NCBI GenBank assembly: GCA_019695305.1
Contig: JAIBAG010000001.1
Coordinates: forward strand, 18,774-82,773
Direction of reading: 5' to 3'
From: a bacterium
GTDB lineage: Bacteria > UBA10199 > JAIBAG01
DNA length: 64,000 nt
Notes under the pieces: generated by a model
The model's input: the letters and a program-made list of their open reading frames with translations, nothing else
Told to the model about the DNA's origin: nothing
Database searches by the model: none
Program-made: the position numbers and the translations under genes
Shown here: positions 1 through 64,000 of the stretch, piece by piece
Layout of the letters: each line of letters starts with the position of its first letter
Position numbering within the stretch: position 1 is the stretch's first letter

Positions 1-1453
1 CATTGCCTTCATAAAAAGCTCTTAACGTTTCATCCACTACATCCTTCACGCTTTTAAAATTCTGATCTTGGCCAAAAATATCATCCCCTTTAAAATAATT
101 TTTAATGAGCTCAAGGCGAAAGATAATTCCTAGAATATTTTCGTTTATATGCCCGGTTACATTTTGTATAGTTGATACAAGTAATGCATATTCATCCACT
201 AATCTGTCTTTTGCTTCAGCATTTAAACGGGGCCATGTTGTATTAATAATAGGCGCTATTCGCTCATCATGAAAAGCCTCATCCAGTAAACGCGCTACCC
301 AGTTGGCATTATCTTTTAACCCCCCCGGGATATCGTGGCGTAATGCATGGCCGGTTTCTGCTTCAAGTGTTTCTTCATTAAGAATTCTTGCTAAAGCCCT
401 ATGCGCCAAATCGTCCGGAATAATGCGTGCATGGCCCGTTACAATATCACGGTACATTTTTTCTAGTTTACGCCATGTAAGATCAAGATTTGCTACTCTC
501 TTTTTTTCTGCAGGTAACAGTGGATAAAGATATTCTGCTAAATATCGTGCCTCTTGCCAGGTTAATAAATCAGGTCTTGTATAGTCTTGCCCAGTGCCTA
601 TTATTGAACTCGCGTCAATAAAACCGCATTTTTCTAATGCATTAATAAATTCACGCCGTTTTTCTGCGTTGTGACCGATGTACTGAACAACATCATTCGT
701 TATTTCTATTTCACCTAAATCATAATAAAGGCACATCTCTAACGCCACATTTGGCTTTTCACCTGCTTGCATGCACAGGATAAGAATTTTTTTAATTTCG
801 GGATAATCGGGTTCATCTTCTGTAAAACCGGCTTCTTCTAAAATGGCTTCAGCGGTTTCTGATATATTTTCATCATCACCGGCGCTCATACGCAGGCCCT
901 CAATCTCCGGTTCTTCTGGCTCTGCATGGGGCTTTGGGGGGATAACAAGGGGCAATACAGGCTCCCCTGGTTTTTTATGTTGCTCTTCCGGGTCTACAAC
1001 AACAGTGGGGGTATTTTCCAAATCAATCTCTTGTTCTTGGTACGGTGAAAAACCCAGTTCACTAGTTTCTGTATTGTGACTTTCCAATTCACAAACACCT
1101 AAATCAATTTCCAAATTTTGAGGTGTTTCATAATGAACAGAATTTTTGCCTAATACAGGACCTCTAAAAGTAAAAACCATGCCCTTATCAATTACTGGAG
1201 CATGGCAAGCGTAGGGATTTGCTAATTCACAATATACTCCAGGAGTTAAAAAGGCACCTAAGGCTAAGGCGCTTGTTGCGGGCGCAGCAATAGGGGTACG
1301 CACTGCCTTTTTAGCCACTTCTTTTGCCGCACTGGCAGCGGGAATAACAATTTGAGGTGGTGGCATTACAAAAGCTGGTAAAGGTTCTGACCTTGCTTCT
1401 TCAAACCACGATGTTTGATCGAGATACAGAGTCGTTAAATCGACAGGGCTCAT
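1..1453 (-). CDS. Hypothetical single-pass membrane protein. It is partial: the ATG lies at 1451-1453 and the C-terminus runs past the left edge of the window.
   Basis: Continuous minus-strand frame from the ATG through position 1. One predicted TM helix (ALALGAFLTPGVY) is followed by a Pro/Glu-rich linker. The first ~80 aa resemble the N-terminus of the next gene (1459..2454). Confidence 0.5.
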   Translation of the reverse strand, partial: MSPVDLTTLYLDQTSWFEEARSEPLPAFVMPPPQIVIPAASAAKEVAKKAVRTPIAAPATSALALGAFLTPGVYCELANPYACHAPVIDKGMVFTFRGPVLGKNSVHYETPQNLEIDLGVCELESHNTETSELGFSPYQEQEIDLENTPTVVVDPEEQHKKPGEPVLPLVIPPKPHAEPEEPEIEGLRMSAGDDENISETAEAILEEAGFTEDEPDYPEIKKILILCMQAGEKPNVALEMCLYYDLGEIEITNDVVQYIGHNAEKRREFINALEKCGFIDASSIIGTGQDYTRPDLLTWQEARYLAEYLYPLLPAEKKRVANLDLTWRKLEKMYRDIVTGHARIIPDDLAHRALARILNEETLEAETGHALRHDIPGGLKDNANWVARLLDEAFHDERIAPIINTTWPRLNAEAKDRLVDEYALLVSTIQNVTGHINENILGIIFRLELIKNYFKGDDIFGQDQNFKSVKDVVDETLRAFYEGN

Positions 1454-1458
1454 AAAAA

Positions 1459-2454
1459 TTAATCGATCCCGGGAGGTTTTGCACTGCCTTTTTCAATTGA
1501 AAAAAATTGAGATAAGTACTGCACGGCAGGATCTAAACCAGATACATCATCATGTGAAAACATGGTTGCTTCACCAAAATATTGATCATTTTGAGTAGGG
1601 AAATTTCCGCTTTGACCATCCACAAGCATGTCTCCACTCTCATCAATTCTTATCCACCCCGCTGCAATACCCCTTGGGGCAATACGATCCGCCATTTTAG
1701 CAGCATAAGCCCCTGCCATATGCGCATCTGTTGGCCTGATGAGGTAGAGATAGTAATGATCTTTCCCATCTGTTCCATTAGTTTGACGCACCAAATGATA
1801 TTTGTATGCTCCAGAAAAACTTTTCGTAGTATCAGCGCCATAATATTGAATTGTTAATTTATTTCCATTGTCCAACATAATTGTAACGCGTTTGGGAAAA
1901 GTTGTTTTAGCACGCGATGTGTTATTTTTCCAATTTAGCTCTGTTAAATCGGATACCTTCTCACTTATGTGTTGTTCGTTTGATTCTGGATTATCTGCGC
2001 TCATCATAATTTCTTCGCTTGCAGATTCTTTGGGCTCTTCGGGATTGCGTGGAATTATAACCACTGGGGCCGAAGGCGGTTGGCCAATTGTGGTAGCGGG
2101 ATCGGACAAAGGAGAAAATTTAATTTTTGTTTCGGGGTTTTCTAAATCAACTTCTGGATCTTCGTAAGGAGTAAAACCAGGTTCTTCAAGGGTTGGATTA
2201 ATATCCTCCTCGCTGCCACTCAAATACCACACGGTACCAAGGCTGCCTGCAGCCAAAGCAAGGCCCCACGGTCCAGGTATTTTGGGTAACCTTGCAAAGC
2301 GTGCGGCATTTACGGCCAAACCTTCAGTGGCTTGTGGTAAAAACGGGGGGGCAAATAAAGGCAACGGTGCCGGATCACTTTTTTCCGGAAGTACCGATTC
2401 GTTTTCGTAAAAATACCAAGGTGTTTGTAAACCGTTTATTGCATCAGTTCCCAT
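1459..2454 (-). CDS. Hypothetical single-pass membrane protein of 331 aa with a Pro-rich linker. Its N-terminus is paralogous to the partial gene at 1..1453.
   Basis: ORF from the six-frame track. A TM helix (GLALAAGSLGTVWYL) is followed by a PEEP-rich linker and a C-terminal globular domain. It sits directly downstream of the large secreted protein in the same orientation. Confidence 0.55.
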   Translation of the reverse strand: MGTDAINGLQTPWYFYENESVLPEKSDPAPLPLFAPPFLPQATEGLAVNAARFARLPKIPGPWGLALAAGSLGTVWYLSGSEEDINPTLEEPGFTPYEDPEVDLENPETKIKFSPLSDPATTIGQPPSAPVVIIPRNPEEPKESASEEIMMSADNPESNEQHISEKVSDLTELNWKNNTSRAKTTFPKRVTIMLDNGNKLTIQYYGADTTKSFSGAYKYHLVRQTNGTDGKDHYYLYLIRPTDAHMAGAYAAKMADRIAPRGIAAGWIRIDESGDMLVDGQSGNFPTQNDQYFGEATMFSHDDVSGLDPAVQYLSQFFSIEKGSAKPPGID

Positions 2455-2457
2455 AAA

Positions 2458-4803
2458 TTATCCTAATTTTCGTTTTAAGAAATAAATCCCCATAAGCGGC
2501 ATCCACAACATAACAAATGCCAAATTAAAACTGCTGTTAGCAGGTGCTAAACTACAACCACCACCGCTGCTGCCACCAGCTTTGTTGCTATCGCCAGGGT
2601 TTTGGCTATTGCCTGTATCGGTACCAGTTGGGCTGGTTTCGGGATCGGAGGTAGTTTCAGAGTCGTCTGATACTTCCGGCTCGTCAGACGGGTCGGATTC
2701 TTCGGAGATGTCCGATTCGTCCGATTCACCTGAAGTATCACCACTATCTACTTCTTCGTTATTAACCGTATCCACACAATCGGCCAAACCATCGCTATCA
2801 ACATCGCTAAAGCTTTCATCAATAGCGCCGTCGCCGTCGTTGTCTAAACCGTCACATTCTTCGGTGTCTACGCAATCGGCAACACCATCGGTATCGTTAT
2901 CTGAAAATCCTTCGTCAATAGTGCCATTGCCATCATTATCAAGTCCGTCGCACGTTTCTTCTTCGGCACAGTTCATAACGCCATCGCCGTCGGTATCACC
3001 TGTATCCAAACCTTCGTCATATTCACCGTTGCAATTGTTGTCTTCTCCGTCACAGGTTTCGGGAGAATCGGGTGTGAGTACGTTAATGTTATTGTCATCG
3101 CAGTCCTGATTATTAGTGACAAAATTGGGTGATGTTTTGCAGGTGTAAAATGATTCACCAGCTCCATAACCGTCGCTATCGCTATCCACATAATATTGTG
3201 TAGCAGCACAATTTAATTCGAATGCTCCTATGTCACATTTGGTATTGTTAGCGGGTATTGCAGTTCCAGCTTGATCGTAAGATAAAGGTAAGCCATCAAT
3301 ATTGGTGCATTGTGTATTTTCAGCTGCATCCAAGGCTAAACCGGCTATGGTAGGAAGATAGCCCGCTTTATAACCATTCAGTATAATTGGATCTACAGAT
3401 ACTTGAGCGTCATCGCTTACAAAAGTAGTTACATCTGTTTCGGTTGAGTACACCACATCGCTACCCACAACACTTAAGCCTACAATATGAATAATAGTAT
3501 CGGGATAAGAACTGGCGTAGTTATCCATATAAATTTCGTTAGTAGCGCTGTTGTTGTGATTGTTTTGATTAAAAATGTTGTGCTTAAAAATAGCGGCAGT
3601 TTCGGTGATGTCGGTAAAATATATTCCGCCACCTTGAGGATCGGTGCTCGTGGTTTCAACAGTATTGTTTACAATAGTGGAATACGAAATGGCTAATGGG
3701 GTATTACTATAAATACCACCGCCTTGAGGGTTGCCATCATTAAGCATAGATATGGCTTTGTTATCGATAATACTAATTTGATTTAAACTAACTTGGGCGA
3801 TTGAAATGTAGTCGCTTGGTTGACGATCGACAATATATAGCGCTCCGCCTTGGCTGGCCTGATTATTGGCAAAGTTTATTTGATTGGCATCTATATTTAA
3901 AGGTATGAGACAGGTGTTTACATCGAGGCAAGCTGTAGATTGAGTAAATGCAAAAGCACCACCATGCAAAGCCTTGTTATTGTTAAACTGGATTTGTCCG
4001 CCTAGTAGAGATGAGTTTTCGAGATTGATGGCGCCACCGTCGGTAGCGGATTCATTTCCATCAAATATCATTTTAGCAAGGAAAGTATAGCCAGTGTCTG
4101 CATAAATAGCGCCGCCGCCAAGTGCAGCTTTGTTGTTTTTAAAAATGTTATAGGCTGTTGGTATAGCGTCACTAATATTGGAAATTAAAAGACCTTTAGA
4201 TGACTTAATGGCACCGCCGGTTCCTGCAGTTGTATTGTTTTCAAACACGCAACCATTTAAGAGATTAATTGAGCCCTTGCCAAAAGTTGTGGCATTTAAA
4301 ACGATGGCGCCTCCACCAGAAAACGATGTTGTAGACGCGTTATTTAAAAATGAGGTGTGATTAAGTGTGATGGAAAAATCGCCTGTTATGCCAAGAACAC
4401 CGGCTGAGGTATCGGTAAAATTTTGAAAGGTCAAATTTTCAAAATTAACTTTTTTAGCGCTTGTCGTTGAAAAATTGCTGGTTAAGATATTGGAAAAGCG
4501 GCGGTTTGCGTTATTGGTTCCATCTATCACCGCTGGGTTTGTAGAAGTTCCTTTTATGGTGAGTTCGGCACGAATACTCATGCGTCCTAAATCGATTGAA
4601 TACGGACCTTCCTGATTAAGTTCGATAGTATCAAGATCAGCTGTTAGATTGGCCTTAAGTATAGCTTCGCGGAGAGAGCAATCGGTATCGCAGGCACCGT
4701 CATTTGTATCGGCTGTTTTAGTAACCATGATGGTTTCGGCCTGGGCTGCAAGTGAAAAAAAAGTGAGCGTTAAAAGTGCTAAAAGTTTAATTGTATGTTT
4801 CAT
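2458..4803 (-). CDS. Large secreted beta-helix repeat protein with MopE-like Cys/Asp repeats, an acidic Ser/Asp/Glu tail and a MYXO-CTERM-like C-terminal sorting signal
   Basis: Signal peptide MKHTIKLLALLTLTFFSLAAQA. The ATG at 4801-4803 is preferred over the upstream extension, and a GAGGAT Shine-Dalgarno sits 7 nt upstream. GGGAI/GGAL beta-helix repeats of the pectate-lyase/Pmp type are present. There are four CDG(E/L)DNDxNGxxDE repeats. The C-terminus is GGGCSLAP, then a hydrophobic stretch, then KRK. Confidence 0.7.
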   Translation of the reverse strand: MKHTIKLLALLTLTFFSLAAQAETIMVTKTADTNDGACDTDCSLREAILKANLTADLDTIELNQEGPYSIDLGRMSIRAELTIKGTSTNPAVIDGTNNANRRFSNILTSNFSTTSAKKVNFENLTFQNFTDTSAGVLGITGDFSITLNHTSFLNNASTTSFSGGGAIVLNATTFGKGSINLLNGCVFENNTTAGTGGAIKSSKGLLISNISDAIPTAYNIFKNNKAALGGGAIYADTGYTFLAKMIFDGNESATDGGAINLENSSLLGGQIQFNNNKALHGGAFAFTQSTACLDVNTCLIPLNIDANQINFANNQASQGGALYIVDRQPSDYISIAQVSLNQISIIDNKAISMLNDGNPQGGGIYSNTPLAISYSTIVNNTVETTSTDPQGGGIYFTDITETAAIFKHNIFNQNNHNNSATNEIYMDNYASSYPDTIIHIVGLSVVGSDVVYSTETDVTTFVSDDAQVSVDPIILNGYKAGYLPTIAGLALDAAENTQCTNIDGLPLSYDQAGTAIPANNTKCDIGAFELNCAATQYYVDSDSDGYGAGESFYTCKTSPNFVTNNQDCDDNNINVLTPDSPETCDGEDNNCNGEYDEGLDTGDTDGDGVMNCAEEETCDGLDNDGNGTIDEGFSDNDTDGVADCVDTEECDGLDNDGDGAIDESFSDVDSDGLADCVDTVNNEEVDSGDTSGESDESDISEESDPSDEPEVSDDSETTSDPETSPTGTDTGNSQNPGDSNKAGGSSGGGCSLAPANSSFNLAFVMLWMPLMGIYFLKRKLG

Positions 4804-4933
4804 ATTCGATATCCTCAAAAAATGTTCGTACACTATTATCGGTTTAACATCTAAATAAGTTGCCTGGTTGGCTTATTTTTTTTAAAAAAAATAAATTCCT
4901 ATAATAACTAAATTAAATCAATAAGTTATATAA

Positions 4934-6250
4934 TTAGCTTAGCTCCGTGGCCATCATTTTGGCTGATAATACAGCCGATTCAATGGTGGCCGGGTAGCCG
5001 GTTTGGGTCCAGTCACCGATTACATAGAAATTATCGAAGGGGGATTTTTGAGGGGGGCGTAATTTGTCACTTTGAGGCGTAATCGACATGGTGGCATTTA
5101 CTTCCTTATTCACCAAGCTATGGATGAGTGAGGCTTCGTTTGCTTTGGGAAAAAGAGATTTAAATTCACTCAAAGCAAAAGCCATGATCTCTTCTTTCCC
5201 ACTATTCAAGAGATCATAAGCCCCGCTAATAACCCCCATATAATGATACGGTGGATGCGTGATATCGGATATTCTATTTTTATCAAACCACCAATGCACC
5301 TTTTTATCGGCCGCCCCCACAAACATATCGTCCATTATCGGGCGATCGAACCATAAGTTGATGGAAACAATTGGCGCTGTTTCTATTTTTTTAAGATTCG
5401 AAAAATAAGGAAGTTTTTCTACAAAACCTTCGGGAATAAGAGGCAACAAAGAGTTAGGCGGGAGGCTACTCACTACGAGATCCGCTTTAAAATGTTCTTT
5501 ATCCGTTTCTACCATCTGAACTTTGTTATCGAGCACATGAATTTTTTTTACACCACATCCTTTTATTACCTTGTGCCCTCTTAGTGTAAGATACTGCTCG
5601 GCCGGGTTAGCCAAAATATCGGAGAGATGCGTTTTAGCAATAATCAAACGTGAGTCAAAAACACTGCCTAAAATTCCTTTGGCCAATACTACAGCGAGCA
5701 TTGAAGCGGAGGCGCGTTTAGGATCATCATTGAGAGTAGCCAGCGTTAAGATATCCCAAAAATTTTTCTGAGAAAACTCGCTTTGATTTAATTTTTTAAG
5801 CCAGGGGGTAACGGTTAGCCCTTCCATATCATTTTTTTGGAGCGATTTTTGAAGTGCCACAAGCCCCAGCTTGTCTTTGAATGTAAGCGCTTTAAAGTTA
5901 AGAAAGGCGCGTAATAAATTAAGCGGTGGTTTTAAATCTGTAAGCTTAAAAATAGTTTTTTCGCCGTTTTCTAAAACAAGAGGAACTACGGTGGGATTTA
6001 AAATATTAAGATGGCGTTTTACACCCAGATAATCAAATAATTTAAGCGTTTCGTGATACGCTCCCATCATGAGATGCTGTCCGTTATCCACCCAGCTTCC
6101 CGTTTTTTTATCCTGAAAGGCATAGGCGCGCCCGCCCAAGAGAGGTTTCCGTTCGATTAAGGTGACAGCATAGCCCAACGCATCCAAATGGATAGCGGCG
6201 GCAATACCCGCAAAACCTCCGCCGATGATGATGGCCGTATTTTTACTCAT
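4934..6250 (-). CDS. hpnE: FAD-dependent oxidoreductase, HpnE-like squalene-associated desaturase (hydroxysqualene dehydroxylase)
   Basis: N-terminal Rossmann fold IIIGGGFAGIAAA...LIERKPLLGGRA, then DNGQHLMMGAY, the pattern of the HpnE / amine oxidase family. The internal ATG at 6248-6250 is chosen as start. Confidence 0.65.
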   Translation of the reverse strand: MSKNTAIIIGGGFAGIAAAIHLDALGYAVTLIERKPLLGGRAYAFQDKKTGSWVDNGQHLMMGAYHETLKLFDYLGVKRHLNILNPTVVPLVLENGEKTIFKLTDLKPPLNLLRAFLNFKALTFKDKLGLVALQKSLQKNDMEGLTVTPWLKKLNQSEFSQKNFWDILTLATLNDDPKRASASMLAVVLAKGILGSVFDSRLIIAKTHLSDILANPAEQYLTLRGHKVIKGCGVKKIHVLDNKVQMVETDKEHFKADLVVSSLPPNSLLPLIPEGFVEKLPYFSNLKKIETAPIVSINLWFDRPIMDDMFVGAADKKVHWWFDKNRISDITHPPYHYMGVISGAYDLLNSGKEEIMAFALSEFKSLFPKANEASLIHSLVNKEVNATMSITPQSDKLRPPQKSPFDNFYVIGDWTQTGYPATIESAVLSAKMMATELS

Positions 6251-6252
6251 GA

Positions 6253-7167
6253 TTATGTTCGTAAGGGCACACGGCCGTGTGCCCCTACAAGACAATGTTG
6301 CAAACAATTTTCTAAATTTGGATATTGAAACTGAAACCCGACTTTTGTTAACACGTGCGGATATACACGCGTGCTACCCAATAATAAATTTTGAGCCATC
6401 TCGCCCAACGCTAGTTTTAAAGCAAAGCCTGGTACAGGTAAAACTGTTGGTCGCTTTAAAACCTTACCGAGCGTTGCGGTAAATTCTTTATTAGTCACAG
6501 GCTGTGGAGAAACCAAATTTACCGGACCTGTTATTTCTTTTTGCACAATAAATTGAAACGAATTTATCCAATCGTCCAAATCAATCCAGCTCATATATTG
6601 CTGGCCGCTCCCCACAACACCACCTGCCCCCATTTTAAACGGCAAGTACATTTTAGATAACGCACCACCTTTAAGACTCAACACAATACCCGTGCGTAAA
6701 TAAGTGATAGGAACATTTTTTAAATGCTTAGTTTCATTTTCCCAGGCTACGCACACTTCTGGCAAAAAACCTGTGCCAGGTTCTGATTTTTCATCCAGCT
6801 TTTCATCACCACGCAACCCATAATAACCAATGGCCGAAGCTTGAAGATAATGTGCCGGTTTATTTTTAACTTTATTAAGAGCACCGCACAAAAGACGGGT
6901 AGATAAAATGCGGCTATCAATAATTTTCTTTTTTTGTTTATCGGTCCAGCGACCCGCGGCAATATTTTCACCGGAGAGATGAATAACAACATCGAAATTC
7001 TCAAGACTTTTTGGATCTAAAACTTGTTTTTCAATATCCCAAAAAATTTCGTTTTTATTTTTCGGCTGATGACGAACTAATTTATAAATTTGATCGTCAG
7101 GAAATGACTGGCTAATAGCCTGACCAATTAATCCCGAAGCACCTGAAATGAGAATTCGTCTCCCCAT
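6253..7167 (-). CDS. TIGR01777 family epimerase/oxidoreductase (YfcH-like, SDR fold with a DUF1731 C-terminus)
   Basis: N-terminal MGRRILISGASGLIGQ Rossmann motif. Length and C-terminal region fit YfcH. The start is taken at the MGRR ATG at 7165-7167. Confidence 0.7.
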   Translation of the reverse strand: MGRRILISGASGLIGQAISQSFPDDQIYKLVRHQPKNKNEIFWDIEKQVLDPKSLENFDVVIHLSGENIAAGRWTDKQKKKIIDSRILSTRLLCGALNKVKNKPAHYLQASAIGYYGLRGDEKLDEKSEPGTGFLPEVCVAWENETKHLKNVPITYLRTGIVLSLKGGALSKMYLPFKMGAGGVVGSGQQYMSWIDLDDWINSFQFIVQKEITGPVNLVSPQPVTNKEFTATLGKVLKRPTVLPVPGFALKLALGEMAQNLLLGSTRVYPHVLTKVGFQFQYPNLENCLQHCLVGAHGRVPLRT

Positions 7168-7190
7168 ACTCACATAAACACACAAAAGTA

Positions 7191-7349
7191 GTAATCTTTG
7201 AATACTTTTTTATTTTTTTGTAAATATGCGTCTCACCAACAAGCCCTCACCCTGCCATCCAAAAGCCCATCTTCACAGAACTTGTGAGGGCGTCATCTAA
7301 TAGACAGACTTCAGATTTACAAAAAAATAAAAAAGTATTCAAAGATTAC
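7191..7349. repeat. Nested-hairpin element, copy 1: 35-bp perfect terminal inverted repeats around a conserved core
   Basis: 7191-7225 (GTAATCTTTGAATACTTTTTTATTTTTTTGTAAAT) is the exact reverse complement of 7315-7349. The core carries an inner hairpin GCCCTCAC...GTGAGGGC and the motif GTCATCTAATAGACAG, which also occurs at 14350-14366. Confidence 0.75.
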
Positions 7350-7939
7350 GGATACAAACGCCCCACCACCCACTCCCCTTTTTCATTTTTACGATAGACA
7401 AAGCGATCGTGCAGGCGATACGGCTGCTCTATCCAAAATTCAATTTTAGAAGGATTTACTCTAAAACCACTCCAATGGGGCGGACGCGGAATTTCCTTAC
7501 CCTTAAACTTTTCAGAAAATTCCTTAAAACGTTTCTCTAAAGTATCACGGCTATCTAACACTTCACTCTGAAGGGAAGCCCAGGCGCCAATTTGGCTATC
7601 TAAAGGACGGGAACGAAAATACTCATCGGCTTCAGCATCACTAACAACACTAACCTTACCTTTAATACGCACCTGTTTTTTTAATTTTTCCCAATAAAAA
7701 TTAAGTGCTGCAACAGGATTCTTTTTTAAAGCGCGTCCTTTCGACGAATTAAAATTGGTAAAAAATACAAAACCATTTTCGTCAAAGCCTTTTAGTAAAA
7801 CAGTGCGGATGTCTGGATACCCGTTATCATCAAGAGTAGCCAGCATCATAGCCTCGGGCATGGAAAGCCCTGCATTTTTTTTGGCTTCTTCAAACCATTG
7901 GCCAAATTGCACAATAGGATTTGGGTTGAGTGCACTCAT
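7346..7939 (-). CDS. pdxH: Pyridoxamine 5'-phosphate oxidase
   Basis: Full-length match to the PdxH family, including the RTVLLKGFDENGFVFFTN region and the C-terminal WxGxR...P motif. Confidence 0.9.
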   Translation of the reverse strand: MSALNPNPIVQFGQWFEEAKKNAGLSMPEAMMLATLDDNGYPDIRTVLLKGFDENGFVFFTNFNSSKGRALKKNPVAALNFYWEKLKKQVRIKGKVSVVSDAEADEYFRSRPLDSQIGAWASLQSEVLDSRDTLEKRFKEFSEKFKGKEIPRPPHWSGFRVNPSKIEFWIEQPYRLHDRFVYRKNEKGEWVVGRLYP

Positions 7940-8913
7940 TAATTTCCCAACACATAGTTAAAAACGAGCGGCGCTACAATGGATGCGTCCGATTCAATAA
8001 TAAAACTGGGTGTGTCGATATTGAGTTTACCCCAAGTAATTTTTTCGTTCGGTACCGCACCGGAATAAGACCCGTATGATGTCGTAGAATCGGAAATTTG
8101 GCAAAAATAACTCCAGTAAGGTACATCGTGCCATTCCAAATCCTGGTACATCATGGGCACCACGCAGATGGGGAAATCGCCGGCAATACCACCACCAATC
8201 TGGAAAAAGCCAACGCCTTTTCCGGAAGAGTTTTGTTTATACCAATCGGCTAGCCACACCATGTATTCGATACCGCTCTTCATGGTAGACGCTTTGAGTT
8301 CTTTTTTAATGACGTACGAGGCAAAAATATTGCCCATGGTAGAATCTTCCCAGCCTGGCACAATGATGGGGATATTTTTTTCGGCCGCAGCCAGCATCCA
8401 AGAATTTTTAGGATCGATTTCGTAATATTGTTTTAATTCGCCCGAGAGCAAAATTTTGTACATGTACTCGTGCGGAAAATAACGTTCGTTCTTTGTTTCG
8501 GCATCTTTCCACACTTTATGGATATGCTTTTGCAAACGACGGAATGCTTCTTCTTCGGGAATACAGGTGTCGGTCACGCGGTTATAGTGATTTTCTAAAA
8601 GATCCCATTCTTGTTGTTTGGAAAGCTCTCGATAGCCCGGCACTCGCTTGTAGTGTGAGTGGGCTACCAGGTTCATGATATCTTCTTCCAGGTTAGCACC
8701 CGTACATGAGATGATTTTCACTTTATCCTGGCGTATCATTTCGGCAAACGAAATACCCAATTCGGCCGTACTCATGGCACCGGCCAGACTTACCAGCATT
8801 TTGCCACCTTGGTCTAAATGGGCAATCCAGCCATCGGCCGCATCACGCACCACAGCGGCATTAAAGTGTTTGTAATTTTTTTGGATAAACTGGGTAATGG
8901 GTCCTTTTGTCAT
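7939..8913 (-). CDS. Deoxyhypusine synthase family protein (DHS-like, possibly homospermidine synthase-like)
   Basis: GGGIAGD and SGAVPNEKITWGKL motifs parallel the GGGIIKHH and SGARPDEAVSWGKI motifs of DHS. Length is 324 aa. Confidence 0.75.
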   Translation of the reverse strand: MTKGPITQFIQKNYKHFNAAVVRDAADGWIAHLDQGGKMLVSLAGAMSTAELGISFAEMIRQDKVKIISCTGANLEEDIMNLVAHSHYKRVPGYRELSKQQEWDLLENHYNRVTDTCIPEEEAFRRLQKHIHKVWKDAETKNERYFPHEYMYKILLSGELKQYYEIDPKNSWMLAAAEKNIPIIVPGWEDSTMGNIFASYVIKKELKASTMKSGIEYMVWLADWYKQNSSGKGVGFFQIGGGIAGDFPICVVPMMYQDLEWHDVPYWSYFCQISDSTTSYGSYSGAVPNEKITWGKLNIDTPSFIIESDASIVAPLVFNYVLGN

Positions 8914-9116
8914 ATATTAGATCTCCTGTGTATGCCGTATGTAGGAAAAAACCCCAAAATGGTCCACTTTTTTTTAAAACTATCCATTTTTTATTTGACG
9001 TAAACCCCAAATCTTAATATCCACCCTGTTCTGTATCCTATATTGGATATAATCTCTCCTCCGATGGTTTGGAAGATGGATTGGGCATATTGCCCGTATT
9101 ATTTAATGGAGTATCT

Positions 9117-9332
9117 ATGAAAACACGCGGTCGCGTAAAATGGTTTAACGATTCTAAAGGTTTTGGTTTTATCGAGCAGGACAATGGCCAGGATGTATTT
9201 GTTCATTATTCAGCCATTGGTGGTGACGGTTATAAATCCCTCCAAGAAGGTCAGGAAGTTGAGTTTGAACTTCAAACTGGTGCTAAGGGCCCTATGGCTC
9301 AAAACGTAACCAAAGTTGAAGCTAACGCTTAA
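9117..9332 (+). CDS. Cold-shock protein, CspA family
   Basis: KGFGFI and [11 protein letters not shown] motifs. ATG at 9117 with a GGAG Shine-Dalgarno 7 nt upstream. The 5' UTR is long. Confidence 0.9.
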
Positions 9333-9401
9333 TCTTTTAAACGTTTCTTAAAAATTGAGTTTAAAATTCCCGCTCTATAAGCGGCATGGTTTTTTGCGGC
9401 C

Positions 9402-11078
9402 TTATTCTGTCTCATCGGGGGCAATAAGGCCATAATCCCTTAGCCGTCTAAATAGCGTGGAACGGGCCATCCCTAAGGCTTCGGCGGCACGCGTGCGGTT
9501 ACCCTGCACTTCGCGCAGCACTTCCAAAATCTTCTGCTTTTCCACCAAGGCTACATGATCAGGGGGAGGAGTAAAACTGGAAGATGCAGGCTCGGGGGAC
9601 GCTACGCTTAATAGCTCAATATCCTGCGGCATAATTTGCGCCTGTGTGGCATATACCATACTGCGGCAAATAACATTGCGCAACTCGCGCACGTTGCCAG
9701 GCCATGGATAGCTAATAAGCTTGTCGCGCGCTTCAAACGATAGGGTTTTGCGATAAGATCCGGATTGTTTTGATAAAAAATGCTCGGCTAAAAGCAGCAC
9801 ATCTCCTACTCGCTCACGCAGTGGCGGCACAAAGAGTGGAATAACATGCAGGCGATAAAAGAGATCTTCTCTAAATTTTCCTTCTTTTACTTTTTCAGTT
9901 AAATTGCGGTGTGTAGCCGCCACAATACGCACATCTACTTTTATTTCTTCGGCACCCCCTACTCGGCGGATTGTGCCATTTTCCAAAACGCGCAAAAGCT
10001 TGGGCTGCAATTCTAACGGCAATTCGCCAATTTCATCCAAAAACAGGGTGCCGCCGTTTGCTTGTTCAAAGGCTCCCGTATGACGACTAATAGCCCCCGT
10101 AAAGGCTCCCTTTTCATGACCAAATAACTCGCTTTCAATCAAATTTGCCGAAATAGCACCGCAATTAAGGATAACATACGGTTTTTCACTGCGTGTAGAA
10201 AGACGATAAAGAGATTGTGCAATTAATTCCTTACCGGTACCCGATTCGCCCTGAATTAAAACGCTTAAATCGGTTGGGGCCACTTTTTGAATTTTTCCAA
10301 AAAGCACCTTCATAACAGAAGTAGTACCCACCATACCCATAAAAAAATCGTCGGTAACAGGCAAAATGGCTTCGGTTTGTTCTTTCCAGCGTATTGTAAG
10401 CTTGGTTTCACCAATACGGATAATATCGTCCGGTTTTAAACCAATATCACCCACGCGCGTATCATTTACATAAGTACCATTGGTTGATTTAAGATCGGTT
10501 AAAAAAATTCCAGAACTTGTAAATTTAAGTTCGCAATGTTTGCCCGATACGTAATCGTCTTTTAACAAAACATCCACACCCTCACGTGAGCCAATGGTAA
10601 TTTTATTTTTTAAAATTTTTACCTCGCGAACACTCCCGGCCTCGTCCAATACTAATAGAGGTTTTTCTACCAGTAATTGATTCCCCAAATCGGCAAGCTT
10701 AATAATTTTGGTGGGGGCTTCGGCCGTATGTGGTGTTAACTGGGTAGATAGACGGGTTGACACCTCCATGCGTAAATCTTCGTCATCTTGCGTGCGTGCT
10801 TCAAAAACAAATTCCCAGGCACCTGCTTTAATACTATCGCCATGATGAAGCATGGCTTCATCGCCAATAGATTTTTGATTAATAAAAATTTTTCCGCCGC
10901 TTTTATCTTTAACACGCGCACTATCGGCCGATAAAAAAAGGGTGAAATGATTTTTAGATAGCTCTTGGTCGTGCAGCGACAAATCACAATCGGGTGCACT
11001 ACCCACTTTAAAAATACCGGGAGGCAAATTAATTTTAAAAAGGGATTTAGCCTCTTTTTTAACGGATAAGCCTGGCAT
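9402..11078 (-). CDS. Sigma-54-dependent transcriptional activator with two N-terminal FHA domains
   Basis: AAA+ sigma-54 interaction domain (GESGTGKE, GAFTGA, ESELFGHEKGAFTGA), a C-terminal Fis-type HTH, and two FHA-like segments at the N-terminus. Confidence 0.85.
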   Translation of the reverse strand: MPGLSVKKEAKSLFKINLPPGIFKVGSAPDCDLSLHDQELSKNHFTLFLSADSARVKDKSGGKIFINQKSIGDEAMLHHGDSIKAGAWEFVFEARTQDDEDLRMEVSTRLSTQLTPHTAEAPTKIIKLADLGNQLLVEKPLLVLDEAGSVREVKILKNKITIGSREGVDVLLKDDYVSGKHCELKFTSSGIFLTDLKSTNGTYVNDTRVGDIGLKPDDIIRIGETKLTIRWKEQTEAILPVTDDFFMGMVGTTSVMKVLFGKIQKVAPTDLSVLIQGESGTGKELIAQSLYRLSTRSEKPYVILNCGAISANLIESELFGHEKGAFTGAISRHTGAFEQANGGTLFLDEIGELPLELQPKLLRVLENGTIRRVGGAEEIKVDVRIVAATHRNLTEKVKEGKFREDLFYRLHVIPLFVPPLRERVGDVLLLAEHFLSKQSGSYRKTLSFEARDKLISYPWPGNVRELRNVICRSMVYATQAQIMPQDIELLSVASPEPASSSFTPPPDHVALVEKQKILEVLREVQGNRTRAAEALGMARSTLFRRLRDYGLIAPDETE

Positions 11079-11201
11079 AAGCCTTGTGTCTAGCTGCGAG
11101 GTTTTGATTTAGCAAGATAGTTTTACGCAATTGGATGGAAAAGTGATAACAAAAATGACGCACCGTGGATAAACTTTTATCCCTTCTTAACAGGGAATTT
11201 C

Positions 11202-11612
11202 TTATTTTTCAAAGCTAACTAAATCGCCCTCTTTAAGTCCCCACACATGACTGCTTCCTCCGTTGACTTCCAGCACATAACGGTAAGATTTTGGTGAGCT
11301 AATATAATCGAGCGATAAGGGTTTGGCGTAAGGGGCTATGTGTACAATTTGTTTAGCGGAATTAATAAAAATTATATCGAGAGTAAGCGGGGTATTTTTC
11401 ATCCAAAATGAATTGTGCACATCTTCCTGCCACACAAAAAGCATGCCGCTAAATTTACCCAAAGATTCGCGAAACATCAGTCCCTTTTCGCGCGCTTCAG
11501 GGGTATCGGCTATTTCTGCGCTAACAACTTTATCCCCTACAATAACCTTAACTTGAGCATTTCCAAAACAGGCCGTAGAAAAGAGAAGAATACAAAATAA
11601 TATTTTTACCGA
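11202..11612 (-). CDS. DUF192 domain-containing secreted protein
   Basis: Length and conserved region (GLMFR...MLFVW) fit DUF192, and a signal peptide is present. The start is probably the GTG at 11610-11612, right after the gyrA stop. The longer ORF would overlap gyrA. Confidence 0.6.
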   Translation of the reverse strand, partial: SVKILFCILLFSTACFGNAQVKVIVGDKVVSAEIADTPEAREKGLMFRESLGKFSGMLFVWQEDVHNSFWMKNTPLTLDIIFINSAKQIVHIAPYAKPLSLDYISSPKSYRYVLEVNGGSSHVWGLKEGDLVSFEK

Positions 11613-11613
11613 T

Positions 11614-14121
11614 TTACTCACTACCTTCCTCAGAAATAGCTTCGGGTGGTAAATCAGCTGCAGTTTCAATGGGAGCGGCTACAGCCACTTCATCGTCACT
11701 TTCGGCAACTTTAGCAACCGATACAACTTTTTCGCCGGTTTCTAAACGTACTAACCGTACACCCTGGGTATTACGTCCCATGTCGGAAATTTGCTTCACA
11801 TGCATGCGGATAATACGGCCCAAGGTAGTAATCAGCATAATGTCGTCAGTTTCAATCACTTCCAAAACACCCACCACATTGCCGGTTTTATCGGTGGTTT
11901 TCATGGTAATAATGCCACTTCCACCACGACCCTGACAACGATACTCGTCGGTGGAGGTTCTTTTACCATAACCCAATTCCGATACAGTAAGCATGCTGGC
12001 ACCTGTAGAAACAACATCCATGCTTACAACACGGTCGCCATTGCCAAGAGAAATACCACGCACGCCGGTAGCTACACGCCCCATGTTACGCACGTCTTCT
12101 TCTTTAAAACGAATGGTTTGGCCTTGTAGGGTAGAAATCATCACATCGTTTTTATTATGTGTTACACGCACCATGACTAATTCATCGCCATCGTCAATAG
12201 AAATGGCAATAATACCACCGGCACGCGGGTTGGAATAAGCCAATAGCTCGGTTTTTTTAACCGTCCCGTTTTTAGTCACAAACACAATGCTTTCGGCCGC
12301 CTCAAAATTTTTAATGGGCATAATCGCCGCCACTTTTTCGTTAGGCTGAAGCGTAATAAGATTGGCAATTGATTTACCCTTGGCGGCGCGGCCGGCCTGG
12401 GGAATTTCATGTACACGCACCCAATGCAAGCGACCCAGCGATGTAAACACCAGCATATAGCTATGTGTGCTGGCAATAAAAAGCTGTTCTACAAAATCTT
12501 CTTCGCGCGTAGCCATACCCATTTTACCTTTACCACCACGGTTTTGTGCACGGTAAATGGCACTGGGGTTACGCTTAATAAAACCTTGATGACTAACAGT
12601 AACCACCATTTCTTCTTCTTGGATAAGATCTTCAACAGAAATATCATCTAAGGAACCAGCCAACAATTCGGTACGGCGGGGATCGGCATATTTGGCTTTA
12701 ATTTCTTTTAATTCATTGGTGATAATTTCAAATACCAGTTTTTCGGACGCCAAAATTTCACGCAGTTTGCCAATTAAGGTTAATACTTCTTTATACTCAT
12801 TAATAATTTTATCCCGTTCAAGCCCCGTTAAGCGTTGCAGGCGCATTTCCAAAATGGCCTGAGCCTGAATTTCGGTTAATCCAAAGCGGGCACACAAGCC
12901 GCTTTTGGCTTCAAGAGGATTGGGTGCTTTTTTAATAAGCGCAATCACTTCGTCGATATTTTCAACAGCAATTTTAAGACCTTCTAAAATATGAGCCCGA
13001 CGAAGCGCTTCTTCCAGTTCAAAATGTGTGCGACGCAAAACAACTTCTTTGCGGTGCGACACAAAAAGAAGTAGCATGTCTTTTAAATTTAAAATTTTAG
13101 GCTGACCGTCTACAATAGCCAACATAATCACGCCAAACGAACTTTGCATGGCGGTATGTTTGTACAGTTGATTAAGCACAACTGAACTTGCGGCCGCTTT
13201 TTTAAGCTCAATCACCACGCGCAAGCCTTCGCGGTCGGATTCGTCGCGAATTTCGCTAATTCCTTCAATTTTATCTTCGTGCACTAGGTTTGCAATCGAC
13301 TCAATAAGGCGCGCTTTATTAACCTGAAACGGAAGTTCGGTAATCACAATCATTTCGCGCTCGGCCTTATTCATGGGTTCAATGGTGGCTTTGGCGCGCA
13401 TCTGCAAAATACCACGACCGGTGCGGTAAGCCTGATGAATACCACCCAAACCATGTATTTGAGCGCCGGTAGGGAAATCGGGGCCTGGCACAATTTTAAT
13501 TAATTCTTCAATAGTCACATCGGGCTTATTAATAACGGCCACCAGCGCATCAATCACTTCACCTAAATTATGGGGAGGAATTTTGGTAGCCATCCCCACA
13601 GCAATACCGTCGGAACCGTTAATTAAAAGATTAGGAACTTTTGTAGGAAGTACGGTGGGTTCTTCGGTAGACGTATCAAAATTAGGGGTAAATTCGACAG
13701 TATTTTTGTCGATGTCGGCCATCATTTCTTCAGCCAAACTCATCATTTTACATTCGGTGTAACGGTAAGCAGCAGCCGAATCACCATCGATGGAACCAAA
13801 GTTACCTTGCCCATCAATTAAGGGGTAACGCATGTTCCATTCTTGCGCCATGCGAACAAGAGAATCATAAACAGCCGAATCGCCATGAGGGTGATATTTT
13901 TTAAGCACTTCCCCCACCACACCGGCGCATTTTGAATAACGCTTGGAAGACAGGAGACCCTCACGAAACATGGCATAAAGGATTCTCCGATGAACCGGTT
14001 TTAAACCGTCACGGATATCAGGTAGCGCACGGCCTACAATCACGCTCATGGCGTAATCGAGGTAAGAGTGCTTCATTTCATCTTCAATGTTAATGCTTTG
14101 AGTTTCTTTTGTAAGGGTCAT
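11614..14121 (-). CDS. gyrA: DNA gyrase subunit A
   Basis: N-terminus [29 protein letters not shown] with the catalytic Tyr region, followed by C-terminal beta-pinwheel repeats. Length is 835 aa. Confidence 0.97.
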
Positions 14122-14253
14122 GGGCGTCTATTTTTACGAGTGAAAATTGATCAATTTTTATAGAAATTTATGCCCCAAAAGTCAATTGTGAAAGAGAGGT
14201 TTTTAACTTTATTTTCAACTCTTTTTCTCCTCTTAAACACCCAAAATCAGAAG

Positions 14254-14405
14254 GACTGGGTTGTATTTAAAAATTTGAGAAAACGTGTGGCCAACCTTAT
14301 AAGCCCTCACTCCACCACCCAAAAGACTCGTTTCCCAGCAATGGTGAGGGCGTCATCTAATAGACAGCCTCCACGTTTTCTCAAATTTTTAAATACAGCC
14401 CAGTC
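14254..14405. repeat. Nested-hairpin element, copy 2: same conserved core as 7191..7349 but with different ~35-bp terminal inverted repeats
   Basis: 14254-14290 is the near-perfect reverse complement of 14371-14405. The core AAGCCCTCAC...GGTGAGGGCGTCATCTAATAGACAG matches copy 1, while the outer arms differ in sequence and still pair. Confidence 0.7.
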
Positions 14406-14664
14406 CAATGCACTGCGTCAACTGAACAAAAGTGTTCAAACTGGCAAATTCGCATGTTTTCTGCATTTGCGGGCGTTAAAAAAATACATGGCCCGCATTA
14501 TTAATCTTGACTTTGGTTTGCCGTTCGCTATCCTTTTCAAACTTCAACATTTTTCTTCGTGCAAAAATTTTTTCCCACGAAGATTACAGGGCTTCTTGCA
14601 TAACGCTTAAGCCTAACCGGGCAATACGTTATACAAAAAGACCAATACCTTAAGGAGGTAACAA

Positions 14665-14937
14665 ATGACTAAAGCCGAACTGATCGATCAGATCGCAAAT
14701 GAAGCTGAATGTTCCAAGGCTCAAGCCGAAAAAGCCTTGAACGCCGCTACCGACTCTATTGCCAAGTGCCTTAAAAAGGGTGGTAAAATTACCTTAACCG
14801 GTTTTGGAACTTTCTCGGTTTCTAAACGTAAGGCCCGTATTGGCCGTAACCCTCAAACCGGCGCCGAAATTAAAATTAAGGCTACCCGTGTTCCTAAATT
14901 TAAGGCCGGTCAGGCTTTAAAAAGTCTTGTTAGCTAA
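14665..14937 (+). CDS. hup: HU family DNA-binding protein
   Basis: Typical 90-aa HU sequence (MTKAELIDQIA...GFGTF...RNPQTGAEI). AAGGAGG Shine-Dalgarno upstream. Confidence 0.93.
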   Translation: MTKAELIDQIANEAECSKAQAEKALNAATDSIAKCLKKGGKITLTGFGTFSVSKRKARIGRNPQTGAEIKIKATRVPKFKAGQALKSLVS

Positions 14938-14961
14938 TAAGACTGAAATTGTGTTACAATA

Positions 14962-14994
14962 AGGGCGTCCTTTCAAAAGGACGCCCTTTTTTTA
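14962..14994 (+). terminator. Rho-independent terminator downstream of hup
   Basis: 10-bp stem AGGGCGTCCT/AGGACGCCCT with loop TTCAAA, followed by TTTTTTT. Confidence 0.85.
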
Positions 14995-15034
14995 TAGGAC
15001 CCCTGTCTCACAAGGGAAAAGGCATAAAAAGTAA

Positions 15035-15400
15035 ATGACATCTAAAGATAAAAAAGATTTTGACTGGAAAGAAGGCGCAAAGCTTAAAGGTGACGACTAC
15101 GACGCCCTGGGTGACGTACGCACAACCGGCTTTACCAAGCTTGCCGATGGTATTTATGCCGACCCCGAAGCCCGCAAAAAAGCTCGTACTCAAAAACTAA
15201 ACAAAGCCCCCAAAATAAAAGACGGTGAATTTATTTTTGAAGAAACCGAATCGGGATTATCGGGTAATTTCACACCAACAAACGCCGAAAAATATCTTAA
15301 AAAAGAAGGCAAATTTAAAGGTATCCGCCAGTTTGACGATACATCCGTTTCTGGTTCTTACGATAAAATCGACAAAACTGAAAAATCAAAAAAGCCTTAG
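15035..15400 (+). CDS. Hypothetical Lys/Asp-rich protein of 121 aa, probably disordered
   Basis: ORF with ATG start. Composition is highly charged and low in complexity. No recognised motif. Confidence 0.45.
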   Translation: MTSKDKKDFDWKEGAKLKGDDYDALGDVRTTGFTKLADGIYADPEARKKARTQKLNKAPKIKDGEFIFEETESGLSGNFTPTNAEKYLKKEGKFKGIRQFDDTSVSGSYDKIDKTEKSKKP

Positions 15401-15454
15401 CCCAATATTTTCCCCTATTGATTTAAAACTCCACATTGCCTATAGCTTCGCACT

Positions 15455-16360
15455 ATGAATGCTCCCACGCTTCATTCTGCAAGCCCTACGCCTCCCCAAA
15501 AGCCATCTGTATCGCTGGCCGAGGCTTATACCTTTTGCCTAAAATTGGCTCAGGGCCATTATGAAAATTTTCCTGTAGCTTCTTTTATTTTACCTAAAAA
15601 AATTCGTAAGCCGGTTGCCGCTATTTATGCCTTTTCACGAACGGCCGACGATTTTGCCGATGAAAAGGAACATGAAGGTTTGCGGATGGAAAAATTAAAG
15701 GACTGGGAAAAAGAATTAAAAACAATGGATTCTTCCCAAAACCCCATTTTTATTGCCTTAAACGACACGGTTAAAAATTTTAATGTGCCCGTATCGTTAT
15801 TGTCTGATCTTCTAACCGCTTTTAAAATGGATGTAACCGTAAACCGTTACAATAATTTTGAACAACTCTTAAACTATTGCCGCTATTCGGCCAATCCCGT
15901 AGGGCGTTTAGTTCTTACAATTATGGGGTATCCGGCTCCCAAGTTTATGGAGTATTCCGATTATATATGTACCGCTTTGCAACTGGCCAACCATTGGCAA
16001 GATGTTGGTATTGACGTTGATAAAAACCGCGTGTATCTCCCGCACGAAGATATGCTGCGCTTTGGCTATACCGAAAATGATCTTTTGGCTAAACGCTATA
16101 ATGTGCAATTTAAGAGGTTAATGAGTTTTGAAGTAGAACGCGCTATGGAACTTTTTGAGCAAGGAAAGCCTTTATGCGCTCTCTTACCTGGCCGTTTAGG
16201 TTTTGAAATACGTCTCACCTGGTTGGGTGGCGTGAGTATTCTTAAAAAAATAAAGGAAGTAGATGGTGACGTTTTTAACCATCGTCCACAGCTCACTAAA
16301 ATGGAAATGGCTAAACTTGCGTTTAACGCCTTGAGCCGAAACCACTTTAAAGGTATATAA
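15455..16360 (+). CDS. hpnC: Squalene/phytoene synthase family protein, HpnC-like (hydroxysqualene synthase)
   Basis: YENFPVASF motif and Asp-rich boxes (DDFADE) of trans-isoprenyl diphosphate synthases. Typical hpnC-hpnD gene order. Confidence 0.72.
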   Translation: MNAPTLHSASPTPPQKPSVSLAEAYTFCLKLAQGHYENFPVASFILPKKIRKPVAAIYAFSRTADDFADEKEHEGLRMEKLKDWEKELKTMDSSQNPIFIALNDTVKNFNVPVSLLSDLLTAFKMDVTVNRYNNFEQLLNYCRYSANPVGRLVLTIMGYPAPKFMEYSDYICTALQLANHWQDVGIDVDKNRVYLPHEDMLRFGYTENDLLAKRYNVQFKRLMSFEVERAMELFEQGKPLCALLPGRLGFEIRLTWLGGVSILKKIKEVDGDVFNHRPQLTKMEMAKLAFNALSRNHFKGI

Positions 16361-16365
16361 ACAAC

Positions 16366-17247
16366 ATGACTTCTAAAGTTGAAATACTTCCTAGCGATGA
16401 AGCCTTAAGTGGCCTGCCCAACGCAGCTACCATTACAGCCAGAGCCAAATCTAATTTTTCAAGTGCCTTTATTTTTTTGCCAGCCGAAAAACGCCTTGCC
16501 ATGAAGCGCGTATACGCTTTTTTTAGAGTTATTGACGATGTAGTCGATGAAGAACCCAATCCACTTCGCCAAAAAACCTTAATTGATTCGTGGAAACGTG
16601 AACTAGACAACACCTATAAAGGCACTACTATCGTTCCCTTACTTCAGGAACTTAAGGAATCTATCGATCGATTTCATATTCCAAAAGATTATTTTTTAAA
16701 GCTCATTGAAGGCTGTGAAATGGATATCACCAAAACTCGTTATGAAACTTTTGAGGAATTATACGAGTACTGCTACCGGGTTGCATCCATGGTGGGGCTT
16801 GTGTGTATGAAAATTTTTGAATTTGAAAGCCCTACATCTCAAAAAACAGCAATCGATTTGGGAATTGCCTTACAACTCACCAATATTATTAGAGACGTAG
16901 GTGTAGATTATTTTACCAAAGGCCGTATTTATTTGCCGTATGACGATTTAAAACGTTTTGGGATTACGGCTAACGATATTGAAAATAAAACAATGACACC
17001 CCCATTGCGTGCACTTCTTAATTTTCAATACGAACGGGCTGTACGTTATTACGAAAGCGGTGTGTCGGAATTTAACAACGATAAGCACAACAAACTACTG
17101 GCTGCCCGTATTATGGCCAGCGTTTACCGCACCATTTTAGAAAAAATTCGCAAAAAAGATTATCCTGTGCTCGAACCCAAACCTCTTAAGCTTAGCTTTA
17201 CCCGAAAAATGCTTATTTTGGCCCGTGTAATGCTTTTTTCGCACTAA
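16366..17247 (+). CDS. hpnD: Squalene/phytoene synthase family protein, HpnD-like (presqualene diphosphate synthase)
   Basis: SNFSSAFIFLP and VIDDVVDE motifs. 293 aa, directly downstream of hpnC. Confidence 0.72.
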   Translation: MTSKVEILPSDEALSGLPNAATITARAKSNFSSAFIFLPAEKRLAMKRVYAFFRVIDDVVDEEPNPLRQKTLIDSWKRELDNTYKGTTIVPLLQELKESIDRFHIPKDYFLKLIEGCEMDITKTRYETFEELYEYCYRVASMVGLVCMKIFEFESPTSQKTAIDLGIALQLTNIIRDVGVDYFTKGRIYLPYDDLKRFGITANDIENKTMTPPLRALLNFQYERAVRYYESGVSEFNNDKHNKLLAARIMASVYRTILEKIRKKDYPVLEPKPLKLSFTRKMLILARVMLFSH

Positions 17248-17264
17248 ATGAACTGCTCTGTAAT

Positions 17265-18914
17265 TTACTTAGAATCCCCAAACGATTTAGCCAAAACAGT
17301 ATCGTATTTGTAAATATCGTTCCCAAATTTAAGAATACCGTCATCATCCACCCAGGCAGTTTGGTAAAAAAGATGGATGGGCACGTGATGTTTCAGTGGC
17401 ACGGTGGTAAGCGCACCGCCGCTCATGGCTTTAATTTTTTTCATATCCCAGCCTTTTACATCACGTAAAATCCACTCGGCCATTTCCATGGGTTTTTCAA
17501 TACGAATACAACCCGAACTAAAGGCTCGTACACCACCTTTAAACAAATTGTGGTCGTTGGTATCGTGCAAATAAACATCTTCCCCATTGGGAAAAATAAA
17601 TTTGATGGTCCCTAAAGCATTATCGGTACCCGGACGCTGCACAATGCGATAATTAAAATTATCTTCATTTACATTTTTCCAATCAATTGTTGCAGGATCT
17701 ACCTCGGTTACATTTCCGTTATCGGTGGTATATACTTTCATCCCCATATTTTTTAAAAAATCGGGATTGTTTTGAATTTTGGATAGTTTGTCTTTAACAG
17801 CGATACTTTTGGGAACTGTCCATGTGGGGTTAAACACTACAAACTCAATTTCATCGCTAAAAAGAGGCGTTTTCCTGTCGGGACGGCCGGCAATCACGTT
17901 CATACCTAAGCGGGTACTCTCGCCATCTTTTACCTTAAGATAAAAACCCGGGATATTTACAAACACATAAGGACGTGAGGTGTCGGGTCTAAAACCACGC
18001 AAACGATCAAGACTAATACGGATACGTGCTAATTTTTGTTCGGGTGTTAAATTAAGCGCTTCTAAAGTTCCGCCACCAATCACACCATCCGGAGGCAAGG
18101 CATGTACTTCCTGAAACTTTTTTACCGCTATAACCAAATTATCATCGTAGGTGGTGGAGGCGTTATCAGCTTTTAAATAGCCTTCGGCCTGCAGACGTTT
18201 GCGGACTTCACGGATACGTAAATCGCGCATACCTGGTTCTAACTTGGCACCACCGGCCACTTTGGGCCACTCCATTTTAGGATAAGTTTTTAATACCCGT
18301 AAATATGCTTCTTTAAGCGTTCTATAGTCACGACTATTAGGTAACAATTCATTAAGGGCTGTACGGACAGCCCCATTTTGGGCATCCGTTAAAAATTGAA
18401 CATAGTTGAATGAGTTTGCATTTTTTACCCATTCCACTTTAGAGCCAACTCGTGGAAAAAGACCAAAACGATAAGCCGAAGTAAGAGCAAAAAATGCATC
18501 CGTCATCAGAACATCGGCTTTGGCCATAGATTCGGGGTTTACTTTTTTACCGCTTGATTTGAGATAATCTTCTAAAATTTTTTTATGAAACAGAGAAAAT
18601 CCCAAACCTTCATTTGCAGATTCATTGAGAATGCGTAAAAGATCTATTCCTTTACGTGTTAATCTTCCTTCAAAAAACCAGGCTGGTAAATGCCCTCGGC
18701 TTTCGTAAAAACTTTTTACTAAACTCAACGCTTTAAGCGAGGCATCCAATTTTTTGGAATTATTGATAACAGTAGAAATTTCTTTAGCACCATCAGAGTC
18801 ATTTTGTGCAAAAACAGGTGAGATAGTACCGGCAATGATTATGAAACAAAAAATATACTTTTTTAAACTGCCTAAAACAAACTGCCTGGAACCATAAAGG
18901 AATTTTTTATACAT
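17265..18914 (-). CDS. L,D-transpeptidase, YcbB/LdtD-like (PG-binding domain plus YkuD catalytic domain)
   Basis: PG_binding_1-like segment (KKFQEVHALPPDGVIGGGTLEAL) and the YkuD active site HDTN...SSGCIRI. Signal peptide present. The internal ATG at 18912-18914 is preferred to the TTG-initiated extension. Confidence 0.75.
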   Translation of the reverse strand: MYKKFLYGSRQFVLGSLKKYIFCFIIIAGTISPVFAQNDSDGAKEISTVINNSKKLDASLKALSLVKSFYESRGHLPAWFFEGRLTRKGIDLLRILNESANEGLGFSLFHKKILEDYLKSSGKKVNPESMAKADVLMTDAFFALTSAYRFGLFPRVGSKVEWVKNANSFNYVQFLTDAQNGAVRTALNELLPNSRDYRTLKEAYLRVLKTYPKMEWPKVAGGAKLEPGMRDLRIREVRKRLQAEGYLKADNASTTYDDNLVIAVKKFQEVHALPPDGVIGGGTLEALNLTPEQKLARIRISLDRLRGFRPDTSRPYVFVNIPGFYLKVKDGESTRLGMNVIAGRPDRKTPLFSDEIEFVVFNPTWTVPKSIAVKDKLSKIQNNPDFLKNMGMKVYTTDNGNVTEVDPATIDWKNVNEDNFNYRIVQRPGTDNALGTIKFIFPNGEDVYLHDTNDHNLFKGGVRAFSSGCIRIEKPMEMAEWILRDVKGWDMKKIKAMSGGALTTVPLKHHVPIHLFYQTAWVDDDGILKFGNDIYKYDTVLAKSFGDSK

Positions 18915-19042
18915 ATAATAATAAATTATTGATGAGGGTTTTTTTAAAAAATAAACCAACCATATCCTTAAATTATAACAATGGTCAAGATTGCATAATT
19001 TTTCAATTGCACCCCTAAAAACGTGGTGTTAGGCCTTTTTCA

Positions 19043-19849
19043 ATGACCTATTTTTTATCACTCTGCGAGTATATTTTCTTACGTTTAGTCAGACGCTTTT
19101 TCTTTACCGACAATGTGTTAGTGAAAGTTGGCAAATTGCTCCCTTACTACAGGGTCAATAGAGGGCAATCTAATTTTAAAAAATTAGTGGATGATTATGA
19201 GAGGCATTTAAAGAGTGTAAACAGTTCCCTCCAAAATAAATCTGTTCTCGAAATAGGTATAGGGAGTACTAATGCCAATGGATACGAAATTATTGCTCGC
19301 AACGCAGCCTTTTATTATGGGCTTGAACCTTATAGAAGCTTGGATATTTTACAAAATCAGCATGCCCTAACACTTTTACAAAACGAGCATCCCGATAAAA
19401 CCCTTTTATTTGAAAACTGCACTTCCCGCATCACATCATTTAAAGAAATAAAACCTAATTCAATTGATATTGTTCTTTCCAGTTCTGTTTTAGAACATGT
19501 AGAAAACAATAAACTTTTGTTTGAAAATATTAAAAAATGCCTTAAACCAGACGGTATCATGATTCACCAGGTAGATTATCGCGATCATTTTTTTAAATAC
19601 CCCTACCATTTTCTTATTTTTTCAAAAAAAATATGGAATACTTTTTTAAACCCGGGTGATTTGTATCGGTATAGGCTAGATGACCACATTAAAATACTTG
19701 ATGAGTTAGAATTTAAAACAAAAATACTGTCCAAACAAAGTTTAGAAAATGATTTTATAAAAATAAAAAAACACATAAACCCTCTTTTTCAAGGTTATTC
19801 TGAAGAATCATTAAAAACATCAGAGGCAGTTCTTTGTTCTCACTGTTAG
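19043..19849 (+). CDS. Class I SAM-dependent methyltransferase
   Basis: Motif I (VLEIGIGS) and the post-I acidic region. LKPDGIMI motif. Confidence 0.6.
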   Translation: MTYFLSLCEYIFLRLVRRFFFTDNVLVKVGKLLPYYRVNRGQSNFKKLVDDYERHLKSVNSSLQNKSVLEIGIGSTNANGYEIIARNAAFYYGLEPYRSLDILQNQHALTLLQNEHPDKTLLFENCTSRITSFKEIKPNSIDIVLSSSVLEHVENNKLLFENIKKCLKPDGIMIHQVDYRDHFFKYPYHFLIFSKKIWNTFLNPGDLYRYRLDDHIKILDELEFKTKILSKQSLENDFIKIKKHINPLFQGYSEESLKTSEAVLCSHC

Positions 19850-19850
19850 T

Positions 19851-21548
19851 ATGACAAACAAAATATATAAATCTTTGTCTCTTACTTTAGGCTCTATTCT
19901 CATTCTTCACATTATTTTGTCTATCCCCAGTTTTTGGGTGCCCTTTTACAAGGTAGACGAACTCACAAACGCTATTTATGCCCGTTTAATTGTTAATCAT
20001 GAATTAAGCTTAAAAGACTTTTTAGGAAGCACTTATTTTTTCACTCATTATTTTTACGCTCTCATTTTTCGCTTAATCGATAACAATTCTCTTATTCCTG
20101 TACATATAGCTCATTGTCTTTGGAAATGCGGAACAATCACAGGCTTATATTTAGCCGGGAGTGAACTGAAAGATAAAAAAACAGGACTTTACGCTGCACT
20201 TTTTTATACCGTTTATAATTGGTGTTTTATGAGTAAAGACTTTCATACTCCCAGCGCCGAAAGCTTATCACTTTTACCTGCCAGCTTTACCGCCTATTTT
20301 TTATTTAAGGGCCTGCGCTTAAGTCAGCCTTATCTTTTTTTTATAACAGGAATTTTTTGTGGAATGGCGGCTCTTTTTAAAGCCCCCATGGGAATTACTT
20401 TAGTAGCACTTAATTTAGTTTTTATTTTTTATCATCAAAACAGAATTAAATCATTCTTGCTTCTTAATATAGGTTTTATTCTTACCTATTTATCTCCCAC
20501 AATTTTTTATGGCGATGTGGTGGAAGGCTTTAAAATAGTTTTTGCCACGCTGTACGATACTAAAACAGCCTACATGTCGTACCACAAAGACTCGTTTATT
20601 TATTGGGGAATAAAGTTTTTATTACGCACCATGCTTATTTTTGCTTCAACTTTTGGCATGAGCTTTTTGGCGGTATATGCCATTCGTTTTTTATTTAAAA
20701 ACAAAAATAAAAATTCTCAATGGATCCATGTATGGTTTCTTACGTTGTGGTTATTATTTTTGTGGTACGACGCGACGCTTGGAAAAAGAATTTTCTTTTA
20801 CTACTTTAAATTTATGTTGGTACCACTATCTCTTATGGCAGCTCTTAGCATTACTTCGTTAGATCATATTACAAAAAATACCACTTTCTCGTTTAAAACA
20901 TCCCGCTTTATTAAAAAGCATTTGGCTTATTTTATGCTTATTCCGCTCATTGGTTTTTCGGTTGAAGGCGCTTTTAATTTTTCTACCAAAGCAGTTATTC
21001 CTTTTAATTTTACACCGGCTATTGACTACATCAAAAGCACTACAAAACCCGACGATAAAATTTTTGTTTGGGGCTATATTCCGCAGCTTTATTTTTATAC
21101 CAATAGAGAACCCGCCTCTACCTTTTTTTGGAGCGATGTATTGGCAGGCTCTTCCCCCGGTTCGCCTGCCATGGAGTATATTCATGCTACCGGCAATAAT
21201 TTAACCCTAAGTGAAAAGCTCACCAAAGACATGGTGCCATTTTCTTTTTCCGAAGAAGAAGCCGAAAAAATTGATCATCATTCTCTGAGTAAAGTATCGG
21301 ATAACGACTTATTTACGGTAAATGAGCTTTTGGGGCGTATTGATAATGATCATTGGAAAAAGGTTTTTGATGATTTTTTTAAGCATCCCCCTGTTCTTTT
21401 TATTGATACAGCCCCTCTTAATTACCGCGGCTTTGGTTATTACCCCATTTCAAACTATGAACTGTTAAAACGTTTTATTGCCGATAATTATGTGTACGAC
21501 TCTACGGTAAGCGGCATGCCCATTTATAGGCTTAAAAATAACCTATGA
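19851..21548 (+). CDS. Polytopic membrane protein with a C-terminal soluble domain (GT-C / ArnT-PMT-like fold suspected)
   Basis: At least 10 predicted TM helices in the N-terminal two-thirds, then a ~150 aa hydrophilic domain. Its start is 1 bp after the stop of the upstream methyltransferase. Confidence 0.45.
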   Translation: MTNKIYKSLSLTLGSILILHIILSIPSFWVPFYKVDELTNAIYARLIVNHELSLKDFLGSTYFFTHYFYALIFRLIDNNSLIPVHIAHCLWKCGTITGLYLAGSELKDKKTGLYAALFYTVYNWCFMSKDFHTPSAESLSLLPASFTAYFLFKGLRLSQPYLFFITGIFCGMAALFKAPMGITLVALNLVFIFYHQNRIKSFLLLNIGFILTYLSPTIFYGDVVEGFKIVFATLYDTKTAYMSYHKDSFIYWGIKFLLRTMLIFASTFGMSFLAVYAIRFLFKNKNKNSQWIHVWFLTLWLLFLWYDATLGKRIFFYYFKFMLVPLSLMAALSITSLDHITKNTTFSFKTSRFIKKHLAYFMLIPLIGFSVEGAFNFSTKAVIPFNFTPAIDYIKSTTKPDDKIFVWGYIPQLYFYTNREPASTFFWSDVLAGSSPGSPAMEYIHATGNNLTLSEKLTKDMVPFSFSEEEAEKIDHHSLSKVSDNDLFTVNELLGRIDNDHWKKVFDDFFKHPPVLFIDTAPLNYRGFGYYPISNYELLKRFIADNYVYDSTVSGMPIYRLKNNL

Positions 21549-22234
21549 AAGAAACTAAGATTAAAAGTGCGTTTATCTGCGGCACCGACACAGGGGTAGG
21601 TAAAACCATCATCACCGCCTCAATGGCCGCCGCCTCTTTAAAAAAGGGGCAGCCCGTTGCCGTTTATAAACCGCTCGAATCGGGTCGTGCCCGTGCTGAT
21701 AGTACTTTGCTTAAAAAAATGTCGGGAATGAATGAAAAATTAAGCGAGATCAACACTTTCTTTTTCAAAAACCCGCTAGCGCCGGGTGTGGCTGCGGAGA
21801 TAGAAAAGAAAAATGTGTCGCTCACGGCAATTAAAAAGCAATTTAAAGTATTAGAAAAAAAGTACGGAACGGTTTTAGTGGAGGGAGCTGGCGGGCTGAT
21901 TGTGCCTGTATGGAAAAATAAAACAAATTTGGATTTAATTAAGTTTTTGGATATCCCGGTAATCCTCGTTGGCCGATTGGGATTGGGAACTATTAATCAT
22001 ACGCTTTTAACGCTTGAACATTTAAAACGAAACAAAATTAAAGTAGCGGGTGTCATTTTGAATCAAACTACAAAGAAAATAGGACTGGCGGAAAAAACAA
22101 ATCCTGAAATTCTTAAAAAAATGGGGGTTAAGCTGTGGGGGATTTTTCCTTATTTGCAAAAAATTGATCAGAAAACTCTGGCCCTTCACGGTTCACTCTT
22201 CACCCTTCAATTTCTTCCACCCCGAAGGCCGTAA
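21545..22234 (+). CDS. bioD: Dethiobiotin synthetase
   Basis: P-loop CGTDTGVGKT, KPLESG and EGAGGLIVP motifs typical of BioD. Confidence 0.8.
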   Translation: MKETKIKSAFICGTDTGVGKTIITASMAAASLKKGQPVAVYKPLESGRARADSTLLKKMSGMNEKLSEINTFFFKNPLAPGVAAEIEKKNVSLTAIKKQFKVLEKKYGTVLVEGAGGLIVPVWKNKTNLDLIKFLDIPVILVGRLGLGTINHTLLTLEHLKRNKIKVAGVILNQTTKKIGLAEKTNPEILKKMGVKLWGIFPYLQKIDQKTLALHGSLFTLQFLPPRRP

Positions 22235-22963
22235 TATTCTTCTACAAATCCCGCGTAAAATCGTCACTTCGCGATTGAGCAAACCTGCACGGTTAAAAAT
22301 ATTGCGCAAATCACGCATGATATGGTTGGGGTTTTGAGGGTGTAAAAAATCGATATGCAAGAGTGCTTCCTGCAGGTGGGCATATAACCCCTCTTTGCTT
22401 TTAACAGTGGCACTTTGTGCTTCTTTTTCTTCAACGGGGCTTAATTTCTTTTTTAAACTTGGTTTGGCCCCTAAAAACATCATTCTTAATTCATATAAAA
22501 CTACAACCAACGCATGCGATAAATTAAGCGATGAAAATTCTTCGGATGACGGGATTTCAACAACAGCATCACATAATAAAAGTTCTTCGTTGGATAAGCC
22601 TCTATCTTCGGGCCCAAAAACCAAAGCAATGGACCGTGGCTTTTTAAAGGCCTTAATTGTTTGCGCCAATTCGCGCGGATCTTGAGTAGCAATCCGTATA
22701 TCTTTTAACTTGCCTGAGGTACCAACAACAAAATCGCACGAGGCTAAAGCCTCCGGTAATGTGGCATAAAGTTTTGCTTTTTTAAGTACATCCTGGGCTT
22801 TTACAGAGCGATCGAGGGCTTCTGCTGCAAGATGGGAGGCTTCCGGGCTTACCAAACGCAAATCGCTAAAACCCATATTTTTAATGGCCCTTGCACAAGC
22901 ACCAATATTTCCCGCATGCTTGGGGCCCATCAGCACAATACGAATGGAATGAGGTAAAGACAT
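22193..22963 (-). CDS. trmJ: tRNA/rRNA 2'-O-methyltransferase of the SPOUT (TrmH) family, TrmJ-like
   Basis: IVLMGPKHAGNIGA..., FGPEDRGLSNEEL..., SLNLSHA SPOUT motifs plus a C-terminal extension typical of TrmJ. Start at the ATG at 22961-22963. Confidence 0.72.
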   Translation of the reverse strand: MSLPHSIRIVLMGPKHAGNIGACARAIKNMGFSDLRLVSPEASHLAAEALDRSVKAQDVLKKAKLYATLPEALASCDFVVGTSGKLKDIRIATQDPRELAQTIKAFKKPRSIALVFGPEDRGLSNEELLLCDAVVEIPSSEEFSSLNLSHALVVVLYELRMMFLGAKPSLKKKLSPVEEKEAQSATVKSKEGLYAHLQEALLHIDFLHPQNPNHIMRDLRNIFNRAGLLNREVTILRGICRRILRPSGWKKLKGEE

Positions 22964-23007
22964 GTTTTGCCCGTATATCCAAGTTGATGAGGAATGCAAA
23001 GAAAGGA

Positions 23008-23211
23008 TTAATGCACCACGCGGTCGGCGGGCATCGTTACTTTTTTGGGAGCTTTTGGTGCAGCTGGCTTGCCATCCAAAATATTTTCCAAGCGGCTTAA
23101 ATCGTCGTTTAATTTTTTCAGATCGTCACAGATGGCATTCTGCATTTGCTGCACTTCCTGCAAATGCCGATAAACCCTGAGAATCATATTTAAAACAAGA
23201 GGTTCTAACAT
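23008..23211 (-). CDS. Small hypothetical protein of 67 aa with predicted coiled coil
   Basis: ORF only. Lies between the trmJ start and the divergent folD promoter. No homology recognised. Confidence 0.3.
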   Translation of the reverse strand: MLEPLVLNMILRVYRHLQEVQQMQNAICDDLKKLNDDLSRLENILDGKPAAPKAPKKVTMPADRVVH

Positions 23212-23412
23212 ACACGTATACCGTCAATCTTGAACAATAAGGCTTTCTTTTGTTTATTTATAAAAATGCCTACAGATGAACGATGCCCCAACATATCGGC
23301 ACTGCGTTAAAAAAGTTGCTAAGTTTTTTAAATTTTTTGAAAAAAGCTGTAAGTACTGGAATTACTCATGATTTTTGTTGACGATTTGGGGGCATAAAAT
23401 TATGCATCCTGT

Positions 23413-24261
23413 ATGGCTCAAATCATCGACGGAAAAGCACTCTCCCAGCAGGTAAGAAACGATATTAAAACGAGAGTAAGCGAACTTAAAAATACAAAAA
23501 ACATCACACCGGGGCTTGCCACCATCCTTGTAGGCGAAGACCCCGCCAGCCAAGTTTATATCAACAGCAAAAATAAAATGTGTGTGGAAGCCGGCATGGC
23601 CTCGTTCCATGAACATTTACCAGCCGATACGTCCGAAGCCGATTTGCTCAAACTGATTGATAAACTCAACAACGATAAAAACGTGCACGGCATTTTAGTA
23701 CAGCTGCCTCTTCCTAAACAGATTAATGCCGATCGTGTGCTGGAAGCCATCGATCCCAAAAAAGACGTAGATGGTTTTCATCCAATCAATGTTGGTAATC
23801 TGGTTGTCGGTAAAAAATGTTTAAAACCCTGCACCCCCTACGGGATGATTAAAATGCTCGAGTCGATCAACTACGATTTAAGCGGTAAACACGCGGTGGT
23901 GATTGGCCGTAGTAATATTGTAGGTAAACCCATTGCGCTGATGCTCTTGGAAAAAAACGCGACGGTCACAATCTGTCATTCACGCACGCCCGATATTGCT
24001 TCTGTTGTAAGACAAGCCGATGTGGTGGTGGCCGCTGTGGGCCGTGCTCAATTTGTAAAAGGGGACTGGATTAAAAAAGGCGCTGTTGTGCTCGATGTCG
24101 GCATCAACCGTTTAGAGTCCGGCAAACTGGTAGGAGATGTTGATTACGAAGCAGCCTCTCAAAACGCCAGCGCCATCACCCCCGTCCCCGGCGGCGTGGG
24201 GCCCATGACGATTGCGATGCTCTTGTATAATACGGTGGAAGCAGCTGGAAACACTCTATAA
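23413..24261 (+). CDS. folD: Bifunctional methylenetetrahydrofolate dehydrogenase / methenyltetrahydrofolate cyclohydrolase
   Basis: IIDGKALS N-terminus, YINSKNK and GRSNIVGKP motifs. 282 aa. Confidence 0.92.
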
Positions 24262-24308
24262 ATCAGCCCTTTACTTCAGCATGCCACTCATGTACATTGT
24301 ACATAGTT

Positions 24309-24563
24309 ATGAAACATTACTCCGCAACCGAAGCCCGCAAAAACTTTTTTAGCCTTCTGGACGATGCCTTGGAAGGCAACAAGGTTTATATTGAAAGAGA
24401 AGGGCACGTTTTGGAGCTTTTGCCAAAAAAGAAAAAAACCAAAAAACTTTCTTATAAAAAATTCTTCCTTTCTTCTCCTTCCGTTGATGATGCCGATACC
24501 TGGGGCTGGGAATGGAAACCTGATAGTGGACTTCATTTTATTAACAAAAAAAGAAAAAAATGA
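24309..24563 (+). CDS. Type II antitoxin, Phd/YefM-like
   Basis: MKHYSATEARKNFFSLLDDALEGNKVYIEREGH resembles the Phd/YefM N-terminal fold. The gene overlaps the downstream PIN gene by 4 bp (ATGA). Confidence 0.6.
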   Translation: MKHYSATEARKNFFSLLDDALEGNKVYIEREGHVLELLPKKKKTKKLSYKKFFLSSPSVDDADTWGWEWKPDSGLHFINKKRKK

Positions 24564-24931
24564 AGACCGTCCTTCTTGATACGCATATCCTCATTTGGCT
24601 CTTAAGCGATTCTTCCAAACTCAAAAACCTTTCGTGGCTTAGAAAGCCTTCGTATTATACAGTTTCACCTGTTTCTCTTCTGGAATTAAAATTTTTAAAT
24701 GAATGCGGAAGGCTCAATTTATCGCTCGAATCTCTAATCAAGCAATTACAAAAAGATGAAACCTACCATATCGACTCGGTTGATCTGTCCACCATATGCT
24801 TTGCAGCCTTTAATCTAGAATGGACCAGAGATCCTTTTGACAGGCTAATAACAGCTCATAGTCTGGCCAAAAAAATACCCTTGGGAACCTGCGATAACCT
24901 GATTTTAAAAAACCACAAGCTTTTGGCTTAA
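24560..24931 (+). CDS. vapC: Type II toxin, VapC-like PIN-domain ribonuclease
   Basis: LLDTHILIW (first acidic residue), DPFDRLI and the other conserved acidic PIN positions. 123 aa. Confidence 0.75.
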   Translation: MKTVLLDTHILIWLLSDSSKLKNLSWLRKPSYYTVSPVSLLELKFLNECGRLNLSLESLIKQLQKDETYHIDSVDLSTICFAAFNLEWTRDPFDRLITAHSLAKKIPLGTCDNLILKNHKLLA

Positions 24932-24982
24932 ATAAGATCCTTCTTTCTTGCCATGCCCAAAAAATCTTGCTAGTCGCAATGT

Positions 24983-26065
24983 GTGCTTAAAAAAACTCCG
25001 CTCAATGAAATTCATAAATCGTTAGGTGCCCGCATGGTAGAGTTTGGCGGCTGGGAAATGCCTGTTCAATACACGGGTGTAATTGATGAACACAATGCCG
25101 TTCGCAATGCCGTTGGCCTATTTGATATCAGCCACATGGGCGAGATTATTGTTGAGGGCGAACTCGCCAAAGATTTCATCAATTACATCACCACCAATAA
25201 AATCGATAAAATTAAAGACGGAGGCTGCCAATATGCCGCCGTATGTAACCCAGATGGCGGCTGCGTGGATGATGTGATTAGCTACCAGTACAACCCTCAG
25301 AAATATCTGGTAGTGGTGAACGCCTCTAACACCGATAAAGATTTTGCCTGGTTTACTGAAAACAACATGCATGGGGTTTCTATTGCCAACGTCAGCCCCC
25401 AATATTGCCAATTAGCCCTCCAGGGCCCAAAAGCAGAGGCAACACTCCAGCCATTAATCCGCTTTCCTCTGGGCGATCTCAAATATTACACTTTTTGCGA
25501 AACCGAAATGAAAGGCATCCCCATCATCCTCTCGCGCACGGGCTACACCGGCGAAGATGGATTTGAAATTTACGGGGCATCAAACCGAGCCGTGGATTTA
25601 TGGAACATGCTGATGAAAGCGGGCGAAGCCCATGGTATTAAGCCTATCGGTTTGGCGGCCCGCGACACCTTAAGATTGGAACCTTCTTACTCGCTTTATG
25701 GCCACGAAATTACCGATACTGTTAATCCATTAGAAGCAAGGCTTGGATGGGTAGTAGCACTTGACAAACCCGACTTTATTGGCAAAGACTCACTTGAAAA
25801 AATAAAGCAAAGCGGGGTAAAACGCACCATTATCGGTTTGGAAATGATCGATAAAGCAGTTCCCCGCCAAGGTTACGAAATTGAAAATGCGAGTGGCAAA
25901 ATAGGGGTGGTAACGAGTGGCACTTTTTCTCCCACACTCGAAAAATCGATCGCCATGGCATTGATTGATAAAAAAGCTGCCGATCATGATGAATTTTTTG
26001 TAGTGGTGCGCGGTAAAAAAATGAAAGCTAAAAAAATATCTCTGCCTTTTTATAAAAGAAAGTAG
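24983..26065 (+). CDS. gcvT: Glycine cleavage system aminomethyltransferase T
   Basis: Family-wide similarity (KTPL...GARMVEFGGWEMPVQY, DISHMG). GTG start at 24983. Confidence 0.9.
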   Translation: MLKKTPLNEIHKSLGARMVEFGGWEMPVQYTGVIDEHNAVRNAVGLFDISHMGEIIVEGELAKDFINYITTNKIDKIKDGGCQYAAVCNPDGGCVDDVISYQYNPQKYLVVVNASNTDKDFAWFTENNMHGVSIANVSPQYCQLALQGPKAEATLQPLIRFPLGDLKYYTFCETEMKGIPIILSRTGYTGEDGFEIYGASNRAVDLWNMLMKAGEAHGIKPIGLAARDTLRLEPSYSLYGHEITDTVNPLEARLGWVVALDKPDFIGKDSLEKIKQSGVKRTIIGLEMIDKAVPRQGYEIENASGKIGVVTSGTFSPTLEKSIAMALIDKKAADHDEFFVVVRGKKMKAKKISLPFYKRK

Positions 26066-26070
26066 GTTTT

Positions 26071-26457
26071 ATGGAATTTCCAGGTGATTTAAAATACTCC
26101 AAAGAACATGAATGGATCCGCATTGAAGGTAAAGTGGCCACTATTGGCATCACCGACTTTGCCCAAGATCAATTGGGAGATGTCGTGATGGTAGAATTTC
26201 CTAACGAAGGTGCCATCCTTACCAAAGACGAAACCTTTGGTGTGGTGGAATCGGTAAAATCTGTGAGCGATGTGTTTGCTCCCATTTCGGGCAAAGTGTT
26301 AGAAACCAACGAACCCTTAGCCGACAGCCCGGGCATTATTAACGAAGATTGTTATAACGAAGGTTGGATCATTAAAATGGAAATTACGGATCCTAAGCAA
26401 GTAGACGAATTATTAACAGTGGACCAATACAAGGCTTACTTGGCCGAACAAGGCTAA
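26071..26457 (+). CDS. gcvH: Glycine cleavage system H protein
   Basis: Lipoyl-lysine motif ESVKSVSDV and YSKEHEW N-terminus. Confidence 0.92.
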
Positions 26458-26458
26458 T

Positions 26459-29338
26459 ATGGACTCTCACGAATCTTTTGCACGCCGGCATTTGGGATTA
26501 AACGAACGTGAAACCCAAATTATGCTGGCCTATTTGGGCTATAAAAATATCGACTCTTTTATAGACGCTGTAGTTCCCGCCAATATTCGTCTTAAAAAAG
26601 AACTCAATTTGGGACCCGGCGTTTCGGAGCGCGAAGCACTTATTGAACTCAAAGAACTTTCCCGTAAAAACAAGGTTTTTAAAAATTACATTGGCATGGG
26701 TTATGCCGATTGCATGACACCCTCGGTAATTTTACGCAATATCATGGAAGATCCGGGTTGGTACACACAGTACACTCCCTATCAATCCGAAATTTCTCAG
26801 GGGCGCCTGGAAGCGCTTCTCAACTTTCAAACGCTCATTTGCGATTTGACTAAAATGGATATTGCCAATGCGTCACTTTTAGACGAAGCCACCGCCACCG
26901 CCGAAGCCATGAGCATGTGCTTTAATTTAAAGGAAAATGACTCCAATCTGTTTTTTGTATCCGATAAATGCCATCCGCAAAATATTGCCGTTGTACAAAC
27001 ACGCGCTAAACCTTTGGGAATTAACGTAGTGGTTGGCGATTATAAAAAATTTGATTTTTCGCAAAAAGTATTTGGCGTTTTACTCCAATATCCCGACACT
27101 ACCGGCAGCATTGAAAGTTACGGCGATTTTATTACCAAAGTAAAAGCTCAAGGAGGCCTCTCGGTTGTTTCGGCCGATTTAATGAGTTTAGTGCTTATTA
27201 CCCCTCCGGGTGAATTTGGCGCCGATATTGTGGTGGGATGTGCGCAACGTTTTGGTGTGCCCTTAGGCTACGGCGGCCCTCATGCCGCTTATATGGCTAC
27301 ACGGGATGATTTTAAACGCAAACTCCCTGGCCGTTTGGTGGGTGTATCTAAAGATGCCCAGGGAAATCCGGCTATTCGTCTTACCTTGCAGACGCGTGAA
27401 CAGCACATTCGACGTGACAAGGCCACCAGCAACATTTGTACTGCCCAAGTTTTACTTGCCGTAATGGCTTCTATGTATGCCGTGTATCATGGGCCAGAGG
27501 GATTAAAGGCCATTGCCACAAAAATTAACTTTATGGCCCGCCTGTTAAAAGAAGGGCTTCTTGGTTTGGGTTTAAAAGTAGCCGACAATGCTTTTTTTGA
27601 CACGCTCACCGTTAATTTAGATAGTGATACCGCCCAAAAAATTATTAATTTGGCCCGCAACCGTGAAATGAATTTCCGTAATTTTGAAAACGGTGCCATT
27701 GGGCTTGCGGTAGATGAAACCACCAGTGAAAAAGACGTAGAAAAAGTACTTACTGTTTTTCAGAATGTATTGGAAAAAAACTCACCGCAAAAATTATCAA
27801 TAGCTGTAAAGCCAGAAGGGTTAAAACCTTCTTTTTCTAAAAACTTTGCTCGCACCAGTACCTTCTTAACGCACCCTTCTTTTAATACTTATCATAGCGA
27901 AACCGAAATGCTGCGTTATATGAACCGCTTAAAAGCAAAAGATTTATCGCTCACTACCTCCATGATTCCTCTTGGTTCGTGCACCATGAAACTCAATGCC
28001 ACAACCGAGATGATGCCGGTTACCTGGAATGGTTTTTCCAAACTCCATCCCTTTGTACCCGTTGAACAAGCCCCCGGTTATACCGAAATGAACACGCAGC
28101 TAGAAGCATGGCTGAGTGAAATTACAGGTTTTGCAGCAACTTCGTTACAACCTAATGCCGGCAGCCAGGGTGAATATGCCGGACTTTTGGTCATTGCGGC
28201 TTATCACGAAGCACGCGGTGAAGCGCATCGTAATGTATGCCTTATTCCTCAATCGGCTCATGGTACTAACCCTGCAACAGCAGCAATGGCGGGCATGGAG
28301 GTTGTGGTGGTGAAGTGCGATAAAAATGGAAACGTGGATATCAGCGATTTACAAGCTAAAGCCAAAGAACATTCTAAAAACTTGGCTGCACTCATGATTA
28401 CTTATCCGTCTACACACGGTGTGTTTGAAGAAGAAATTAAAGAAATTTGTGCCATTATCCATCAACAAGGTGGCCAGGTATATATGGATGGCGCCAATAT
28501 GAATGCTCAGGTAGGACTTACTCGTCCTGGCGATTTTGGAGCGGATGTTTGCCATCTTAATTTGCACAAAACCTTTTGCATCCCGCACGGGGGTGGTGGC
28601 CCAGGAATTGGCCCTATTTGTGTAGCGGAGCACTTAAAAGAATTTTTGCCCAATAATCCGGTAGTACCTATGGGCGGCAAACAATCGGTGGGCGCGGTTT
28701 CGGCAGCCCCCTGGGGTTCAGCCAGCATTTTACCCATTCCCTACACCTATATCCGCATGATGGGCTTTAGCGGCCTTAAGCAAGCCACTCAGGTGGCTAT
28801 TTTAAATGCCAACTACATGGCCAAAAAACTTTCTCCTCATTATCCTGTTCTTTATAAAGGCAAAAGCGGTTTGGTTGCGCACGAATGTATTATTGATTTA
28901 CGCCCGTTAAAAACAACATCGGGTGTTGAAGTGGAAGATGTAGCAAAAAGACTGATGGATTATGGTTTTCATGCTCCCACGGTTTCCTTTCCTGTGCCCG
29001 GAACCTTGATGGTGGAACCAACAGAAAGCGAAAGCTTGGCCGAACTCGATCGTTTTTGCGAGGCCATGATTCTCATTAAAAAAGAAATTGATGATATTGC
29101 TAGTGGCAAAATGGATAAGCAAAATAACCCGCTTAAAAACGCCCCGCATACAGCTACAGTTGTAACCGCTACCTCTTGGGATAAACCCTATAGCCGCGAA
29201 CAAGCCGCCTACCCCGCGCCTTGGTTACGCGACCATAAATACTGGCCTCCCGTCTCCCGCGTGGACAATGTATATGGGGATCGCAATGTGTTTTGCAGCT
29301 GTATCCCTGTGCAAGATGCTGAAATTACGCAGAGTTAG
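26459..29338 (+). CDS. gcvP: Glycine dehydrogenase (decarboxylating), single-chain P protein
   Basis: 959 aa. Two PLP-fold halves, including the [19 protein letters not shown] region. Confidence 0.95.
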
Positions 29339-29367
29339 GCTGTTTTTTCAAAAAAATCACATTTTAA

Positions 29368-29394
29368 AAAAAATCCCTCAAGTTTAAGCACTTT
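29368..29394 (+). promoter_or_regulatory. Candidate sigma-28 (FliA) type promoter upstream of the flagellin gene
   Basis: TCAAGTTT-N11-GCCGTACA compared with the consensus TAAAGTTT-N11-GCCGATAA. About 70 nt upstream of the fliC start. Confidence 0.35.
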
Positions 29395-29463
29395 CTGCCG
29401 TACAGCGTAAATGAGGGATGTTTTAGTCGGCAAAAGCTGCCGCCCCTCGCAGAAAGGGTTTTT

Positions 29464-30273
29464 ATGATTTCGGGGATCAAAAGCGGCAATAATTATGCAC
29501 TTAATGCCTTACACCGCACCAATAAAAAACAGCAGGATAATTTTAACCAGCTTTCTACCGGTAAACGCGTCACCAAAGGCGCCGATGATCCGTTGGCCTT
29601 AACCAAAATAGGCAAACTGGTTTCGGACTATAAAGGGTTAGAAACATCCCTCGCGCAAACTTCCAGCGCCCAAGATACAGTAAACATTGCTTCCGGTGGG
29701 CTTTCGTCGGTTCTTGAAAATTTACAAAACTTGCGTACGGTTGCGCTACAAGCAGCCGACGACAATGCCAGCAGCAGCGATAGACGTGCTTTTGAAACTT
29801 ATAAAGCCGAAACTTTAAATCAAATTAACGCCACGGCGGGTAGCGTGAATAATGGTTCACAAAATTTATTAGATGGAACCTATAACAATAGAAATATTCA
29901 GGTAGGTCCTAATGCCGGCGAAACAGTTAATATTGATATAGAAGCAGCCAATACATCGGCTCTGCATTTAACCGATCTCGATTTTTCATCGGCCAGCGGA
30001 GCCCAGTCTGCCATCGAATCTATCGATCAGGCTATTGGAAACGTTTTGTCTTCAATGAGTGATTTAGGTTCTAAAAGCAATAGATTGGACGCCGCGTACG
30101 AAAGTAACCAATCTAAAAAAGAATCTATTGCCTCGGCCAAAAGTGAAATTGAAGATTTAGATTACGCTAAAGCGCTTACCGACGCCAAGGCACTCGATTT
30201 TCAAAAACGAGCCGTGATTAGTTTACTCAGCACGCTCAATAGTTCGGCCAGCACCTTAAGCAAGCTGGTTTGA
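29464..30273 (+). CDS. fliC: Flagellin
   Basis: Conserved flagellin N-terminal helix region (NALHRTNKKQQDNFNQLSTGKRVTKGADDP) and C-terminal region (DLGSKSNRLDAAYESNQ...LDYAKALTDAKALDFQKRAVISLLS). Confidence 0.85.
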   Translation: MISGIKSGNNYALNALHRTNKKQQDNFNQLSTGKRVTKGADDPLALTKIGKLVSDYKGLETSLAQTSSAQDTVNIASGGLSSVLENLQNLRTVALQAADDNASSSDRRAFETYKAETLNQINATAGSVNNGSQNLLDGTYNNRNIQVGPNAGETVNIDIEAANTSALHLTDLDFSSASGAQSAIESIDQAIGNVLSSMSDLGSKSNRLDAAYESNQSKKESIASAKSEIEDLDYAKALTDAKALDFQKRAVISLLSTLNSSASTLSKLV

Positions 30274-30488
30274 TAATATGAAAAAATCTCGTCTTTATAG
30301 CGACGAGAAAATATCAGATGCAAGGCGCCTGAGGAGACCCGACTGAGGCGTATCGTGAATACGCCGCAGGGAGTGGTCGACGAAGGCAACGCGGCCACGA
30401 AGTGGTCCCCTTGGGACAGATGATGTTTTATCGTCGCTATAAAGTCTTAATCCCGTGTTCCTCCTCGGAACACTTTATTACCCTAACG

Positions 30489-30526
30489 CAAGCCCCCCGG
30501 ATGGTCCGGGGGGCTTGTAATTTCTT
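30489..30526 (+). terminator. Rho-independent terminator lying ~215 nt downstream of the fliC stop
   Basis: 12-bp GC-rich stem CAAGCCCCCCGG/CCGGGGGGCTTG with loop ATGGT, followed by TAATTTCTT. Confidence 0.65.
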
Positions 30527-30576
30527 GCACCTTCTTGACGCTTTTATTATGAGTACCCCAACACACTGGGGGCTCT

Positions 30577-31362
30577 ATGAAAAAAATTCTCGTTTTCCTT
30601 CTTATTTGCCTAACACCATTTCAATTGGCCTTGGCTACACAAAAAAATTTTCAAAAAAAAGCCGATCAGGAATGGCTCAACCGTTCACAAAAATCGGAAA
30701 ATTGGCTTTTTAAAACACTTCCCCGGCATGTGGCCGGTGATTTAAAAAATACATTTATTAACCCTTATCACGCCGCCATTATAGCAGCAGGCATTGGTAT
30801 TACTTTGGGTATTCACGAGCTAGATCCACAAATAAAAAACAAATTTAAAAATAAACCACTGGGCAAAAAATTTGATGATGTGATGGGTACTGCCTTTAAC
30901 CCCTATGTGATGTTGGGCACCACTATAGGCGCATTTGGTTTTTCTAAAATTATTAAAAATCCCAAAGCAGCCCAGTTTACGGGCACCATGCTTGAAGCCA
31001 TGCTTGTAACCGATGCAGCCACACTGGGTTTAAAACTGGCTACTCGTCGTGGGCGACCCGACGGCAATGGAAACGATTCATTTCCATCGGCTCATACCTC
31101 CACTCTTTTTGCTATGGCTTCGGTCACTCAAAAATTTTACGGTTTTAAAGCTGGCATTCCAGCCTATGCTTTGGCGTCGGTAGTGGGAATATCGCGCCTG
31201 GATGCCAACCGGCATGCGGCATCCGATGTACTGGCCGGAGCTTTATTGGGAGGACTTTTGGGCTGGGGAACAGCCCAATTTCATCAAAAAGAATTTTCAA
31301 AAAATATGATATTGCCTGTAAGCAATAATCATCCTGGAATTTCACTCATCCATCAGTTTTAA
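30577..31362 (+). CDS. PAP2 family phosphatase (type 2 phosphatidic acid phosphatase / undecaprenyl-pyrophosphatase-like)
   Basis: The three PAP2 motifs: KLATRRGRP, PSAHTS and SRLDANRHAASD. Signal peptide or TM helices present. Confidence 0.8.
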   Translation: MKKILVFLLICLTPFQLALATQKNFQKKADQEWLNRSQKSENWLFKTLPRHVAGDLKNTFINPYHAAIIAAGIGITLGIHELDPQIKNKFKNKPLGKKFDDVMGTAFNPYVMLGTTIGAFGFSKIIKNPKAAQFTGTMLEAMLVTDAATLGLKLATRRGRPDGNGNDSFPSAHTSTLFAMASVTQKFYGFKAGIPAYALASVVGISRLDANRHAASDVLAGALLGGLLGWGTAQFHQKEFSKNMILPVSNNHPGISLIHQF

Positions 31363-32570
31363 AGGACTTTGCAATGATTGATCAGGCGTTTTAGGTTATT
31401 TAGCTTATCGGTATTTACACTAATCCAATCATCTTTTAAAATTCCGCCTGTATCACCCGAATTGGGATTTAAACTCCAATAAAAAAAACTGCACATGTCT
31501 TTTTCTATAAAATAATCAATGAGTGCCTTTTGCCAGGTTTGGTCGAGCCCCTGATATTTGCCACCAAACTCACCGGGTATAACGGGCTTTGTTTGAGACA
31601 ATTGCCCAAAATGCTTGGTCCAAATGGCAGGCATGTTTTGAGGGAAATTAGGTGCAGAAAAATAAGATTGAAAAAAAACATCAGGCCCATAAACATGCGG
31701 GCTGTACACTGTTTTAGAAGCCGGGAGCGTGGGCGTATAACAATTAAAAGGTTCCAAATTACCACCCCACCAATGCCCAACACTATTATCGGAACAGGCG
31801 GGATTGTTTTCGATACCTTCTATAAAAATAAGCAAATTGGGATTGGTATTAAGAATAGCTGTGCCGGCCTTGGAAGCCGCTTTCATCCAGTCTGTATTAT
31901 TGCCGGTTCCAATAGTAGCCACACCATGCGGTTCATTTTTAAGATCAATTCCCATAAAATAAGGCAAATTTTTAAAATGCTCGGCCACAAAAGTAAGGTC
32001 GTTTATCCAGTCTTGTTCGGAATAGGTGGCATCGTACCACAACTCGGTAATAGCACCTCCGCAACTAAATTTATGAAAATCAAAAAGGATATAAATTTTT
32101 TGCCGGTTAAACTCGGCCGCAATTTTATCCATTACCTCTAAACTATCCAAATTTTTAAGATCGGTATTAATACCCGATGTATTAATATTAGGATTACTCT
32201 GCCCATCCAAAGTACCCGGGCAAAACGGCAACCGTACCGAGTTAAAACCCAGGCTTTTAATCTGGGCAATCATGTCTTTATAATCGCGCTGCCATAAACC
32301 ATGCGGGGCATAACTTTGTTCTTCCATCCCAAACCAGTTAATACCGTAAAAAATTATTTTTTGAGTGCCTAAAAAAACCTGGTTATCAACTACAGTGTAA
32401 CCAGCAGTAGCATCAAATTGAGGCGAGGGACTGGTAGGAGTGCCAGTTGACGAATCATCATCGTCGACTACCGGATCTTTACTAGTATCTTCTGGCAAAT
32501 TAAACGTGTTTTTTCCGCATGACACAAAAAGAAAAAAACATAACAGTATTAAAATATTTTTAGTACACAT
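31359..32570 (-). CDS. Glycoside hydrolase family 5 (cellulase-like) lipoprotein
   Basis: GH5 catalytic motifs NEP (LKNEPHG) and GEFG. Lipobox LFVSC after the signal peptide. Confidence 0.75.
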   Translation of the reverse strand: MCTKNILILLCFFLFVSCGKNTFNLPEDTSKDPVVDDDDSSTGTPTSPSPQFDATAGYTVVDNQVFLGTQKIIFYGINWFGMEEQSYAPHGLWQRDYKDMIAQIKSLGFNSVRLPFCPGTLDGQSNPNINTSGINTDLKNLDSLEVMDKIAAEFNRQKIYILFDFHKFSCGGAITELWYDATYSEQDWINDLTFVAEHFKNLPYFMGIDLKNEPHGVATIGTGNNTDWMKAASKAGTAILNTNPNLLIFIEGIENNPACSDNSVGHWWGGNLEPFNCYTPTLPASKTVYSPHVYGPDVFFQSYFSAPNFPQNMPAIWTKHFGQLSQTKPVIPGEFGGKYQGLDQTWQKALIDYFIEKDMCSFFYWSLNPNSGDTGGILKDDWISVNTDKLNNLKRLINHCKVL

Positions 32571-32600
32571 GATAAAAATAGCGCTGCTATTATGCAGGCA

Positions 32601-32933
32601 CTAACGCATCCCCAGCATTTCCCAGGATGTGACTTTCCATCCCAAGGGAGGGGTTGTTTTGGCAGTGAGTAAAACCCGGGCTAAAGTGCCGGATTTGAAA
32701 GTTAATACAGCATCGATATCGGCTACGTGCAAACTTTGTTCGCGTACATCGTTAATTTCAATTTTATCGATAGGATCTTTGGCAAAAAGAGAGGTTTTAT
32801 ACTTTTTTCCATACCGTTCAAAATGATGCTGAGTAAGCGAATGAGCCGATTTGGTGGATGGCACACGACCCCCACAAGCAGTGAGGGTTAAAAAAAGGAT
32901 TGCGGCCAGGCCTGTTTTAAACAAAAGTTTCAT
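32601..32933 (-). CDS. Hypothetical small lipoprotein
   Basis: Signal peptide with lipobox LTLTAC. Start taken at the internal ATG (MKLLFKTGLAAILF). The longer ORF would collide with the divergent gene. Confidence 0.5.
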   Translation of the reverse strand: MKLLFKTGLAAILFLTLTACGGRVPSTKSAHSLTQHHFERYGKKYKTSLFAKDPIDKIEINDVREQSLHVADIDAVLTFKSGTLARVLLTAKTTPPLGWKVTSWEMLGMR

Positions 32934-32937
32934 CTCC

Positions 32938-33753
32938 ATGCCAAATACGATCAAAAATAGGCCTTTGTCAAAGAGAAAGATAGAGGCCAAAAATCACCTT
33001 TTTGAAGAATTAGAGGAACTATACACCCGCTTTAACCGCTTTGAGCTTATTAAACCCGATCCTTTACAATACGTATGGGACTACAGTGCCAAAGAAGATC
33101 AGGAGGTGGTGGGGCTTCTGATGTCGAGTTTAGCTTATGGGAACGTAAAGCAAATTTTAACCAGCGGCCAAAAACTGCTTAAACCATTAGGCAAAAGCCC
33201 TGCTCATTTTATTAAAGAGGCCTCCGAGCCTGAAATTTATGCCCTAACCAAAAACTTTAAACACCGCTGGCACACAGGCCATGATTTAAGTGGTTTGATC
33301 ATTGGTATTAAAAACTGCCAACATCAATACGGTTTTCTTGAAAATATTTTTTTAAAAGAATTAAAAAATGAACATGCACATGTACTACCAGCCTTAAGCG
33401 GATTTGTTAAAACAATAGTAGAAAATGCACCGGCATTTAGAAAAAACTTACTGCCCTTCCCCAATTTAAAAAGCGCCTGCAAGCGCCTGATGATGTATTT
33501 ACGCTGGATGGTAAGAAAAGACGCTGTAGACCCAGGGCCATGGAATCAAGTTCCTGCATCGTTACTTTTAATGCCTCTCGACACTCACAGCTTTAGATTT
33601 TGCCGATTTAAAAAAATGACCAAACTAAATCAGGCCAATATGCAAAGTGTTTTAGATATTACAGAAGCGTTTAAACAAATAAATCCGGCAGATCCAGTTA
33701 AATACGATTTTGCTATTTCACGTTTAGGAATTAGAAGAAAACTGCTAAATTAA
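32938..33753 (+). CDS. TIGR02757 family protein (DUF2400)
   Basis: Conserved RWHTGHDL and YLRWMVRKDxVDPGxW segments characteristic of DUF2400. Start at ATG 32938 (MPNTIK). Confidence 0.65.
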   Translation: MPNTIKNRPLSKRKIEAKNHLFEELEELYTRFNRFELIKPDPLQYVWDYSAKEDQEVVGLLMSSLAYGNVKQILTSGQKLLKPLGKSPAHFIKEASEPEIYALTKNFKHRWHTGHDLSGLIIGIKNCQHQYGFLENIFLKELKNEHAHVLPALSGFVKTIVENAPAFRKNLLPFPNLKSACKRLMMYLRWMVRKDAVDPGPWNQVPASLLLMPLDTHSFRFCRFKKMTKLNQANMQSVLDITEAFKQINPADPVKYDFAISRLGIRRKLLN

Positions 33754-33757
33754 AAAA

Positions 33758-34324
33758 CTACAAACTTTTCCAGGCTTCTAACAAATCTACCAAAATACGC
33801 CCGGTGGCCCCCCAAATGCGATGTTCTCCATAGGTAAAAACAGGATCGTGGTACTCGCTGCCAAAATAATTTCTTTTTTCTAAAACAAAATTTTGGGGGT
33901 TTAATACATGCGATACCGGAACAGTAAAAATTTGGGCAATTTCGGTAGGATTCGTATTCCACTCATACGCTTCGTCAATCCAGCCCACAAAAGGATGAAT
34001 AATAAAATTAGTAGGAGTTACCACCTGACTTAATTCACCCACATAGTGCACTTTTTGAGGAGGCAGGCCAATTTCTTCGTATGTTTCACGCAGTGCTGTT
34101 TGCCACAACGTGTTGTCGCTTGCATCTTTAACACCACCCGGAAAACAAATTTGACCCTTATGATGCTCTACTTCTTCCGAACGTTTGGTAAGCACAATAT
34201 GTGGTTCTACCGGATGCGCCATACACAACACCATAACAGCCGATTCTACAGGTGTTTTTTCTAGCTTTAAATTAAGAGGCTTACGGTTTTGCGACTTTAA
34301 AATTTGTGACAAACGTTCATTCAT
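33758..34324 (-). CDS. NUDIX hydrolase, CoA pyrophosphatase type
   Basis: NuDiX CoAse signature LTKRS...GQICFPGG and NUDIX box RETYEEIGL. Start at the ATG at 34322-34324, just after the stop of the upstream gene. Confidence 0.75.
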   Translation of the reverse strand: MNERLSQILKSQNRKPLNLKLEKTPVESAVMVLCMAHPVEPHIVLTKRSEEVEHHKGQICFPGGVKDASDNTLWQTALRETYEEIGLPPQKVHYVGELSQVVTPTNFIIHPFVGWIDEAYEWNTNPTEIAQIFTVPVSHVLNPQNFVLEKRNYFGSEYHDPVFTYGEHRIWGATGRILVDLLEAWKSL

Positions 34325-34337
34325 AAAATACTCATAA

Positions 34338-35978
34338 TCATTGTAATACGGTTTCGTCAACCCCCTCACGTGCCATATCGGCCGCCTGCGGCAGCTCTAC
34401 CAAGGCCCCTTGAGCAAGCTTTTCACCGGGCAAATAAGGGTTCATACTTTCCAAAACCGTTAGCGACATTTTTAAATCTTTGGCTATTTTTTCAAGTGTT
34501 TCGCCTTTTTGGGCCAAATAAAAGCGCCCCTGATTTTTAGTTTTGTCCATTTCATCGGCACGGCTGGCAAATAGCTTGCCCAAATCGTGAGGCACTTTTA
34601 CCAAATATCCACCCGGCAAATTAACTTCACCGGCCAACACTTCGGGTGCAAGCGCCGGATTTAATTTTTGCATCACTTCGTTATCTACGGCAAGCGAGCT
34701 TGATAGTTCATACAAATTGACGGGCGTTTGGGTTAAAAATAAATCGTATTTAATGGAAGGTAAAATGCGTATTTTACCAAAATAGCGATCACGGTTTTCG
34801 TACACATGGAGGGCTGCCAAAAATTCGGGATAATAGTTGCGTGAATAAAATTTGTAGCCTGGCCCATTATAAAAACGATTAATCACACCAATATCGGTTG
34901 TTTTAAGCGTTTTCATTGCATCCATGATGCGACCAGGGCCTGTATTGTAGGCATTAATAGCAAGTGGCCATGCTCCTAAAAGATCGTAATCATTTTTTAA
35001 ATGGCTGGCCGCCGCATAGGTAGCCAAAATAGGATCGAGACGTTCGTCTATATACTCGTCCATTTTTAAATAACGTTCACCCGATTCAGGGATAAATTGC
35101 CAGAGCCCTGCTGCTTGTGCGCTCGATACAGCATCTACATCAAAAGCCGATTCTACAAATGGGAGCCGTGTAATTTCAACCGGAATACCTTTCATGGCAA
35201 AAATATTTTCCATTTCTTTCATGTATTGTCCCGATGAGGTAATAGCCTGACGAAAACGATGCGAAAAACCACCTTGAATACGAATAGAATCCATCCCCAG
35301 CGATTCATCTAATTTGGGAGCGCCTGGGCGTGAAAAAAGAGACACAATACGACTTTCTTCATCGTTAAGAGCTTCCTTCTTGGATAATTTTTCTTTGAGG
35401 CTAATCAGCATTTTCTGAATGCGCTTTAATTCGTCGTTCAGATATTGGTTTTTGAGCGTTTTTAAATCGGCGTTCATTGTACCGTCTTCGGAAGGCAACA
35501 CATCACTTAAATCGAGCGAGCTGTATACAATACCCACATCGTCACGGTTGTGAAACACAAACTGATTTTTTCCGTACACGCCAAAAATTTGAATCCAAAA
35601 TCCCACCATTTCACGCAAGGCCTGAGGGACCTGAAAGTTTCCGGTAATACTCGAGGGCGCTTCTTCCCAGGCTTCGTCATAATCGTTACCAAAACGTTCC
35701 AGAAAACGCTGACGAGCCGCCAAATAATCATCAACACCGCTTGGGCTTTCGGGATCTTCACCACTGGCTTTGATTTGAATAGCATCGGTTGTAAACGGAA
35801 ATAAAATGAGCGGTTCTTGTGTTGCTTCTTCTACCACCGTATGCGGAGTGACTTGATTTAAAGCCAGGTTTTTAGGAAAGTGGAGGTCTTTTTGATAAGG
35901 CGCAAAAAAGCCTAAGAAAAACAAGCTGATAATGAGGCTTAGGCTAAAATAGAGATACTGCAACTTCGTGTGAGGCAT
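34338..35978 (-). CDS. mltD: Lytic transglycosylase with a C-terminal LysM domain (MltD-like)
   Basis: SLT domain (AAGLWQFIPESG...AYNTGPGR) and a C-terminal LysM (YLAQKGETLEKIAKDL). TM or signal segment at the N-terminus. Confidence 0.8.
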   Translation of the reverse strand: MPHTKLQYLYFSLSLIISLFFLGFFAPYQKDLHFPKNLALNQVTPHTVVEEATQEPLILFPFTTDAIQIKASGEDPESPSGVDDYLAARQRFLERFGNDYDEAWEEAPSSITGNFQVPQALREMVGFWIQIFGVYGKNQFVFHNRDDVGIVYSSLDLSDVLPSEDGTMNADLKTLKNQYLNDELKRIQKMLISLKEKLSKKEALNDEESRIVSLFSRPGAPKLDESLGMDSIRIQGGFSHRFRQAITSSGQYMKEMENIFAMKGIPVEITRLPFVESAFDVDAVSSAQAAGLWQFIPESGERYLKMDEYIDERLDPILATYAAASHLKNDYDLLGAWPLAINAYNTGPGRIMDAMKTLKTTDIGVINRFYNGPGYKFYSRNYYPEFLAALHVYENRDRYFGKIRILPSIKYDLFLTQTPVNLYELSSSLAVDNEVMQKLNPALAPEVLAGEVNLPGGYLVKVPHDLGKLFASRADEMDKTKNQGRFYLAQKGETLEKIAKDLKMSLTVLESMNPYLPGEKLAQGALVELPQAADMAREGVDETVLQ

Positions 35979-36062
35979 AGCGGAGTTATTCTAGTGTTTG
36001 TTTGGCTTAATTTCAATGAGTATAAAGGGGAATAAATACAGAGCTATCACGTGACATGATAC

Positions 36063-36097
36063 AGAAAAAATATAGCAGGGGGCAAAGCCCCCTGCTT
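36063..36097 (-). terminator. Rho-independent terminator for the 36140..38755 gene
   Basis: Stem AGCAGGGGG/CCCCCTGCT with loop CAAAG. On the minus strand the hairpin is followed by ATATTTTTTCT. Confidence 0.65.
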
Positions 36098-36139
36098 TTC
36101 GTTCCTCCCGAAGAGGTCTAGTTTCCGAGAGAAAAAGTT

Positions 36140-38755
36140 TTAATCATACCAATGGTATCTAATGTCGTTATATTCCTCCATCGTATAACAGGTTACGTTA
36201 TCGGGCATGGTATCAACAGCCAGCACCTTACCTTCAAAACTATTGATATCCACCACGCATTGGTAATCGGCCACAATTAAATCATATTGTGCCTTCATGG
36301 TTGCTTGGTCTGTTTCTACCCATTTGCCGTTGTCCACATGCCAGCCTCTAAATTGAAGTTTTATATCGGCATATTCACCACAATCATCCCGTGTGGCATA
36401 AAGGCCGGGCACTTCCGACACCAAGAAAAAACCATTTCCAGCAAAATAAAGCTCTTCTCCGTAGCAAACATGAGTAGTGGCCGTCGGTACACTCATTTCA
36501 TCTAACGGCGTGCTGGCAAAAACATCATCTGGTGTGGTGATGGCCATTTTATAGGAATCGTTGACTGTTGTTTTTCTAACCCAATACTCATTCACTACCG
36601 CCTCATAAACAGTGTTAGGTAAATGAATGTCTAATAGAGCATGGCTTTGCCAGGTATCGGTTTTGTAAAAAATGTTGATGAGATAGTTTGAAAAACTCAT
36701 GGCCACATTTTCGTCAAAACTTAAAGCACGTTCAGCGCTTGTGTTAAGCTCAAAAGTAGCCACGTCATTAATTTGATTTCCATCCACATCAGCAATTTGC
36801 AGACGATCTTTATAAGAATATCCCAAGCCATCTACAAAGCCCGAACTTGTAAAAGGAAGAATAATTCTCTTCAGCGATTCATCAACCCGAACCACCTGGT
36901 CATCATTATCGGCCAAAGAACTATAATTTTGATAATCGGTGCCTAACAATAAGGCATCTTGTTCGGCGCCCGTTAAATCAAATAAATTTACTGTTCCCAT
37001 GCTCTGACGGCTTTCTGCTGCACCATAAAAGGTAGTGCCAAAAGCAAGCAATTGATTATCCAAAACAAACATTTGAGACAAATCTCCCGCCAATGCAATA
37101 TCACTATCCAAAACAGGAATTGCAGGGTTTGTTAAATTAACCGCATGGAGAGTGCTCAAATCCATGACATCATAATAGTTAGAATTATCGGTGGTATTGA
37201 CAAAAAGTTTTTCCGGCGAAAACTGAGAAGCCGAAATTCTTTCAGCATCTGTACCAATACCCTCCAAAACATTGGTTTCAATTACAGAATTGCCCTGCAA
37301 TGAAAATGTGTTTAATTCATTTTCGGTAGATAACGCATAAAAGAATCCCTCGTTAAAATAGAGGCGGCTTAAATCATCAACATGGCCTTTAATTTCAACC
37401 GGGTTTTGTGTGATGTTAATTTTATTAGTACTAACAGTTGAAAGAGTATCATCCAAACGAATAAAATTATCGTTTTCAAAACGGTAGATGGTAAAACGAG
37501 TGGATAAATCATCCCTATAAATGGGGTAGTCGTCTGTTTTTGTAATTGTCTGTGTACACACTTGATACGTAACATCTTCACATTCGGTCCCTTTATTGAC
37601 ATAGATATAACGACTTAAACTAGGACCTTTAGATTGCAGACATTCTAACAAACTCCCACGGCACGAAACTGTAGATCCCTGCGCTACATAATCTGGATTA
37701 GGTACTTTTTCCCACTCGATATGACACACTTCTTTTGTAACCTGTCTATAAGCAGTACATTCTTGATAAGTACGCTTTTCGTAATGGTCTAATACCATTT
37801 CATTATGAGAGCGGCTTACCACTAAATAACGATCACTGGCACTTACAAAATTATTGTAGCGTGTCCACGACGAAACCACATCGGCATCATCTTTTTCTTC
37901 CTCATAAAGAAAATCATCATGCGATGTTTCTAAAAGTTTATCGTTTGTTGCTATAATGGTGAGTGAATAATTTTTAGGTTCTTGATAATACCAGTATGGT
38001 ATAGGCTCCGGATCTTCATCCGAAAAAGTTTGTGTATAAACGGCCAGTGTATGATTAAACAAGCGGGCATCTACAATAAATTTGTTCTCTAAAAACACAC
38101 CGCTGTCATAAATCAAATTGCCATTTTCAATAGTGTACTTAAGAACGCCGCCACTTTTACCATCCAAACTGTTGGTAAAAACAAGAATGGCATTATCTTT
38201 TAAAATAAAATTTTTAGGAGATCCCGGTAAAGTTACGGCACAACTGATTTTGCTGGCCACAGGATTAGCGCTATTAACATCCGCCATAAATAAACCAAGG
38301 GGCCTGGATAAATACAAAGCATGATTTTGTTCTTGAGCTACAAGATCGGGGCGAAGAATCTCAACTGATGCAGGGCTTAATGCCACATCTTCTACTAGGT
38401 CCCAGCCTTCAAATCCCGATAACACACGGGGATTGGTATCGTCTTCAGCAACTGGTATTTGATAAGGTTTAGAAAACCCACCTAATTCATCCGAAATAGT
38501 TTTAAAGCTATCGCTATTTGGAAACTCACAGCGAGACGATACGAGCGGATCAAACGAGAGATATTGACGCATTTCATCGGTTGATAAGCTGGTTACAGAT
38601 GCGTTTAAAACAGAGAGACTATCTGGCATTTCCCCTTTTGGTTTAATTACAAGCTTATTATCTTTAGTTTCTGTACTGCTATTACTACTACTATTGCAGT
38701 TGATGACAAAAAAAATCAAAGACACACTTAAAAAATTTCGTATTAAGTTTTTCAT
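36140..38755 (-). CDS. Large hypothetical lipoprotein of 871 aa
   Basis: Signal peptide with a Cys lipobox (FFVINC), then a Ser-rich linker and a long beta-rich region. No motif recognised. Confidence 0.55.
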   Translation of the reverse strand: MKNLIRNFLSVSLIFFVINCNSSSNSSTETKDNKLVIKPKGEMPDSLSVLNASVTSLSTDEMRQYLSFDPLVSSRCEFPNSDSFKTISDELGGFSKPYQIPVAEDDTNPRVLSGFEGWDLVEDVALSPASVEILRPDLVAQEQNHALYLSRPLGLFMADVNSANPVASKISCAVTLPGSPKNFILKDNAILVFTNSLDGKSGGVLKYTIENGNLIYDSGVFLENKFIVDARLFNHTLAVYTQTFSDEDPEPIPYWYYQEPKNYSLTIIATNDKLLETSHDDFLYEEEKDDADVVSSWTRYNNFVSASDRYLVVSRSHNEMVLDHYEKRTYQECTAYRQVTKEVCHIEWEKVPNPDYVAQGSTVSCRGSLLECLQSKGPSLSRYIYVNKGTECEDVTYQVCTQTITKTDDYPIYRDDLSTRFTIYRFENDNFIRLDDTLSTVSTNKINITQNPVEIKGHVDDLSRLYFNEGFFYALSTENELNTFSLQGNSVIETNVLEGIGTDAERISASQFSPEKLFVNTTDNSNYYDVMDLSTLHAVNLTNPAIPVLDSDIALAGDLSQMFVLDNQLLAFGTTFYGAAESRQSMGTVNLFDLTGAEQDALLLGTDYQNYSSLADNDDQVVRVDESLKRIILPFTSSGFVDGLGYSYKDRLQIADVDGNQINDVATFELNTSAERALSFDENVAMSFSNYLINIFYKTDTWQSHALLDIHLPNTVYEAVVNEYWVRKTTVNDSYKMAITTPDDVFASTPLDEMSVPTATTHVCYGEELYFAGNGFFLVSEVPGLYATRDDCGEYADIKLQFRGWHVDNGKWVETDQATMKAQYDLIVADYQCVVDINSFEGKVLAVDTMPDNVTCYTMEEYNDIRYHWYD

Positions 38756-38817
38756 ATTTTATTCTTTCTATAGACCTCTCGTTATTATTAAGCCCCCTTC
38801 CCCCTTTATTTATAAAA

Positions 38818-39066
38818 TTATCCCTCTTCTTCGGCCGGACATTCTTCATCCGGATCGATAATATTCTCATCTGGACATTCACATTCGGTTTCACTTAACA
38901 GAATGCCACCACTTGCCTCACACAATGTCTCTTCATCAGCTGGCCCTATACCACAATTTCCACAACCAGGATCAGGCGTTGGGTTTCCCGTATTAGTTCC
39001 ATTGCCGCAGGCAACAAAACTAACCAACAACAACATGCTCATTATTTTTAAAACAAAAGACTTCAT
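38818..39066 (-). CDS. Small Cys-rich acidic lipoprotein of 82 aa
   Basis: Signal peptide with lipobox SFVAC. Eight further Cys in CGNCG, CEASGG and ECECP contexts. Its start overlaps the stop of the upstream gene (ATGA). Confidence 0.5.
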   Translation of the reverse strand: MKSFVLKIMSMLLLVSFVACGNGTNTGNPTPDPGCGNCGIGPADEETLCEASGGILLSETECECPDENIIDPDEECPAEEEG

Positions 39067-39926
39067 TTTTTAACTCCTGTCTTAACCCCCGGATTGGTAT
39101 CTTTACTAAGTGGAAAAAGCTGAAAATTGAGTTGATAGACCCTAGTTTGACTTTTTTCGGCATCGGCTAACGCAAGCAATTCTTTACGAAACGCCTGAAT
39201 CATCAATTTAAAGCGGTTAAAATTTTCAGGCGACAGTCCAAAAGTAACCGATGAAATTTCTCTTTCGGATGCAGAAATGATATCGAGCGCTTCGCCTGCC
39301 TTTTGCATCATCTCGCGATGAAATTGCACCACCAAGCTACTCACCACTTCATCACCGGTGGAAACAAGAGATTCACTCTGCGTGTATTTTCCCTCTTCAT
39401 CTTTTTTAAGAAGGCCAAGGGACTCAAGATCATCCAGTGCTTTTTTAGCCTCGTGAGTGGTGATGGAGGGTGTGAGCTGGCGCGCTACCCATTCCGGATC
39501 GGAAACGAAATAGGGGCTGGCCGCCAGCTCACGGATAGGAACATAATACCAGTTGGTATAATAAGCATGCTGCGCTTCTTTAAGCGGGTTTACCTTTTTA
39601 TAATAGTTGGTGCTAATAAGGCCTTCGGCAAAATGACGTTTTTCATCCGAGGTTGTAGCCTGATTAAGCATAACTAAGTTGCGAAATAAGCCACGCTCCT
39701 CTTTATTAAGCTTAAAAGCACCAGCCACTTTATCGATAGAATCGTTAGAGAGATTCCGCTTCCCATCTATTACTAGTTTAAAAAAATTGGGGGACTTAAA
39801 ACCGGCCTGTCGCGACAAAAAACGAAACGATACTTTGCCCTTGGATTCTTTATGATAAAGATACAGGTCCTTTAAATAAGTACGGTAATTGTCATAGGTA
39901 AAAATATTAGGTTTTACAGTTTCCAT
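39063..39926 (-). CDS. TIGR02147 family protein (Fibrobacter-type paralogous family, putative HTH-containing)
   Basis: N-terminal YRTYLKDLY...VSFRFLSRQAGFKSPNFFKLVIDGKRNLS matches the conserved TIGR02147 N-terminal region as recalled. Start taken at the ATG at 39924-39926. Confidence 0.55.
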   Translation of the reverse strand: METVKPNIFTYDNYRTYLKDLYLYHKESKGKVSFRFLSRQAGFKSPNFFKLVIDGKRNLSNDSIDKVAGAFKLNKEERGLFRNLVMLNQATTSDEKRHFAEGLISTNYYKKVNPLKEAQHAYYTNWYYVPIRELAASPYFVSDPEWVARQLTPSITTHEAKKALDDLESLGLLKKDEEGKYTQSESLVSTGDEVVSSLVVQFHREMMQKAGEALDIISASEREISSVTFGLSPENFNRFKLMIQAFRKELLALADAEKSQTRVYQLNFQLFPLSKDTNPGVKTGVKK

Positions 39927-40162
39927 AATTTCCTTGTATATAGTATCGGTTAATATGTCACGAAAGTTGCTAATAAAATGTATTCTTTTAGAATACACCA
40001 TATAAACTATTATATTAATTAAATATATGATAAATAACAATAAAATTTATTTTTAAATATTAATAATTATAAATATTTTACTATTTTAGTTATCAATACT
40101 GATATCGATCACAAAAAATATTGGCAATGCGCATACCTTTAGGTTAAGGCGTGGAACTCGTT

Positions 40163-40672
40163 ATGAAAACTTTCTTCAAACAACTTAAAATTGACTCCGA
40201 TCAAAACAATCTTTTAACTTTAGACCCCAAATTAAAAGACCATGTGCAAGATTTGGATTATTTTTACGTGAATGATTTAACCGAACAAAGTTATGATTGG
40301 GTAAAAGAAAGCGGCATTCAAAATGGCCTTTTAACCATTCAAACAATGCACACCACATGCTTTATCAGTGTGAACGAATTAGATGAACCCTGCCTGTTGG
40401 GCGATATCAATAACATGCTCCGCGAAGTTGCCCCTAAAACAAAATCGTACTTACACAACGGTCCTTTACGCTGGAAAAATCTCTGTGCCGACGATCACAA
40501 ATGCGATCGCAATGGCGATGCCCATGTTAAATCATTCCTCTTTGGTAACCCATCACAAACAGTGATTGTGAAAGATGGCACACCCCTTTGGGGACAATGG
40601 CAACGTGTGTGCTTAATTGATTTAGATGGGCCTCGCAATCGTCAGGTTGCTGTGCAAATTTTGGGTGAATAA
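40163..40672 (+). CDS. yjbQ: YjbQ/UPF0047 family protein (secondary thiamine-phosphate synthase enzyme)
   Basis: Conserved LTIQTMHTTCFISVNE, HNGPL and GDAHVKSFLFG segments of the YjbQ family. Confidence 0.8.
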   Translation: MKTFFKQLKIDSDQNNLLTLDPKLKDHVQDLDYFYVNDLTEQSYDWVKESGIQNGLLTIQTMHTTCFISVNELDEPCLLGDINNMLREVAPKTKSYLHNGPLRWKNLCADDHKCDRNGDAHVKSFLFGNPSQTVIVKDGTPLWGQWQRVCLIDLDGPRNRQVAVQILGE

Positions 40673-40682
40673 AATTTTTAGT

Positions 40683-41642
40683 ATGAATAATCCGAGTGTT
40701 GTATTTTTAGATGCGTCTACGCTCGATTTAGGTGATATAGATTTATCTCCGCTCTATAAAAAAGCCCGTCTAGTATGTTATAGCGACACTAAATCGTTTC
40801 AAGTAATAACACGACTTAAGCAAGCCGATATAGCCATCATCAATAAAATTGTTCTTAAAGAAAAGGAATTAAAACAATTACCACAGCTTAAGCTTATCAG
40901 CGTAGCGGCCACCGGCGTTAATAATGTTGATTTGGATTATTGCGCCAAAAATAAAATAGCCGTTACCAATGTAGCCGGCTATTCCACCACAACTGTTGCC
41001 GAACATGCCCTGATGATGATGCTGGCCACTTCTCACCGTTTAGTAGAACATCGTGATAGTACTCTTGCTAAAAAATGGAGCCGCTCGCCTCACTTTGCAC
41101 TACTTGATTATCCATTTCGCGATTTACGCGGTAAAACATTGGGCATAATAGGCTATGGCAATATTGGCAAAGAAGTATCTCGTTTAGCGCGTGCCTTTGG
41201 CATGACCGTGTTAGCATCCCAAATACCAGGGCGCAGTACAAAGGGCAGAGTTTCTTTTAAAACCGTTTTGAAAAAAAGTGATTTTATCTCGCTCCACTGT
41301 CCGCTCTCACGCCACACCCATCATCTCATCAATAAAACATCGCTCAAGATGATGAAAAAGGATTGCGTCCTTCTTAATTTAGCGCGTGGACCTGTAGTCA
41401 ATGAGCCCGATGTAGCACAAGCCTTAAAACAAAACAGGCTCGCCTGTTATGCAACGGATGTGATGCAACAAGAACCTCCATCGGCCAATAATCCTCTCTT
41501 TGATAAAAAAATCAGAAATAAAGTGCTCATTACCCCGCACGTAGCCTGGGCCAGCCTGGAATCGCGCCAAAGATTGACGGATGAAATGGGAAAAAATATT
41601 GAGGCTTTTTTAAAAGGAAAAAAGAGAAACCGACTTATTTAA
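40683..41642 (+). CDS. D-isomer-specific 2-hydroxyacid dehydrogenase (glycerate dehydrogenase / hydroxypyruvate reductase-like)
   Basis: NAD-binding GIIGYGNIGKEV, a catalytic-domain His/Glu/Arg arrangement, and the ITPHVA C-terminal motif. Confidence 0.82.
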   Translation: MNNPSVVFLDASTLDLGDIDLSPLYKKARLVCYSDTKSFQVITRLKQADIAIINKIVLKEKELKQLPQLKLISVAATGVNNVDLDYCAKNKIAVTNVAGYSTTTVAEHALMMMLATSHRLVEHRDSTLAKKWSRSPHFALLDYPFRDLRGKTLGIIGYGNIGKEVSRLARAFGMTVLASQIPGRSTKGRVSFKTVLKKSDFISLHCPLSRHTHHLINKTSLKMMKKDCVLLNLARGPVVNEPDVAQALKQNRLACYATDVMQQEPPSANNPLFDKKIRNKVLITPHVAWASLESRQRLTDEMGKNIEAFLKGKKRNRLI

Positions 41643-42012
41643 ACATTTTTCGGGAAGCCATGAGAGCATCGGCCGTAGACCTATTACAAGCTACCGGAAT
41701 ATCCCACACCGCCGCCACACGCAAAAGAGCCTTTACATCTGGATCGTGTGGTTGAGGTTCTAGCGGATCCCAAAAGAAAACCAGCATGTCCACTTTACCT
41801 TCAGTAATCAAAGCTCCAATTTGTTGATCGCCCCCTAAGGGCCCGCTGTTTAATTTTTTAACTTTTAGTTTAAATTCATTCTGAATGAGTGTGCCGGTAG
41901 TACCCGTAGCAATAATATTAAGCTTTTTAATAATATGTAGATGAGCCTTTATCCACTTGAGAATTTCTGGCTTTTTATTGTCGTGGGCTACAATTGCGAT
42001 GCTTTTTTTCAT
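41635..42012 (-). CDS. mgsA: Methylglyoxal synthase
   Basis: IAIVAHDNKK...ATGTTG...GPLGGDQQIGA motifs typical of MgsA. 125 aa. Confidence 0.9.
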   Translation of the reverse strand: MKKSIAIVAHDNKKPEILKWIKAHLHIIKKLNIIATGTTGTLIQNEFKLKVKKLNSGPLGGDQQIGALITEGKVDMLVFFWDPLEPQPHDPDVKALLRVAAVWDIPVACNRSTADALMASRKMFK

Positions 42013-42094
42013 GTGACGCTAAACTATCACAAAAAAAATGAAGGCTAAACAGTTTTCTGTTGAATTTTGTATGGAATTATTGCTTTAAGAAAGC

Positions 42095-42697
42095 ATGGTA
42101 AAAGACTCCCGTTTAGTACTCGATTTAGAAACCAAAAAAACTTTTGATGAAGTAGGAGGCCGCAACAACCTGGCCGAGCTTGGCATTTCGGTTGTGGGTG
42201 TGTACGATTATGCAACCAATACCTACAAGGCCTACCAAGAACACGAGTTTGGCGTTCTGCAAAATCTGCTTATCAATGCTTCGCTCATCATTGGGTTTAA
42301 TCACCTATATTTCGACATGCCTGTGTTACAACCCTATCTTTCGGTAGATGTTACCAAACTTCCCTTGTTTGACATCATGGACGATCTTAAAAATATTTTG
42401 GGTCATCGTGTGGGGCTCGATAGCGTAGCTCAGGCTACTCTTAACGTAGGTAAAAACGGACACGGGCTGGATGCTATCCGTTACTGGCGCGAGGGTAAAA
42501 TAGAAGAACTCAAAAATTACTGTTTAAATGACGTAAAAGTAACCAAAGAAGTTTTTGATTACGGTGTTGCCAACGGGAAAATTTCCTACTTATCCAAGCT
42601 GGGTAACCAGAAAAAGGAAGTTAAGGTAGACTGGAAAAAATACAAAAAACCGGTAAGCGACACGCCTGCCGCTCCTGCTCAATATAAATTATTTTAA
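42095..42697 (+). CDS. DEDDy-type 3'-5' exonuclease (RNase H-like fold)
   Basis: Exo I LVLDLET, Exo II GFNHLYFDMPVL and Exo III YCLNDVKV motifs. 200 aa. Confidence 0.65.
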   Translation: MVKDSRLVLDLETKKTFDEVGGRNNLAELGISVVGVYDYATNTYKAYQEHEFGVLQNLLINASLIIGFNHLYFDMPVLQPYLSVDVTKLPLFDIMDDLKNILGHRVGLDSVAQATLNVGKNGHGLDAIRYWREGKIEELKNYCLNDVKVTKEVFDYGVANGKISYLSKLGNQKKEVKVDWKKYKKPVSDTPAAPAQYKLF

Positions 42698-42704
42698 TGG
42701 ATGA

Positions 42705-42867
42705 AGCGCCCAAAATTTGTGAGCTGTGTAAAACAATTCTGGAATTTGTGCACGGCCATGGTGCCTGCCTAAATAGCACATGCCCCCTCTTTGGCCAAAA
42801 CCAGGCTCCTTGTTGTGATGGAGAAAACATTTGTCCCACAGATTCTGCCGATAAAAACTCTTATTGA
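42705..42867 (+). CDS. Candidate unannotated small Cys-rich protein of 54 aa (zinc-ribbon-like CxxC ... CxxxxC ... CC ... C)
   Basis: ATG-initiated ORF MDEAPKICELCKTILEFVHGHGACLNSTCPLFGQNQAPCCDGENICPTDSADKNSY. It is below the 60-aa cutoff of the ORF track. No clear Shine-Dalgarno. Its 3' end overlaps the convergent hydrolase gene by a few bp. Confidence 0.3.
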
Positions 42868-43907
42868 TGTAAATTTTCTACAATCACATCGTGCGCTTTA
42901 GGCCTGAATTTTTTAATAGCCTCGTTTATTCGTGTGGGATGAATGCGGTTGGTAAGTAAAATAACAGAAAAATCTTTTTTACGGTCCCACCAAAAAGAAG
43001 TGCCGGTATAACCCAGATGACCCACCGACAATTCTGAAAAATATTTGCCGGATGACGAAGGAAAGCTGGGCGTATCAAAACCAAGAGTAAAGCCACCACT
43101 AGCTGGCTTTGTTAAAAAAGTTTTAAGGACTGCCGGATTAACAAAAGTACTCTCGCCTTTTTCAACTTTCCTTAACTCTATGAGATACCCCGCTACATCC
43201 CGCGCTGTGCCAAACAGGCCGGCATGGCCGGCAACACCATTAAGCAGATAACAACGCTCATCCATCGCTTCGCCCAATAAAATTTTATTGCGCAACGGAC
43301 AGAGCTCGGTGGCCACAAAATGACTTTCTGTTTTATCAAGCGGCTTACTGATTGGATTATAAAATAGATTTAGCTTCAGGGGATTGGCAATTTCATTTTT
43401 AAATAATACATCAAGGGGTAATGAAAATATTTTTTCTAAAATAAAACCCAATAATAAATAACCCAAATCACTGTACACCACTTTAGTCCCCACGGGGTTT
43501 TCTAAAGACTCGGAAACAATTTTATCCGTCATCCACTGTTTTATGTCAGCTGGATGCGATTCTTTCTCATATTCTTTATAAGCAGCAAGACCGGAAGAGT
43601 GATTGAGCAAATGAGCTAATGTTATTTGTGGATTTGCTTTCGAAAAATATTTGGAAAGAGGATCATGAAGGGAACAAAGTTTTCGTTCTACCGCCTTCAT
43701 GAAGAGTGTCGCGGTCGCAATGGGCTTTGTAAGAGAGGCAATATCAAAAAATAAATGGGGCGTTAAGGCACGCTCTATAGGTTCTTTTTGCGCCAAGCCA
43801 TACACTTTTTCAAAAACAATCTTCTGATGACTCAACACAAGAACACTGGCCCCGGGAAAAACGCCATCGGCTAAAGCTTGTTCGAATAAAGAATCAATTT
43901 TATTCAA
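42861..43907 (-). CDS. Serine hydrolase of the beta-lactamase (class C / esterase) family
   Basis: S-x-x-K active site (FDIASLTKP) and the YxN-like region. The start is uncertain. The TTG at 43905-43907 lies just after the ldcA stop, while the longer GTG-initiated ORF (to 43967) would overlap ldcA by 67 bp. Confidence 0.65.
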   Translation of the reverse strand: MNKIDSLFEQALADGVFPGASVLVLSHQKIVFEKVYGLAQKEPIERALTPHLFFDIASLTKPIATATLFMKAVERKLCSLHDPLSKYFSKANPQITLAHLLNHSSGLAAYKEYEKESHPADIKQWMTDKIVSESLENPVGTKVVYSDLGYLLLGFILEKIFSLPLDVLFKNEIANPLKLNLFYNPISKPLDKTESHFVATELCPLRNKILLGEAMDERCYLLNGVAGHAGLFGTARDVAGYLIELRKVEKGESTFVNPAVLKTFLTKPASGGFTLGFDTPSFPSSSGKYFSELSVGHLGYTGTSFWWDRKKDFSVILLTNRIHPTRINEAIKKFRPKAHDVIVENLHQ

Positions 43908-44805
43908 GAGGACTTTCCAGATACTTGAGGGTTTTATTTGTGGCGTTAAGCTCCACCTTGGCTCCAAAAGCCAGTGTCACTTTTTGCGCCCCATGGCCTG
44001 CCGGAAAATTATATAGCACCGGGCCTTTAAAATCTTTTAAAACATCCTTGATGGTTTCAATATAATGCTCGTTCTCACCACCATTTACAAAATTTCCAAA
44101 TATAATTCCCTTGGCCTTTTTAAGTTTTCCAGCCAATTTGAGCTGAGTCAGCATGCGGTCTACCGCGTAGGGTTTTTCGTTAATATCTTCAAAAAATAAT
44201 ATTTTGTTCGTCGTATCAAGCTCATAAGGAGTGGCCAATGTAGAAATGATGAGAGATAGACATCCCCCAGTCAGCATGCCCTGCGCCCTACCCTTTTTTA
44301 AGCACACAGTTTCGTCAAACTGGTAAAACGGTTTTTGCACAATTCCGGTAAGTGTTTGAAAAAGTGTTTTTTCGGTTAAAAGATCCACTGGTGGCGTTAA
44401 GTCTTTAGCTACTACCGGCCCGTAAAAAGTAATCCATTTCTTTTTTTGCGTGAGATAATTTAAAAGTGGCGTGATATCGCTATAGCCCATCACAATTTTA
44501 GGATGGCTGGGCTTCATCATCTTATCAACAAAGGGCAAAATACGCATCATCCCGTAACCACCACGGGCAAAAAACAGCGCGTTTATTTTTTTATTTGATA
44601 AAAGAGAAAGCAGCTCTTTAGCACGTCTGGCATCGTTACCAGCCAGATAATTTTTCTTTTCAAAGATATCGTCTTTGTAAAAAACTTTATAATCTTTAGA
44701 CCGAAGATGCTCCACAGCGGCTAAAAATTTATCTTTTTCAAATGGACTCGCCGAGGCCGCAATACCGATAATGTCACCATCTCTTAGTTGTTTTGCTTTT
44801 TTCAT
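43900..44805 (-). CDS. ldcA: LD-carboxypeptidase (muramoyltetrapeptide carboxypeptidase, peptidase S66)
   Basis: S66 family motifs including the catalytic Ser context GYSDITPL and the C-terminal HG. 301 aa. Confidence 0.82.
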   Translation of the reverse strand: MKKAKQLRDGDIIGIAASASPFEKDKFLAAVEHLRSKDYKVFYKDDIFEKKNYLAGNDARRAKELLSLLSNKKINALFFARGGYGMMRILPFVDKMMKPSHPKIVMGYSDITPLLNYLTQKKKWITFYGPVVAKDLTPPVDLLTEKTLFQTLTGIVQKPFYQFDETVCLKKGRAQGMLTGGCLSLIISTLATPYELDTTNKILFFEDINEKPYAVDRMLTQLKLAGKLKKAKGIIFGNFVNGGENEHYIETIKDVLKDFKGPVLYNFPAGHGAQKVTLAFGAKVELNATNKTLKYLESPLE

Positions 44806-44839
44806 CTTCTTATAAAAAACTCTCTAAACACTTTCTTGA

Positions 44840-45012
44840 AATTACTTAAAAATCCCTGGAGGGACCTTTCTTATATTGAGACCCTCCGTCGTCAATTGGA
44901 ACAACCGGGATACAATAGACCCAATTGGCGGTGGCGGAGCGTCGCTCGGGTCGGCCCGAGCGTAAGCGTGTCTCAATATAAGAAAGGTTCTGGAAGGGAT
45001 TTTTAAGTAATT
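44840..45012. repeat. 173-bp long-stem palindromic element: 43-bp arms with a 6-bp central mismatch, flanking a structured 87-bp core
   Basis: 44840-44882 pairs with 44970-45012. The two 18-19 bp blocks are perfect, with GGAGGG/TCCAGA unpaired between them. The core contains sub-hairpins GCTCGGG/CCCGAGC and CAATTGG/CCAATTG. It lies in the divergent promoter region between ldcA and the E1-alpha gene. Confidence 0.7.
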
Positions 45013-45099
45013 TCTCCCACTTAACGCACCACATCAAAATCTACCTCAGAATAAAGATTTCCATAGACGGAATCAACGCCTTTCTTTTACAATTTGCAT

Positions 45100-46170
45100 A
45101 TGCCCATGCTGGATTCACAAGATCTGCATGGATTCAAACCGAGCGGGGATGCACAACAACCCCAGGAACTGGCAACACATGGTTTGATCCATTCTCTCCT
45201 CACCAAGCAAGACTTGCTGAATCTCTACCATTATCTGGTTTTAACCCGCACCCTGGAAGACAAAATTCATTACATATGCTCACACCAAAACCCCAAAAAC
45301 CCACTTATTATCGGTAAAGGTTATTTATCAACGGGACAAGAAGCGGTGTCTATTGGGGCTGCTTATACGCTGAAAGAAAACGATTGGGTGGCACAAAGCC
45401 ATCGTGATTTTGGTTGTTTGCTCATGCGCGGACTGACGGTGGATGATTTGCTCATGCAATATTTTAGTAAAGTAGATGGCCCCACCAAGGGACGCGATGC
45501 CAATGTGCACCTGGGAAACACGCAAAAAAGAATATTGGGATTTATCTCGCACATGGGTGCCATGCTTCCTGCTGCCAACGGTGTAGCCTGGGCCTCCAAA
45601 TACAAAGGCGAAAACAATGTTACACTCGCCTTTTTTGGCGATGGTGCCTCCTCACAGGGTGCTGTGCACGAAGCCATGAATTACGCAGCCGTGTTTAAAC
45701 TGCCCGTTGTTTTTATTTGCAACAATAATGGCTGGGCTATTTCTACACCCACCCATCAGCAATATGCCATTCAGGATATCTCGGCACGAGCCAGCGCTTA
45801 CGGCATGCCAGGATCAACATGCGACGGCAATAATGTGGTAGAGGTTTATAATCACCTTAAAAAAGCCGTTGATCATGCAAGAAATGGTAATGGCCCAAGT
45901 TTAGTAGAATGCAAAACCATGCGCATGGCTGGCCACGGCACACACGACCGCGCTCAATACATGCCTAAAGATCAAATAGAATATTGGAAGTCCCGCGACC
46001 CCATTTCAAATTTTGAACAAAGATTGATCAATAATGGGGTCGCGGATGATTTTTTATTTAAAAACAAAAAAGAAGAACTCGCCCAACTGGTGAATGAGGC
46101 TGTGGAACGGATTAGTCAAATGCCGGGGCCCACAGTGGATAAGCAGTTGGACGATGTATTTGCAAAATGA
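45100..46170 (+). CDS. 2-oxoacid dehydrogenase E1 component, alpha subunit (TPP-dependent; pyruvate, branched-chain or acetoin type)
   Basis: TPP-binding motif GDGASSQGAVHEAMNYAAVFKLPVVFICNNNGWAIS. 358 aa. Confidence 0.85.
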   Translation: MPMLDSQDLHGFKPSGDAQQPQELATHGLIHSLLTKQDLLNLYHYLVLTRTLEDKIHYICSHQNPKNPLIIGKGYLSTGQEAVSIGAAYTLKENDWVAQSHRDFGCLLMRGLTVDDLLMQYFSKVDGPTKGRDANVHLGNTQKRILGFISHMGAMLPAANGVAWASKYKGENNVTLAFFGDGASSQGAVHEAMNYAAVFKLPVVFICNNNGWAISTPTHQQYAIQDISARASAYGMPGSTCDGNNVVEVYNHLKKAVDHARNGNGPSLVECKTMRMAGHGTHDRAQYMPKDQIEYWKSRDPISNFEQRLINNGVADDFLFKNKKEELAQLVNEAVERISQMPGPTVDKQLDDVFAK

Positions 46171-47144
46171 ATCGACCCCTCTATTACGCCGATGCCATTA
46201 AAGAAGCACTGGCTCTAGAAATGCGCCGTGATGACAACGTGTACATTTTTGGAGAAGATATTGCCCAATATGGCGGCGTGTTTGGAGTGACTAAAGGTTT
46301 AGTGGATGAATTTGGCGAAAAGCGTGTGCGCAACACACCGCTAAGTGAAATTGCGATTATGGGCGAAGCTGTTGGGGCGGCCGTGGCGGGGTTAGTTCCT
46401 GTTCCTGAAATTCAATTTTCAGATTTCCTCACCACGGCCATGTCCCCTTTGGTAGATTTAGCCGCTACGTATCATTACCGCATTGGCACCGCTCTACCCA
46501 TCACCATTAGAGCTCCCAGCGGAGGCGCCATGAATATCGGCAATTTTCATTCTAAATGTTTAGAAAGCTGGTTTACACACGTGCCGGGGTTAAAAGTAGT
46601 GGTGCCCGCTACCGCCCACGATGCCAAAGGGCTTTTGATCAGTGCCATAAGAGATAAAAACCCCGTTTTATTTTTTGAACAAAAAAAGCTCTATCGTGAA
46701 ATTAAAGATGATGTACCCGAGGGTGATTATACGGTGCCCCTGGGAAAAGCCAATATTGACCGCGAAGGAAAAGATATTTCGATCATTACCTATGGAACAC
46801 CAGTTCATTGGGCAAGACAAGCGCGTGAGGAATTAAAACAAAAAAATATTTTTGCCGAAATTGTCGATCTACGGACACTGGCCCCTTTAGATAAAGACAC
46901 CATTAAAGAATCGTTTAAAAAAACAAACCGCGCCATTGTGCTGCACGAAGCCCCTAAAACAAGCGGCTTTGGAGCCGAGATTGCTGCTATGTTAGAAGAA
47001 GAGTGTTTTCATGATTTAGCAGCACCCATTGTGAGGATTGGAGCTAAACACATGCCTGTTCCTACAAATCCAACGCTCGAGCAATATTATTTACCCAGTA
47101 TTCAAGACATTACAACGGCAGCAGAAAAATTAATGGAGTATTAA
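46167..47144 (+). CDS. 2-oxoacid dehydrogenase E1 component, beta subunit
   Basis: Transketolase-like Pyr and C-terminal domains (GEDIAQYGGVFGVTKGL). Overlaps the E1-alpha stop. Confidence 0.9.
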   Translation: MNRPLYYADAIKEALALEMRRDDNVYIFGEDIAQYGGVFGVTKGLVDEFGEKRVRNTPLSEIAIMGEAVGAAVAGLVPVPEIQFSDFLTTAMSPLVDLAATYHYRIGTALPITIRAPSGGAMNIGNFHSKCLESWFTHVPGLKVVVPATAHDAKGLLISAIRDKNPVLFFEQKKLYREIKDDVPEGDYTVPLGKANIDREGKDISIITYGTPVHWARQAREELKQKNIFAEIVDLRTLAPLDKDTIKESFKKTNRAIVLHEAPKTSGFGAEIAAMLEEECFHDLAAPIVRIGAKHMPVPTNPTLEQYYLPSIQDITTAAEKLMEY

Positions 47145-47145
47145 A

Positions 47146-48312
47146 ATGACGCAAATTTATCTCACCATGCCTCAACCCGGTGAAACTATTACCGAGGGAA
47201 AAATCATCCGCTGGATTGCAAAAGAGGGCGATATGATCAAAGAAGGCGATATTGTGAGCGAGCTAGAAACAGAAAAAGCTCTCTTTGAATTTGAATCGCC
47301 CTTTGAAGGCCGTATTACAACGCTTATACATCACAATGGAGATAATGTTCCCGTAGGCGAACCAATTGCAGTGCTAGAAGTGGAAGATTCTAAAGCCAAA
47401 AACTATTTAATGATGGGCTTGGGTCAAAAAGGCCCGGAAGTTTCTCAAACAACGATTATAGAAACTAAAAAAGAAACTCCGGTTAAAAACAAGGCCCCTC
47501 TTTCTCATTCACCTTATATACGGAAAATGATCACGCAGCACAATCTCTCTGACAAACAAATTGAAGATTATTTAGAACAGCATCAAAAAGAAAAACTCAC
47601 CAAGGAGGATATTGAGAAACTGATAAAACCGAACCTGGATTCCGGCCTACGCCGGAATGGCACAGATCTTTACCAAGACATCCCCGTCTCTCCTATCCGC
47701 GAACGCATTGCTCAAAATATGCTTAAAGCGGTAACCACTATCCCGCACGCGCATACCAATGTGACCATTGATATGACTAAAATTGTAGAAAAACGAAAAC
47801 AAACAAAACAAAATTATTTGGTTCTTCTGTGGCCGGCATTAAAAGCCGCTATTCAAAAACACCCGTTGGTAAACGCTACTTATAAAAATGATCCGCCCAC
47901 GATCCGTACTTTTAATAAAATTCACTTGGGGGTGAGTGTAGATACCGATAAAGGGCTTTTTGTTCCTGTGCTAAAAGATGCCCATCTTGAAAAAGATTTC
48001 GAAACAAAATGGAACTCTTTGCTTCAAAAAACAAAAGACAACAAGCTGAGTGTGGATGAAGTTACCGGCGCCACATTTACGTTTAACAATTTTGGATATT
48101 TTGGAACAAACGTAGGGGTCCAAATTATTCCCTACCCGCAAGCAGCAAGTTTAGGCATGGGCCGCATTGAAAAACGCCCGTGGATTGTGGGTGAAGGTAT
48201 TGCTATACGCTCTGTATCGGAATGGACTTTAGCCTTTGATCACCGCGTGATGGACGGACGCGATGCCGCCCGCTTTATGGAAACGTTAAAAGAATTAATC
48301 GAACAAGCTTAA
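47146..48312 (+). CDS. Dihydrolipoamide acyltransferase, E2 component (single lipoyl domain)
   Basis: Lipoyl-lysine motif ELETEKALFEFESP and catalytic DHRVMDG motif. Confidence 0.9.
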   Translation: MTQIYLTMPQPGETITEGKIIRWIAKEGDMIKEGDIVSELETEKALFEFESPFEGRITTLIHHNGDNVPVGEPIAVLEVEDSKAKNYLMMGLGQKGPEVSQTTIIETKKETPVKNKAPLSHSPYIRKMITQHNLSDKQIEDYLEQHQKEKLTKEDIEKLIKPNLDSGLRRNGTDLYQDIPVSPIRERIAQNMLKAVTTIPHAHTNVTIDMTKIVEKRKQTKQNYLVLLWPALKAAIQKHPLVNATYKNDPPTIRTFNKIHLGVSVDTDKGLFVPVLKDAHLEKDFETKWNSLLQKTKDNKLSVDEVTGATFTFNNFGYFGTNVGVQIIPYPQAASLGMGRIEKRPWIVGEGIAIRSVSEWTLAFDHRVMDGRDAARFMETLKELIEQA

Positions 48313-48968
48313 ATTTGTTTTCTATCGGCCCCACGCGGGCGATTCATCATCTCTTGAAATAATTTCCGATCAATATCCAGCTTGCCCTGGAGATATAATT
48401 CGAGATGCTCCAAACGGTCGTTGCCCCAGAATACTTCGTCATCCACCACAAATGAAGGCACACCAAACACGTTTTGGTTAATTGCCTTATCGGTATTTTC
48501 TTTTAATTTGTTTTTGATAGCGAGATCGTTTGCTTTCGCAAGTAACGCATCGGCGTCGTACTTATTATTCATAAGAATGGACCGAACAACGTTAGCATCT
48601 GATATGTCAAGCCCCTCTTCCCACGACGCTTTTGAAAAAATGTTTGCCAGCTTAAAGCATTCATCACCTTCACCTAAAGACGTTAAAATTCGCAAAACTG
48701 TGAGTGGATTATAAGGATGTTGCGGTGGCAGCTTCATTTGAATTCCCAAAATTTTTCCAAAACGTAAAATCTCTTTCATCACATTCACGCGCTTGGCTGC
48801 TATTTCAGCCGGCCCCTTTTGCCCATGGGCATTGAGAAGGCCTGCAAATAAAACGGGAACGTATTTGATTTGTACATTTTGATTTCGTTTTAAAAACGCA
48901 GGCAGGCCATGAAAAGCCATATGCACATACGGACTGATGGGGTCAAAATAATAAGTGACGGTTTTCAT
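48309..48968 (-). CDS. DsbA-like thioredoxin-fold protein (2-hydroxychromene-2-carboxylate isomerase family)
   Basis: N-terminal YYFDPISPY and C-terminal GVPSFVVDDEVFWGNDRL motifs typical of HCCA isomerase / DsbA-family proteins. Start at MKTV. Confidence 0.75.
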   Translation of the reverse strand: MKTVTYYFDPISPYVHMAFHGLPAFLKRNQNVQIKYVPVLFAGLLNAHGQKGPAEIAAKRVNVMKEILRFGKILGIQMKLPPQHPYNPLTVLRILTSLGEGDECFKLANIFSKASWEEGLDISDANVVRSILMNNKYDADALLAKANDLAIKNKLKENTDKAINQNVFGVPSFVVDDEVFWGNDRLEHLELYLQGKLDIDRKLFQEMMNRPRGADRKQI

Positions 48969-48988
48969 AGTATTTCGCATGCTATGAA

Positions 48989-49534
48989 TTAACTTAGAAC
49001 ATCAGAAGCAAAATTTACTAAATGTAAATACCCTTTAAGGCCACCAAAATGAGGAAATTTTAGTTTCGTACCATGTTTATCTCTAGCATCAAGCTGAACC
49101 TGCCCATCGGGCGTATTTACAGTATAAATCGCTTTATTTCTGTTTGGATCTATATTCCAATAAACATCAGGCATTTTATGAGCATATGCCGATCGAATTA
49201 AAAAAATAATTTCACGAAGTGCATTTAAATCAGATGGGGTTTTTTCCCAATTTCGAAAACTACTTTTACCATGCCTAATTGAAAGGGCCTCGTCTACGGC
49301 AATAGTACAAGCGGCAAGCGATGCCATTAGTTGATTCATGACTGCCTTGTTCAATTCTTCTTGATTTATAATATCCCATTCAGGGACATCAAAAGTTACA
49401 TCATTCTGAATATTAAAAGTAACTTTGGGCTTAAATATATTAAAATCGATTTTGGCATTAAAACAACATACCACCAGTTTTACAGCAAAAGTAAACTGTT
49501 GTAATGCCCAATAAACACTTTCTTTTTCTGTCAT
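48989..49534 (-). CDS. Hypothetical protein of ~181 aa
   Basis: ORF only, with no motif recognised. Start taken at MTEKES (ATG at 49532-49534). Lies directly downstream of the dinD-like gene. Confidence 0.45.
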   Translation of the reverse strand: MTEKESVYWALQQFTFAVKLVVCCFNAKIDFNIFKPKVTFNIQNDVTFDVPEWDIINQEELNKAVMNQLMASLAACTIAVDEALSIRHGKSSFRNWEKTPSDLNALREIIFLIRSAYAHKMPDVYWNIDPNRNKAIYTVNTPDGQVQLDARDKHGTKLKFPHFGGLKGYLHLVNFASDVLS

Positions 49535-49622
49535 AATTTTTTGATGCCTTTCTACCACCCACAACATCCAGATCAAGCAAAAGCACATTTCAACGAATAT
49601 GAATTTACTCTTAATATAAACC

Positions 49623-50471
49623 TTAATTCTTCAATCTTTTCTCTTCTTTTTTCTCTCTAACTTTTTTCCTTTGTACTTTCTTAATACTGTCAGGGGTTGG
49701 CAAGTGCTCTGGCATGGTACCACCTAATTCTTTTATGGTTTCCCTCACCTTTTGGCCCACATTATAGTGGGTTTGATTAGCTTGAAATTTATTTTGATGC
49801 GGTTCTCGCTTGAGTTTTTCTTCTGTTTGGGTAGCACGAAATAAATTAGCAGCTAATTCTGTACTTCCCATATGATCCAAAATTTTTTGACTTTTCTTTA
49901 AGTTTTTTTTCGAATGAATATCCTTCGCTCCTAAACCCCCATATAGTCCTTTGTAACCAAAATCCTGAAAAATAGCATAATCAAGAGGTTCTCTTACTCC
50001 CGCTTTTTTAGCTACCTCGGCAAGGTGAATATTATGCTTGGAAATTTCATCACGCAAAAGTAAACGTTTTTCATTTTCACGATCTTGCTCCGAAAGCTCC
50101 TGTTTCCTGGTTTGAATTGCAAAATAGGTTTGGCCTTTGGCTACTATTTCTTTGGAGGGATCAGCATTTTGGACAATCAAATAACAAGCATACCGCGATA
50201 ACAAAACAGTGGGCATCACCCTATTTGCTCCTGACCCGAGAACCACATTTTCTGTGGTATCAATAAAATGCTGTTCGGCGATATTACCACTATTGATACA
50301 GGCCAACTTTGCTTTATCGATAACGGCTTGAAAATTTCTATACTCGAAATATTCAAGTATCTTTCCTAAATCACGAGACGACCAATATTCTTTTCCATTG
50401 GGATCCATTTTTTTGGCTATTTCAAAAATATTTTTGGAACCGACCATCAAATCATCTTTTTTCTCTTCCAT
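49623..50471 (-). CDS. dinD: DNA-damage-inducible protein D (DinD) family, with Bro-N-like N-terminal domain
   Basis: N-terminal DPNGKEYWSSRDLGKILEY...RNFQAVIDKAKLACINSG...HF pattern matches the DinD family as recalled. Lys/Glu-rich C-terminal tail. Confidence 0.65.
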   Translation of the reverse strand: MEEKKDDLMVGSKNIFEIAKKMDPNGKEYWSSRDLGKILEYFEYRNFQAVIDKAKLACINSGNIAEQHFIDTTENVVLGSGANRVMPTVLLSRYACYLIVQNADPSKEIVAKGQTYFAIQTRKQELSEQDRENEKRLLLRDEISKHNIHLAEVAKKAGVREPLDYAIFQDFGYKGLYGGLGAKDIHSKKNLKKSQKILDHMGSTELAANLFRATQTEEKLKREPHQNKFQANQTHYNVGQKVRETIKELGGTMPEHLPTPDSIKKVQRKKVREKKEEKRLKN

Positions 50472-50579
50472 ATGATAACCTCTTGTTTTTTATACAAAAC
50501 CATTTCGTGCATACCCACGAGATGGTCCATATCACTCCATAAAGAGTTCACTTTTCAAGAGAAAATATCTTAGGATCAC

Positions 50580-50597
50580 TTTGCCAAAGCTGGCAAA
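50580..50597. promoter_or_regulatory. Palindromic candidate operator TTTGCC-N6-GGCAAA, site 1, upstream of the dinD-like gene
   Basis: TTTGCCAAAGCTGGCAAA followed by ATGATCC. A second copy with the same architecture lies 117 bp away. Confidence 0.4.
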
Positions 50598-50696
50598 ATG
50601 ATCCAAGCAACCTAAAGTAATTTTCATAGGTGTAAAAATTACTAAATAATCTTTATTTATCAATAATTTTTGATCATGCCTGGCCAAAAGCACCAT

Positions 50697-50714
50697 TTTG
50701 CCGGCATTGGCAAA
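50697..50714. promoter_or_regulatory. Palindromic candidate operator TTTGCC-N6-GGCAAA, site 2
   Basis: TTTGCCGGCATTGGCAAA followed by ATGGTAT. The extended motif TTTGCC-N5-TGGCAAAATG is shared with site 1. Confidence 0.4.
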
Positions 50715-50873
50715 ATGGTATGGAGCGGTTACATCTCTATACAGTATCTGGCACCGAGCTATTCTGAATAAAAATCGATTCTAACATTGAATCGAGAGTT
50801 AGATATTTGTCTGGTAATTTTAATAAATTGTAATTAGGACATGCTTACAAAATTCTGAAATAAATATAGTGAA

Positions 50874-51227
50874 CTATAAACCCCATCTCCGAAGACAATT
50901 ATTATAATTTCGTTTTGCTTCTTGATAATCACTATCTGTGATAGTTTTTTTCATAAATATACTATATTTAGATTTTCGTTCGGGTGATAATTCATCATAT
51001 TCAAAGCCAGATATATATCGAGATAATGAAGAATCATCCTCATATATTTGTAATAATCGATAATCAATATTTTTTTGAATTACCCAATTAATATACCCAT
51101 CATACTCGTGCCTTTGACAATAAGATCGAATGCCCATTGGGCGTAATTGAAACCAAATAAATAATAAAAAGCCGATAATAGATCCTATAACTATTTTATT
51201 TTTTTTAGTCATATAAATATAGTGCAA
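50874..51227 (-). CDS. Hypothetical small membrane-anchored protein of 117 aa
   Basis: N-terminal TM helix (IVIGSIIGFLLFIWF) then a soluble domain. AT-rich codon usage. Confidence 0.4.
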   Translation of the reverse strand: MHYIYMTKKNKIVIGSIIGFLLFIWFQLRPMGIRSYCQRHEYDGYINWVIQKNIDYRLLQIYEDDSSLSRYISGFEYDELSPERKSKYSIFMKKTITDSDYQEAKRNYNNCLRRWGL

Positions 51228-51378
51228 AACGTGTTTACAAAACCATAAAAAATAAACAAGTTTTTTGATCTGACAGGTCTTAATAAAGCTTTATAACTCC
51301 TCCATAACAGTTTCATGTCTATTTCTGGAACTGTTCCCGTTCACAATACAAGTAAAAATTAAAAAATATGCAGTAACT

Positions 51379-52029
51379 TTATTGTTGGAAGCCTAATAGC
51401 CATAGCGCCACAAAATTATTAAAAAAGTGGCAAAGGATACAGAGCCACAAGTTTTGTTCTTTAGCGTACAAGCGGCTGATGTAAAACCCCAACACTAAAA
51501 GTCCGGGTAAAAACCAGGGATTTAAATGCGCTACGCCAAATACAATGGTTGCTGTTGCTACCGCAAAAGACGCACTCTGTTTTTTTAAGAGCGCATTGAG
51601 ATAAAAACCTCTAAAGAAAAATTCTTCGCACACAGCAGGCATCAACGCATAAAACGCCACATCACGCACGTTACTAAAACTAGCATCCTGCGGCATCATA
51701 TTTAAAATCCATTCGGGGATAGGAAAAAAATAATCGGTAAGGGTGACGAGTGACATGGCTATAAACGAAACCGCCAGCATTTGCAGAAGTATTTTAAAAA
51801 TTAATTTGAGAGAAGGAAAACTTAAAGATGGATCCTCCGCCTTAGGCGGACCGGAATGACGATGGGTGATTATATAAACAACCCCAGGAATTAAAAAAAA
51901 GGCAATTTGCGCCACATATAAATAATCCATCCCCAATACCTGTCCGGTGAGATGGTAAAGAATAATAAGAATAATGGCTAAAAAGTGGAGCATGGATCCT
52001 TTCTTGATTTTCCTTCCACAACCTGCCAA
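51379..52029 (-). CDS. CPBP family intramembrane glutamic endopeptidase (CAAX protease / bacteriocin self-immunity type)
   Basis: Motif 1 EEFFFRG, motif 2 FGVAHL and motif 3 HFFNN across multiple TM helices. Confidence 0.75.
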   Translation of the reverse strand: MAGCGRKIKKGSMLHFLAIILIILYHLTGQVLGMDYLYVAQIAFFLIPGVVYIITHRHSGPPKAEDPSLSFPSLKLIFKILLQMLAVSFIAMSLVTLTDYFFPIPEWILNMMPQDASFSNVRDVAFYALMPAVCEEFFFRGFYLNALLKKQSASFAVATATIVFGVAHLNPWFLPGLLVLGFYISRLYAKEQNLWLCILCHFFNNFVALWLLGFQQ

Positions 52030-52038
52030 ATACCCCTT

Positions 52039-53091
52039 ATGGACGCATCATTACAAGCTTTTATCGCTAACTTTAAAGGCCTGCCCCCTTGGGTGCTTCA
52101 CTATGGTTTTCCACTGTCGTTAATTTTATTTTTAGCTGTTCAGCGTTTTGTTATTCGACGTATTCAAAAGCAGATTACTTTCTTTTCAAGTGAAAGGCTT
52201 AAAATACTAGCTGGGTTAAAAAACCCGCTCACAATTTTAATTTTGGCTGTGTTTATACGTCTTGCCGGTCTTGTTTATAAAATTTCTGGCGACTGGAAAG
52301 ATTTTTTTGTTCTCACACCCAAAATTCTCATTTTTCTGGCAGTCGCTCAAACCATCAAACATGCTCTTTTAACACTCATTACTCGAGTAACAAAACATAA
52401 CCATTCCTTAAGCATTTACGAAGCCATGTTAAGCGTGCTTGTGAATGTGGCCATTTACTCCATGCTGCTTATTGTAGTGCTCGATCTCTTTGGTATTTCG
52501 GTAACACCACTGGTAGCATCACTGGGTATTGGAAGCGCCGCTGTAGCACTGGCTTTGCAAAAAACCTTGTCCGATTTTATAAGCGGCCTTCATCTTATTA
52601 TGGATAAACCCATTAGCGTGGGGCATTTTGTACGTTTGGATAGTGGCGAAGAAGGGCTTGTAGAACAAATTGGCTGGCGCAATAGCCGCATACGTACCAT
52701 GGCCAATAATACAGTAGTTATGCCCAACTCAAAACTGGCCGATACAACGCTGGTTAATTTTAACATGCCCGAAAAAGAACTGGCTGTGCCAGTTGAAGTA
52801 TCGGTAGCTTACGAGAGCAATCTGGAACACGTAGAAAAAATTACGCTTGAAGTAGCCGAACAAACGCTAACCACGCATGCGCATTTAACGTCATCTTTTA
52901 AGCCCCTGCTTCGATTTCATACCTTTGGCGATTCGGGAATAGGATTTACTGTTGTTTTACGCGCACGGGAATATGGCGATCAATACATCATTAAAAGTCA
53001 GTTTATTAAATCGCTTCACAAGCGCTACGAGCAAGAAGGCATTATTATTCCTTACCCTCAACGGGTAGTATGGTCCAAAACTACTTCTTAA
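52039..53091 (+). CDS. Mechanosensitive ion channel, MscS family
   Basis: Conserved MscS TM3 / beta-domain region (GIGSAAVALALQKTLSDFISG ... GHFVRLDSGEEGLVEQIGWRNSRIRT). Start taken at ATG 52039 to avoid overlap with the CPBP gene start. Confidence 0.8.
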   Translation: MDASLQAFIANFKGLPPWVLHYGFPLSLILFLAVQRFVIRRIQKQITFFSSERLKILAGLKNPLTILILAVFIRLAGLVYKISGDWKDFFVLTPKILIFLAVAQTIKHALLTLITRVTKHNHSLSIYEAMLSVLVNVAIYSMLLIVVLDLFGISVTPLVASLGIGSAAVALALQKTLSDFISGLHLIMDKPISVGHFVRLDSGEEGLVEQIGWRNSRIRTMANNTVVMPNSKLADTTLVNFNMPEKELAVPVEVSVAYESNLEHVEKITLEVAEQTLTTHAHLTSSFKPLLRFHTFGDSGIGFTVVLRAREYGDQYIIKSQFIKSLHKRYEQEGIIIPYPQRVVWSKTTS

Positions 53092-53749
53092 AAATGAGTG
53101 CCTGAATTTTTTGTATGTTTAATTCGGATAGTTTTACAGCTGGCAATTTGCGCGTTTCTTTTTTTGAACTCACCAAATTTTCACCTTTTTGCACCTCGGT
53201 TACTAAAACTCCTGTGCTCCAATTCACATCAACTTTTGTGCCCGATAACTCAAGTCCATCGTTAGTAGAATCGGTATAGCCAATAAGATACCAATCGTTA
53301 TTTTGATAACGAAGACGATAGACTTGCCCCCAACGGTCACGGCTGCCACCATAAAACGAAACCACCACAGCCCCACGCTCAATACTTAAATTATCCAACG
53401 GATCACCAAATACACCGCCGCAATTTTTACACATGATAAAATCGCCTTTTACAGCGGATAATTTATACGTGTTGTCGGGATTTTTAAACGCTAAAACAAG
53501 ATAACGGTCGCGCTTATCATTATCGGGCTGAATATCGATTGTTTTCTCCCAATCGGGCGCTAACACCAAAGCCAAGTCATTTAATTTATCGCCGTTTAAA
53601 TCGCCTTCGGCCTGATTTTTAATAAAATAGCCGGCTGGCACAAAGTTTTGAGGGCTAGCCCCTGCCTGTGGAATTGTGGGAACTTGAGCTAAAACCGGGA
53701 AAGAAAAAAAAGCCAATAAAGCAAAAAATGGAATAGTTTTCATAATCAT
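53081..53749 (-). CDS. Hypothetical secreted protein of 222 aa
   Basis: Signal peptide MKTIPFFALLAFFSFPVLAQ. No recognised domain. Confidence 0.5.
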   Translation of the reverse strand: MIMKTIPFFALLAFFSFPVLAQVPTIPQAGASPQNFVPAGYFIKNQAEGDLNGDKLNDLALVLAPDWEKTIDIQPDNDKRDRYLVLAFKNPDNTYKLSAVKGDFIMCKNCGGVFGDPLDNLSIERGAVVVSFYGGSRDRWGQVYRLRYQNNDWYLIGYTDSTNDGLELSGTKVDVNWSTGVLVTEVQKGENLVSSKKETRKLPAVKLSELNIQKIQALIFKK

Positions 53750-53838
53750 ATTTATAACAAAGTCTCTAAAAATCCAGAAGAACTTGTTTTTGACAAAGAC
53801 AGGCCATCTGCTATAGGTCTTTTTTACATTTTTATTGC

Positions 53839-53911
53839 TCCGGGCTCGTCCAACGGCAGGACATTTGACTCTGACTCAAAGAATCAAGGTTCGAATCCTT
53901 GGCCCGGATCA
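53839..53911 (+). tRNA. tRNA-Gln (anticodon CUG)
   Basis: Cloverleaf folded by hand: acceptor TCCGGGC/GCCCGGA, D-arm GTCC-AACGGCA-GGAC, anticodon arm TTTGA-CTCTGAC-TCAAA (anticodon CTG), and T-arm CAAGG-TTCGAAT-CCTTG. Confidence 0.85.
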
Positions 53912-53984
53912 CAATTTTTTGTTCTGCGGTCAGCGGTTCCCAAATGCTCCCTCCTCCCTATTCGGTCGGCGCATTCGGGGCCCT

Positions 53985-54009
53985 AGGTTCGAATCCTTGG
54001 CCCGGATCA
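53985..54009 (+). repeat. 25-bp direct repeat of the tRNA-Gln 3' end (T-arm plus acceptor), 73 bp downstream of the tRNA. Candidate att-site remnant.
   Basis: AGGTTCGAATCCTTGGCCCGGATCA is identical to tRNA positions 53887-53911. No matching 5' half, so it is not a second tRNA. It lies 17 bp upstream of the rpoH-like start. Confidence 0.7.
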
Positions 54010-54025
54010 TTTTTAAGATTTCACC

Positions 54026-55045
54026 ATGGCTCCTAAAAAATCCAAAAAGCCTGATAAAAAAGAAGAAAAGAGAGCCTTACCCGTCCCTGTCACTCCCGCT
54101 ATCGTGGCAGAGGTTGAAGAAAAAGAGCCCGAGGAAGAATCTGAAAACGCTCTTGTTCCTATTAAAGCCGACGACAGCCTACCCTCCAGAAGCGATCCTT
54201 TGTATGCTTATATGCGCGAGGTCAATCGCTATCCTCTTTTATCCCGCGAAGAAGAAGCCGAAATTGTGAAGCATTATTTACAACATCAAGATCGCGAATC
54301 AGCTCAAAAACTGGTGACATCTAATCTCCGTCTTGTGGTCAAAATTGCCATGGAATATCGCCGTGCCTTTACAAACGTGCTCGACCTTATTCAGGAAGGC
54401 AACATGGGGCTCATGCGCGCGGTAATTAAGTATGATCCCACTAAAGGCACCCGTTTTTCGTACTATGCCTCGTGGTGGATTAAGGCATTTATTTTAAAAT
54501 ACCTGCTCGATAATTTTAGCCTGGTTAAAATTGGAACCACTCAAGCGCAAAAGAAGCTGTTTTATAATTTGATGAAAGAAAAACAAAAGATTGAAGCCAT
54601 GGGTTTTACGCCCAAAGCCAAGCTTTTGTCGGATACGCTTAATGTAAAAGAAAAAGAAGTGGTAGAAATGGAACAACGCATGGGCGGGCGCGACATGCGG
54701 CTGGATGCCCCCAACCCGCACGCCGAAGGAAAACTCAATATGGATCTTTTTGTTCCCGAAAACGATGCTGCCACTTCAGCCCAGGCCACTACCGAACAAA
54801 ACGAGCTTAAAAATATTTTGTTTAAAAATTTGGATGAGTTTGTGGGAACGCTTAAAGAAAAAGAGCAAAAAATATTTAGCGAACGTCTTTATGCAGAACT
54901 TCCCAAAACTTTGCAGGAAATTGCCGACGAATATGGCATTACCCGCGAACGCGTACGCCAATTGGAAGAACGAGTGGTTGATAAGCTCAAAAACTTTTTT
55001 TCGGAAAAAGGCTTTGAAGTTGATTTAACAAAAGGAAAGAAATGA
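54026..55045 (+). CDS. rpoH: RNA polymerase sigma factor, RpoH-like (sigma-32 family), with a ~55 aa charged N-terminal extension
   Basis: Region 2 (LIQEGNMGLMRAVIKYDP...FSYYASWWIKAFI), the RpoH box QKKLFYNLMK, and a region 4 HTH (LQEIADEYGITRERVRQLE). Confidence 0.78.
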   Translation: MAPKKSKKPDKKEEKRALPVPVTPAIVAEVEEKEPEEESENALVPIKADDSLPSRSDPLYAYMREVNRYPLLSREEEAEIVKHYLQHQDRESAQKLVTSNLRLVVKIAMEYRRAFTNVLDLIQEGNMGLMRAVIKYDPTKGTRFSYYASWWIKAFILKYLLDNFSLVKIGTTQAQKKLFYNLMKEKQKIEAMGFTPKAKLLSDTLNVKEKEVVEMEQRMGGRDMRLDAPNPHAEGKLNMDLFVPENDAATSAQATTEQNELKNILFKNLDEFVGTLKEKEQKIFSERLYAELPKTLQEIADEYGITRERVRQLEERVVDKLKNFFSEKGFEVDLTKGKK

Positions 55046-55722
55046 TTTTTCAAACCGCTACCATCGCCGCCTCAAAAGCTATTACGCCTTTGTGCCAGCA
55101 TATCGAGCTTAATGCTCCGGCTTTAGTAAGCTCGTTTACTATTCCGGGTCAATATGCGGTAATAAAAGCAGAAGGTTTAAAAGATGGCTTTTTTGCCATG
55201 AGTTCAAACCCGGGTGATGCCCCTGTCAGTTTTCTTGTTAAAAAAGCATCTCCCACAGCAACACATATTGCCGGGCTTAAAGTGGGAGACACACTGACGA
55301 TTAGCGATGCTCAAGGCAAAGGTTACGCCTTGGAAAAAGCTCAGGGCAAAAATGTATTTTTGTTTGCTGTGGGCTCAGCCATTGCCCCTATCCGTTCGGC
55401 TGTTTTATACTTGCTTCAACAACGCGCTCACTATAAGGGCATCACGCTTTATTATGGTGCTTTAAATGGAAGCGAATTTGCCTACGAAGCCGATTTTGAT
55501 ACTTGGGAATCGCAGGGAGTAAAAATAATTACAACAGTCGCCCCTGCTCCCGATAAAAACTGGAGAGGACTGACGGGCTTTGTACAAAATCATATCCCTG
55601 AAACTCCTTTAGGTAACGACACGATCGCCTGCGTGTGCGGTATGCCCGATATGATGAAAGAGGTATCGGCTAAATTAATGAGTTTAGGATTGCCTCAAGA
55701 AAATATTTTAACCAATTATTAG
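55042..55722 (+). CDS. Ferredoxin-NADP reductase-like FAD/NAD(P)-binding oxidoreductase
   Basis: FAD-binding PGQYAVI, NAD-binding LFAVGSAIAPIRS, and C-terminal CVCGMPDMM typical of the FNR-like family. Confidence 0.7.
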   Translation: MIFQTATIAASKAITPLCQHIELNAPALVSSFTIPGQYAVIKAEGLKDGFFAMSSNPGDAPVSFLVKKASPTATHIAGLKVGDTLTISDAQGKGYALEKAQGKNVFLFAVGSAIAPIRSAVLYLLQQRAHYKGITLYYGALNGSEFAYEADFDTWESQGVKIITTVAPAPDKNWRGLTGFVQNHIPETPLGNDTIACVCGMPDMMKEVSAKLMSLGLPQENILTNY

Positions 55723-55806
55723 TCTCTTACGGAAAATAGTTATGCGGAGCATAAATAGTTTCCGATAAGAGACTTATCCCGTTTATCGGGATTAAGAGGA
55801 GAACCT

Positions 55807-56580
55807 ATGAGCACCAAAGTAGCCATTGTAACCGGTGGTATTAAAGGAACCGGAAAAGAAATTATTAAACAATTTATCGATCGCGGCGTGAACATTATTA
55901 CCATTTTTAGAAAAGATGTAGAAAGTGCCGAAAAATTCAAAAAGGAAATGGAAACATCCGGTGTAACAGTAGACGTGTTCCAGGCCGATATGGGTGTGGT
56001 GGAGGATGTGAATAAATTATTCGATTTTGCGAAGGAGAAATACGGCCACCTCGATTATTTTATAGCCAATGCCGCCGCCACAGCCTTTAAACCTCTGGCC
56101 GATATCAAACCTCATCACGTAGAAAAAACTTTTGCCATTACAGTAACAGGTTTCATTGTAGCCTGCCAACGTGCCTCGGAACTGATGAAGGGTCGTAAAG
56201 GTAAAATTGTGGCGATCAGCGGTTACGACACTCATACGTATTTGCCCCGTCACGGCGTATTGGGTGCCGCTAAAGCCGCCATGGAAACTTTGGTGAAATA
56301 TTTTGGTGTGGAATTAGCTCCGTTAGGTATAAGTGTAAACGCAGTTAACCCCGGATTTCTCGCTACACAATCCACTCAAATTTACATGGGCCCTTTTTAC
56401 GATAAAATTAAACAGGCCAATGAATCCATCACGCCCATGGGTGGCGTTACTGGTGGAAAAGAAATTGCCGATGTGGTGACGTTTTTATGCAGCGAAGAAT
56501 CCCGCTGGATTTGCGGCCAGACAATACGTGCCGATGGTGGCCTGTCGCATATTCAACCACTAGCTTTGCCAGAAGATTAG
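55807..56580 (+). CDS. SDR family oxidoreductase (possibly an enoyl-ACP reductase-like SDR)
   Basis: Cofactor-binding motif TGGIKGTGKEI, an NAAA motif, and Tyr/Lys catalytic region. Confidence 0.72.
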   Translation: MSTKVAIVTGGIKGTGKEIIKQFIDRGVNIITIFRKDVESAEKFKKEMETSGVTVDVFQADMGVVEDVNKLFDFAKEKYGHLDYFIANAAATAFKPLADIKPHHVEKTFAITVTGFIVACQRASELMKGRKGKIVAISGYDTHTYLPRHGVLGAAKAAMETLVKYFGVELAPLGISVNAVNPGFLATQSTQIYMGPFYDKIKQANESITPMGGVTGGKEIADVVTFLCSEESRWICGQTIRADGGLSHIQPLALPED

Positions 56581-56654
56581 CCCTTTTAGTAATAACAGAG
56601 CCTTCTAAACACCCTATTGACATTTGTCTATAAAACCGACTAGTGACCCCTCAT

Positions 56655-56875
56655 TGGTTGTAAGACCTAGTAACCATAAAGCCGAGCGATGCTTGTCTCT
56701 ATGGAACTAGCTCTAAAGGAAGTCCGGTGTAATTCCGGCACGGTCCCGCCGCTGTAAGCTGGGGGTCTTTTTAAGATCAACCTCTGTGCAAAGCAAGTCA
56801 CTGTCCCGAACTATCGGGGTGGGAAGACCGCACAAGAGGCCAGCAAGTCAGAATACCAGCCAATCCATTCAAAAT
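56655..56875 (+). ncRNA. Cobalamin (B12) riboswitch
   Basis: Core AAAGGAAGTCCGGTGTAATTCCGGCACGGTCCCGCCGCTGTAAG fits the consensus GGGAA..GGTG.AA.TCC..GC.G.CCCGCCACTGT. A downstream AGTCACTG...GGGAAG and a B12-box-like AGTCAGAATACCAGCC are present. A sigma-70-like TTGACA lies at 56618. The element sits in the 5' leader of the lipoprotein gene at 56993. Confidence 0.8.
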
Positions 56876-56992
56876 TATTTGGATGTGCAGTGCGAGCGAC
56901 ACTTTGTTTTGGTTCCTTCCTTTTGGAATTTTTCCCCAAGACATCGTCTGTTCTCGCTTGTTGAAAATATAAAAATTCAACAGGAGAATCCC

Positions 56993-58291
56993 ATGAAAAA
57001 ATATCTTTCTTTATTTACTATTCTATTTCTATTTGCCGCTTGTGGCAGTGTACAAAACCAAGCAACAGGCAGCATTAACGATGATGATTTAGATAACGTA
57101 TTAAGTCCGCTTGATGACCCTGATACTGATATCCCTGAGGATAGTGATGAAATTGTGTATGACGATACCTTTGTTGCTTACATGTACGGAACGGCATATG
57201 GTTCTAATGGCCAGCTTTTTCTTACTTCTACAGCAACGCTTGATACACTTTTTAACAGCGGCGTTCCTAGCTTGGGCAATGATGCCATTATCAAAGCTCA
57301 AAATAATTTGGTGTATGTTTTGCACCGTGGAGGAGCATTCGTTTCGGGCTCTACCGATAACGTGCAAATTATTGATCCGGCCAATAGCTTTGCAACGGTC
57401 AATCAATGGTCTACCGGTAACGGCACCAACCCACAGGACATCATTATTATTGATAATAAAGCCTTCATCAGCTTAGGCAATCCAGAATCCGATCCGGATA
57501 ATGTGGCCGATAATGGTAAACCCGGCGACGTAATTGTGATGAATTTAGATACTGGTAACATCGAAAATCGCATCAGCTTTTTTGATTTGTTAAATGATGA
57601 TGATTACAAAGCATCTAATGCCAACAAAATGTTGCTTATTGACGATAAAATTTATGTATTGGTTCAGGATTTAGGCGAAGGCTTTAATCCTTATGCCATT
57701 AATGCAGCAGGGCATTTAGTCACATTGGATGCCACCACCGGCGAGCGCCTGGATAGCATTACCCTGGCGGGGCGTAATCCTGTAGGGTTGGCCGTTAGTC
57801 ACGATAAAAAAACAATCTATGTTTCTTTTGGAGCTCCATTTGATGACTGGTTTACAATAAACGAATACGAAACGGATGAATTTGGCGGCTTACAAATTTT
57901 ATCGGCCGCCGATACAACGCACAGTACTTTTATTGCCGATAATAGTTTTGGAGGATATTTGGAAGGCATTGCCACCGGTAATGGTCTGTTGTACGTTACC
58001 ATTTCTCATTACAATGCTTCAAATTTTAGTTTTACCTCCAACATTTGGACCATGGATGAGACCAACACAAACGTAGAAGGTTTTTTTAACCTATTGCCTG
58101 CAGCACAAGACATTAGAACTTTTGCCATAGCGCCGGATGGTAATTTATGGGTTTCGTACCGAACCATTTTTAAAGAAACCGGCATAGCAGGTGATGCCAC
58201 AGTAGAAATTTTGGACGGCATCACCGGCGATTATACTGGCACAACATACACGCCCAGTGCGCCCGTAGTTTCTATCGCCTTTGAAAAATAG
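56993..58291 (+). CDS. Beta-propeller surface lipoprotein under a B12 riboswitch. Candidate BtuG-like cobalamin-binding protein.
   Basis: Signal peptide with lipobox LFAACGS. GGAGAA Shine-Dalgarno 6 nt upstream of the ATG. Repeated beta-strand-rich segments consistent with a 7-bladed propeller. Immediately downstream of the cobalamin riboswitch. Confidence 0.55.
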   Translation: MKKYLSLFTILFLFAACGSVQNQATGSINDDDLDNVLSPLDDPDTDIPEDSDEIVYDDTFVAYMYGTAYGSNGQLFLTSTATLDTLFNSGVPSLGNDAIIKAQNNLVYVLHRGGAFVSGSTDNVQIIDPANSFATVNQWSTGNGTNPQDIIIIDNKAFISLGNPESDPDNVADNGKPGDVIVMNLDTGNIENRISFFDLLNDDDYKASNANKMLLIDDKIYVLVQDLGEGFNPYAINAAGHLVTLDATTGERLDSITLAGRNPVGLAVSHDKKTIYVSFGAPFDDWFTINEYETDEFGGLQILSAADTTHSTFIADNSFGGYLEGIATGNGLLYVTISHYNASNFSFTSNIWTMDETNTNVEGFFNLLPAAQDIRTFAIAPDGNLWVSYRTIFKETGIAGDATVEILDGITGDYTGTTYTPSAPVVSIAFEK

Positions 58292-58303
58292 ACCAACAAG
58301 GAA

Positions 58304-58345
58304 TCCGGGGGCCGTAAATAACGACGGCCCCCGGACCCCAATTTT
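58304..58345 (+). terminator. Probable Rho-independent terminator after the riboswitch-controlled lipoprotein gene
   Basis: 12-bp stem TCCGGGGGCCGT/ACGGCCCCCGGA with an 8-nt loop, followed by CCCCAATTTTG. The T-run is weak. Confidence 0.5.
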
Positions 58346-58523
58346 GTAGTCTTCTGTGGTTTTTTCCCCGCATGTTTTTTACAAGTTTTCTTTTCTCACT
58401 TTTTACCACCTATAAATAGTTGATTTATATATATAATTTTAAATCATTTTTCTTTATTTTGGCTTCAAAATTGCATATCTATTGATTGGGCACAATTAGG
58501 GAAATCAACACTTGGAGGACCCT

Positions 58524-59990
58524 ATGCGCCTTTTTTTATTTCTGTTAGCTTTCTTTTTAACCTCAACAGCTTATGCCCAAACCATTGATCAGCTTTTCGA
58601 TGTACGGATTGATGATGCCTTTTTCTACAATGATGATGTAGCTAACCTTATACCAGAATCTTCCGCTGATTATGCAGTTGATAAAATGATTTATGACCCA
58701 AACCTTTCGCGTATGGTGGGGGGCGGAACTCATGGCACCGAATACATCACCCTCATTCAATATTTTATGGAACCACAAGACAGCAGAACCACTTTTGGTG
58801 AATTTGATAAGGTTTATTATTACGATTTAAATGCTAATAAAAAACCAACCCGTGTTGTGAGCTTGATGAGCGACTCTAATTATTATTACATGCTGGCAGA
58901 ATATACTTTAGGCACAGGTGAGTACGCCAAATTTGGCAGCACCATTTTAAAAATTGAAAAACGAAATCCCAATCATTACGAAGAAAAAGATCTTTCCACC
59001 ATTTTTATGACACCTCAGTATGATGCTTCTAAATCTTTAAAAGGTGGCTTTGCCGAATTATCGGTTGATAACAATAAAATTATAGGCAGCGTAACACAAG
59101 TAAAGCGCACTTTTGTGTTTGTTTTATCCACTAGCACTTTAATGCCCACAAATTTTGGTCGCGATCAAACAAGCCCCGAAGGGCGTGTTGGGGTAACCGA
59201 CGGTATACCGGATGGTTATACTGTAATAGATATGCCTAAAGGTGGCAATGTAGGTGCACGCGTTAACGGAGGCTACGTTATTTTTACAAAAGATGCCGAT
59301 CCTCTTGGTAATCATTATGCTGTTTTTATTGACCGTAATGGATTTGTTAAAAATGAATTTAATGATGCAGGTAAAAATTACCGTACATATCACTTTGCGG
59401 AAGATGATTTTAGTTTAGTGGGTGTTAAATACAACAGGCCCACCAACCAAATTATTATTGTTGGCACCATTGAATGCAGCAATAAAATTTTAATTAGCCG
59501 CCTAAGACAAAACAACGGACGTGCAGATATTGAGAACACCAATGTTATTGAAGAAGATCTTGCTTATCAACATGCTATCACGGTCGCCGATTTCGTTGTA
59601 CGTCCCGAATCGGGCATTATTATTTTATTTGGTAAATATACCATATTTGAAATGCGTCCACCGGGTTATGGGTTTTATACAAGTGAGGATCAAATTGAAA
59701 ACGACTTGGCTTTAGGCGCTGATGTTTTTCGAATTAAAAATGCCTATGTTGCTGTTATAGGAAACGATAATGAAATGATCAATTTAGGAACATCCACTGC
59801 TATTACCTCGGACTTTTTGGAAAAGGCCTATATTTTAACAAGAATTGGCATTAGCTATAATGCAGCGGGGTTTACCGCTGGCGCTACATATTCTAATAAT
59901 TATTTGTATATGACAGGCCTCATGGATAATGATTATATGCCCTTTGTTAAAGTGGAATACACCCCACCGGTTTCAAAGTTTGTGCGATAG
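58524..59990 (+). CDS. Hypothetical secreted protein of 489 aa
   Basis: Signal peptide MRLFLFLLAFFLTSTAYAQ. GGAGG Shine-Dalgarno 5 nt upstream of ATG 58524. No recognised domain. Confidence 0.55.
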   Translation: MRLFLFLLAFFLTSTAYAQTIDQLFDVRIDDAFFYNDDVANLIPESSADYAVDKMIYDPNLSRMVGGGTHGTEYITLIQYFMEPQDSRTTFGEFDKVYYYDLNANKKPTRVVSLMSDSNYYYMLAEYTLGTGEYAKFGSTILKIEKRNPNHYEEKDLSTIFMTPQYDASKSLKGGFAELSVDNNKIIGSVTQVKRTFVFVLSTSTLMPTNFGRDQTSPEGRVGVTDGIPDGYTVIDMPKGGNVGARVNGGYVIFTKDADPLGNHYAVFIDRNGFVKNEFNDAGKNYRTYHFAEDDFSLVGVKYNRPTNQIIIVGTIECSNKILISRLRQNNGRADIENTNVIEEDLAYQHAITVADFVVRPESGIIILFGKYTIFEMRPPGYGFYTSEDQIENDLALGADVFRIKNAYVAVIGNDNEMINLGTSTAITSDFLEKAYILTRIGISYNAAGFTAGATYSNNYLYMTGLMDNDYMPFVKVEYTPPVSKFVR

Positions 59991-60015
59991 CAAATTGTTC
60001 AAAGGAAAATATATA

Positions 60016-60948
60016 TCAGTCTCCAGACACATTACTGTAATAATCGCTAGGGGTTAATTCTGAATAACCTAAATTTGGTTCTTTTTTAGATACAGACATT
60101 GGCTCAGGTGAAGGCTCTGCGGCGGCGGCCTTTGTAACAAGAGTAGCCGATGCAGCAGCAATTTTAGCAGCACGCGCGACCGCTAAATCGATTACCTCAC
60201 CCCCGGCTGCAGCCGTAGTTGCGCTTTCAGCCGTTGTTGCAACACTTGTTTCACCAGCAAGCGGAAGATAAGAAAACGCCAATTCTGTAAGAGGCAGTGC
60301 AAACAAACCAGCTAAAAAACCAGTTCTATAAATGTTTGTATCATTATCAGAAAAATCTACCTTTTCTGTTTTAATCTTTAAAACTGATGAGTTTGGATTT
60401 GGACGATTTACCTCTTCAACCGGAGTATCTGAATAGCGTTTTTCCAAAAATTGTTGTGCACCCCTTCTTTCTTCTTCAATATATTCACGACAGGTGCTCT
60501 CTGGAAGTTTTGTATGAATACTAAGCTTGGGGTTTCCTAAACCCAACAAGTAAAAGGGATGATTTTGCAAAAAATCTTTACCAATCTGCGTATTAGCTTT
60601 TCTTTGTAAACCGCCCGCTCCATCTGATAATTTTGAATCGGTAGAATAACTTGGTTGTGTGGGCAAACCGGCAACAACATCAACAATAGATCTTACCAAG
60701 GTTTGATCTTGATCTGTTAAATTTAAAAGCAGTTCATCAGCACAGATTTGCGAAATGATTGTATTGTTAATAAAAAGACCCGAAAAGCTAGAATCACTCT
60801 CTTTACATTGTTCCGATAAGCGCGCTTGACAGCCGGCTATGTAAAATGTTTCAGCCAATTGAACAGCCTGATCATTTACACGACCGCTTAGCAGATTATC
60901 AATATTAACACCAAGAAATTGCGCTCTTACAATTGGACCAGTACCCAT
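60016..60948 (-). CDS. Hypothetical protein of 310 aa with an Ala/Thr-rich C-terminal region
   Basis: ORF only. The C-terminus is low-complexity (ATTAESATTAAAGG...AAKIAAASATLVTKAAAA). Confidence 0.45.
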   Translation of the reverse strand: MGTGPIVRAQFLGVNIDNLLSGRVNDQAVQLAETFYIAGCQARLSEQCKESDSSFSGLFINNTIISQICADELLLNLTDQDQTLVRSIVDVVAGLPTQPSYSTDSKLSDGAGGLQRKANTQIGKDFLQNHPFYLLGLGNPKLSIHTKLPESTCREYIEEERRGAQQFLEKRYSDTPVEEVNRPNPNSSVLKIKTEKVDFSDNDTNIYRTGFLAGLFALPLTELAFSYLPLAGETSVATTAESATTAAAGGEVIDLAVARAAKIAAASATLVTKAAAAEPSPEPMSVSKKEPNLGYSELTPSDYYSNVSGD

Positions 60949-61488
60949 AAAAATTACCTCTTCATACTTAATTGACTACAAAAAGTTATCGTCATTTTTT
61001 TGAAAGAATTGCCTGATATTCATTCCTTCTTCTCACTTTCTGCATCCAAACTGTTATCACCTCCTTATCCCCAGCTGTGGAAAAGCCTGTTGATATTAAT
61101 GTATGGCAATGTAGGGCAATAAAAAGGGTCTGAAGCCCCGTATAAAAGAAAGGTTTTGGGGACTCTACCCCCTAAGCTTGCAAAAGTTCTGCTAAGAGAT
61201 TTAAAAATACAAATAATTTCAATTATTTAAATATGAAACAAAAAAGCTTTATTGGCATAAAGGTTGCTTTATTATGTTTACAAATACAGGCTAGGGAGCT
61301 TTGCTCTTTAGCCCCTTAATACCCTCCGAGCCGCTTGTAGCGAGGATTCTACAAGCGGCTCACCCCCTTTAACACATTTCAATTTAAAGACTTTCTAGAA
61401 CGTGCTCGACAAGAAAGCTTTTAGACCTTAAAAGAACCTTACAATTTTTTGCAAAATATAACGGCCTCGGGCGCGTTATAAAGTTTAT

Positions 61489-62568
61489 ATGCCTCATTTT
61501 AATGTTAATTCCGGTACCAGTTTATACCTCTTGTTGGCGCTCCTCTTTATTGTCATGAATGCCTTTTTTGTAGCGGCCGAATTTGCTTTGGTAAAAATCC
61601 GTAAAACCAGGCTTCAAGTTCTTGTGGGCGAAAGAAACAGACTTGCCAAAATAGCGCTGGGAATGGTGGATAATTTAGATGCTTATCTTTCAGCAACACA
61701 ACTGGGCATTACACTGGCAAGTTTAGGGCTTGGCTGGATAGGCGAACCGGCCTTTGCTGTTTTAGTGAAAGGTTTTCTATCCACGTTTAATCTTAACATA
61801 ACTGACAATACGCTTCATTCCGTAGCTTTTATGTCGGCCTTTCTTATTATCTCGGCCCTTCATATTATTTTAGGCGAACTCGTTCCCAAATCGCTGGCCA
61901 TTCGCACCACCGAATATATTTGCTTAGCCGTTGCCCTGCCCATGCGCATTTTTTACTACGTTTTCTTTCCCTTTTTATGGATGCTCAACGGAACAGCCAA
62001 CGTTGTACTTAAACTTATCCGTTTGCCCATGCCTACAGGCTCAAGCCATGCACATAGCGAAGAAGAATTAAAACTGGTGGTTGAAGATTCGTTTGTAGAA
62101 GGCGCTATCGAATCGGACCAACGTACACTTTTAAATAAAGCAATCGATTTTGGGTCCAAAACCATTGGCGATATCATGTTGCCCTTTGATAAAGTTGTAT
62201 TTTTGGACTTATCCGAAAGTTTAAACGAAAACTTAACCCGCGCACGCGATGCCGGCCATACTCGGTTTCCCGTCTTAAGTATCGACAAAACTATTTTAGG
62301 TTTTGTTCATATGAAAGATATTATTTGGAGCTTGGAAAACCATGAAGTAATTAATTTGTACGATCTTATCCGGCCTCTCATCACTTTTAGGCAACAAGTA
62401 AATATAGACGAAGCTTTAAAACAATTTAGAAGAAAAAAAATTCATATGGCCATGGTTAAAAACCAACACGATGTTATTATTGGTATTGTAACTATGGAAG
62501 ATATTATTGAAGAATTAGTGGGCGAAATTGAGGATGAATTTGATGAAGAAGCCGCTAAAGCTAATTAA
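61489..62568 (+). CDS. HlyC/CorC (CNNM) family transporter: DUF21, CBS pair and CorC_HlyC domains
   Basis: DUF21 N-terminus (FFVAAEFALVKIRKTRL), a CBS pair, and a C-terminal transporter-associated domain with an acidic tail. Confidence 0.85.
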   Translation: MPHFNVNSGTSLYLLLALLFIVMNAFFVAAEFALVKIRKTRLQVLVGERNRLAKIALGMVDNLDAYLSATQLGITLASLGLGWIGEPAFAVLVKGFLSTFNLNITDNTLHSVAFMSAFLIISALHIILGELVPKSLAIRTTEYICLAVALPMRIFYYVFFPFLWMLNGTANVVLKLIRLPMPTGSSHAHSEEELKLVVEDSFVEGAIESDQRTLLNKAIDFGSKTIGDIMLPFDKVVFLDLSESLNENLTRARDAGHTRFPVLSIDKTILGFVHMKDIIWSLENHEVINLYDLIRPLITFRQQVNIDEALKQFRRKKIHMAMVKNQHDVIIGIVTMEDIIEELVGEIEDEFDEEAAKAN

Positions 62569-62628
62569 GGAAAAGCGCTTTGCATTGTAAAAATCATGTG
62601 TTAGGTTGACACCTTAGGAGAAAAGTTC

Positions 62629-63141
62629 GTGGCCATCGTATTAAAACGTAAAAAATTAACTCTACTTCAAAAACTTTATATCTTTGAAATTTTTCGGGGT
62701 TTGGCCATTACCATGCGCCATCTGTTAAAAAATATGTTTAACCCCGGTAAAATGATGACCTACGAATACCCCGAAGAAAAAAAACCGATCGACGAAACAC
62801 ACCGTAGTGAACACCGCTTAATGCTGCGCCCCGACAACTCCGTCCGCTGCACTGCCTGCATGCTGTGCGCTACCGTATGCCCGGCTAAATGTATTCATAT
62901 CGAAGCCACCGAAGGCAAAACCGCCGATAACGAAAAATTTGCCGAAAAATACACGATCGATCTCTTACGCTGCATCTATTGCGGCTTTTGCGTAGAAGCC
63001 TGTCCCTGCGATGCCATCCGTATGGATACCGGTAAACCAGTGGATAGCTACTATCATCGCGAAGATTTTGTTAAAGATATCAACTACTTAAAGGCAAACC
63101 ACCCTCCCGGAAAAAGCCCTTATTCCGAAGGTATGTATTAA
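62629..63141 (+). CDS. nuoI: NADH-quinone oxidoreductase subunit I (2x[4Fe-4S])
   Basis: Two CxxCxxCxxxCP clusters (CTACMLCATVCP, CIYCGFCVEACP) and a NuoI-specific N-terminal region (TYEYPEEKKP...HRSEHRL). GTG start with an AGGAG Shine-Dalgarno. Confidence 0.85.
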   Translation: MAIVLKRKKLTLLQKLYIFEIFRGLAITMRHLLKNMFNPGKMMTYEYPEEKKPIDETHRSEHRLMLRPDNSVRCTACMLCATVCPAKCIHIEATEGKTADNEKFAEKYTIDLLRCIYCGFCVEACPCDAIRMDTGKPVDSYYHREDFVKDINYLKANHPPGKSPYSEGMY

Positions 63142-63233
63142 TTTTTAATGCTCGGTTGACTCTCGTCCATTATCTACTTAATATTAAAGATGTGAAGCAC
63201 TGGCGCGTCCATAAACATTTTTCATTCGTTACC

Positions 63234-63566
63234 ATGCTGGTCTTACTGATGGTAACAGCCTTCAGCACCACTGCTTTATGCAAGCCTTGTGGGATGACCA
63301 GTAACCAGGGCATGATGGATTGCTGTAAAAATCTCCCCCATCAGGGAGTTGCCATTAAAATGAATTGTTGCGATGGCAAGCCAGCCCCGCTCCTCAATCC
63401 AACAATAGCTATTCAGCAAGAACCCACAACAGTTGCTTTATTTACCGTAATTTCTGCTACTCCCACTATTCATCACAATACGTCTTTATCTTTTGGCATA
63501 ATCCCTCAAACAAATATAAGTCCGCCCTTTCCGCCTACACTCGAAAAAACTATTCTTCGCATTTAG
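63234..63566 (+). CDS. Hypothetical secreted Cys/Met-rich small protein, possibly metal-binding
   Basis: Signal-like N-terminus MLVLLMVTAFSTTALC, then CKPCGMTSNQGMMDCCKN and NCCDG motifs. Start uncertain, since the ORF extends upstream with a TTG. Confidence 0.4.
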   Translation: MLVLLMVTAFSTTALCKPCGMTSNQGMMDCCKNLPHQGVAIKMNCCDGKPAPLLNPTIAIQQEPTTVALFTVISATPTIHHNTSLSFGIIPQTNISPPFPPTLEKTILRI

Positions 63567-63644
63567 TCAACTTATCCAAAACTTAGTTTTACCTAAGGCT
63601 TTTTACAAAAGGCCAAGTGTATTCATTTTTTGATGAGTTGATTT

Positions 63645-64000
63645 ATGAAAAAAATATTAATTTTTATTTTACTGCTGGTAGCACCCAAAACCTGGGCCTT
63701 AACACTTGATGACGTGATAAAGCGCGTTGCCAACACTCACCCGGCTATTGCCGCAAAACAGTTTGAGGCCAAAGCCACAAAAGCTAAAAAGGGAGCCGAG
63801 GCCTGGCTAAACGACCCGCAAGCCATGATTGAGCGGGAAGAAGGCAGGCAAACCAATTATAAAATTTCGCAGGAAATTCCCTTTCCCACAACACTCATTA
63901 CCAAAAATAAATCGATTGGTTACGAGTATAAATCCAAGCTTGGTGATTTATCCGAAACCGAACGCACAAAAATATTTGAGGCCAAAAAAACATATTACGA
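63645..64000 (+). CDS. Outer membrane efflux protein of the TolC/OEP family, N-terminal fragment (continues beyond the window)
   Basis: Signal peptide followed by the typical OEP N-terminus (LTLDDVIKRVANTHPAIAAKQFEAKA...). Confidence 0.7.
   Translation, partial: MKKILIFILLLVAPKTWALTLDDVIKRVANTHPAIAAKQFEAKATKAKKGAEAWLNDPQAMIEREEGRQTNYKISQEIPFPTTLITKNKSIGYEYKSKLGDLSETERTKIFEAKKTYY

Follow-up and report, generated by a model that had tools for sequence, protein, structure and literature searches.

Among the C-terminal sorting signals of the Cys type, whose mechanism is described in the Haft preprint (10.1101/2023.06.07.544157) and in PMC11980579, the closest to the locus reported here are the MYXO-CTERM tails of Myxococcota, which are processed by a myxosortase (MrtX, MrtC or MrtP), and the JDVT-CTERM tails, which are processed by MrtJ. 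The hydrophobic helices of MYXO-CTERM tails are free of Pro and charged residues, and JDVT-CTERM proteins, typically one per genome and adjoining MrtJ, carry DP nine residues past the Cys (10.1101/2023.06.07.544157). JDVT-CTERM proteins occur in Pseudomonadota, in rare loci with extra conserved neighbours presumed to act together with the mature protein.

We analyzed a stretch of 64,000 nucleotides (the window) from an uncultured bacterium (locus-tag prefix K1X76). Window positions 1-4833 contain three co-directional genes on the minus strand, which carries all features described below, in the order P1, P2, P3 and with stop-to-start spacings of 3 nt (P1/P2) and 5 nt (P2/P3). They form a tightly coupled three-gene operon, as the sequence-only reading had already proposed. 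The operon is lineage-specific: the only known relative of the trio lies on a contig from another metagenome (L001), which has the identical gene order and on which the product upstream of the P2 counterpart shares 49% identity with P1 aa 584-781, tail included, the P2 counterpart itself is 43% identical to P2, and the downstream, P3-like ORF begins MPPIDYTKIYLEQTSW. Co-occurrence support for the trio consists of this one syntenic contig. We propose, with a probability of about one half, that the operon encodes a sorted surface protein (P1) together with two orphan envelope accessory proteins (P2 and P3), i.e., that the trio represents a modest variation, specific to its lineage, on surface-sorting systems already known and not a new kind of system.

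Gene 1 (2458..4803) is an ORF of 781 aa plus stop whose ATG start, at position 4803, lies 8 nt behind a GAGGA Shine-Dalgarno sequence, and its product is identical to the NCBI K1X76 entry "CSLREA domain-containing protein" (P0004); the earlier description of P1 as a "giant" protein of 782 aa needs correction on both counts. Gene 2 (1459..2454; K1X76_00115, annotated as hypothetical) encodes 331 aa plus stop, and the AGGA found 7 nt 5' of its ATG is located within the end of gene 1. Gene 3 (1..1453; K1X76_00110, P0003) has its ATG at 1453, 5 nt past the gene 2 stop, and extends past the window start, with the first 484 of its 616 residues inside the window. On the other side P1 is neighboured by a gene for an HpnE-like oxidase, whose stop is followed by an AT-rich intergenic region of 130 nt (4804..4933) 5' of gene 1. 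This is probably the promoter region of gene 1. A promoter consensus scan of positions 1-6500 returned sites no commoner than in shuffled sequence and none inside 4804..4933; the one minus-strand promoter-like site nearby (4818-4790) runs into the P1 start codon.

P1 begins with a predicted Sec-type signal peptide (aa 1-22, MKHTIKLLALLTLTFFSLAAQA/E; 4738..4803), as had been noted before, with a Kyte-Doolittle 15-residue maximum of 2.03 at aa 5-19, an AQA/E end and no lipobox Cys. The CSLREA N-terminal domain follows (aa 25-52; 4648..4731; TIGR04214, 39.9 bits vs the cut-off of 25), its CSLREA string beginning at nt 4680. The beta-helix turns named by the sequence-only reading are borne out by eight GG[AG][ILF] turns within aa 164-394 and by curated models: the right-handed beta-helix region with PMP/POMP-type repeats (approximately aa 130-420; 3544..4416) matches Chlam_PMP (PF02415) at 50-53.5 bits in 4-6 stretches (cut-off 20.6) and POMP_repeat (TIGR01376) at 41.7 bits, also above its curated cut-off. 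A choice-of-anchor-Q-like region (approximately aa 490-530; 3214..3336) scores 20.2 bits with NF041518, below the cut-off of 25, which three P1 paralogues exceed (25.7, 34.3 and 33.6 bits). The next region (aa 567-677; 2773..3105) consists of MopE-type Cys/Asp repeats, found by PF11617 and by pattern search; PF11617 gives 25.4 bits on whole P1 and 30.8 bits in two stretches on aa 520-781 alone (cut-off 27). By these scores both the choice-of-anchor-Q region and the MopE-type repeats are borderline assignments. Where four tandem CDGxDNDxNGxxDE repeats had been counted, the MopE-type character stands and the number does not: there are three canonical CDGxDN[DN]..DE copies (aa 584, 618 and 650) and one degenerate copy (aa 568), each CDG preceding a DxDxDGxx[DN]C loop, and there is no tandem repeat at the DNA level. 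Most of the 11,582 library matches of P1 stem from the MopE-type repeat region. The Asp/Glu/Ser tract of about 70 aa seen earlier was located by composition count as an acidic Ser/Asp/Glu-rich low-complexity spacer (approximately aa 680-745; 2569..2766), and the L001 orthologue fragment has an acidic/Pro-rich spacer too, of different sequence.

The C-terminus of P1 (aa 746-781; 2461..2568) is a tripartite, Cys-containing sorting-type tail made up of S-GGGCS-L, a spacer of about 8 polar residues, the hydrophobic helix FNLAFVMLWMPLMGIYFL and KRKLG, in agreement with the earlier description of GGGCS, helix and KRK. The signature S-GGGCS-[LM] is also present in three proteins of the same genome (P0011, P0140 and P0081) and in the L001 orthologue. 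Exactly four GGCS[LM] tails occur among the best 150 library matches, all from the genome of P1, and selective retention of the signature is suggested by the fact that the beta-helix parts of these paralogues are only about 32% identical. The tail could be an ordinary MYXO-CTERM signal sorted by a myxosortase as in Myxococcota, for which speak its tripartite form with a Cys, the MopE-type repeats common in MYXO-CTERM proteins, the several clients per genome, a pattern nearer to MYXO-CTERM than to JDVT-CTERM, and the presence of other tails with Cys, hydrophobic helix and basic cluster in 8 of the 150 best library matches, five of the seven scanned reaching the MYXO-CTERM cut-off. We consider this unlikely, since TIGR03901 and TIGR03382 were silent at E <= 10 on the P1 tail and on those of the other three family members whose tails are complete, while canonical control tails from the same search scored 25-29 bits on MYXO-CTERM and reached a curated cut-off in 6/7 cases; the family assignment made in the earlier reading was thus not sustained. 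Furthermore, unlike MYXO-CTERM tails, the P1 tail has a single Cys in GGGCS[LM], some 8-12 polar residues between this Cys and the helix, a Pro within the helix (WMPLMG), and a Lys-rich basic cluster, KRK, in place of an Arg run.

The only model that repeatedly matched the tails was JDVT-CTERM (10.5-23.4 bits, cut-off 27), with 16 bits for P1 and the best score for P0140 (23.4 bits, E = 4e-5, model positions 1-33 of 35). It is nevertheless very unlikely that the tail is a JDVT-CTERM signal for MrtJ or a GlyGly-CTERM signal for rhombosortase, in spite of its single Cys and of the GGG ahead of it, which resembles GlyGly-CTERM. All JDVT-CTERM scores stay below the cut-off and the DP motif is absent; the genome holds at least four copies of the tail, in a lineage other than that of JDVT-CTERM, and the P1 neighbours are P2 and the HpnE-like oxidase, not MrtJ or any other CPBP protease. 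As for GlyGly-CTERM, its model did not match the four complete tails at E <= 10, and we noticed no rhomboid among the window's multi-pass ORFs. As judged by these model searches, the P1 tail fits no curated tail family, and in our reading it belongs, as a variant particular to this lineage, with the sorting signals of the Cys type and myxosortase class.

CPBP genes are common. The window contains one for a CPBP (Rce1-like) intramembrane glutamic protease (51379..52029; PF02517, 72.4 bits), located outside the operon and 47 kb from it. The EEFFFR, FGVAH and HFFNN motifs are all present, from which the enzyme is predicted to be catalytically complete. It is a generic member far under all Mrt equivalog cut-offs: it reached 40.9 of the 130 bits required for MrtS and 30 of the 75 required for MrtJ, and MrtX, MrtC and MrtP were not among its listed matches, which also speaks against the MYXO-CTERM assignment. 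No sorting enzyme adjoins the operon, and in the MYXO-CTERM/MrtX system too the enzyme is expected to be unlinked. The window protease is only a candidate for P1-tail processing: its complete set of motifs favours the sorting proposed for P1, whereas its distance, its low Mrt scores and the commonness of CPBP genes count against it. With the enzyme unlinked, no function detectable in P2 or P3 and the tail common only to full-length paralogues, the tail might instead be an uncleaved C-terminal inner-membrane anchor of a periplasmic P1, whose operon neighbours are unrelated and co-transcribed by chance. This account appears improbable: a plain anchor would not be expected to keep S-GGGCS-[LM] near-invariant across such divergent paralogue bodies and an orthologue, the synteny of the trio persists at 43-49% protein identity, and a PMP-type beta-helix on an acidic spacer is typical of surface display. 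Every known carrier of the tail is homologous over its full length, and tail conservation could therefore partly reflect paralogy and not a general sorting signal.

P2 and P3 share an N-terminal module of approximately 170-200 aa composed of QT[PS]W, a basic patch, a Gly/Ala-rich weakly hydrophobic segment, and an acidic/Pro-rich stretch with the consensus GF[ST]PY[EQ]xxE[IV]DLEN ... P[VL]VI.P ... MSA. In P2 (aa 1-172; 1939..2454) it reads QTPW, basic patch, Gly/Ala-rich hydrophobic segment (aa 62-79), GFTPYEDPEVDLEN (2137-2178), PVVIIP and MSA; in P3 (aa 1-205; 839..1453) it reads QTSW, basic patch, hydrophobic segment (aa 55-73), a Cys-containing insert, GFSPYQEQEIDLEN (1013-1054), PLVIPP and MSA. 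BLASTP between the two gave E = 4e-8 for a 92-aa alignment beyond the hydrophobic segment in which 35% of the residues are identical, the Smith-Waterman score was 114 vs 37 +/- 7 in shuffles (0/2000 reached it), and the hhalign probability was 95.5%. On these alignments P2 and P3 are true paralogues, because the acidic/Pro-rich stretch is similar and not because of their N-termini. The N-terminal alignment suggested by the sequence-only reading is only marginal over aa 1-80 (47 vs 29.3 +/- 5.4, reached by 0.9% of shuffles); the paralogy held up, as did the Pro/Glu-rich linkers with unrelated C-terminal domains. The P2 C-terminal domain (aa 173-331, about 160 aa; 1462..1938) is predicted to be beta-rich from the secondary structure of its AF2 model and had no match in Pfam, NCBIfam, PHROGs, PADLOC or PDB sequences. 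The P3 C-terminal domain (about 410 aa) is all-alpha with a terminal hydrophobic helix. The structure models had pLDDT values of 31 (P2) and 38 (P3) and are unusable, except for secondary structure in the case of P2.

Among 5.8 billion proteins P2 had one homologue and P3 had none, which is in line with the earlier remark that the trio lacks a characterised orthologue; neither a family, nor a solved structure, nor a confident fold match was found for P2 and P3. Between orthologues the module is better conserved than the C-terminal domain. A conserved module joined to unrelated C-terminal domains, and outranking them in conservation, recalls the trafficking part and variable payload of polymorphic-toxin-like effectors, for which P1 would be the surface receptor or delivery device. 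We find a cargo or effector role of this kind highly doubtful, as Pfam, NCBIfam, PADLOC and PHROGs revealed no toxin, immunity or secretion-system domain, only two carriers of the module are known, and neither P2 nor P3 has a Sec signal peptide. Their putative transmembrane segments are marginal, with 19-residue Kyte-Doolittle means of 0.89 (P2) and 1.45 (P3) and summed Hessa dG values of +5.1 and +5.6 vs +2.6 for the P1 tail, and P2 and P3 may instead be non-membrane proteins. The charges flanking the hydrophobic segment (P2 +3/-5, its homologue P0002 +3/-4, P3 +3/-1) fit an N-in orientation.

In proteins of the TonB/TolA type a short cytoplasmic N-terminus is followed by a single hydrophobic segment, an extended stretch rich in Pro and Glu, and a C-terminal domain. 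By this comparison P2, with its beta-rich domain, would be the TonB-like member and P3, which is long and alpha-helical, the TolA-like member, a likeness of architecture only: there is no sequence or HMM similarity to TonB or TolA, the hydrophobic segments of P2 and P3 are weak, and ExbBD or TolQR neighbours are missing from the window.

Returning to the proposed sorting of P1 with accessory proteins, we envisage that P1 would be exported by Sec as a CSLREA cap, PMP-type beta-helix, choice-of-anchor-Q region, MopE-type Cys/Asp stalk stabilised by disulfides and probably Ca2+, acidic spacer of about 70 aa, and sorting signal. By analogy with MYXO-CTERM/MrtX, P1 would be kept in the inner membrane by its tail helix and modified, probably with a lipid, at the invariant Cys, next to which an intramembrane protease of the CPBP family would cut. 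P1 would then be displayed at the cell surface as a stalked adhesin or carbohydrate-active beta-helix with a lipid anchor. In this respect P1 resembles TraA of Myxococcus xanthus, a MYXO-CTERM/MrtX protein that is likewise Sec-exported to the surface and combines a functional domain at its N-terminus with a stalk of Cys-rich repeats and a tail of invariant Cys, transmembrane helix and basic cluster; however, P2 and P3 are unrelated to TraB and no Mrt equivalog was identified in the window. We infer that P2 and P3 might be envelope partners of P1, possibly bitopic, N-in and C-out, with the common module docking on one shared partner and the differing C-terminal domains working on, or together with, the mature P1. 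In that case P2 and P3 would be accessory proteins of their cargo and not its sorting enzyme, much as the extra neighbours at JDVT-CTERM loci are viewed.

The body of P1 has its counterparts among CSLREA, choice-of-anchor-Q and chlamydial Pmp proteins, with CSLREA_Nterm and PMP/POMP above cut-offs in P1 and choice-of-anchor-Q in its paralogues. It differs from the chlamydial Pmps in that no autotransporter beta-barrel was detected in P1, and its particular anchor is not one of those that have been curated. Distantly related CSLREA proteins, found in 13 genomes from many phyla, have C-termini of other kinds, which fits a body type that accepts different anchors.

Gene calling placed three co-directional genes, all on the minus strand, in the region 1-4833. 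The first gene, encoding the beta-helix protein P1, was called as a GTG ORF of 791 aa (2458-4833, minus strand), within which an ATG at 4803 is preceded by a GAGGA Shine-Dalgarno sequence 8 nt upstream. Translated from this ATG, P1 is 781 aa in length, one residue shorter than the 782 aa of the sequence-only reading, and identical to the NCBI entry P0004 ("CSLREA domain-containing protein [bacterium]"). Gene 2 (1459-2454, minus strand), encoding the 331-aa protein P2, starts 3 nt past the stop of gene 1, with the sequence AGGA located within the end of gene 1; gene 3 (minus strand) starts at 1453, 5 nt past the gene 2 stop, and extends beyond the window, its full product P3 (database entry P0003) being 616 aa. 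The operon (locus tags K1X76_00110 to K1X76_00120) lies on a contig of 324 kb that belongs to a metagenome-assembled genome. No tandem repeats were detected at the DNA level in gene 1, and a consensus scan for promoters and terminators returned nothing informative. Between gene 1 and the HpnE-like amine oxidase gene upstream of it is an AT-rich intergenic spacer of 130 nt. The window neighbours are housekeeping genes (squalene genes, PdxH, a deoxyhypusine-synthase-like gene, a sigma-54 activator, GyrA, glycine cleavage genes and 2-oxoacid dehydrogenase genes), and this neighbourhood provided no further functional link to the operon. The squalene-pathway genes are split: the HpnE-like amine-oxidase-family gene (4934-6307, minus strand) lies directly upstream of gene 1, and two tandem SQS_PSY paralogues (HpnC/D-like, 15455-17247, plus strand) are found 9 kb away on the opposite strand.

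By direct reading, the P1 signal peptide ends in AQA/E, and it is followed by a CSLREA_Nterm domain at aa 25-52 (TIGR04214, 39.9 bits against a cut-off of 25), in agreement with the NCBI name. The Pmp-like repeats proposed earlier were borne out by both repeat models, Chlam_PMP (PF02415, 50-53.5 bits in up to six stretches, cut-off 20.6) and POMP_repeat (TIGR01376, 41.7 bits, cut-off 15), and a regular expression located eight GG[AG][ILF] turns. P1 has these repeats in common with the chlamydial Pmp/POMP proteins, but their C-terminal autotransporter beta-barrel was not found in P1 by Pfam and NCBIfam scans at E <= 1; that end of the protein is occupied instead by MopE repeats, a spacer and a sorting tail. 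On the choice-of-anchor Q model (NF041518, cut-off 25) P1 is borderline at 20.2 bits, and the corresponding position of three P1 paralogues scores 25.7, 34.3 and 33.6 bits. The MopE-like repeats are borderline on PF11617 (cut-off 27), with 30.8 bits in two stretches when aa 520-781 are scanned alone and 25.4 bits on the whole protein. Regular expressions located CDGxDN[DN] units in three canonical copies and a fourth, degenerate one. A DxDxDGxx[DN]C loop comes after every unit, and from what is generally known of DxDxDG loops we take these loops to be putative Ca2+-binding sites. An acidic Ser/Asp/Glu tract follows at approximately aa 680-745. An exhaustive HMMER search with P1 produced 11,582 matches, nearly all via the repeat region, and only three of the best 150 matches were full-length (P0011, P0081 and P0140). 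A literature search on CSLREA proteins and on the source locus tags found no relevant paper. P1 is read as a new member of the CSLREA/choice-of-anchor-Q beta-helix proteins.

The three full-length matches were identified by exact look-up as paralogues within the genome of P1: P0011 is K1X76_06530, P0140 is K1X76_12000 and P0081 is K1X76_00435. In the beta-helix part they share only about 32% identity with P1, a level at which a homologue search with P1 aa 1-535 missed them. The P1 tail reads SSGGGCSLAPANSS-FNLAFVMLWMPLMGIYFL-KRKLG, that is, a GGGCS signature, the helix FNLAFVMLWMPLMGIYFL and a KRK cluster that is Lys-rich rather than Arg-rich; the tripartite shape previously recognized in it (Cys signature, TM helix, basic cluster) therefore stands. 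The signature S-[SA]-[GA]-GGCS-[LM] is found in all four proteins of the genome, and all but P0081 continue with a polar spacer, then a helix, then KRK or KRQ. The ENA contig L001, the only other relative, has a further copy: the product of its upstream gene shares 49% identity with P1 aa 584-781 and ends in ...SSGGCSLNTNQNNVNLAVLFLWLPLVSVLLLKRKQG. The tail is a conserved feature and not a chance resemblance. The exceptional paralogue P0081 (1400 aa) is encoded on the same 324-kb contig outside the window and ends directly past SSAGGCSLNANN, so that hydrophobic helix and basic cluster are both missing; it may have arisen by a frameshift, be a pseudogene or represent a form that is naturally truncated and released.

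Among the best 150 matches to P1, eight carry other tails made of a Cys, a hydrophobic helix and a basic cluster, mostly of MYXO-CTERM type, and many have other kinds of C-terminus. A GTDB scan with the P1 beta-helix N-terminus yielded nothing beyond distant CSLREA proteins (13 genomes from many phyla), the C-termini of which are different again. This variety fits the name "choice of anchor", with a widespread body joined to a lineage-specific anchor.

The sequence-only reading had likened the tail to MYXO-CTERM, and the tail does have the invariant Cys, the tripartite shape and a similar length in common with the class. Isolated tails of P1, P0011, P0140 and L001 (that of P0081 ends early and was left out) were scanned against NCBIfam at E <= 10, together with seven canonical Cys-type tails from the same P1 hit list as positive controls; the cut-offs were 20 bits for TIGR03901, 15.85 for TIGR03382, 27 for JDVT-CTERM (NF033191) and 15.5 for GlyGly-CTERM (TIGR03501). 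Six of the seven controls scored at or above some curated cut-off and five at or above a MYXO-CTERM one (for example, 29.4, 25.4 and 26.3 bits on TIGR03901), whereas none of the four tails matched TIGR03901 or TIGR03382 at E <= 10, and membership in the MYXO-CTERM family was accordingly dropped. In addition, MYXO-CTERM TM helices are reported to be devoid of Pro and charged residues (Haft preprint, 10.1101/2023.06.07.544157), in contrast to the Pro present in the helices of P1 (WMPLMG) and L001 (LWLPLV). The four tails likewise went unmatched by GlyGly-CTERM at E <= 10. JDVT-CTERM is the sole model matched recurrently, at scores below its cut-off of 27 bits (P1, 16.1; P0011, 14.7; P0140, 23.4; L001, 10.5). 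JDVT-CTERM proteins contain a single Cys with a nearly invariant Asp-Pro nine residues past it, and they occur at approximately one client per genome with the gene next to that of the CPBP protease MrtJ (10.1101/2023.06.07.544157). By comparison, P1 lacks the Asp-Pro (C-SLAPANSSFN) and only P0140 has EP, at +7/+8; the K1X76 genome encodes at least four clients; and the P1 gene is flanked by the P2 and amine oxidase genes, the CPBP gene being 47 kb away. With no DP, a Pro in the helix and neighbours that are not proteases, the tail belongs to neither MYXO-CTERM nor JDVT-CTERM. Plain MYXO-CTERM and JDVT-CTERM or GlyGly-CTERM were weighed as alternatives; we read the P1 tail as a Cys-type sorting tail, a variant outside the curated models.

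For a processing enzyme, all 49 ORFs of at least 150 aa in the window were screened by hydrophobicity and then by HMM scans. The only CPBP found in the window is a CPBP/Rce1-like intramembrane glutamic protease of 216 aa (51379-52029, minus strand), which scores 72.4 bits on PF02517 (cut-off 22.4) and has intact catalytic motifs EExxxR/FxxxH/HxxxN, present as EEFFFR, FGVAH and HFFNN. Its scores on the models of the sorting enzymes MrtS (40.9 bits, cut-off 130) and MrtJ (30 bits, cut-off 75) are far too low for an equivalog assignment, and it has no match to MrtX, MrtC or MrtP at E <= 1e-3. CPBP genes are common, ten being found in Chondromyces crocatus (10.1101/2023.06.07.544157); for this reason the enzyme is regarded as a lead only. 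The CPBP gene overlaps the 5' end of a divergent MscS-family gene (51985-53091). By analogy with described systems (PMC11980579; 10.1101/2023.06.07.544157), P1 would be retained by the tail helix, the tail Cys would be modified, the tail would then be cut by a CPBP protease and P1 would be displayed on the cell surface. The alternative weighed against such cleavage is an uncleaved anchor.

The two orphan genes encoding P2 and P3 are the lone unexplained part of the finding. Neither protein matched Pfam, NCBIfam, PHROGs, PADLOC or PDB sequences. A "C39-like peptidase" assignment for P3 (3erv) was rejected at 13 bits and E = 0.21, which is not significant, the local alignment being without a conserved catalytic motif. 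Past the hydrophobic segment, P2 and P3 align over 92 aa with 35% identity (BLASTP E = 4e-8), a Smith-Waterman score of 114 against 37 +/- 7 for shuffles (0 of 2000 as high) and an hhalign probability of 95.5%; the core of this similarity is GF[ST]PY[EQ]xxE[IV]DLEN, then P[VL]VI.P, then MSA. Judged from their sequences, P2 and P3 are paralogues, as proposed earlier, but the N-termini on which that proposal had been based align only marginally (score 47 against 29.3 +/- 5.4, with 0.9% of shuffles as high). A QT[PS]W motif is present at approximately aa 9-16 in all four available proteins, namely P2, its ENA homologue P0002, P3 and the start of the third L001 gene. The N-terminal module of P2 is far better conserved in the orthologue than the C-terminal domain. 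In P3, aa 107-119 (1097-1135, minus strand) form a second, degenerate acidic motif, YETPQNLEIDLGV, roughly 25 residues ahead of the conserved copy GFSPYQEQEIDLEN, and this degenerate motif lies within a Cys-containing insert that P2 is without.

The putative TM segments of P2 and P3 are weak. The Kyte-Doolittle 19-residue mean and the summed Hessa dG are 0.89 and +5.1 for P2, 1.44 and +4.1 for P0002, and 1.45 and +5.6 for P3, and the corresponding values of the P1 tail helix are 1.65 and +2.6. The segments are flanked by a net charge of +3 upstream and of -5 (P2), -4 (P0002) or -1 (P3) downstream; this would be consistent with the three proteins being oriented N-in, C-out. At its C-terminal end, P3 also has a helix (aa 593-611) that is clearly hydrophobic. 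The AlphaFold2 models (pLDDT 31 for P2 and 38 for P3) are unusable save for secondary structure, according to which the C-terminal domain is beta-rich in P2 and all-alpha in P3.

Among 5.8 billion proteins, the only P2 homologue besides itself is P0002 (43% identity), and P3 has none besides itself. The genes of L001 are arranged in the order P1-like, P2-like, P3-like, the first two overlapping. No P2 relatives were found in GTDB genomes, JGI metagenomes or IMG/VR. A degenerate DNA pattern for GF[ST]PY[EQ]xxE[IV]DLEN, validated by recovery of the two copies in the window and the one in L001, gave zero matches in JGI metagenomes and IMG/VR, and a module HMM detected no additional copy in the window. 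From these null results, the P2/P3 module is confined to the source lineage as far as can be seen. Its conservation, the variable C-terminal domains, the tight coupling to P1 and the conserved synteny are most economically read as pointing to P2 and P3 as putative accessory or partner proteins, possibly located in the membrane, of the mature surface protein. An alternative that was weighed is that they are effector-like cargo.

In the most far-reaching reading, to which we give a probability of only about one in five, the tail (S-GGGCS-[LM], then a polar spacer, a helix with Pro, and KRK) would be a new Cys-type sorting signal with its own Mrt-like CPBP sortase, and the P2/P3 module (QT[PS]W ... 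GF[ST]PY[EQ]xxE[IV]DLEN ... MSA) would define a new family of dedicated envelope accessories coupling particular clients to the envelope. Tripartite C-terminal signals and intramembrane "sortases" set surface display in Gram-negative bacteria, and a tail outside the curated models yet with an invariant Cys would extend the Cys-type class to another lineage. The tail carriers would offer a compact client set for finding the enzyme, and if P2 and P3 act with the surface protein they would make up an accessory module of a new kind. With one metagenome-assembled genome and one contig of 1.8 kb (L001) as its sole known occurrences, the system is of limited practical weight.

Several other features of the window were recorded. 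A deoxyhypusine synthase family gene (PF01916, 137 bits; 7939-8913, minus strand) adjoins pdxH in this bacterial host. Between it and the sigma-54 activator gene lies an Rfam cspA "thermoregulator" match (8963-9349, plus strand; 82.9 bits, gathering threshold 78), which could represent a small cold-shock protein gene with its leader. An ORF of 871 aa (36140-38755, minus strand) matches no Pfam family at E <= 1e-6. A gene with a Bro-N domain (49623-50471, minus strand) strongly matches the DNA-damage-inducible protein D equivalog (NF008573, 380 bits); small orphan ORFs come next (50532-51227), and this may be a mobile or prophage remnant. A cobalamin riboswitch (56670-56878, plus strand, 64 bits) is situated directly before a 501-aa ORF (56786-58291, plus strand); this ORF and the next one (58512-59990, 492 aa), neither with a Pfam match at E <= 1e-6, may be uncharacterised B12-related uptake genes.

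Follow-up and report, generated by a model that had tools for sequence, protein, structure and literature searches.

Among the dispersed repeats of bacterial genomes, REP sequences and REPINs, MITEs, ERIC and Correia elements are defined by their conserved ends. Members of the Correia/NEMIS, ERIC, RUP and BOX families are 100-200 bp long, contain no open reading frame (ORF), occupy intergenic or intra-operon sites and form an RNA hairpin in the co-transcript, with possible effects on termination and mRNA stability. In the case of attC sites, it is the folded structure rather than the sequence that is recognized, the arms vary between sites, and the terminal structure is variable as well. RAYT systems comprise a cognate Y1 transposase gene in the genome and tens to hundreds of copies of the repeat. 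The REPINs themselves are REP doublets that form hairpins and are mobilized by RAYT Y1 transposases, the putative intermediate being a hairpin with a 5' single-stranded tail (PMC3116915).

The element discussed here lies in a 64-kb stretch of DNA from an uncultured bacterium (the window, meaning this stretch as a whole), where it fills the gap between pdxH and the gene of a TIGR01777 oxidoreductase, both on the minus strand. An earlier note on this DNA had described a nested-hairpin element of 159 bp with terminal inverted repeats that are perfect over 35 bp. The repeats are indeed exact, positions 7191-7225 and 7315-7349 being reverse complements over 35 bp, and an inverted-repeat search extends them to arms of 38 nt (7191-7228 and 7312-7349) that are 97% complementary and separated by a spacer of 83 nt. 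The figure of 159 bp is right for the palindrome and too short for the whole element, since the conserved part (7175-7349; 175 nt) starts at 7175, beyond the inverted repeat, with a 13-nt tail outside it. Within the 64-kb window the left-arm 35-mer, GTAATCTTTGAATACTTTTTTATTTTTTTGTAAAT, has a single exact occurrence per strand (7191-7225 on the plus strand and 7315-7349 on the minus strand), and 100 dinucleotide shuffles gave 0 matches to it. The parts of this first copy are the following:

7175-7187, plus strand: 5' tail of copy 1, TAAACACACAAAA; it lies outside the palindrome, and its pattern TAAACACNCAAAA is conserved with copy 2
7191-7228, plus strand: left arm of copy 1; perfect over 7191-7225, 16% G+C
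7229-7311, plus strand: core of copy 1; 83 nt, 51% G+C
7312-7349, plus strand: right arm of copy 1; perfect over 7315-7349

The core runs from a junction through AAGCCCTCAC (7241-7250), a C-rich loop of 33 nt, GTGAGGGC (7284-7291) and GTCATCTAATAGACAG (7292-7307) to a second junction. The inner hairpin reported earlier, together with the motif said to follow it, is present: GCCCTCAC (7243-7250) pairs with GTGAGGGC (7284-7291) across the 33-nt loop, and the 16-nt motif GTCATCTAATAGACAG comes directly after GTGAGGGC. Folding gave energies well beyond those of shuffled sequences, both for the minus-strand RNA of copy 1 (-71.5 kcal/mol, z = -7.6) and for its plus-strand DNA (-41.7 kcal/mol, z = -11.6).

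The relation of the element to its two neighbors is also as had been claimed. The pdxH ORF (7346-7939, minus strand; product MBX7147464.1), assigned to its family well above the NCBIfam cut-off, ends inside the right arm, which contains both its stop codon TAA (7346-7348) and, at 7349, the third base of the Pro codon that ends the reading frame; the protein ends in ...RLYP, which we take to be the usual C-terminus of PdxH. On the other side, the TIGR01777 gene (minus strand, likewise above the NCBIfam cut-off) begins with an ATG at 7167, 23 nt from the left arm, and its start codon has no clear Shine-Dalgarno sequence. On the mRNA strand, a U-rich tract, UACUUUUGUGUGUUUAU, begins 3 nt past the stem and lies 8 nt ahead of the next AUG. 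Copy 1 accounts for the 178-bp gap and for the absent ribosome-binding site before the TIGR01777 gene. The A-type element, as we call copy 1 and its homolog below, holds no conserved ORF: the only conserved start, ATGACGCCCTCA on the minus strand, opens ORFs of 7 and 19 codons, and we rejected a short peptide encoded in the core because these are not conserved.

The earlier note had counted two copies in the stretch, and the 24-mer GTGAGGGCGTCATCTAATAGACAG is found again at 14344-14367, within a second A-type copy:

14234-14406, plus strand: copy 2, A-type; colinear with copy 1, 173 nt against 175 nt
14234-14246, plus strand: tail of copy 2
14253-14287, plus strand: left arm of copy 2
14303-14310, plus strand: GCCCTCAC in copy 2
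14344-14367, plus strand: GTGAGGGC and the 16-mer in copy 2
14372-14406, plus strand: right arm of copy 2

Both copies have the same orientation, and the palindrome arms of copy 2 (35 nt) are 97% complementary. Three blocks, TAAACACNCAAAA, AAGCCCTCAC and GTGAGGGCGTCATCTAATAGACAG, are conserved in both, with 46 of 47 specified bases identical; block by block, the agreement is 12/12 specified bases in the TAAACACNCAAAA tail, 10/10 in AAGCCCTCAC and 24/24 in GTGAGGGCGTCATCTAATAGACAG. The TAAACACNCAAAA pattern occurs only twice in the 64 kb, 3 nt to the left of the left arm in copy 1 and 6 nt in copy 2. A CA-rich motif is found twice in each A-type element, each time in a predicted single-stranded position. 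Between the conserved blocks the 33-nt loop agrees at 20 of 33 positions, CCAAAAG being common to both copies, and the arms, compared in register, are identical at 16 of 35.

It is the manner in which the arms differ that sets the element apart. In the anchored alignment of 35 arm pairs, 16 are the same in the two copies, 18 have changed on both sides with pairing kept, none has changed on one side only, and 1 is unpaired. As a result, 98.8% of the A-type arm cells are paired, against 40-56% in a control in which the partner columns were slid by 1-3 positions. Seven of the 18 compensated changes are flips between A-T and T-A, for which no wobble intermediate is possible. The in-register identity of 16/35 exceeds the shuffle mean of 10.7 (p about 0.025), which fits common descent with concerted change better than arms made afresh at each site and can be taken, from the sequences, as a weak sign that the arms of the two copies descend from common ancestral arms. 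Bacterial repeats do not usually combine, as these do, a conserved centre with a stem that changes in sequence from site to site and yet stays perfectly self-complementary.

The surroundings of copy 2 could be compared with relatives, that is, with gyrA-region loci syntenic with the window (designated L005, L008, L090 and so on), the nearest of which have a GyrA identity of 72-74%. These nearest GyrA relatives are the 'Deltaproteobacteria bacterium' MAGs RIFCSPLOWO2_12_FULL_40_28 and GWA2_45_12; for PdxH the best relative has at most 63% identity, and when contigs were searched with an alignment of a lineage-specific protein, the one locus obtained duplicated L005. The divergent promoters of gyrA (product MBX7147469.1) and HU, both conserved in the relatives, enclose copy 2, which is outside both predicted transcripts. 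The gyrA promoter, TTGACT-17-TATAAA on the minus strand, has its -35 box at 14180-14185, between copy 2 and gyrA, and its conserved counterpart reads TTGACWTTTGRGGGG in L090 and L094 and ATTGACTTTT in L005 and L008; the -35 box of the HU promoter is at 14507-14512. The HU-gyrA spacer measures 543 bp here, whereas that of L005 has 202 bp and that of L008 322 bp, and no element of this kind was found in the orthologous spacer of any of five relatives (L005, L008, L090, L094 and L095), so that copy 2 represents either a gain in the source lineage or a loss in all the others. A MAFFT alignment of the spacers had raised the idea that copy 2 has native promoter DNA as its gyrA-proximal arm, which we rejected because the real conserved gyrA promoter lies on the gyrA side of the element. 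A replication origin at the gyrA/HU switch was likewise rejected, GC skew being negative nearly window-wide, with no sustained change of sign.

Elements of the same build with other cores occur elsewhere in the window and in the relatives:

44838-45014, plus strand: B-type element; 45-nt arms at 89%, 87-nt core of two GC-rich hairpins
30293-30444, unstranded: C-type element; 24-nt arms at 92%, 104-nt core with 63% G+C
L005, 4716-4872: element with a B-type core; 38-nt arms at 84%
L092, 21876-21998: D-type element; 16-nt perfect arms around a two-hairpin module
L094, 3203-3316: element with 33-nt perfect arms
L095, 2796-2919: element with 17-nt arms

What these elements share is a frame of AT-rich arms of 13-45 bp that encloses a GC-rich hairpin core of 48-104 nt; in the four elements of the window the arms have 16-36% G+C and the cores 51-63%. 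Every element found is intergenic. The B-type element of the window lies between the divergent genes of an LD-carboxypeptidase and an E1 dehydrogenase, and the C-type element begins 20 nt past the stop codon of flagellin; a hammerhead or other ribozyme in the C-type core was considered and rejected, as Rfam gave no support for it. At least five same-build elements with other cores are present in the nearest relatives. The core of the L005 element, which is identical in four strains of that species, is homologous to the B-type core at 44838, and its first helix (P2) is kept through 2 double and 2 wobble changes. The two-hairpin module of the L092 element recurs within the same locus at 89% identity and with different arms, and between genera the D cores of L092 and L094 are 83% identical. 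The arms of the L094 element start in the TAA of the upstream gene, CAGUUUUUUUU follows, and a U-rich tract, CAGUUUUUUUUAUUUU, comes after the stem on the mRNA strand.

Across elements the arms are 84 to 100% complementary, and of the arm pairs in 8 elements 231 of 246 are Watson-Crick and 7 are G-T or A-C. The arms themselves share no motif, the outer ends being GTAATC/GATTAC, GGACTG/CAGTCC, GAAATT/AATTTC and CTTTAT. The string AAACAC stands beside the left arms of three window elements (6 nt to the left in the case of the B-type element at 44838-45014) and occurs 27 times on the plus strand of the 64 kb; as CA-rich strings are common in the leaders of this lineage, only the exact A-type 13-mer was counted as part of an element. 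A negative control was provided by about 0.94 Mb of unrelated gyrA loci from metagenomes (GyrA identity of at most 62% over full-length matches), which at a stricter threshold contained 3 loosely comparable repeats, none of them clearly of this build. Taken together, the scans of the window, the relatives and the unrelated loci indicate that the architecture is a property of the lineage, and neither a product of chance nor an assembly artefact of one study. The A-type itself is represented by two copies in the 64-kb window, and its covariance model found no further A-type copy in 221 kb (window and relatives), the only match being the L094 element, through its arms.

Neither the machinery of a known mobile element nor a known RNA family could be attached to the element. 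The absence of a transposase and of a target-site duplication, already pointed out in the earlier note, is borne out: no transposase, integrase or reverse-transcriptase family and no RAYT-type or Y1 transposase family was detected among the window ORFs scanned (10 against NCBIfam and 43 against Pfam, 7 being without any family). Inspection of the sequence by eye showed no flanking direct repeat around copy 1 or copy 2, and none of 3 nt or more adjoins any element inspected (those of the window, L005, L092 and L094); a comparison of L005 with L093, in which homology resumes 8 nt past the element and the other side is unrelated, yields no clean empty site. At the gathering threshold, Rfam 15 finds only cspA, cobalamin and tRNA in the whole window. 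In E-value scans, copy 2 has no match and copy 1 has only generic long-hairpin matches far below threshold, namely plant miRNA precursors and TwoAYGGAY, which align the A+T-rich stem only. Phage and plasmid records gave no match to the element, and the exact core 20-mer GAGGGCGTCATCTAATAGAC has 0 matches in genome, metagenome and viral collections from which the source genome itself is absent. A looser hairpin pattern matched 4 times in viral contigs, each time in G+C-rich coding DNA, which we estimate to be about the number expected by chance.

Set against the systems outlined at the outset, the element comes closest to the REPINs, with which it has in common that it is short, non-coding, intergenic and multi-copy, lacks a target duplication, and folds as a whole unit into a long hairpin. 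As in REPINs, compensatory changes fall in the less conserved part of the stem (here the 18 double-sided changes and 98.8% paired cells of the A-type), and the conserved tail outside the A-type hairpin resembles the 5' single-stranded tail of a REPIN. The distribution of conservation, however, is different: the ends of a REPIN are the conserved REP sequences and its middle is variable, whereas here it is the apex and the tail that stay constant and the long lower part of the stem that changes. There is also no conserved REP 16-mer, no RAYT gene was seen in the window, and the arms are A+T-rich rather than G+C-rich.

The comparison with MITEs and other palindromic repeats is similarly divided. 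The size, the lack of an ORF, the intergenic or intra-operon site and the foldable RNA hairpin are alike, and the element is small, non-coding and multi-copy (175 nt, two copies in 64 kb). MITE terminal inverted repeats, in contrast, are conserved, correspond to the ends of a parent IS and lie between target duplications, while here the termini are not conserved, the arms differ and no duplication is present. The likeness to a MITE proposed in the earlier note therefore holds in that the element is repeated, structured and non-coding, and fails for ordinary IS or MITE termini, the arms being identical at only 16 of 35 positions; arms that differ between copies of one core are not the conserved repeats to which a transposase binds, and the strict definition of a MITE does not apply.

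Other known structures are more distant. An attC site has RYYYAAC / GTTRRRY ends and is found in cassette arrays next to intI, whereas the elements here are scattered among housekeeping genes; an integron attC site was rejected, as the outer ends have no motif in common and the scan of window ORFs revealed no integrase. The TwoAYGGAY RNA (RF01731) has, like copy 1, a long closing stem around internal hairpins, and copy 1 reaches 30.4 bits against a gathering score of 43; membership was rejected since nothing but the A+T-rich stem is matched, the internal hairpins that bear the AYGGAY loops stay unaligned and copy 2 has no match. A retron msr-msd was also rejected, the neighbors being pdxH and the TIGR01777 oxidoreductase gene for copy 1 and gyrA and HU for copy 2, with no reverse-transcriptase family in the scanned window ORFs and a core, at 83 nt, that is too short.

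With terminators and RNase III hairpins, such as those of phage T7 early mRNA and the rRNA stems, copy 1 shares a hairpin that directly follows a stop codon and precedes another cistron, and a U-rich tract past the stem. RNase III accepts perfect duplexes longer than 20 bp as substrates. An intrinsic terminator, with its short G+C-rich stem, small loop and directly adjoining U tract, differs from copy 1, the stem of which is 35 bp long, has 16% G+C and is interrupted by an 83-nt branched core. A canonical intrinsic terminator was accordingly rejected: a consensus terminator scan found 0 terminator-like sites in 6900-7700 and 14000-14800, the 'loop' would be 83 nt, and the stem is not G+C-rich. 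A processing site or intra-operon terminator, which had been suggested for the element as a whole, is possible at copy 1, where UACUUUUGUGUGUUUAU comes after the hairpin in the mRNA sense, and cannot be its general role, because copy 2 lies between divergent promoters and outside both predicted transcripts.

The reading that we favor, with a probability of roughly 0.45, is that 7175-7349 is one copy of a lineage-specific, REPIN/MITE-like dispersed hairpin element, with a stem in which Watson-Crick pairing is maintained at the level of DNA. The layout seen in the sequences is that of a G+C-rich structured core held in a long A+T-rich stem, the sequence of which is free as long as its halves are kept complementary, and the A-type adds to this a conserved, single-stranded 5' tail of 13 nt. 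The conserved blocks may serve as cis sites for propagation or for the binding of a trans-acting factor, and the stem may be needed as a hairpin within a single-stranded DNA intermediate. Its perfection could be maintained by copying from arm to arm on a DNA template, through gene conversion or hairpin-directed template switching, by selection that acts among the copies as they replicate, or by both. Quasipalindrome template switching and hairpin-directed conversion are a known mutational route in E. coli. The almost pure Watson-Crick pairing and the many flips point to arm copying at the DNA level, and selection at the RNA level is a less likely cause of stem perfection; selection on a hairpin of single-stranded DNA would give the same stem pattern, which stepwise RNA compensation usually would not.

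Conservation in the A-type is blocky (100% beside 46-61%), which suggests either purifying selection on each copy or long-diverged active lineages that keep their cis blocks and the hairpin, and REPINs do form long-diverged active lineages in which only the required blocks and the ability to form a hairpin are kept (PMC3116915). The position of copy 2 outside the predicted transcripts, the existence of several core families with one architecture, and the orthologous sites that lack an element make a dispersed element a better fit than a regulatory RNA of the host. Against the favored reading stand the facts that only two A-type copies are visible in 64 kb, that the scan of window ORFs revealed neither a transposase nor a RAYT-type gene, and that no excision or insertion polymorphism was seen, the four strains of the L005 species being identical at their element. 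Blocks of 100% identity beside 46-61% would also be expected if a functional site in RNA or DNA were under purifying selection, and the conservation of the B core between genera, as well as the 83% identity of the D core between genera, suits a host function equally. To our knowledge, moreover, there is no described mechanism for mobile elements with variable termini.

At copy 1, a dispersed element of this kind would have a consequence for the operon as a side effect, in that the pdxH-TIGR01777 transcript would carry a hairpin of roughly -70 kcal/mol and then a U-rich tract. A stem placed before UACUUUUGUGUGUUUAU should terminate transcription, make it pause or open the RNA to attack by RNase III, and would leave a poor initiation region for the downstream gene. 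The hairpin probably acts in the transcript as a leaky terminator, a stabilizer of the 3' end or an RNase III site, and so partly uncouples the two genes.

The alternative to be taken most seriously, although we consider it unlikely, is a family of structured non-coding RNAs, either a small RNA or a cis-regulatory module, in which the arms form a closing or processing stem and the core and CA-rich tail are the functional parts; the long arms would then be cleaved by RNase III in the way of the stems that flank rRNAs. Conserved blocks combined with fully covarying stems are the classic signature of such a family, the P2 helix of the B-type core has its double and wobble changes on the plus strand and is kept between genera, and the CA-rich motif that occurs twice per A element is predicted to be single-stranded. 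Both B-type copies, in addition, are upstream of a gene on the same strand, that of L005 in a sigma-54 leader 55 nt before a CNNM gene and that of the window 80 nt before the E1 dehydrogenase gene, and the non-Watson-Crick arm pairs of the window, read on the plus strand, are G-T rather than A-C in a ratio of 4:0. A run of 33-38 perfect Watson-Crick pairs with scarcely any G-U and many flips between A-U and U-A is, however, atypical of selection at the RNA level. The A copies have no shared flanking promoter or terminator; copy 1, read on the plus strand, is antisense to its operon, and copy 2 is outside the predicted neighboring transcripts. The D-type of the relatives has an internal terminator-like hairpin and a U-run before its right arm, so that both arms would not be contained in one RNA, and there is no Rfam match.

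Less probable still, and in our view improbable, is that the core alone is the mobile unit and that one arm was made as an inverted copy of adjacent native DNA at insertion, or that the palindrome grew by template switching. Arms copied from the flank would be locus-specific by construction, and several overlaps with genes are as such an origin would have them: the right arm of copy 1 takes in the pdxH stop and the last base of the final codon, with the canonical ...RLYP end; the L094 arm begins inside the TAA of the upstream gene; and in L092 the second D copy has an arm that covers the final 2 nt of a tRNA-Ser. The two D cores of that genome, 89% identical, have unrelated arms, the A+T content of the arms is that of intergenic DNA and differs from that of the cores, and the complementarity of 84 to 100% is what decay after formation would produce. 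The conserved 13-nt tail speaks against this origin, for a tail outside the left arm places that arm inside the conserved unit, and so does the equal length and register of the arms in the two A copies, with an identity above chance (p about 0.025). The overlaps of 2-4 nt with gene ends, for their part, could be due to chance or to later extension, and we know of no bacterial mechanism for inverted target duplications of 16-45 bp.

An inverton, in which an invertase would act on the inverted repeats and flip the 83-nt core with its promoter-like TAGACA box, has in its favor inverted repeats that enclose a short intergenic segment and a weak sigma-70-like match (TAGACA, 16 nt, AAAAAT) reading outward from the conserved 16-mer, and is highly improbable given that one invertase recognizes one repeat consensus while the elements have no arm motif in common, that no recombinase gene was found among the window ORFs scanned, that the A copies have the same orientation and a conserved tail outside the repeats, and that a segment of 83-89 bp is very short for synapsis by an invertase. 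The remaining probability we assign to explanations not considered here.

Short intergenic palindromic repeats are a kind of element already known; what is new, among the elements described here, is a conserved centre within stems that are locus-specific yet perfect, a variant not known to us from the literature and of which no description was found in full-text searches. The dispersed hairpin element that we favor inverts the usual pattern of repeats defined by their ends, since its ends vary while staying complementary and its middle is conserved. Should this be true genome-wide, it would imply either a mobilization mechanism that recognizes the fold and an apical module instead of the sequence of the ends, or a hairpin-templated conversion at the DNA level that keeps palindromes of 35 bp perfect while their sequence turns over. 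It is conceivable, though doubtful, that the elements make up a new class of hairpin, a conserved apical module and 5' tail in a stem of 16-45 bp whose sequence is renewed locus by locus through DNA-templated copying; the stem might then be made as an inverted target duplication at insertion, or be a palindrome that perfects itself and extends outward as far as sequence under constraint, for example a stop codon or the terminus of a tRNA gene. A class of this sort, if real, would show selfish or regulatory DNA using a previously undescribed route to make and maintain long perfect palindromes in bacterial chromosomes. The finding thus bears on the persistence of palindromes in bacterial genomes, on the partition of operons by inserted hairpins, and on the annotation of non-coding DNA in uncultured lineages for which there are no reference families.

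Each A-type hairpin element (copy 1 in the pdxH/TIGR01777 gap, copy 2 in the gyrA/HU spacer) carries two occurrences of the CA-rich motif CA(C/T)(A/C)CAAAAG, one in its 5' tail and the other in its apical loop; within copy 2 the 9-mer CACCCAAAA is repeated exactly. The two occurrences may together form a paired plus-strand binding site. The loops concerned are:

Window 7251-7283, apical loop of copy 1
Window 14311-14343, apical loop of copy 2

Two further long-armed hairpin elements have G+C-rich cores that differ from each other and from that of the A-type:

Window 44838-45014, long-armed hairpin element, B-type core
Window 30293-30444, long-armed hairpin element, C-type core

The B-type core has a homologue in L005 (4716-4872), the gyrA-region locus of a relative. 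When this locus is compared with L093, from a closely related genome, homology sets in 8 nt past the right end of the L005 element (L005 4872-4880 vs L093 4881). Leftward of that point the DNA of the two genomes is unrelated, which places the L005 element at a rearrangement breakpoint. There are also possible relics. The 9-mer GTGAGGGCG, with which the A-type conserved block begins, lies at 3177-3185 of L094, a locus from another relative, 17 nt left of the hairpin element there; since control DNA contains the 8-mer GTGAGGGC/GCCCTCAC from within it at a rate of about one per 60 kb, this 9-mer is either an A-type remnant or a product of chance. At window 51180-51271 there is an imperfect, A+T-rich palindrome without a core (38-nt arms at 74%, 16-nt loop), whose arms bear a loose resemblance to those of copy 1; it may be related to the hairpin elements, as a decayed or core-less form, or be mere low-complexity DNA. 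Among the window ORFs scanned, the only one hinting at a mobile-element origin encodes a phage anti-repressor-like Bro-N domain protein (49623-50471, minus strand).

Two of the relatives' loci, L092 and L094, share a repeated small-RNA-like module, in the order ATGAAA-hairpin-TTTCAT, A-rich linker, GGCCCCAAGGGGCC and U-run:

L092 21889-21975, module
L092 16020-16140, minus strand, module
L094 17257-17345, minus strand, module
L092 20668-20699, first hairpin alone

Within a genus as well as between genera, the module's conservation is 83-89%; every full copy is flanked by short inverted repeats that differ from copy to copy. The solitary first hairpin is predicted to act as a bidirectional terminator.

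Another conserved unit, with a sigma-54-type promoter (TGGCAT-N5-TTGC) followed by the hairpin TACCCTCCGAGCCGC...GCGGCTCACCCCC, lies upstream of the CNNM/CorC-type gene in the window and is retained in four relatives:

Window 61253-61370, promoter and conserved hairpin upstream of the gene at 61489-62568
L005 4562-4690, counterpart
L095 about 2660-2780, counterpart
L090 about 5890-6000, counterpart
L008 about 2310-2410, counterpart

With no Rfam match, this unit is a candidate for a leader or small RNA specific to the lineage. Rfam does recognize a cspA thermoregulator at window 8963-9349 (plus strand; 82.9 bits, slightly over the gathering score of 78), here in a lineage distant from enterobacteria; the match overlaps a cold-shock ORF (9069-9332), so that coding conservation may account for the score. 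The GTG start (56786) listed for ORF 56786-58291 falls inside the span of a cobalamin riboswitch (56670-56878, plus strand); neither this ORF nor the next (58512-59990) has a Pfam family, and both may be novel genes for B12-related transport or binding.

Finally, copy 2 lies within an ORF of 146 codons without a family match (window 14170-14610, plus strand), almost certainly a spurious one that gene callers could list as a hypothetical protein.

Follow-up and report, generated by a model that had tools for sequence, protein, structure and literature searches.

E2, a palindromic element in the spacer between gyrA and hup, is a member of a hitherto undescribed family of palindromic repeats, small and non-coding, in which a conserved core is enclosed by long arms that differ between copies and still pair. 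That the arms pair despite their divergence is most likely due to how DNA is copied. We propose, with a probability of about 0.4, that E2 is a dispersed selfish DNA repeat of the REP/REPIN or MITE kind, with the core as the recognised unit and DNA copying as the process that maintains and lengthens the arms. What we observe is the build and conservation of the elements, compensated changes in a sister family, the strand polarity of CGTC, a flank motif, the lack of an element in orthologous spacers and of a match to known RNA families; that the element moves, that an enzyme recognises it and that template switching takes place are inferred. Positions refer to the window, i.e. the whole stretch of 64 kb that was analysed.

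The element between gyrA and hup

An inverted-repeat scan of the window delineates E2 as a 154-nt palindromic element at 14253-14406 (+ strand). The left arm (14253-14287, 34% G+C) and the right arm (14372-14406), neither of which is assigned to a strand, are 35 nt each with 84 nt between them, and are 97% complementary, the sole mismatch being a T opposite G, in agreement with the initial annotation, which had described outer arms of about 35 bp as almost perfectly self-complementary. The core (14288-14371, + strand) holds two hairpins and a CGTC. Hairpin A has an 8-bp stem formed by GCCCTCAC (14303-14310) and GTGAGGGC (14344-14351) around a 33-nt loop, whereas hairpin B corresponds to GTC-ATCTAATA-GAC at 14352-14365, and the CGTC is located inside the core at 14351-14354, all on the + strand. 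Part of hairpin B, TCTAATAG, may resemble the nick region of pT181, which represents a lead. The predicted fold energy is -75 kcal/mol for the + strand and -83 kcal/mol for the - strand, and for E2 as well as its counterpart E1 (see below) the folding z is approximately -12 on both strands, with 0 of 200 shuffles being equally stable.

The window originates from an uncultivated metagenome-assembled genome, the nearest GyrA relatives of which, 'Deltaproteobacteria bacterium RIFCSPLOWO2_12_FULL_40_28' and 'GWA2_45_12', are 72-74% identical. The gyrA gene (11614-14121, - strand) encodes an 835-aa protein with 100% identity to the NCBI entry 'DNA gyrase subunit A [bacterium]', and hup is located at 14665-14937 on the + strand. 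Both flanking genes are intact and their synteny is conserved in relatives, confirming the gyrA/hup intergenic region as the site of the element. A predicted hup promoter (TTGACT-16-TATCCT, 14507-14534, + strand), conserved in three relatives, lies 100 nt downstream of E2, and a predicted gyrA promoter (TTGACT-18-TATAAA, 14157-14186, - strand) was recognised by eye, the scan giving a neighbouring weaker site; TTGACTTTT of the latter is common to locus L001 of the RIFCSPLOWO2 relative. E2 thus sits between predicted divergent promoters, upstream of both, and is therefore probably present in neither mRNA. Three relatives with synteny kept have no element in the gyrA-hup spacer, which measures 202-371 bp.

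Two further features of this spacer were observed. Just upstream of the hup -35, a hairpin TGCGGGC-N16-GCCCGCA (14467-14497), the GCGGG/CCCGC of which is conserved in relatives, might serve as a bidirectional terminator or be bound by a regulator. On the - strand past E2, positions 14199-14230 read AAGAGGAG; next comes an ORF of 16 codons with a TTG start, which terminates within the predicted gyrA promoter and could be a leader peptide or a remnant.

The location between divergent promoters of DNA-topology genes, along with pairing that is Watson-Crick only on both strands, could be taken to suggest a host signal, i.e. a cruciform between the gyrA and hup promoters that absorbs negative supercoils and tunes both topology genes. 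Negative supercoiling is known to drive the extrusion of cruciforms (PMC5775427, PMC3176155). We nevertheless consider such a role very improbable, as the other copies reside beside unrelated genes (pdxH, flagellin, ldcA, cytochrome c and CNNM), relatives do without the element at this site, and the explanation would account for one copy only, leaving the conserved strand-polar core unexplained. A spacer of 84 nt moreover renders cruciform extrusion kinetically unfavourable, which also counts against this role.

Shared cores, unlike arms

E1 (7191-7349, + strand) belongs to the same core family as E2, with arms of 35-38 nt (14% G+C) and a spacer of 83-89 nt. The two elements have only the interior in common, namely AAGCCCTCAC, a 33-nt loop and then GTGAGGGCGTCATCTAATAGACAG. 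This 24-mer, located at 14344-14367 in E2 (+ strand), occurs exactly twice in the window (7284 and 14344, both + strand), and none of 100 shuffles contained any match with up to 3 mismatches. Overall, the interiors are approximately 80% identical across 70-73 nt; the GCCCTCAC/GTGAGGGC stem and the 24-mer are 100% identical, as expected from the early observation that the copies share an inner hairpin and core, and the hairpin A loops have the same length (33 nt) and are about 61% identical as counted by hand. The arms, on the other hand, are indeed unrelated between the copies, with 7/35 identities in ungapped comparison and p=0.53 at the best offset in a permutation test, which also exposed an apparent homology of the arms in a MAFFT alignment as an alignment artefact. 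With its outermost 4 nt, the right arm of E1 reaches into pdxH (7346-7939, - strand), covering the TAA stop and the third base of the terminal Pro codon; pdxH is intact, ending in the canonical ...GRLYP and matching a full-length C-terminal Pfam domain. E1 is placed with the pdxH stop on one side and the next ATG 23 nt beyond the other.

The window contains two more elements of this architecture. In E3 (44838-45014, + strand), arms of 45 nt, 89% complementary, are separated by 87 nt, and the core (44872-44982) includes three G-U pairs, all on the + strand, and no A-C pairs. E4 (30293-30444, no strand assigned) begins 20 nt past the flagellin stop codon and has 24-nt arms around a 104-nt interior with 63% G+C; its core is unrelated to the core families of E1/E2 and of the R elements described below. 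All of E1-E4 are intergenic, the arms having 14-34% G+C as compared to 51-63% for the interiors. Inverted repeats with arms of at least 20 nt and spacers of 30-200 nt number 4 in the 64 kb, versus 12 in 1.39 Mb of controls (1 per 116 kb), the controls being unrelated gyrA loci with a GyrA identity of 63% or less. Long palindromes devoid of a core were not detected in the window by the inverted-repeat scan. Next to E3, an LD-carboxypeptidase (Peptidase_S66) gene at 43900-44805 on the - strand overlaps by 68 nt with the annotated TTG start of a downstream beta-lactamase-family ORF, the true start of which is probably further in.

The relative RIFCSPLOWO2_12_FULL_40_28 (GyrA 74% identical) carries a comparable element, R1, approximately 5 kb from gyrA. 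A metagenome scan using a 20-mer from R1 retrieved a further copy, R2, from a different contig of that metagenome (L088, 3155-3319), and a third element with a different core, R3, is found 320 nt from R2 (L088, 3638-3737), with a small cytochrome c gene (CxxCH) between them. An ORF at 3154-3627 of L088 crosses all of R2 in frame. R1 is identical and has the same orientation in four independent assemblies and is consequently no assembly artefact. Although the window is derived from a metagenome-assembled genome, an artefact or chance similarity is hence scarcely conceivable as the source of these elements, also considering the failure of all 100 shuffles to yield the 24-mer, the folding z of about -12, and the intact, syntenic flanking genes.

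R1 and R2 are 80% identical across 143 nt. Neither the junction sequences nor the stem of hairpin A differ between the two, while its loop has diverged, and in the hairpin B stem 4 of 9 pairs have changed, all compensated (TTTCAAACC/GGTTTGAAA versus CTTTAAGGC/GCCTTAAAG), with identical blocks of 21 nt and 14 nt around this hairpin. Of the arms, the inner 19 nt are 14/19 identical with all differences compensated (p=0.0017 for the whole arm), while the outer parts are unrelated yet perfectly paired (25/25 and 29/29). A sister species (L090), with an estimated GyrA identity of about 93%, is without R1; homology resumes some 8 nt from the R1 end, and R1 is located at a homology breakpoint, L090 being wholly different to the left of it. 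A CGTC flanks the R1 core on both sides, and, as judged by eye, what is left on taking out the core would be a perfect hairpin tipped by CGT. For R2, a search with the adjoining FadB-like protein yielded no close relative that would provide an empty site. In the R1-bearing genome, a segment of about 1.9 kb (L001, 2935-4880) with a DUF1016/YhcG-like gene, and with R1 at its right edge, separates VitK2-biosynthesis and CNNM genes, which adjoin in L084 and L085.

The cores display a pronounced strand polarity. On the shared strand of E1, E2, E3, R1 and R2, as set by homology, covariance model and flank motif, CGTC is present 9 times and GACG 0 times, against a window background of 0.0019 per nt. 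CGTC is the only tetramer common to all six cores examined, located on one strand only, e.g. at 14351-14354, 7229-7232, 7291-7294, 44887-44893 and 44940-44943. Strand-specific tetranucleotides beside hairpins are a signature of single-strand recognition, as in REP/RAYT and IS200/IS605 systems. The orientation relative to genes is inconsistent, R1 being sense, R2 antisense, and E1 antisense on the CGTC strand.

In addition, a motif outside the left arm, CTC-N(1-3)-TAAACAC, is common to E1 (7169-7181), E2 (14230-14240) and E3 (44820-44831, with TAAACAC at 44825), ending 6-12 nt from the arm and having no other match in the window on either strand; in E2 it reads CTCT-TAAACAC on the + strand and ends 12 nt before the arm. 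The similarity of the E1 and E2 left flanks gives p=0.14 as a free local alignment and is convincing only as a positional motif together with E3. A weaker motif, AA(C/T)GC(A/C)C(C)AC, follows the right arms of E1-E3. At E2 this flank is AATGCAC (14407-14413, + strand), a weak match to the AACGC(A/C)CCAC present 8-9 nt past E1 and E3. The corresponding stretch at E1 is native pdxH coding sequence and therefore cannot belong to an insert. The left motif may be a target site or mark the actual terminus of the element. Read on the - strand, the left flanks display GTGTTTA and then GAG(G)AG, which resembles a Shine-Dalgarno sequence, shortly before the epimerase, gyrA and ldcA-like genes. TAAACAC was rejected as a promoter, its spacing to any -10 being inconsistent, as was an outward promoter in the core, where TAGACA is without a conserved -10 partner.

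Origin of the arm pairing

The initial annotation had explained the conserved interior, the differing arms and the retained pairing by covariation in a long stem under selection. The pattern as such stands, but covariation requires homologous columns and is not scorable on the arms of E1 and E2, which are without detectable homology and the complementarity of which could equally have independent origins; selection on an RNA is furthermore not the sole possible cause. Only the sister family R1/R2/E3 displays true compensated change in columns that are homologous, the copies to hand being two with the E core and three with the R core. A covariance model built from the R1/R2 core matches E3 at full length (23.5 bits, E approximately 1e-4), demonstrating that the R family spans two genomes with 74% GyrA identity and that the constraint on core structure is real. 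In the structural alignment of R1, R2 and E3, pairing extends to 97.8% of cells, and two-sided change affects 14 of 30 core pairs; 0 of 500 shuffles reach these values and slid controls pair at 35-50%, yet with n=3 and an alignment fitted to the model, this check for covariation is supportive rather than conclusive. The core is under strong constraint, both in sequence and in structure, and with strand polarity.

The pooled changes between E1 and E2 and between R1 and R2 comprise 30 two-sided and 0 one-sided events, and the arms are near-purely Watson-Crick, with a single G-U among 228 pair instances (E1/E2/R1/R2). Two-sided changes without one-sided ones and near-zero G-U are more readily explained if one arm serves as the template for its partner than by stepwise compensation in an RNA.

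The elements may alternatively specify a structured RNA, i.e. a small three-way-junction RNA or cis-acting mRNA element, the closing helix of which would serve as a processing or stabilising stem, for example as an RNase III substrate, and would insulate or stabilise the cistrons next to it, with arms covarying under selection. This would be in agreement with a conserved junction, varying loops and compensated stems, with the G-U pairs of E3 being confined to one strand and the single mismatch of E2 being U-G on the + strand, as well as with the placement of several copies tight between co-oriented genes (E1 after pdxH, R2/R3 around cytochrome c and E4 after flagellin). Similarly, on the - strand each of E1-E3 precedes a - strand gene, with GTGTTTA and a purine-rich Shine-Dalgarno-like stretch coming after the element. 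We regard an RNA as a serious but less likely alternative, considering that no Rfam family matches at gathering score, that E2 is upstream of both predicted promoters, that the core orientation varies relative to the neighbouring genes, that no terminator-like T-run follows the elements, and that the arms are near-purely Watson-Crick, 35-45 perfect pairs far exceeding folding needs.

For the selfish repeat that we favour, we envisage the following mechanism. The conserved apex is a strand-polar core of 85-110 nt with two hairpins and CGTC tags, forming a three-way junction together with the closing stem. This core would be the unit that is recognised and propagated, most probably as folded single-stranded DNA or as an extruded cruciform, by an enzyme acting on it in trans and encoded elsewhere in the genome. 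The closing stem of 23-45 bp is free of sequence constraint, and template switching between the arms during replication would keep it Watson-Crick perfect and replace or lengthen it outwards into the local flanking DNA. With one arm copied onto the other, each copy would obtain its own A+T-rich, self-complementary arms, and the apparent covariation of the arms, as a product of copying, would be mutational and no evidence of selection on RNA. The arms are unconstrained in sequence, specific to each locus and similar in composition to local intergenic DNA, one of them overlapping a native stop codon.

Template switching between the arms of inverted repeats is documented to yield, without selection, perfect stems in one step and to homogenise and expand arms; multi-base 'compensatory' changes and inversion of spacers are also on record (PMC8794818, PMC5941160, PMC13100816, PMC8604942). 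As described for quasipalindromes, it would account for the perfect arms, the multi-base 'compensatory' changes, the arm expansion and a possible spacer inversion; it is a process rather than an element family, and is usually documented with shorter arms and small spacers, whereas the arms here are 84-107 nt apart. The latter argues against the mobile-repeat reading, as do the low numbers of copies (two with the E core and three with the R core) and the lack of a transposase-type gene among the 63 ORFs of the window. The G-U pairs of the E3 core, all on the + strand, hint at selection on one strand, and a conserved junction with compensated stems is also the look of a functional RNA. Finally, the + strand, which bears the CGTC, has a negative GC skew throughout, according to which the CGTC strand would be the leading-strand template, not the preference of IS200/IS605-type enzymes.

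A variant in which the core itself transposes, as a CGTC-tagged, strand-polar unit of 85-110 nt that either inserts at single-stranded hairpin tips or builds its stem by inverted copying of the flank (an inverted target-site duplication), would likewise generate one core with locus-specific, perfectly complementary arms. Such a unit would constitute a novel type of miniature mobile element, but this variant appears unlikely to us.

We consider it similarly improbable that the elements are composite, with arms that originate as terminal inverted repeats from more than one MITE or palindrome family, and the E core a smaller mobile unit inserted at the single-stranded hairpin apex or exchanged between hairpins. 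The outer end of the E2 arm, GGACTGGG-TTG-TATTT, does resemble the R3 arm, GGACTGGG-AGGGG-TATTT, the 8-mer GGACTGGG being rare (36 occurrences in 1.4 Mb, both orientations counted), and part of the E3 arm also resembles the R3 arm (p=0.005, uncorrected); these arm similarities fail correction for 42 comparisons. The perfect hairpin with a CGT tip expected from excision of the R1 core, and the motif outside the arms of E1-E3, would also be compatible with nesting. In contrast, the window has neither empty long palindromes nor target-site duplications seen by eye, no remnant of a MITE interior is present between arm and core, and R1 and R2 have homologous inner arms and P1 stems that run on into the core without a break, indicating that at least this part travels with the core.

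Likeness to known elements

Database searches returned no relatives of the element. An exact 20-mer of the E core has 0 matches in the GTDB representative genomes, JGI metagenomes and IMG/VR; a relaxed hairpin pattern has one match in IMG/VR, inside a high-G+C coding region, which was dismissed as chance. Plasmid sequences gave no blastn match to the E or R cores, and no relatives were returned by a chimeric peptide query of open frames across the cores or by a full HMMER search using a spurious ORF over E2. In Rfam 15, no family matches the elements at gathering score, and up to E 10 only generic miRNA-precursor hairpin models appear, far below threshold. Elsewhere in the window, gathering-score matches are a cspA thermoregulator-like structure over a cold-shock-domain gene (8963-9349), a cobalamin riboswitch (56670-56878) upstream of a 501-aa protein without a Pfam domain, and one tRNA (53839-53909). 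The 63 ORFs of the window include no transposase, HUH nuclease, integrase or reverse transcriptase, and the 64 kb contain no RAYT gene. A Bro-N domain protein (49623-51271) adjoins a 400-nt A+T-rich gap with imperfect palindromes (51180-51271 and 50407-50452), a region that may be a prophage remnant.

Several established classes were rejected. For an intrinsic terminator, 0 terminator-like sites were detected at E1 and E2, no T-run follows, and E2 is located in a divergent promoter region. Motifs of dif/Xer and parS do not fit; a retron msr/msd would require a reverse transcriptase, of which there is none in the window, and the interior is only 84 nt; and core motifs or Rfam matches of hammerhead or other ribozymes are absent. 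Concerning a possible inverton, R1 has a single orientation in 4 assemblies, and the core is without a convincing promoter. Integron attC sites are comparable in that structure is conserved over sequence and a long imperfect palindrome is recognised as a folded single strand. They differ in keeping R''/R' core sites (RYYYAAC/GTTRRRY) at the stem base as well as extrahelical bases, whereas here the base varies and the arms are perfect, and no integrase or cassette array is present. An attC identity was accordingly discarded: the stem bases differ among copies, TAAACAC is outside the stem without a complementary partner, and there is no integrase.

MITEs (e.g. Correia, RUP and Nezha) and ERIC elements are likewise 100-180 bp, non-coding and intergenic, with long inverted repeats, and are variably present between relatives. 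Copies of a MITE family share their termini and vary inside, which is the opposite of E1 and E2, and the window has no transposase gene that would point to a parent insertion sequence. In line with the initial annotation, the pattern is hence unlike that of copies of one MITE family: conserved terminal inverted repeats are absent, as the E1 and E2 arms agree at 7/35 positions, and no target-site duplications were seen by eye at E1-E4 or R1-R3.

Among known systems, REPINs come closest. They are long hairpins in which compensatory changes are common (PMC3116915), and the present elements are alike in being dispersed and extragenic, in forming one long hairpin in single-stranded DNA or RNA, in a variable part that continues to pair through compensatory changes (PMC3116915), in long persistence, and in a strand-specific tetranucleotide beside hairpins. 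The layout is reversed, though, as a REPIN has conserved REP ends and a variable apex, while here the apex is conserved and the base variable; furthermore, the arms here are A+T-rich and 23-45 bp long, compared to the G+C-rich REP stems of 8-20 bp.

The one-strand CGTC points towards the CGTC-tagged REP superfamily, which is without a known transposase of its own (Di Nocera et al. 2013, PMC3733652). CGTC on one strand beside hairpins is common to both; hairpin B of the R type combines a stem of 9 bp with a loop of 5 nt and an ACCA tail, and in E3 the CGTC is followed by a hairpin B with a 7-bp stem and a 4-nt loop. Measured against the features of that superfamily (an unpaired CGTC, an 8-9-bp stem, a 4-5-nt loop and a CCA tail), hairpin B of the R elements and of E3 fits the stem and loop sizes, whereas hairpin A of the E elements, with its 33-nt loop, does not. 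Other differences are hairpin A loops of 17-33 nt and a tag that is not always directly at the stem foot, and a long variable closing stem along with a two-hairpin core is undescribed for that superfamily.

On present evidence, annotation of E2 as a regulatory RNA of gyrA or hup is unwarranted. The CGTC tag and the shared flank motif provide handles for finding the enzyme that recognises the core. If confirmed, the family would be a REPIN design turned inside out, present in an uncultivated lineage that resembles deltaproteobacteria and missing from Rfam and the other repeat collections searched. It would also constitute a natural test case, in which perfect long-stem 'covariation' can come from DNA copying without selection on RNA structure. 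As DNA copying can mimic covariation in this way, covariation-based RNA discovery must separate the two causes.

Follow-up and report, generated by a model that had tools for sequence, protein, structure and literature searches.

Clamped hairpins in an uncultured bacterial lineage: a 177-nt palindromic element between the divergent ldcA and E1-alpha genes

The palindrome between ldcA and E1-alpha

We analysed a 64-kb stretch of one metagenome-assembled bacterial genome, hereafter referred to as the window. In this window, two divergent genes flank a long palindrome. The first encodes the LD-carboxypeptidase LdcA (43900–44805, minus strand); its ORF is 100% identical to MBX7147501.1 and belongs to Peptidase_S66. 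The second encodes the E1-alpha subunit of a 2-oxoacid dehydrogenase (45094–46170, plus strand), an ORF whose orthologues carry the E1_dh domain. The LdcA record and that of GyrA (MBX7147469.1) derive from the same 324,107-bp contig. The gap between ldcA and E1-alpha measures 288 bp and contains a palindromic insert of 177 nt (44838–45014), which we call element A and without which the gap would be 111 bp. A distance of 32 nt separates the left arm of A from the start codon of ldcA (44805), and its right arm lies 79 nt from the earliest possible start codon of E1-alpha (45094).

The two 45-nt arms of element A (left, 44838–44882, 27% GC; right, 44970–45014) are separated by 87 nt and form an inverted repeat in which 40 of 45 positions (89%) are Watson–Crick complementary. 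The near-perfect arms of 43 bp that had been described in the original prediction are thus present, and extend two bases further on each side. All five positions that are not Watson–Crick pairs, two of which are G.T, fall in a single cluster in which GGAGGG in the left arm (44858–44863) stands opposite TCTGGA in the right arm (44989–44994), so that the central 6-nt bubble that had also been described accounts for every mismatch. One position within this bubble (44862/44990) is a normal G–C pair, and in a plus-strand RNA two G.U pairs would shrink the loop to 3x3. As five independent mismatches would rarely fall within six adjacent positions out of 45 (P ~1.6e-4), the bubble appears to be the result of one multi-base event in otherwise perfect arms. 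Neither a simple local inversion nor a specific template-switch copy accounted for it unambiguously, and we make no claim for either. Wobble pairs across the arms on the plus strand comprise four G.T and no A.C, which are too few for interpretation.

Element A is real and lies far beyond chance. An inverted-repeat scan for arms of at least 18 nt with spacers of 40–140 nt returned five loci in the window and none in 20 block-shuffles of the window. An assembly artefact was ruled out, as the flanks are distinct genes that share one neighbourhood in relatives. The palindrome also gives rise to mirror-image ORFs at 44788–45006 (plus strand) and 44846–45037 (minus strand), which had been flagged as spurious from the start and are indeed artefacts of the palindrome. 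ORFs of this kind that cross the elements described here are absent from the protein collection that we searched and were never annotated, and annotators should ignore them.

The 177-nt element A is predicted to fold with a free energy of −98.4 kcal/mol on the plus strand and −87.1 kcal/mol on the minus strand (z-scores of −12 and −11, respectively), and seven G.U pairs favour the plus strand. Two GC-rich sub-hairpins had been proposed for its 87-nt centre, and the predicted folds place them on the plus strand at 44883–44937 and 44939–44967. The first, present in both the minimum-free-energy and the centroid fold, consists of a 14-bp stem (three G.U pairs on the plus strand), a 21-nt loop that contains AATAGAC and a 2-bp closing extension. 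The second, which folds both as RNA and as DNA, has the GC-rich stem CGCTCGGG / CCCGAGCG, a TCGG tetraloop and additional outer pairs. Together with the outer stem, the two sub-hairpins form a tight three-way junction in the predicted fold. The core alone folds with a z-score of −3.0 as RNA and −3.1 as DNA.

The location of element A between divergent genes could point to a DNA-level switch between their promoters, in the form of a regulatory cruciform or an inverton. The core of A contains a promoter-like site (TCGTCA-16-TACAAT) that faces E1-alpha, and its 45-bp arms might on rare occasions allow inversion, either RecA-dependent or by template switching; inversion of a spacer has been described (PMC8604942). 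However, promoter-like sites around A occur at chance level (3 against 0.9 ± 0.9 expected), no invertase or recombinase gene was found in the window, and two of the four elements of this design in the window do not lie between divergent genes. A long non-palindromic GC-rich centre makes cruciform extrusion very unfavourable, and as 87 such bases part the arms of A, a regulatory cruciform role is unlikely. We consider a switch of either form to be highly improbable.

One design at four loci

The design of element A occurs four times in the window, at 7191–7349 (element B1), 14253–14406 (B2), 30293–30444 (C) and 44838–45014 (A). The original prediction had noted a likeness in architecture between A and elements at 7191 and 14254, which our analysis bears out; element C was absent from its list and was newly found by the inverted-repeat scan. 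B1 has 38-nt arms, of which 37 positions are paired, around a core of 83 nt. B2 has 35-nt arms (34 paired) around an 84-nt core that is homologous to that of B1, and C has AT-rich arms of 24 nt (22 paired) around a 104-nt core of 63% GC and unrelated sequence. Across the four elements, GC content ranges from 0.14 to 0.34 in the arms against 0.51 to 0.63 in the cores, and A and C form the two highest intergenic GC peaks of the window. The elements measure 152–177 bp in total, with a narrow range of core lengths (83–104 nt). We group A, B1, B2 and C of this genome into one class, termed 'clamped hairpin' elements, in which a GC-rich core of 83–104 nt contains two sub-hairpins and is closed by an AT-rich, near-perfect stem of 24–45 bp.

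All four elements adjoin housekeeping genes (the ldcA/2-oxoacid dehydrogenase operon, gyrA/HU, flagellin and pdxH), where they lie in untranslated or promoter regions. B1 is located within an operon and takes up the intergenic space between a pdxH-like and an epimerase-like gene, which share one strand. The right arm of B1 reaches with its outer 4 nt (7346–7349) into the pdxH-like gene, where it covers the last coding base and the stop codon; the encoded protein terminates exactly where the PNP_phzG_C domain model ends. As this arm overlaps a natural stop codon, there is a hint that it is host sequence rather than imported. B2 sits between the divergent gyrA and HU genes, and C has the stop codon of the flagellin gene (30273) on one side and a terminator-like GC hairpin (~30490–30525) on the other. 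Among the 55 ORFs of the window that were scanned against Pfam, all those with a match are ordinary chromosomal genes, and none encodes a transposase, recombinase, invertase, reverse transcriptase or HUH nuclease, or carries a RAYT or Y1 transposase domain.

Two further inverted-repeat pairs were rejected as members of the class. One, at 57805, falls within an ORF of 501 aa and is imperfect. In the other, at 50580, the centre is AT-rich and each arm is a small palindrome in its own right. These small palindromes, TTTGCCA-n4/5-TGGCAAA at 50580–50600 and 50694–50714, are spaced ~115 bp apart within an intergenic region of 402 bp that adjoins a Bro-N domain gene, and may be an operator pair. At 61330–61365, upstream of a CNNM/CBS-domain gene, we observed a naked 13-bp GC-rich hairpin (GAGCCGCTTGTAG ... 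CTACAAGCGGCTC) that has neither a T tract nor long arms.

Local alignment of the cores against shuffled sequences showed that only those of B1 and B2 are homologous, which leaves three unrelated core sequences (A, B and C) among the four elements. The AATAGAC motif that A had been said to share with the two B elements is a chance match, as the alignments of the A core to the B and C cores score inside the shuffle distribution. Element A occurs as a single copy in the 64 kb examined, and no arm of any element has a second copy there. The B1 and B2 cores form the only real dispersed repeat of the window, with a local alignment score of 73 against a shuffle mean of 14. Without gaps, 56 of 71 positions are identical, including a perfect run of 24 nt (permutation P = 0.013). 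This invariant block stands beside a variable loop sequence, and the helix that closes the B core carries one change on both sides, from U–A to G–C.

The arms of B1 and B2 behave differently from their cores. The right arm begins at the same offset from the 24-nt block in both elements. In register, 16 of 35 arm positions match; the outer part is at the random level, and the inner 14 nt match at nine positions (P ~0.005). As the residual similarity is only marginally significant (P ~0.01), the arms could be unrelated rather than fast-diverged. Within each copy, in contrast, the arms are 97% complementary (37/38 in B1, 34/35 in B2). A neutrally decaying MITE loses arm-to-arm complementarity as fast as copy-to-copy similarity, and a recently transposed MITE retains its terminal repeats; the B1/B2 pair fits neither. 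Their stems are either continually homogenised or rebuilt locally, or else their pairing is under strong selection.

Absence from relatives and the origin of the elements

We compared the ldcA/E1-alpha locus with that of relatives. The nearest homologues of LdcA are at most 62% identical, and those with a name are labelled as metagenome-assembled genomes of Deltaproteobacteria. Genes for LdcA and E1-alpha share one neighbourhood in four distant relatives and are adjacent in two of them: they abut with 0 bp in between in L001 (GCA_030647375.1, JAUSJF010000030.1), and their junction measures 85 bp in L002. In L007 (GCA_016207765.1, JACQOY010000193.1), an HTH-cupin gene lies between ldcA and E1-alpha, and in L008 they are separated by ~6 kb of other genes. 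A comparison with orthologous regions had been suggested along with the original prediction, and it showed that element A, or any homologue of its core, is missing from all four relatives' loci. Elements of this architecture were also not found in 43 kb of the relatives' DNA, which comes from distant and more GC-rich genomes. By parsimony over these distant relatives, the absence of A from the junction is most simply explained by an insertion in this lineage.

The relatives' loci contain palindromes of other kinds. In L007, a different long imperfect palindrome (1963–2061) lies just upstream of E1-alpha and next to the HTH-cupin regulator gene; it consists of arrays in which the heptamer GACCAAA or its complement is repeated. 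In L001, a palindrome of G- and C-tracts (6536–6636) has arms of 37–39 nt that are 79–84% complementary; it falls within a span called as a beta-lactamase-family gene and may be an insertion into coding sequence.

Searches of sequence collections and inspection of the element ends gave the following picture. A 21-mer from the A core had no exact match in genome, viral or metagenome collections, and a block from the B core had none in the genome (20-mer) and viral (18-mer) collections, none of which includes the source genome. Four metagenome matches to the B core 18-mer were rejected as chance, as neither the upstream stem nor the arms accompany any of them. A blastn search with all four elements against phage and plasmid records also gave no match. 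With a boundary slack of ±3 nt (49 boundary combinations), the best flanking direct repeats measured 4 nt for A, 2 nt for B1, 2 nt for B2 and 5 nt for C. As these lengths are within chance and inconsistent with each other, the elements show no consistent target-site duplication. By inspection of the sequence, the element ends lack integron attC R/L boxes, the surroundings of the 6-nt bubble of A show no dif-like Xer site, and there is no TTAC-type IS200/IS605 target logic.

These results bear on the explanation that A, B1, B2 and C are classical MITEs, that is, different transposase-mobilised families with many identical copies elsewhere in the 324-kb contig or the genome. The 152–177 bp size, the terminal inverted repeats, the strictly intergenic location and the absence from orthologous sites in relatives all agree with this, and a MITE family of a few dozen copies per genome would usually show only once in 64 kb. 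If the genome does hold many identical copies, the elements would be ordinary MITEs. However, a consistent target-site duplication is absent from all four, the window encodes no transposase, and the A and B cores have no relatives in the genome, metagenome or viral collections, nor do the elements in phage or plasmid records. Moreover, B1 and B2 share their core and not their terminal repeats, although a MITE family conserves these more than any other part, and arms that have diverged between copies should be decayed within a copy as well, whereas those of B1 and B2 are still paired. We therefore regard the classical MITE as an unlikely origin. The same evidence bears on the suggestion in the original prediction that A could be a non-autonomous mobile element, which is partly supported. 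The absence of A from four relatives and the fourfold occurrence of the design agree with it, whereas the testable marks of a MITE, a target-site duplication and conserved arms in B1 and B2, were lacking. Of the three readings offered there (a regulatory cruciform, an sRNA gene or a non-autonomous mobile element), this one nevertheless comes closest.

If the arms had been built in place, a target duplication would not be expected, and the elements indeed show none. In this case, a core that arrived or pre-existed at the locus would have been joined by an inverted copy of its 24–45 nt flank through a fold-back template switch, so that one of the arms would represent old host DNA, of which its partner would be a copy. 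No arm sequence recurs in the window, the arms resemble the local intergenic DNA in being AT-rich, their length varies from 24 to 45 nt, and the pdxH-like stop codon in the outer 4 nt of the B1 right arm would be expected of host sequence. The mechanism itself is documented (PMC8794818, PMC13100816). On the other hand, the arms of B1 and B2 have the same offset from the 24-nt block, similar lengths (38 and 35 nt) and a weak inner similarity, which suggests that the arms were already present in a common ancestor. No copy of a core without arms was found in the window or in the relatives' loci, and typical intergenic lengths would be restored by removal of the whole element rather than of one arm and the core. 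Arms that were built in place thus seem distinctly unlikely.

The folded cores could also be functional structured RNAs, either an sRNA or a leader that regulates the E1-alpha operon or ldcA in cis. The long stem would then serve to present the folded core or to set it free, as a clamp or as a site of RNase III processing. All cores fold better than shuffled sequences, with z-scores from −1.6 to −3.0, and they are GC-rich islands in AT-rich intergenic DNA, which is typical of structured RNAs. The 24-nt invariant block of the B core beside its variable loop and the single U–A to G–C change on both sides of the closing helix would fit selection on an RNA, as would the seven G.U pairs that favour the plus strand in A and the greater stability of the transcribed strand at B1 and C, the two loci where this comparison is informative. 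However, the strand preference of the folds follows G+U composition, as shown by the shuffle means, the three core types are unrelated, the A and B cores have no exact-block match outside this genome, and perfect duplexes of 35–45 bp are unusual for functional bacterial RNAs.

Searches for RNA families and expression signals likewise argue against dedicated RNA genes. Rfam 15 gave no gathering-level match at any of the four elements, and with E-values up to 5 it gave only microRNA-precursor style matches far below the threshold, which are generic for long hairpins. ARAGORN found no tRNA or tmRNA at the elements. No intrinsic terminator was detected in the three regions scanned, around A, B1 and B2; two of the four elements are flanked by divergent genes, a setting in which no terminator would be expected. 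Promoter-like sites occur at chance frequency around A, B1 and B2, with no consistent promoter among them, and promoters picked by eye in the arms (e.g., TTGAGA-17-TATAAG in B2) were dropped because they are not common to B1. A structured RNA as the main explanation is therefore rather improbable. A dedicated RNA function of the cores is possible, and none of the features in its favour is decisive.

The same RNA searches yielded observations elsewhere in the window. Gathering-level Rfam matches identified a cspA thermoregulator at 8963–9349 and a cobalamin riboswitch at 56670–56878, both on the plus strand; the former implies a small cold-shock gene in the gap at 8914–9401, below the ORF cut-off used. 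The sole ARAGORN find in the window is a tRNA-Gln at 53839. Its 3' 25 nt (AGGTTCGAATCCTTGGCCCGGATCA, 53887–53911) are repeated exactly 98 nt downstream, at 53985–54009, with GC-rich filler between the copies. This arrangement looks like the scar of an att-type integration, or else like a tRNA gene that was duplicated in part.

Proposed mechanism and known systems

We propose that element A is a non-coding, non-autonomous and lineage-specific palindromic insertion, whose stem is maintained by template switching and which acts mainly via the flanking RNA. We assign this reading a probability of about 0.45. Arm-to-arm template switching is the most likely maintenance mechanism, which we infer from the pattern of near-perfect pairing in arms that differ between loci. 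Template switching has been reported to create perfect stems in a single event, to repair pairing, and to homogenise and expand arms (PMC8794818, PMC8604942, PMC13100816). During replication, a switch from one arm to the other would copy a change in one arm onto its partner, and would occasionally yield a multi-base patch such as the 6-nt bubble of A. The stem would then be held by concerted evolution at the DNA level, perhaps together with selection for pairing, and the unit itself may have spread in the past by a non-classical route.

The main present consequence of these elements would be at the RNA level. As A lies so close to the start codons on both sides, at least one of the ldcA and E1-alpha mRNAs probably begins inside A or reads through it. 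The proximity of A to the ldcA start, the position of C between a stop codon and a terminator-like hairpin, and the intra-operon location of B1 likewise point to a likely transcription of the elements within the mRNAs of their neighbours. Long RNA duplexes are substrates of RNase III. A read-through transcript of A would carry a duplex of 45 bp (24–45 bp across the elements) that could be cut by this enzyme, and cutting would change how the flanking message is processed and how stable it is, an effect known from Correia and ERIC elements. The four elements thus likely shape mRNA processing in this uncultured lineage.

A more radical version holds that the heritable unit is the small GC-rich branched core, and that the long stem is rewritten from arm to arm or rebuilt from the local flank. 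We regard this as a speculation with little probability. Either route would place homologous cores within non-homologous but perfectly paired arms, and rebuilding at each site would amount to an inverted rather than a direct target duplication; such elements would be of a previously undescribed bacterial kind. Should the pattern of B1 and B2 hold genome-wide, it would offer a clear-cut natural case in which a long hairpin stem undergoes concerted evolution, and could point to an insertion route that builds inverted flanking repeats.

Several known systems share features with these elements, and we file element A under the known kind of bacterial palindromic intergenic repeats. MITEs resemble A in size, terminal inverted repeats, lack of coding capacity, intergenic location and absence from orthologous sites, and differ in the points set out above, including a parent insertion sequence or transposase, of which there is none in the window. 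REPINs and BIMEs are also dispersed intergenic palindromes that form long hairpins and are maintained as pairs. In REPINs the arms (REP sequences) are conserved and the spacer varies, whereas B1 and B2 show the reverse, and the window holds no RAYT-type gene. REP sequences are moreover GC-rich, 20–40 nt long and present in high copy number; the arms of the elements described here are AT-rich, 24–45 nt long and unrepeated in the window.

The T-shaped terminal hairpins of parvoviruses, such as the AAV ITR, consist of a stem of ~40 bp that closes two short GC-rich hairpins in a three-way junction. Their likeness to A is one of shape alone. Parvovirus termini belong to linear ssDNA genomes and carry Rep-binding sites, whereas A is internal to a chromosome, has no Rep or HUH gene nearby and gave no viral match.

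The inverted repeats that result from template switching (quasipalindrome correction) are similar to the clamped hairpins in their near-perfect, locus-specific arms and in changes that affect multiple bases at once instead of scattered mismatches. However, they reflect a mutational process and not an element family, and template switching alone does not explain the recurrent GC-rich core of 83–104 nt or the duplicated B core. One study of template switching searched spacers of up to 70 bp only (PMC13100816), which are shorter than the 83–104 nt centres found here.

The closest parallel is provided by the Correia repeat enclosed elements (CREE) and by ERIC/IRU elements. CREE have terminal repeats that are conserved over hundreds of copies, with a TA duplication on their flanks. 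The elements described here are unlike CREE in this respect, as their arms differ between copies with homologous cores, and they show no duplication and no sequence similarity to CREE. In Neisseria, CREE consist of an intergenic inverted repeat around a core, and their hairpin can supply promoters, bind IHF, and be bound or cut by RNase III (PMC2649163). Like element A, both CREE and ERIC/IRU are intergenic and have an inverted repeat around a core; these known elements measure 100–170 bp and are co-transcribed with their neighbours. By analogy, a Correia-type hairpin repeat offers the best model of the way in which element A probably works.
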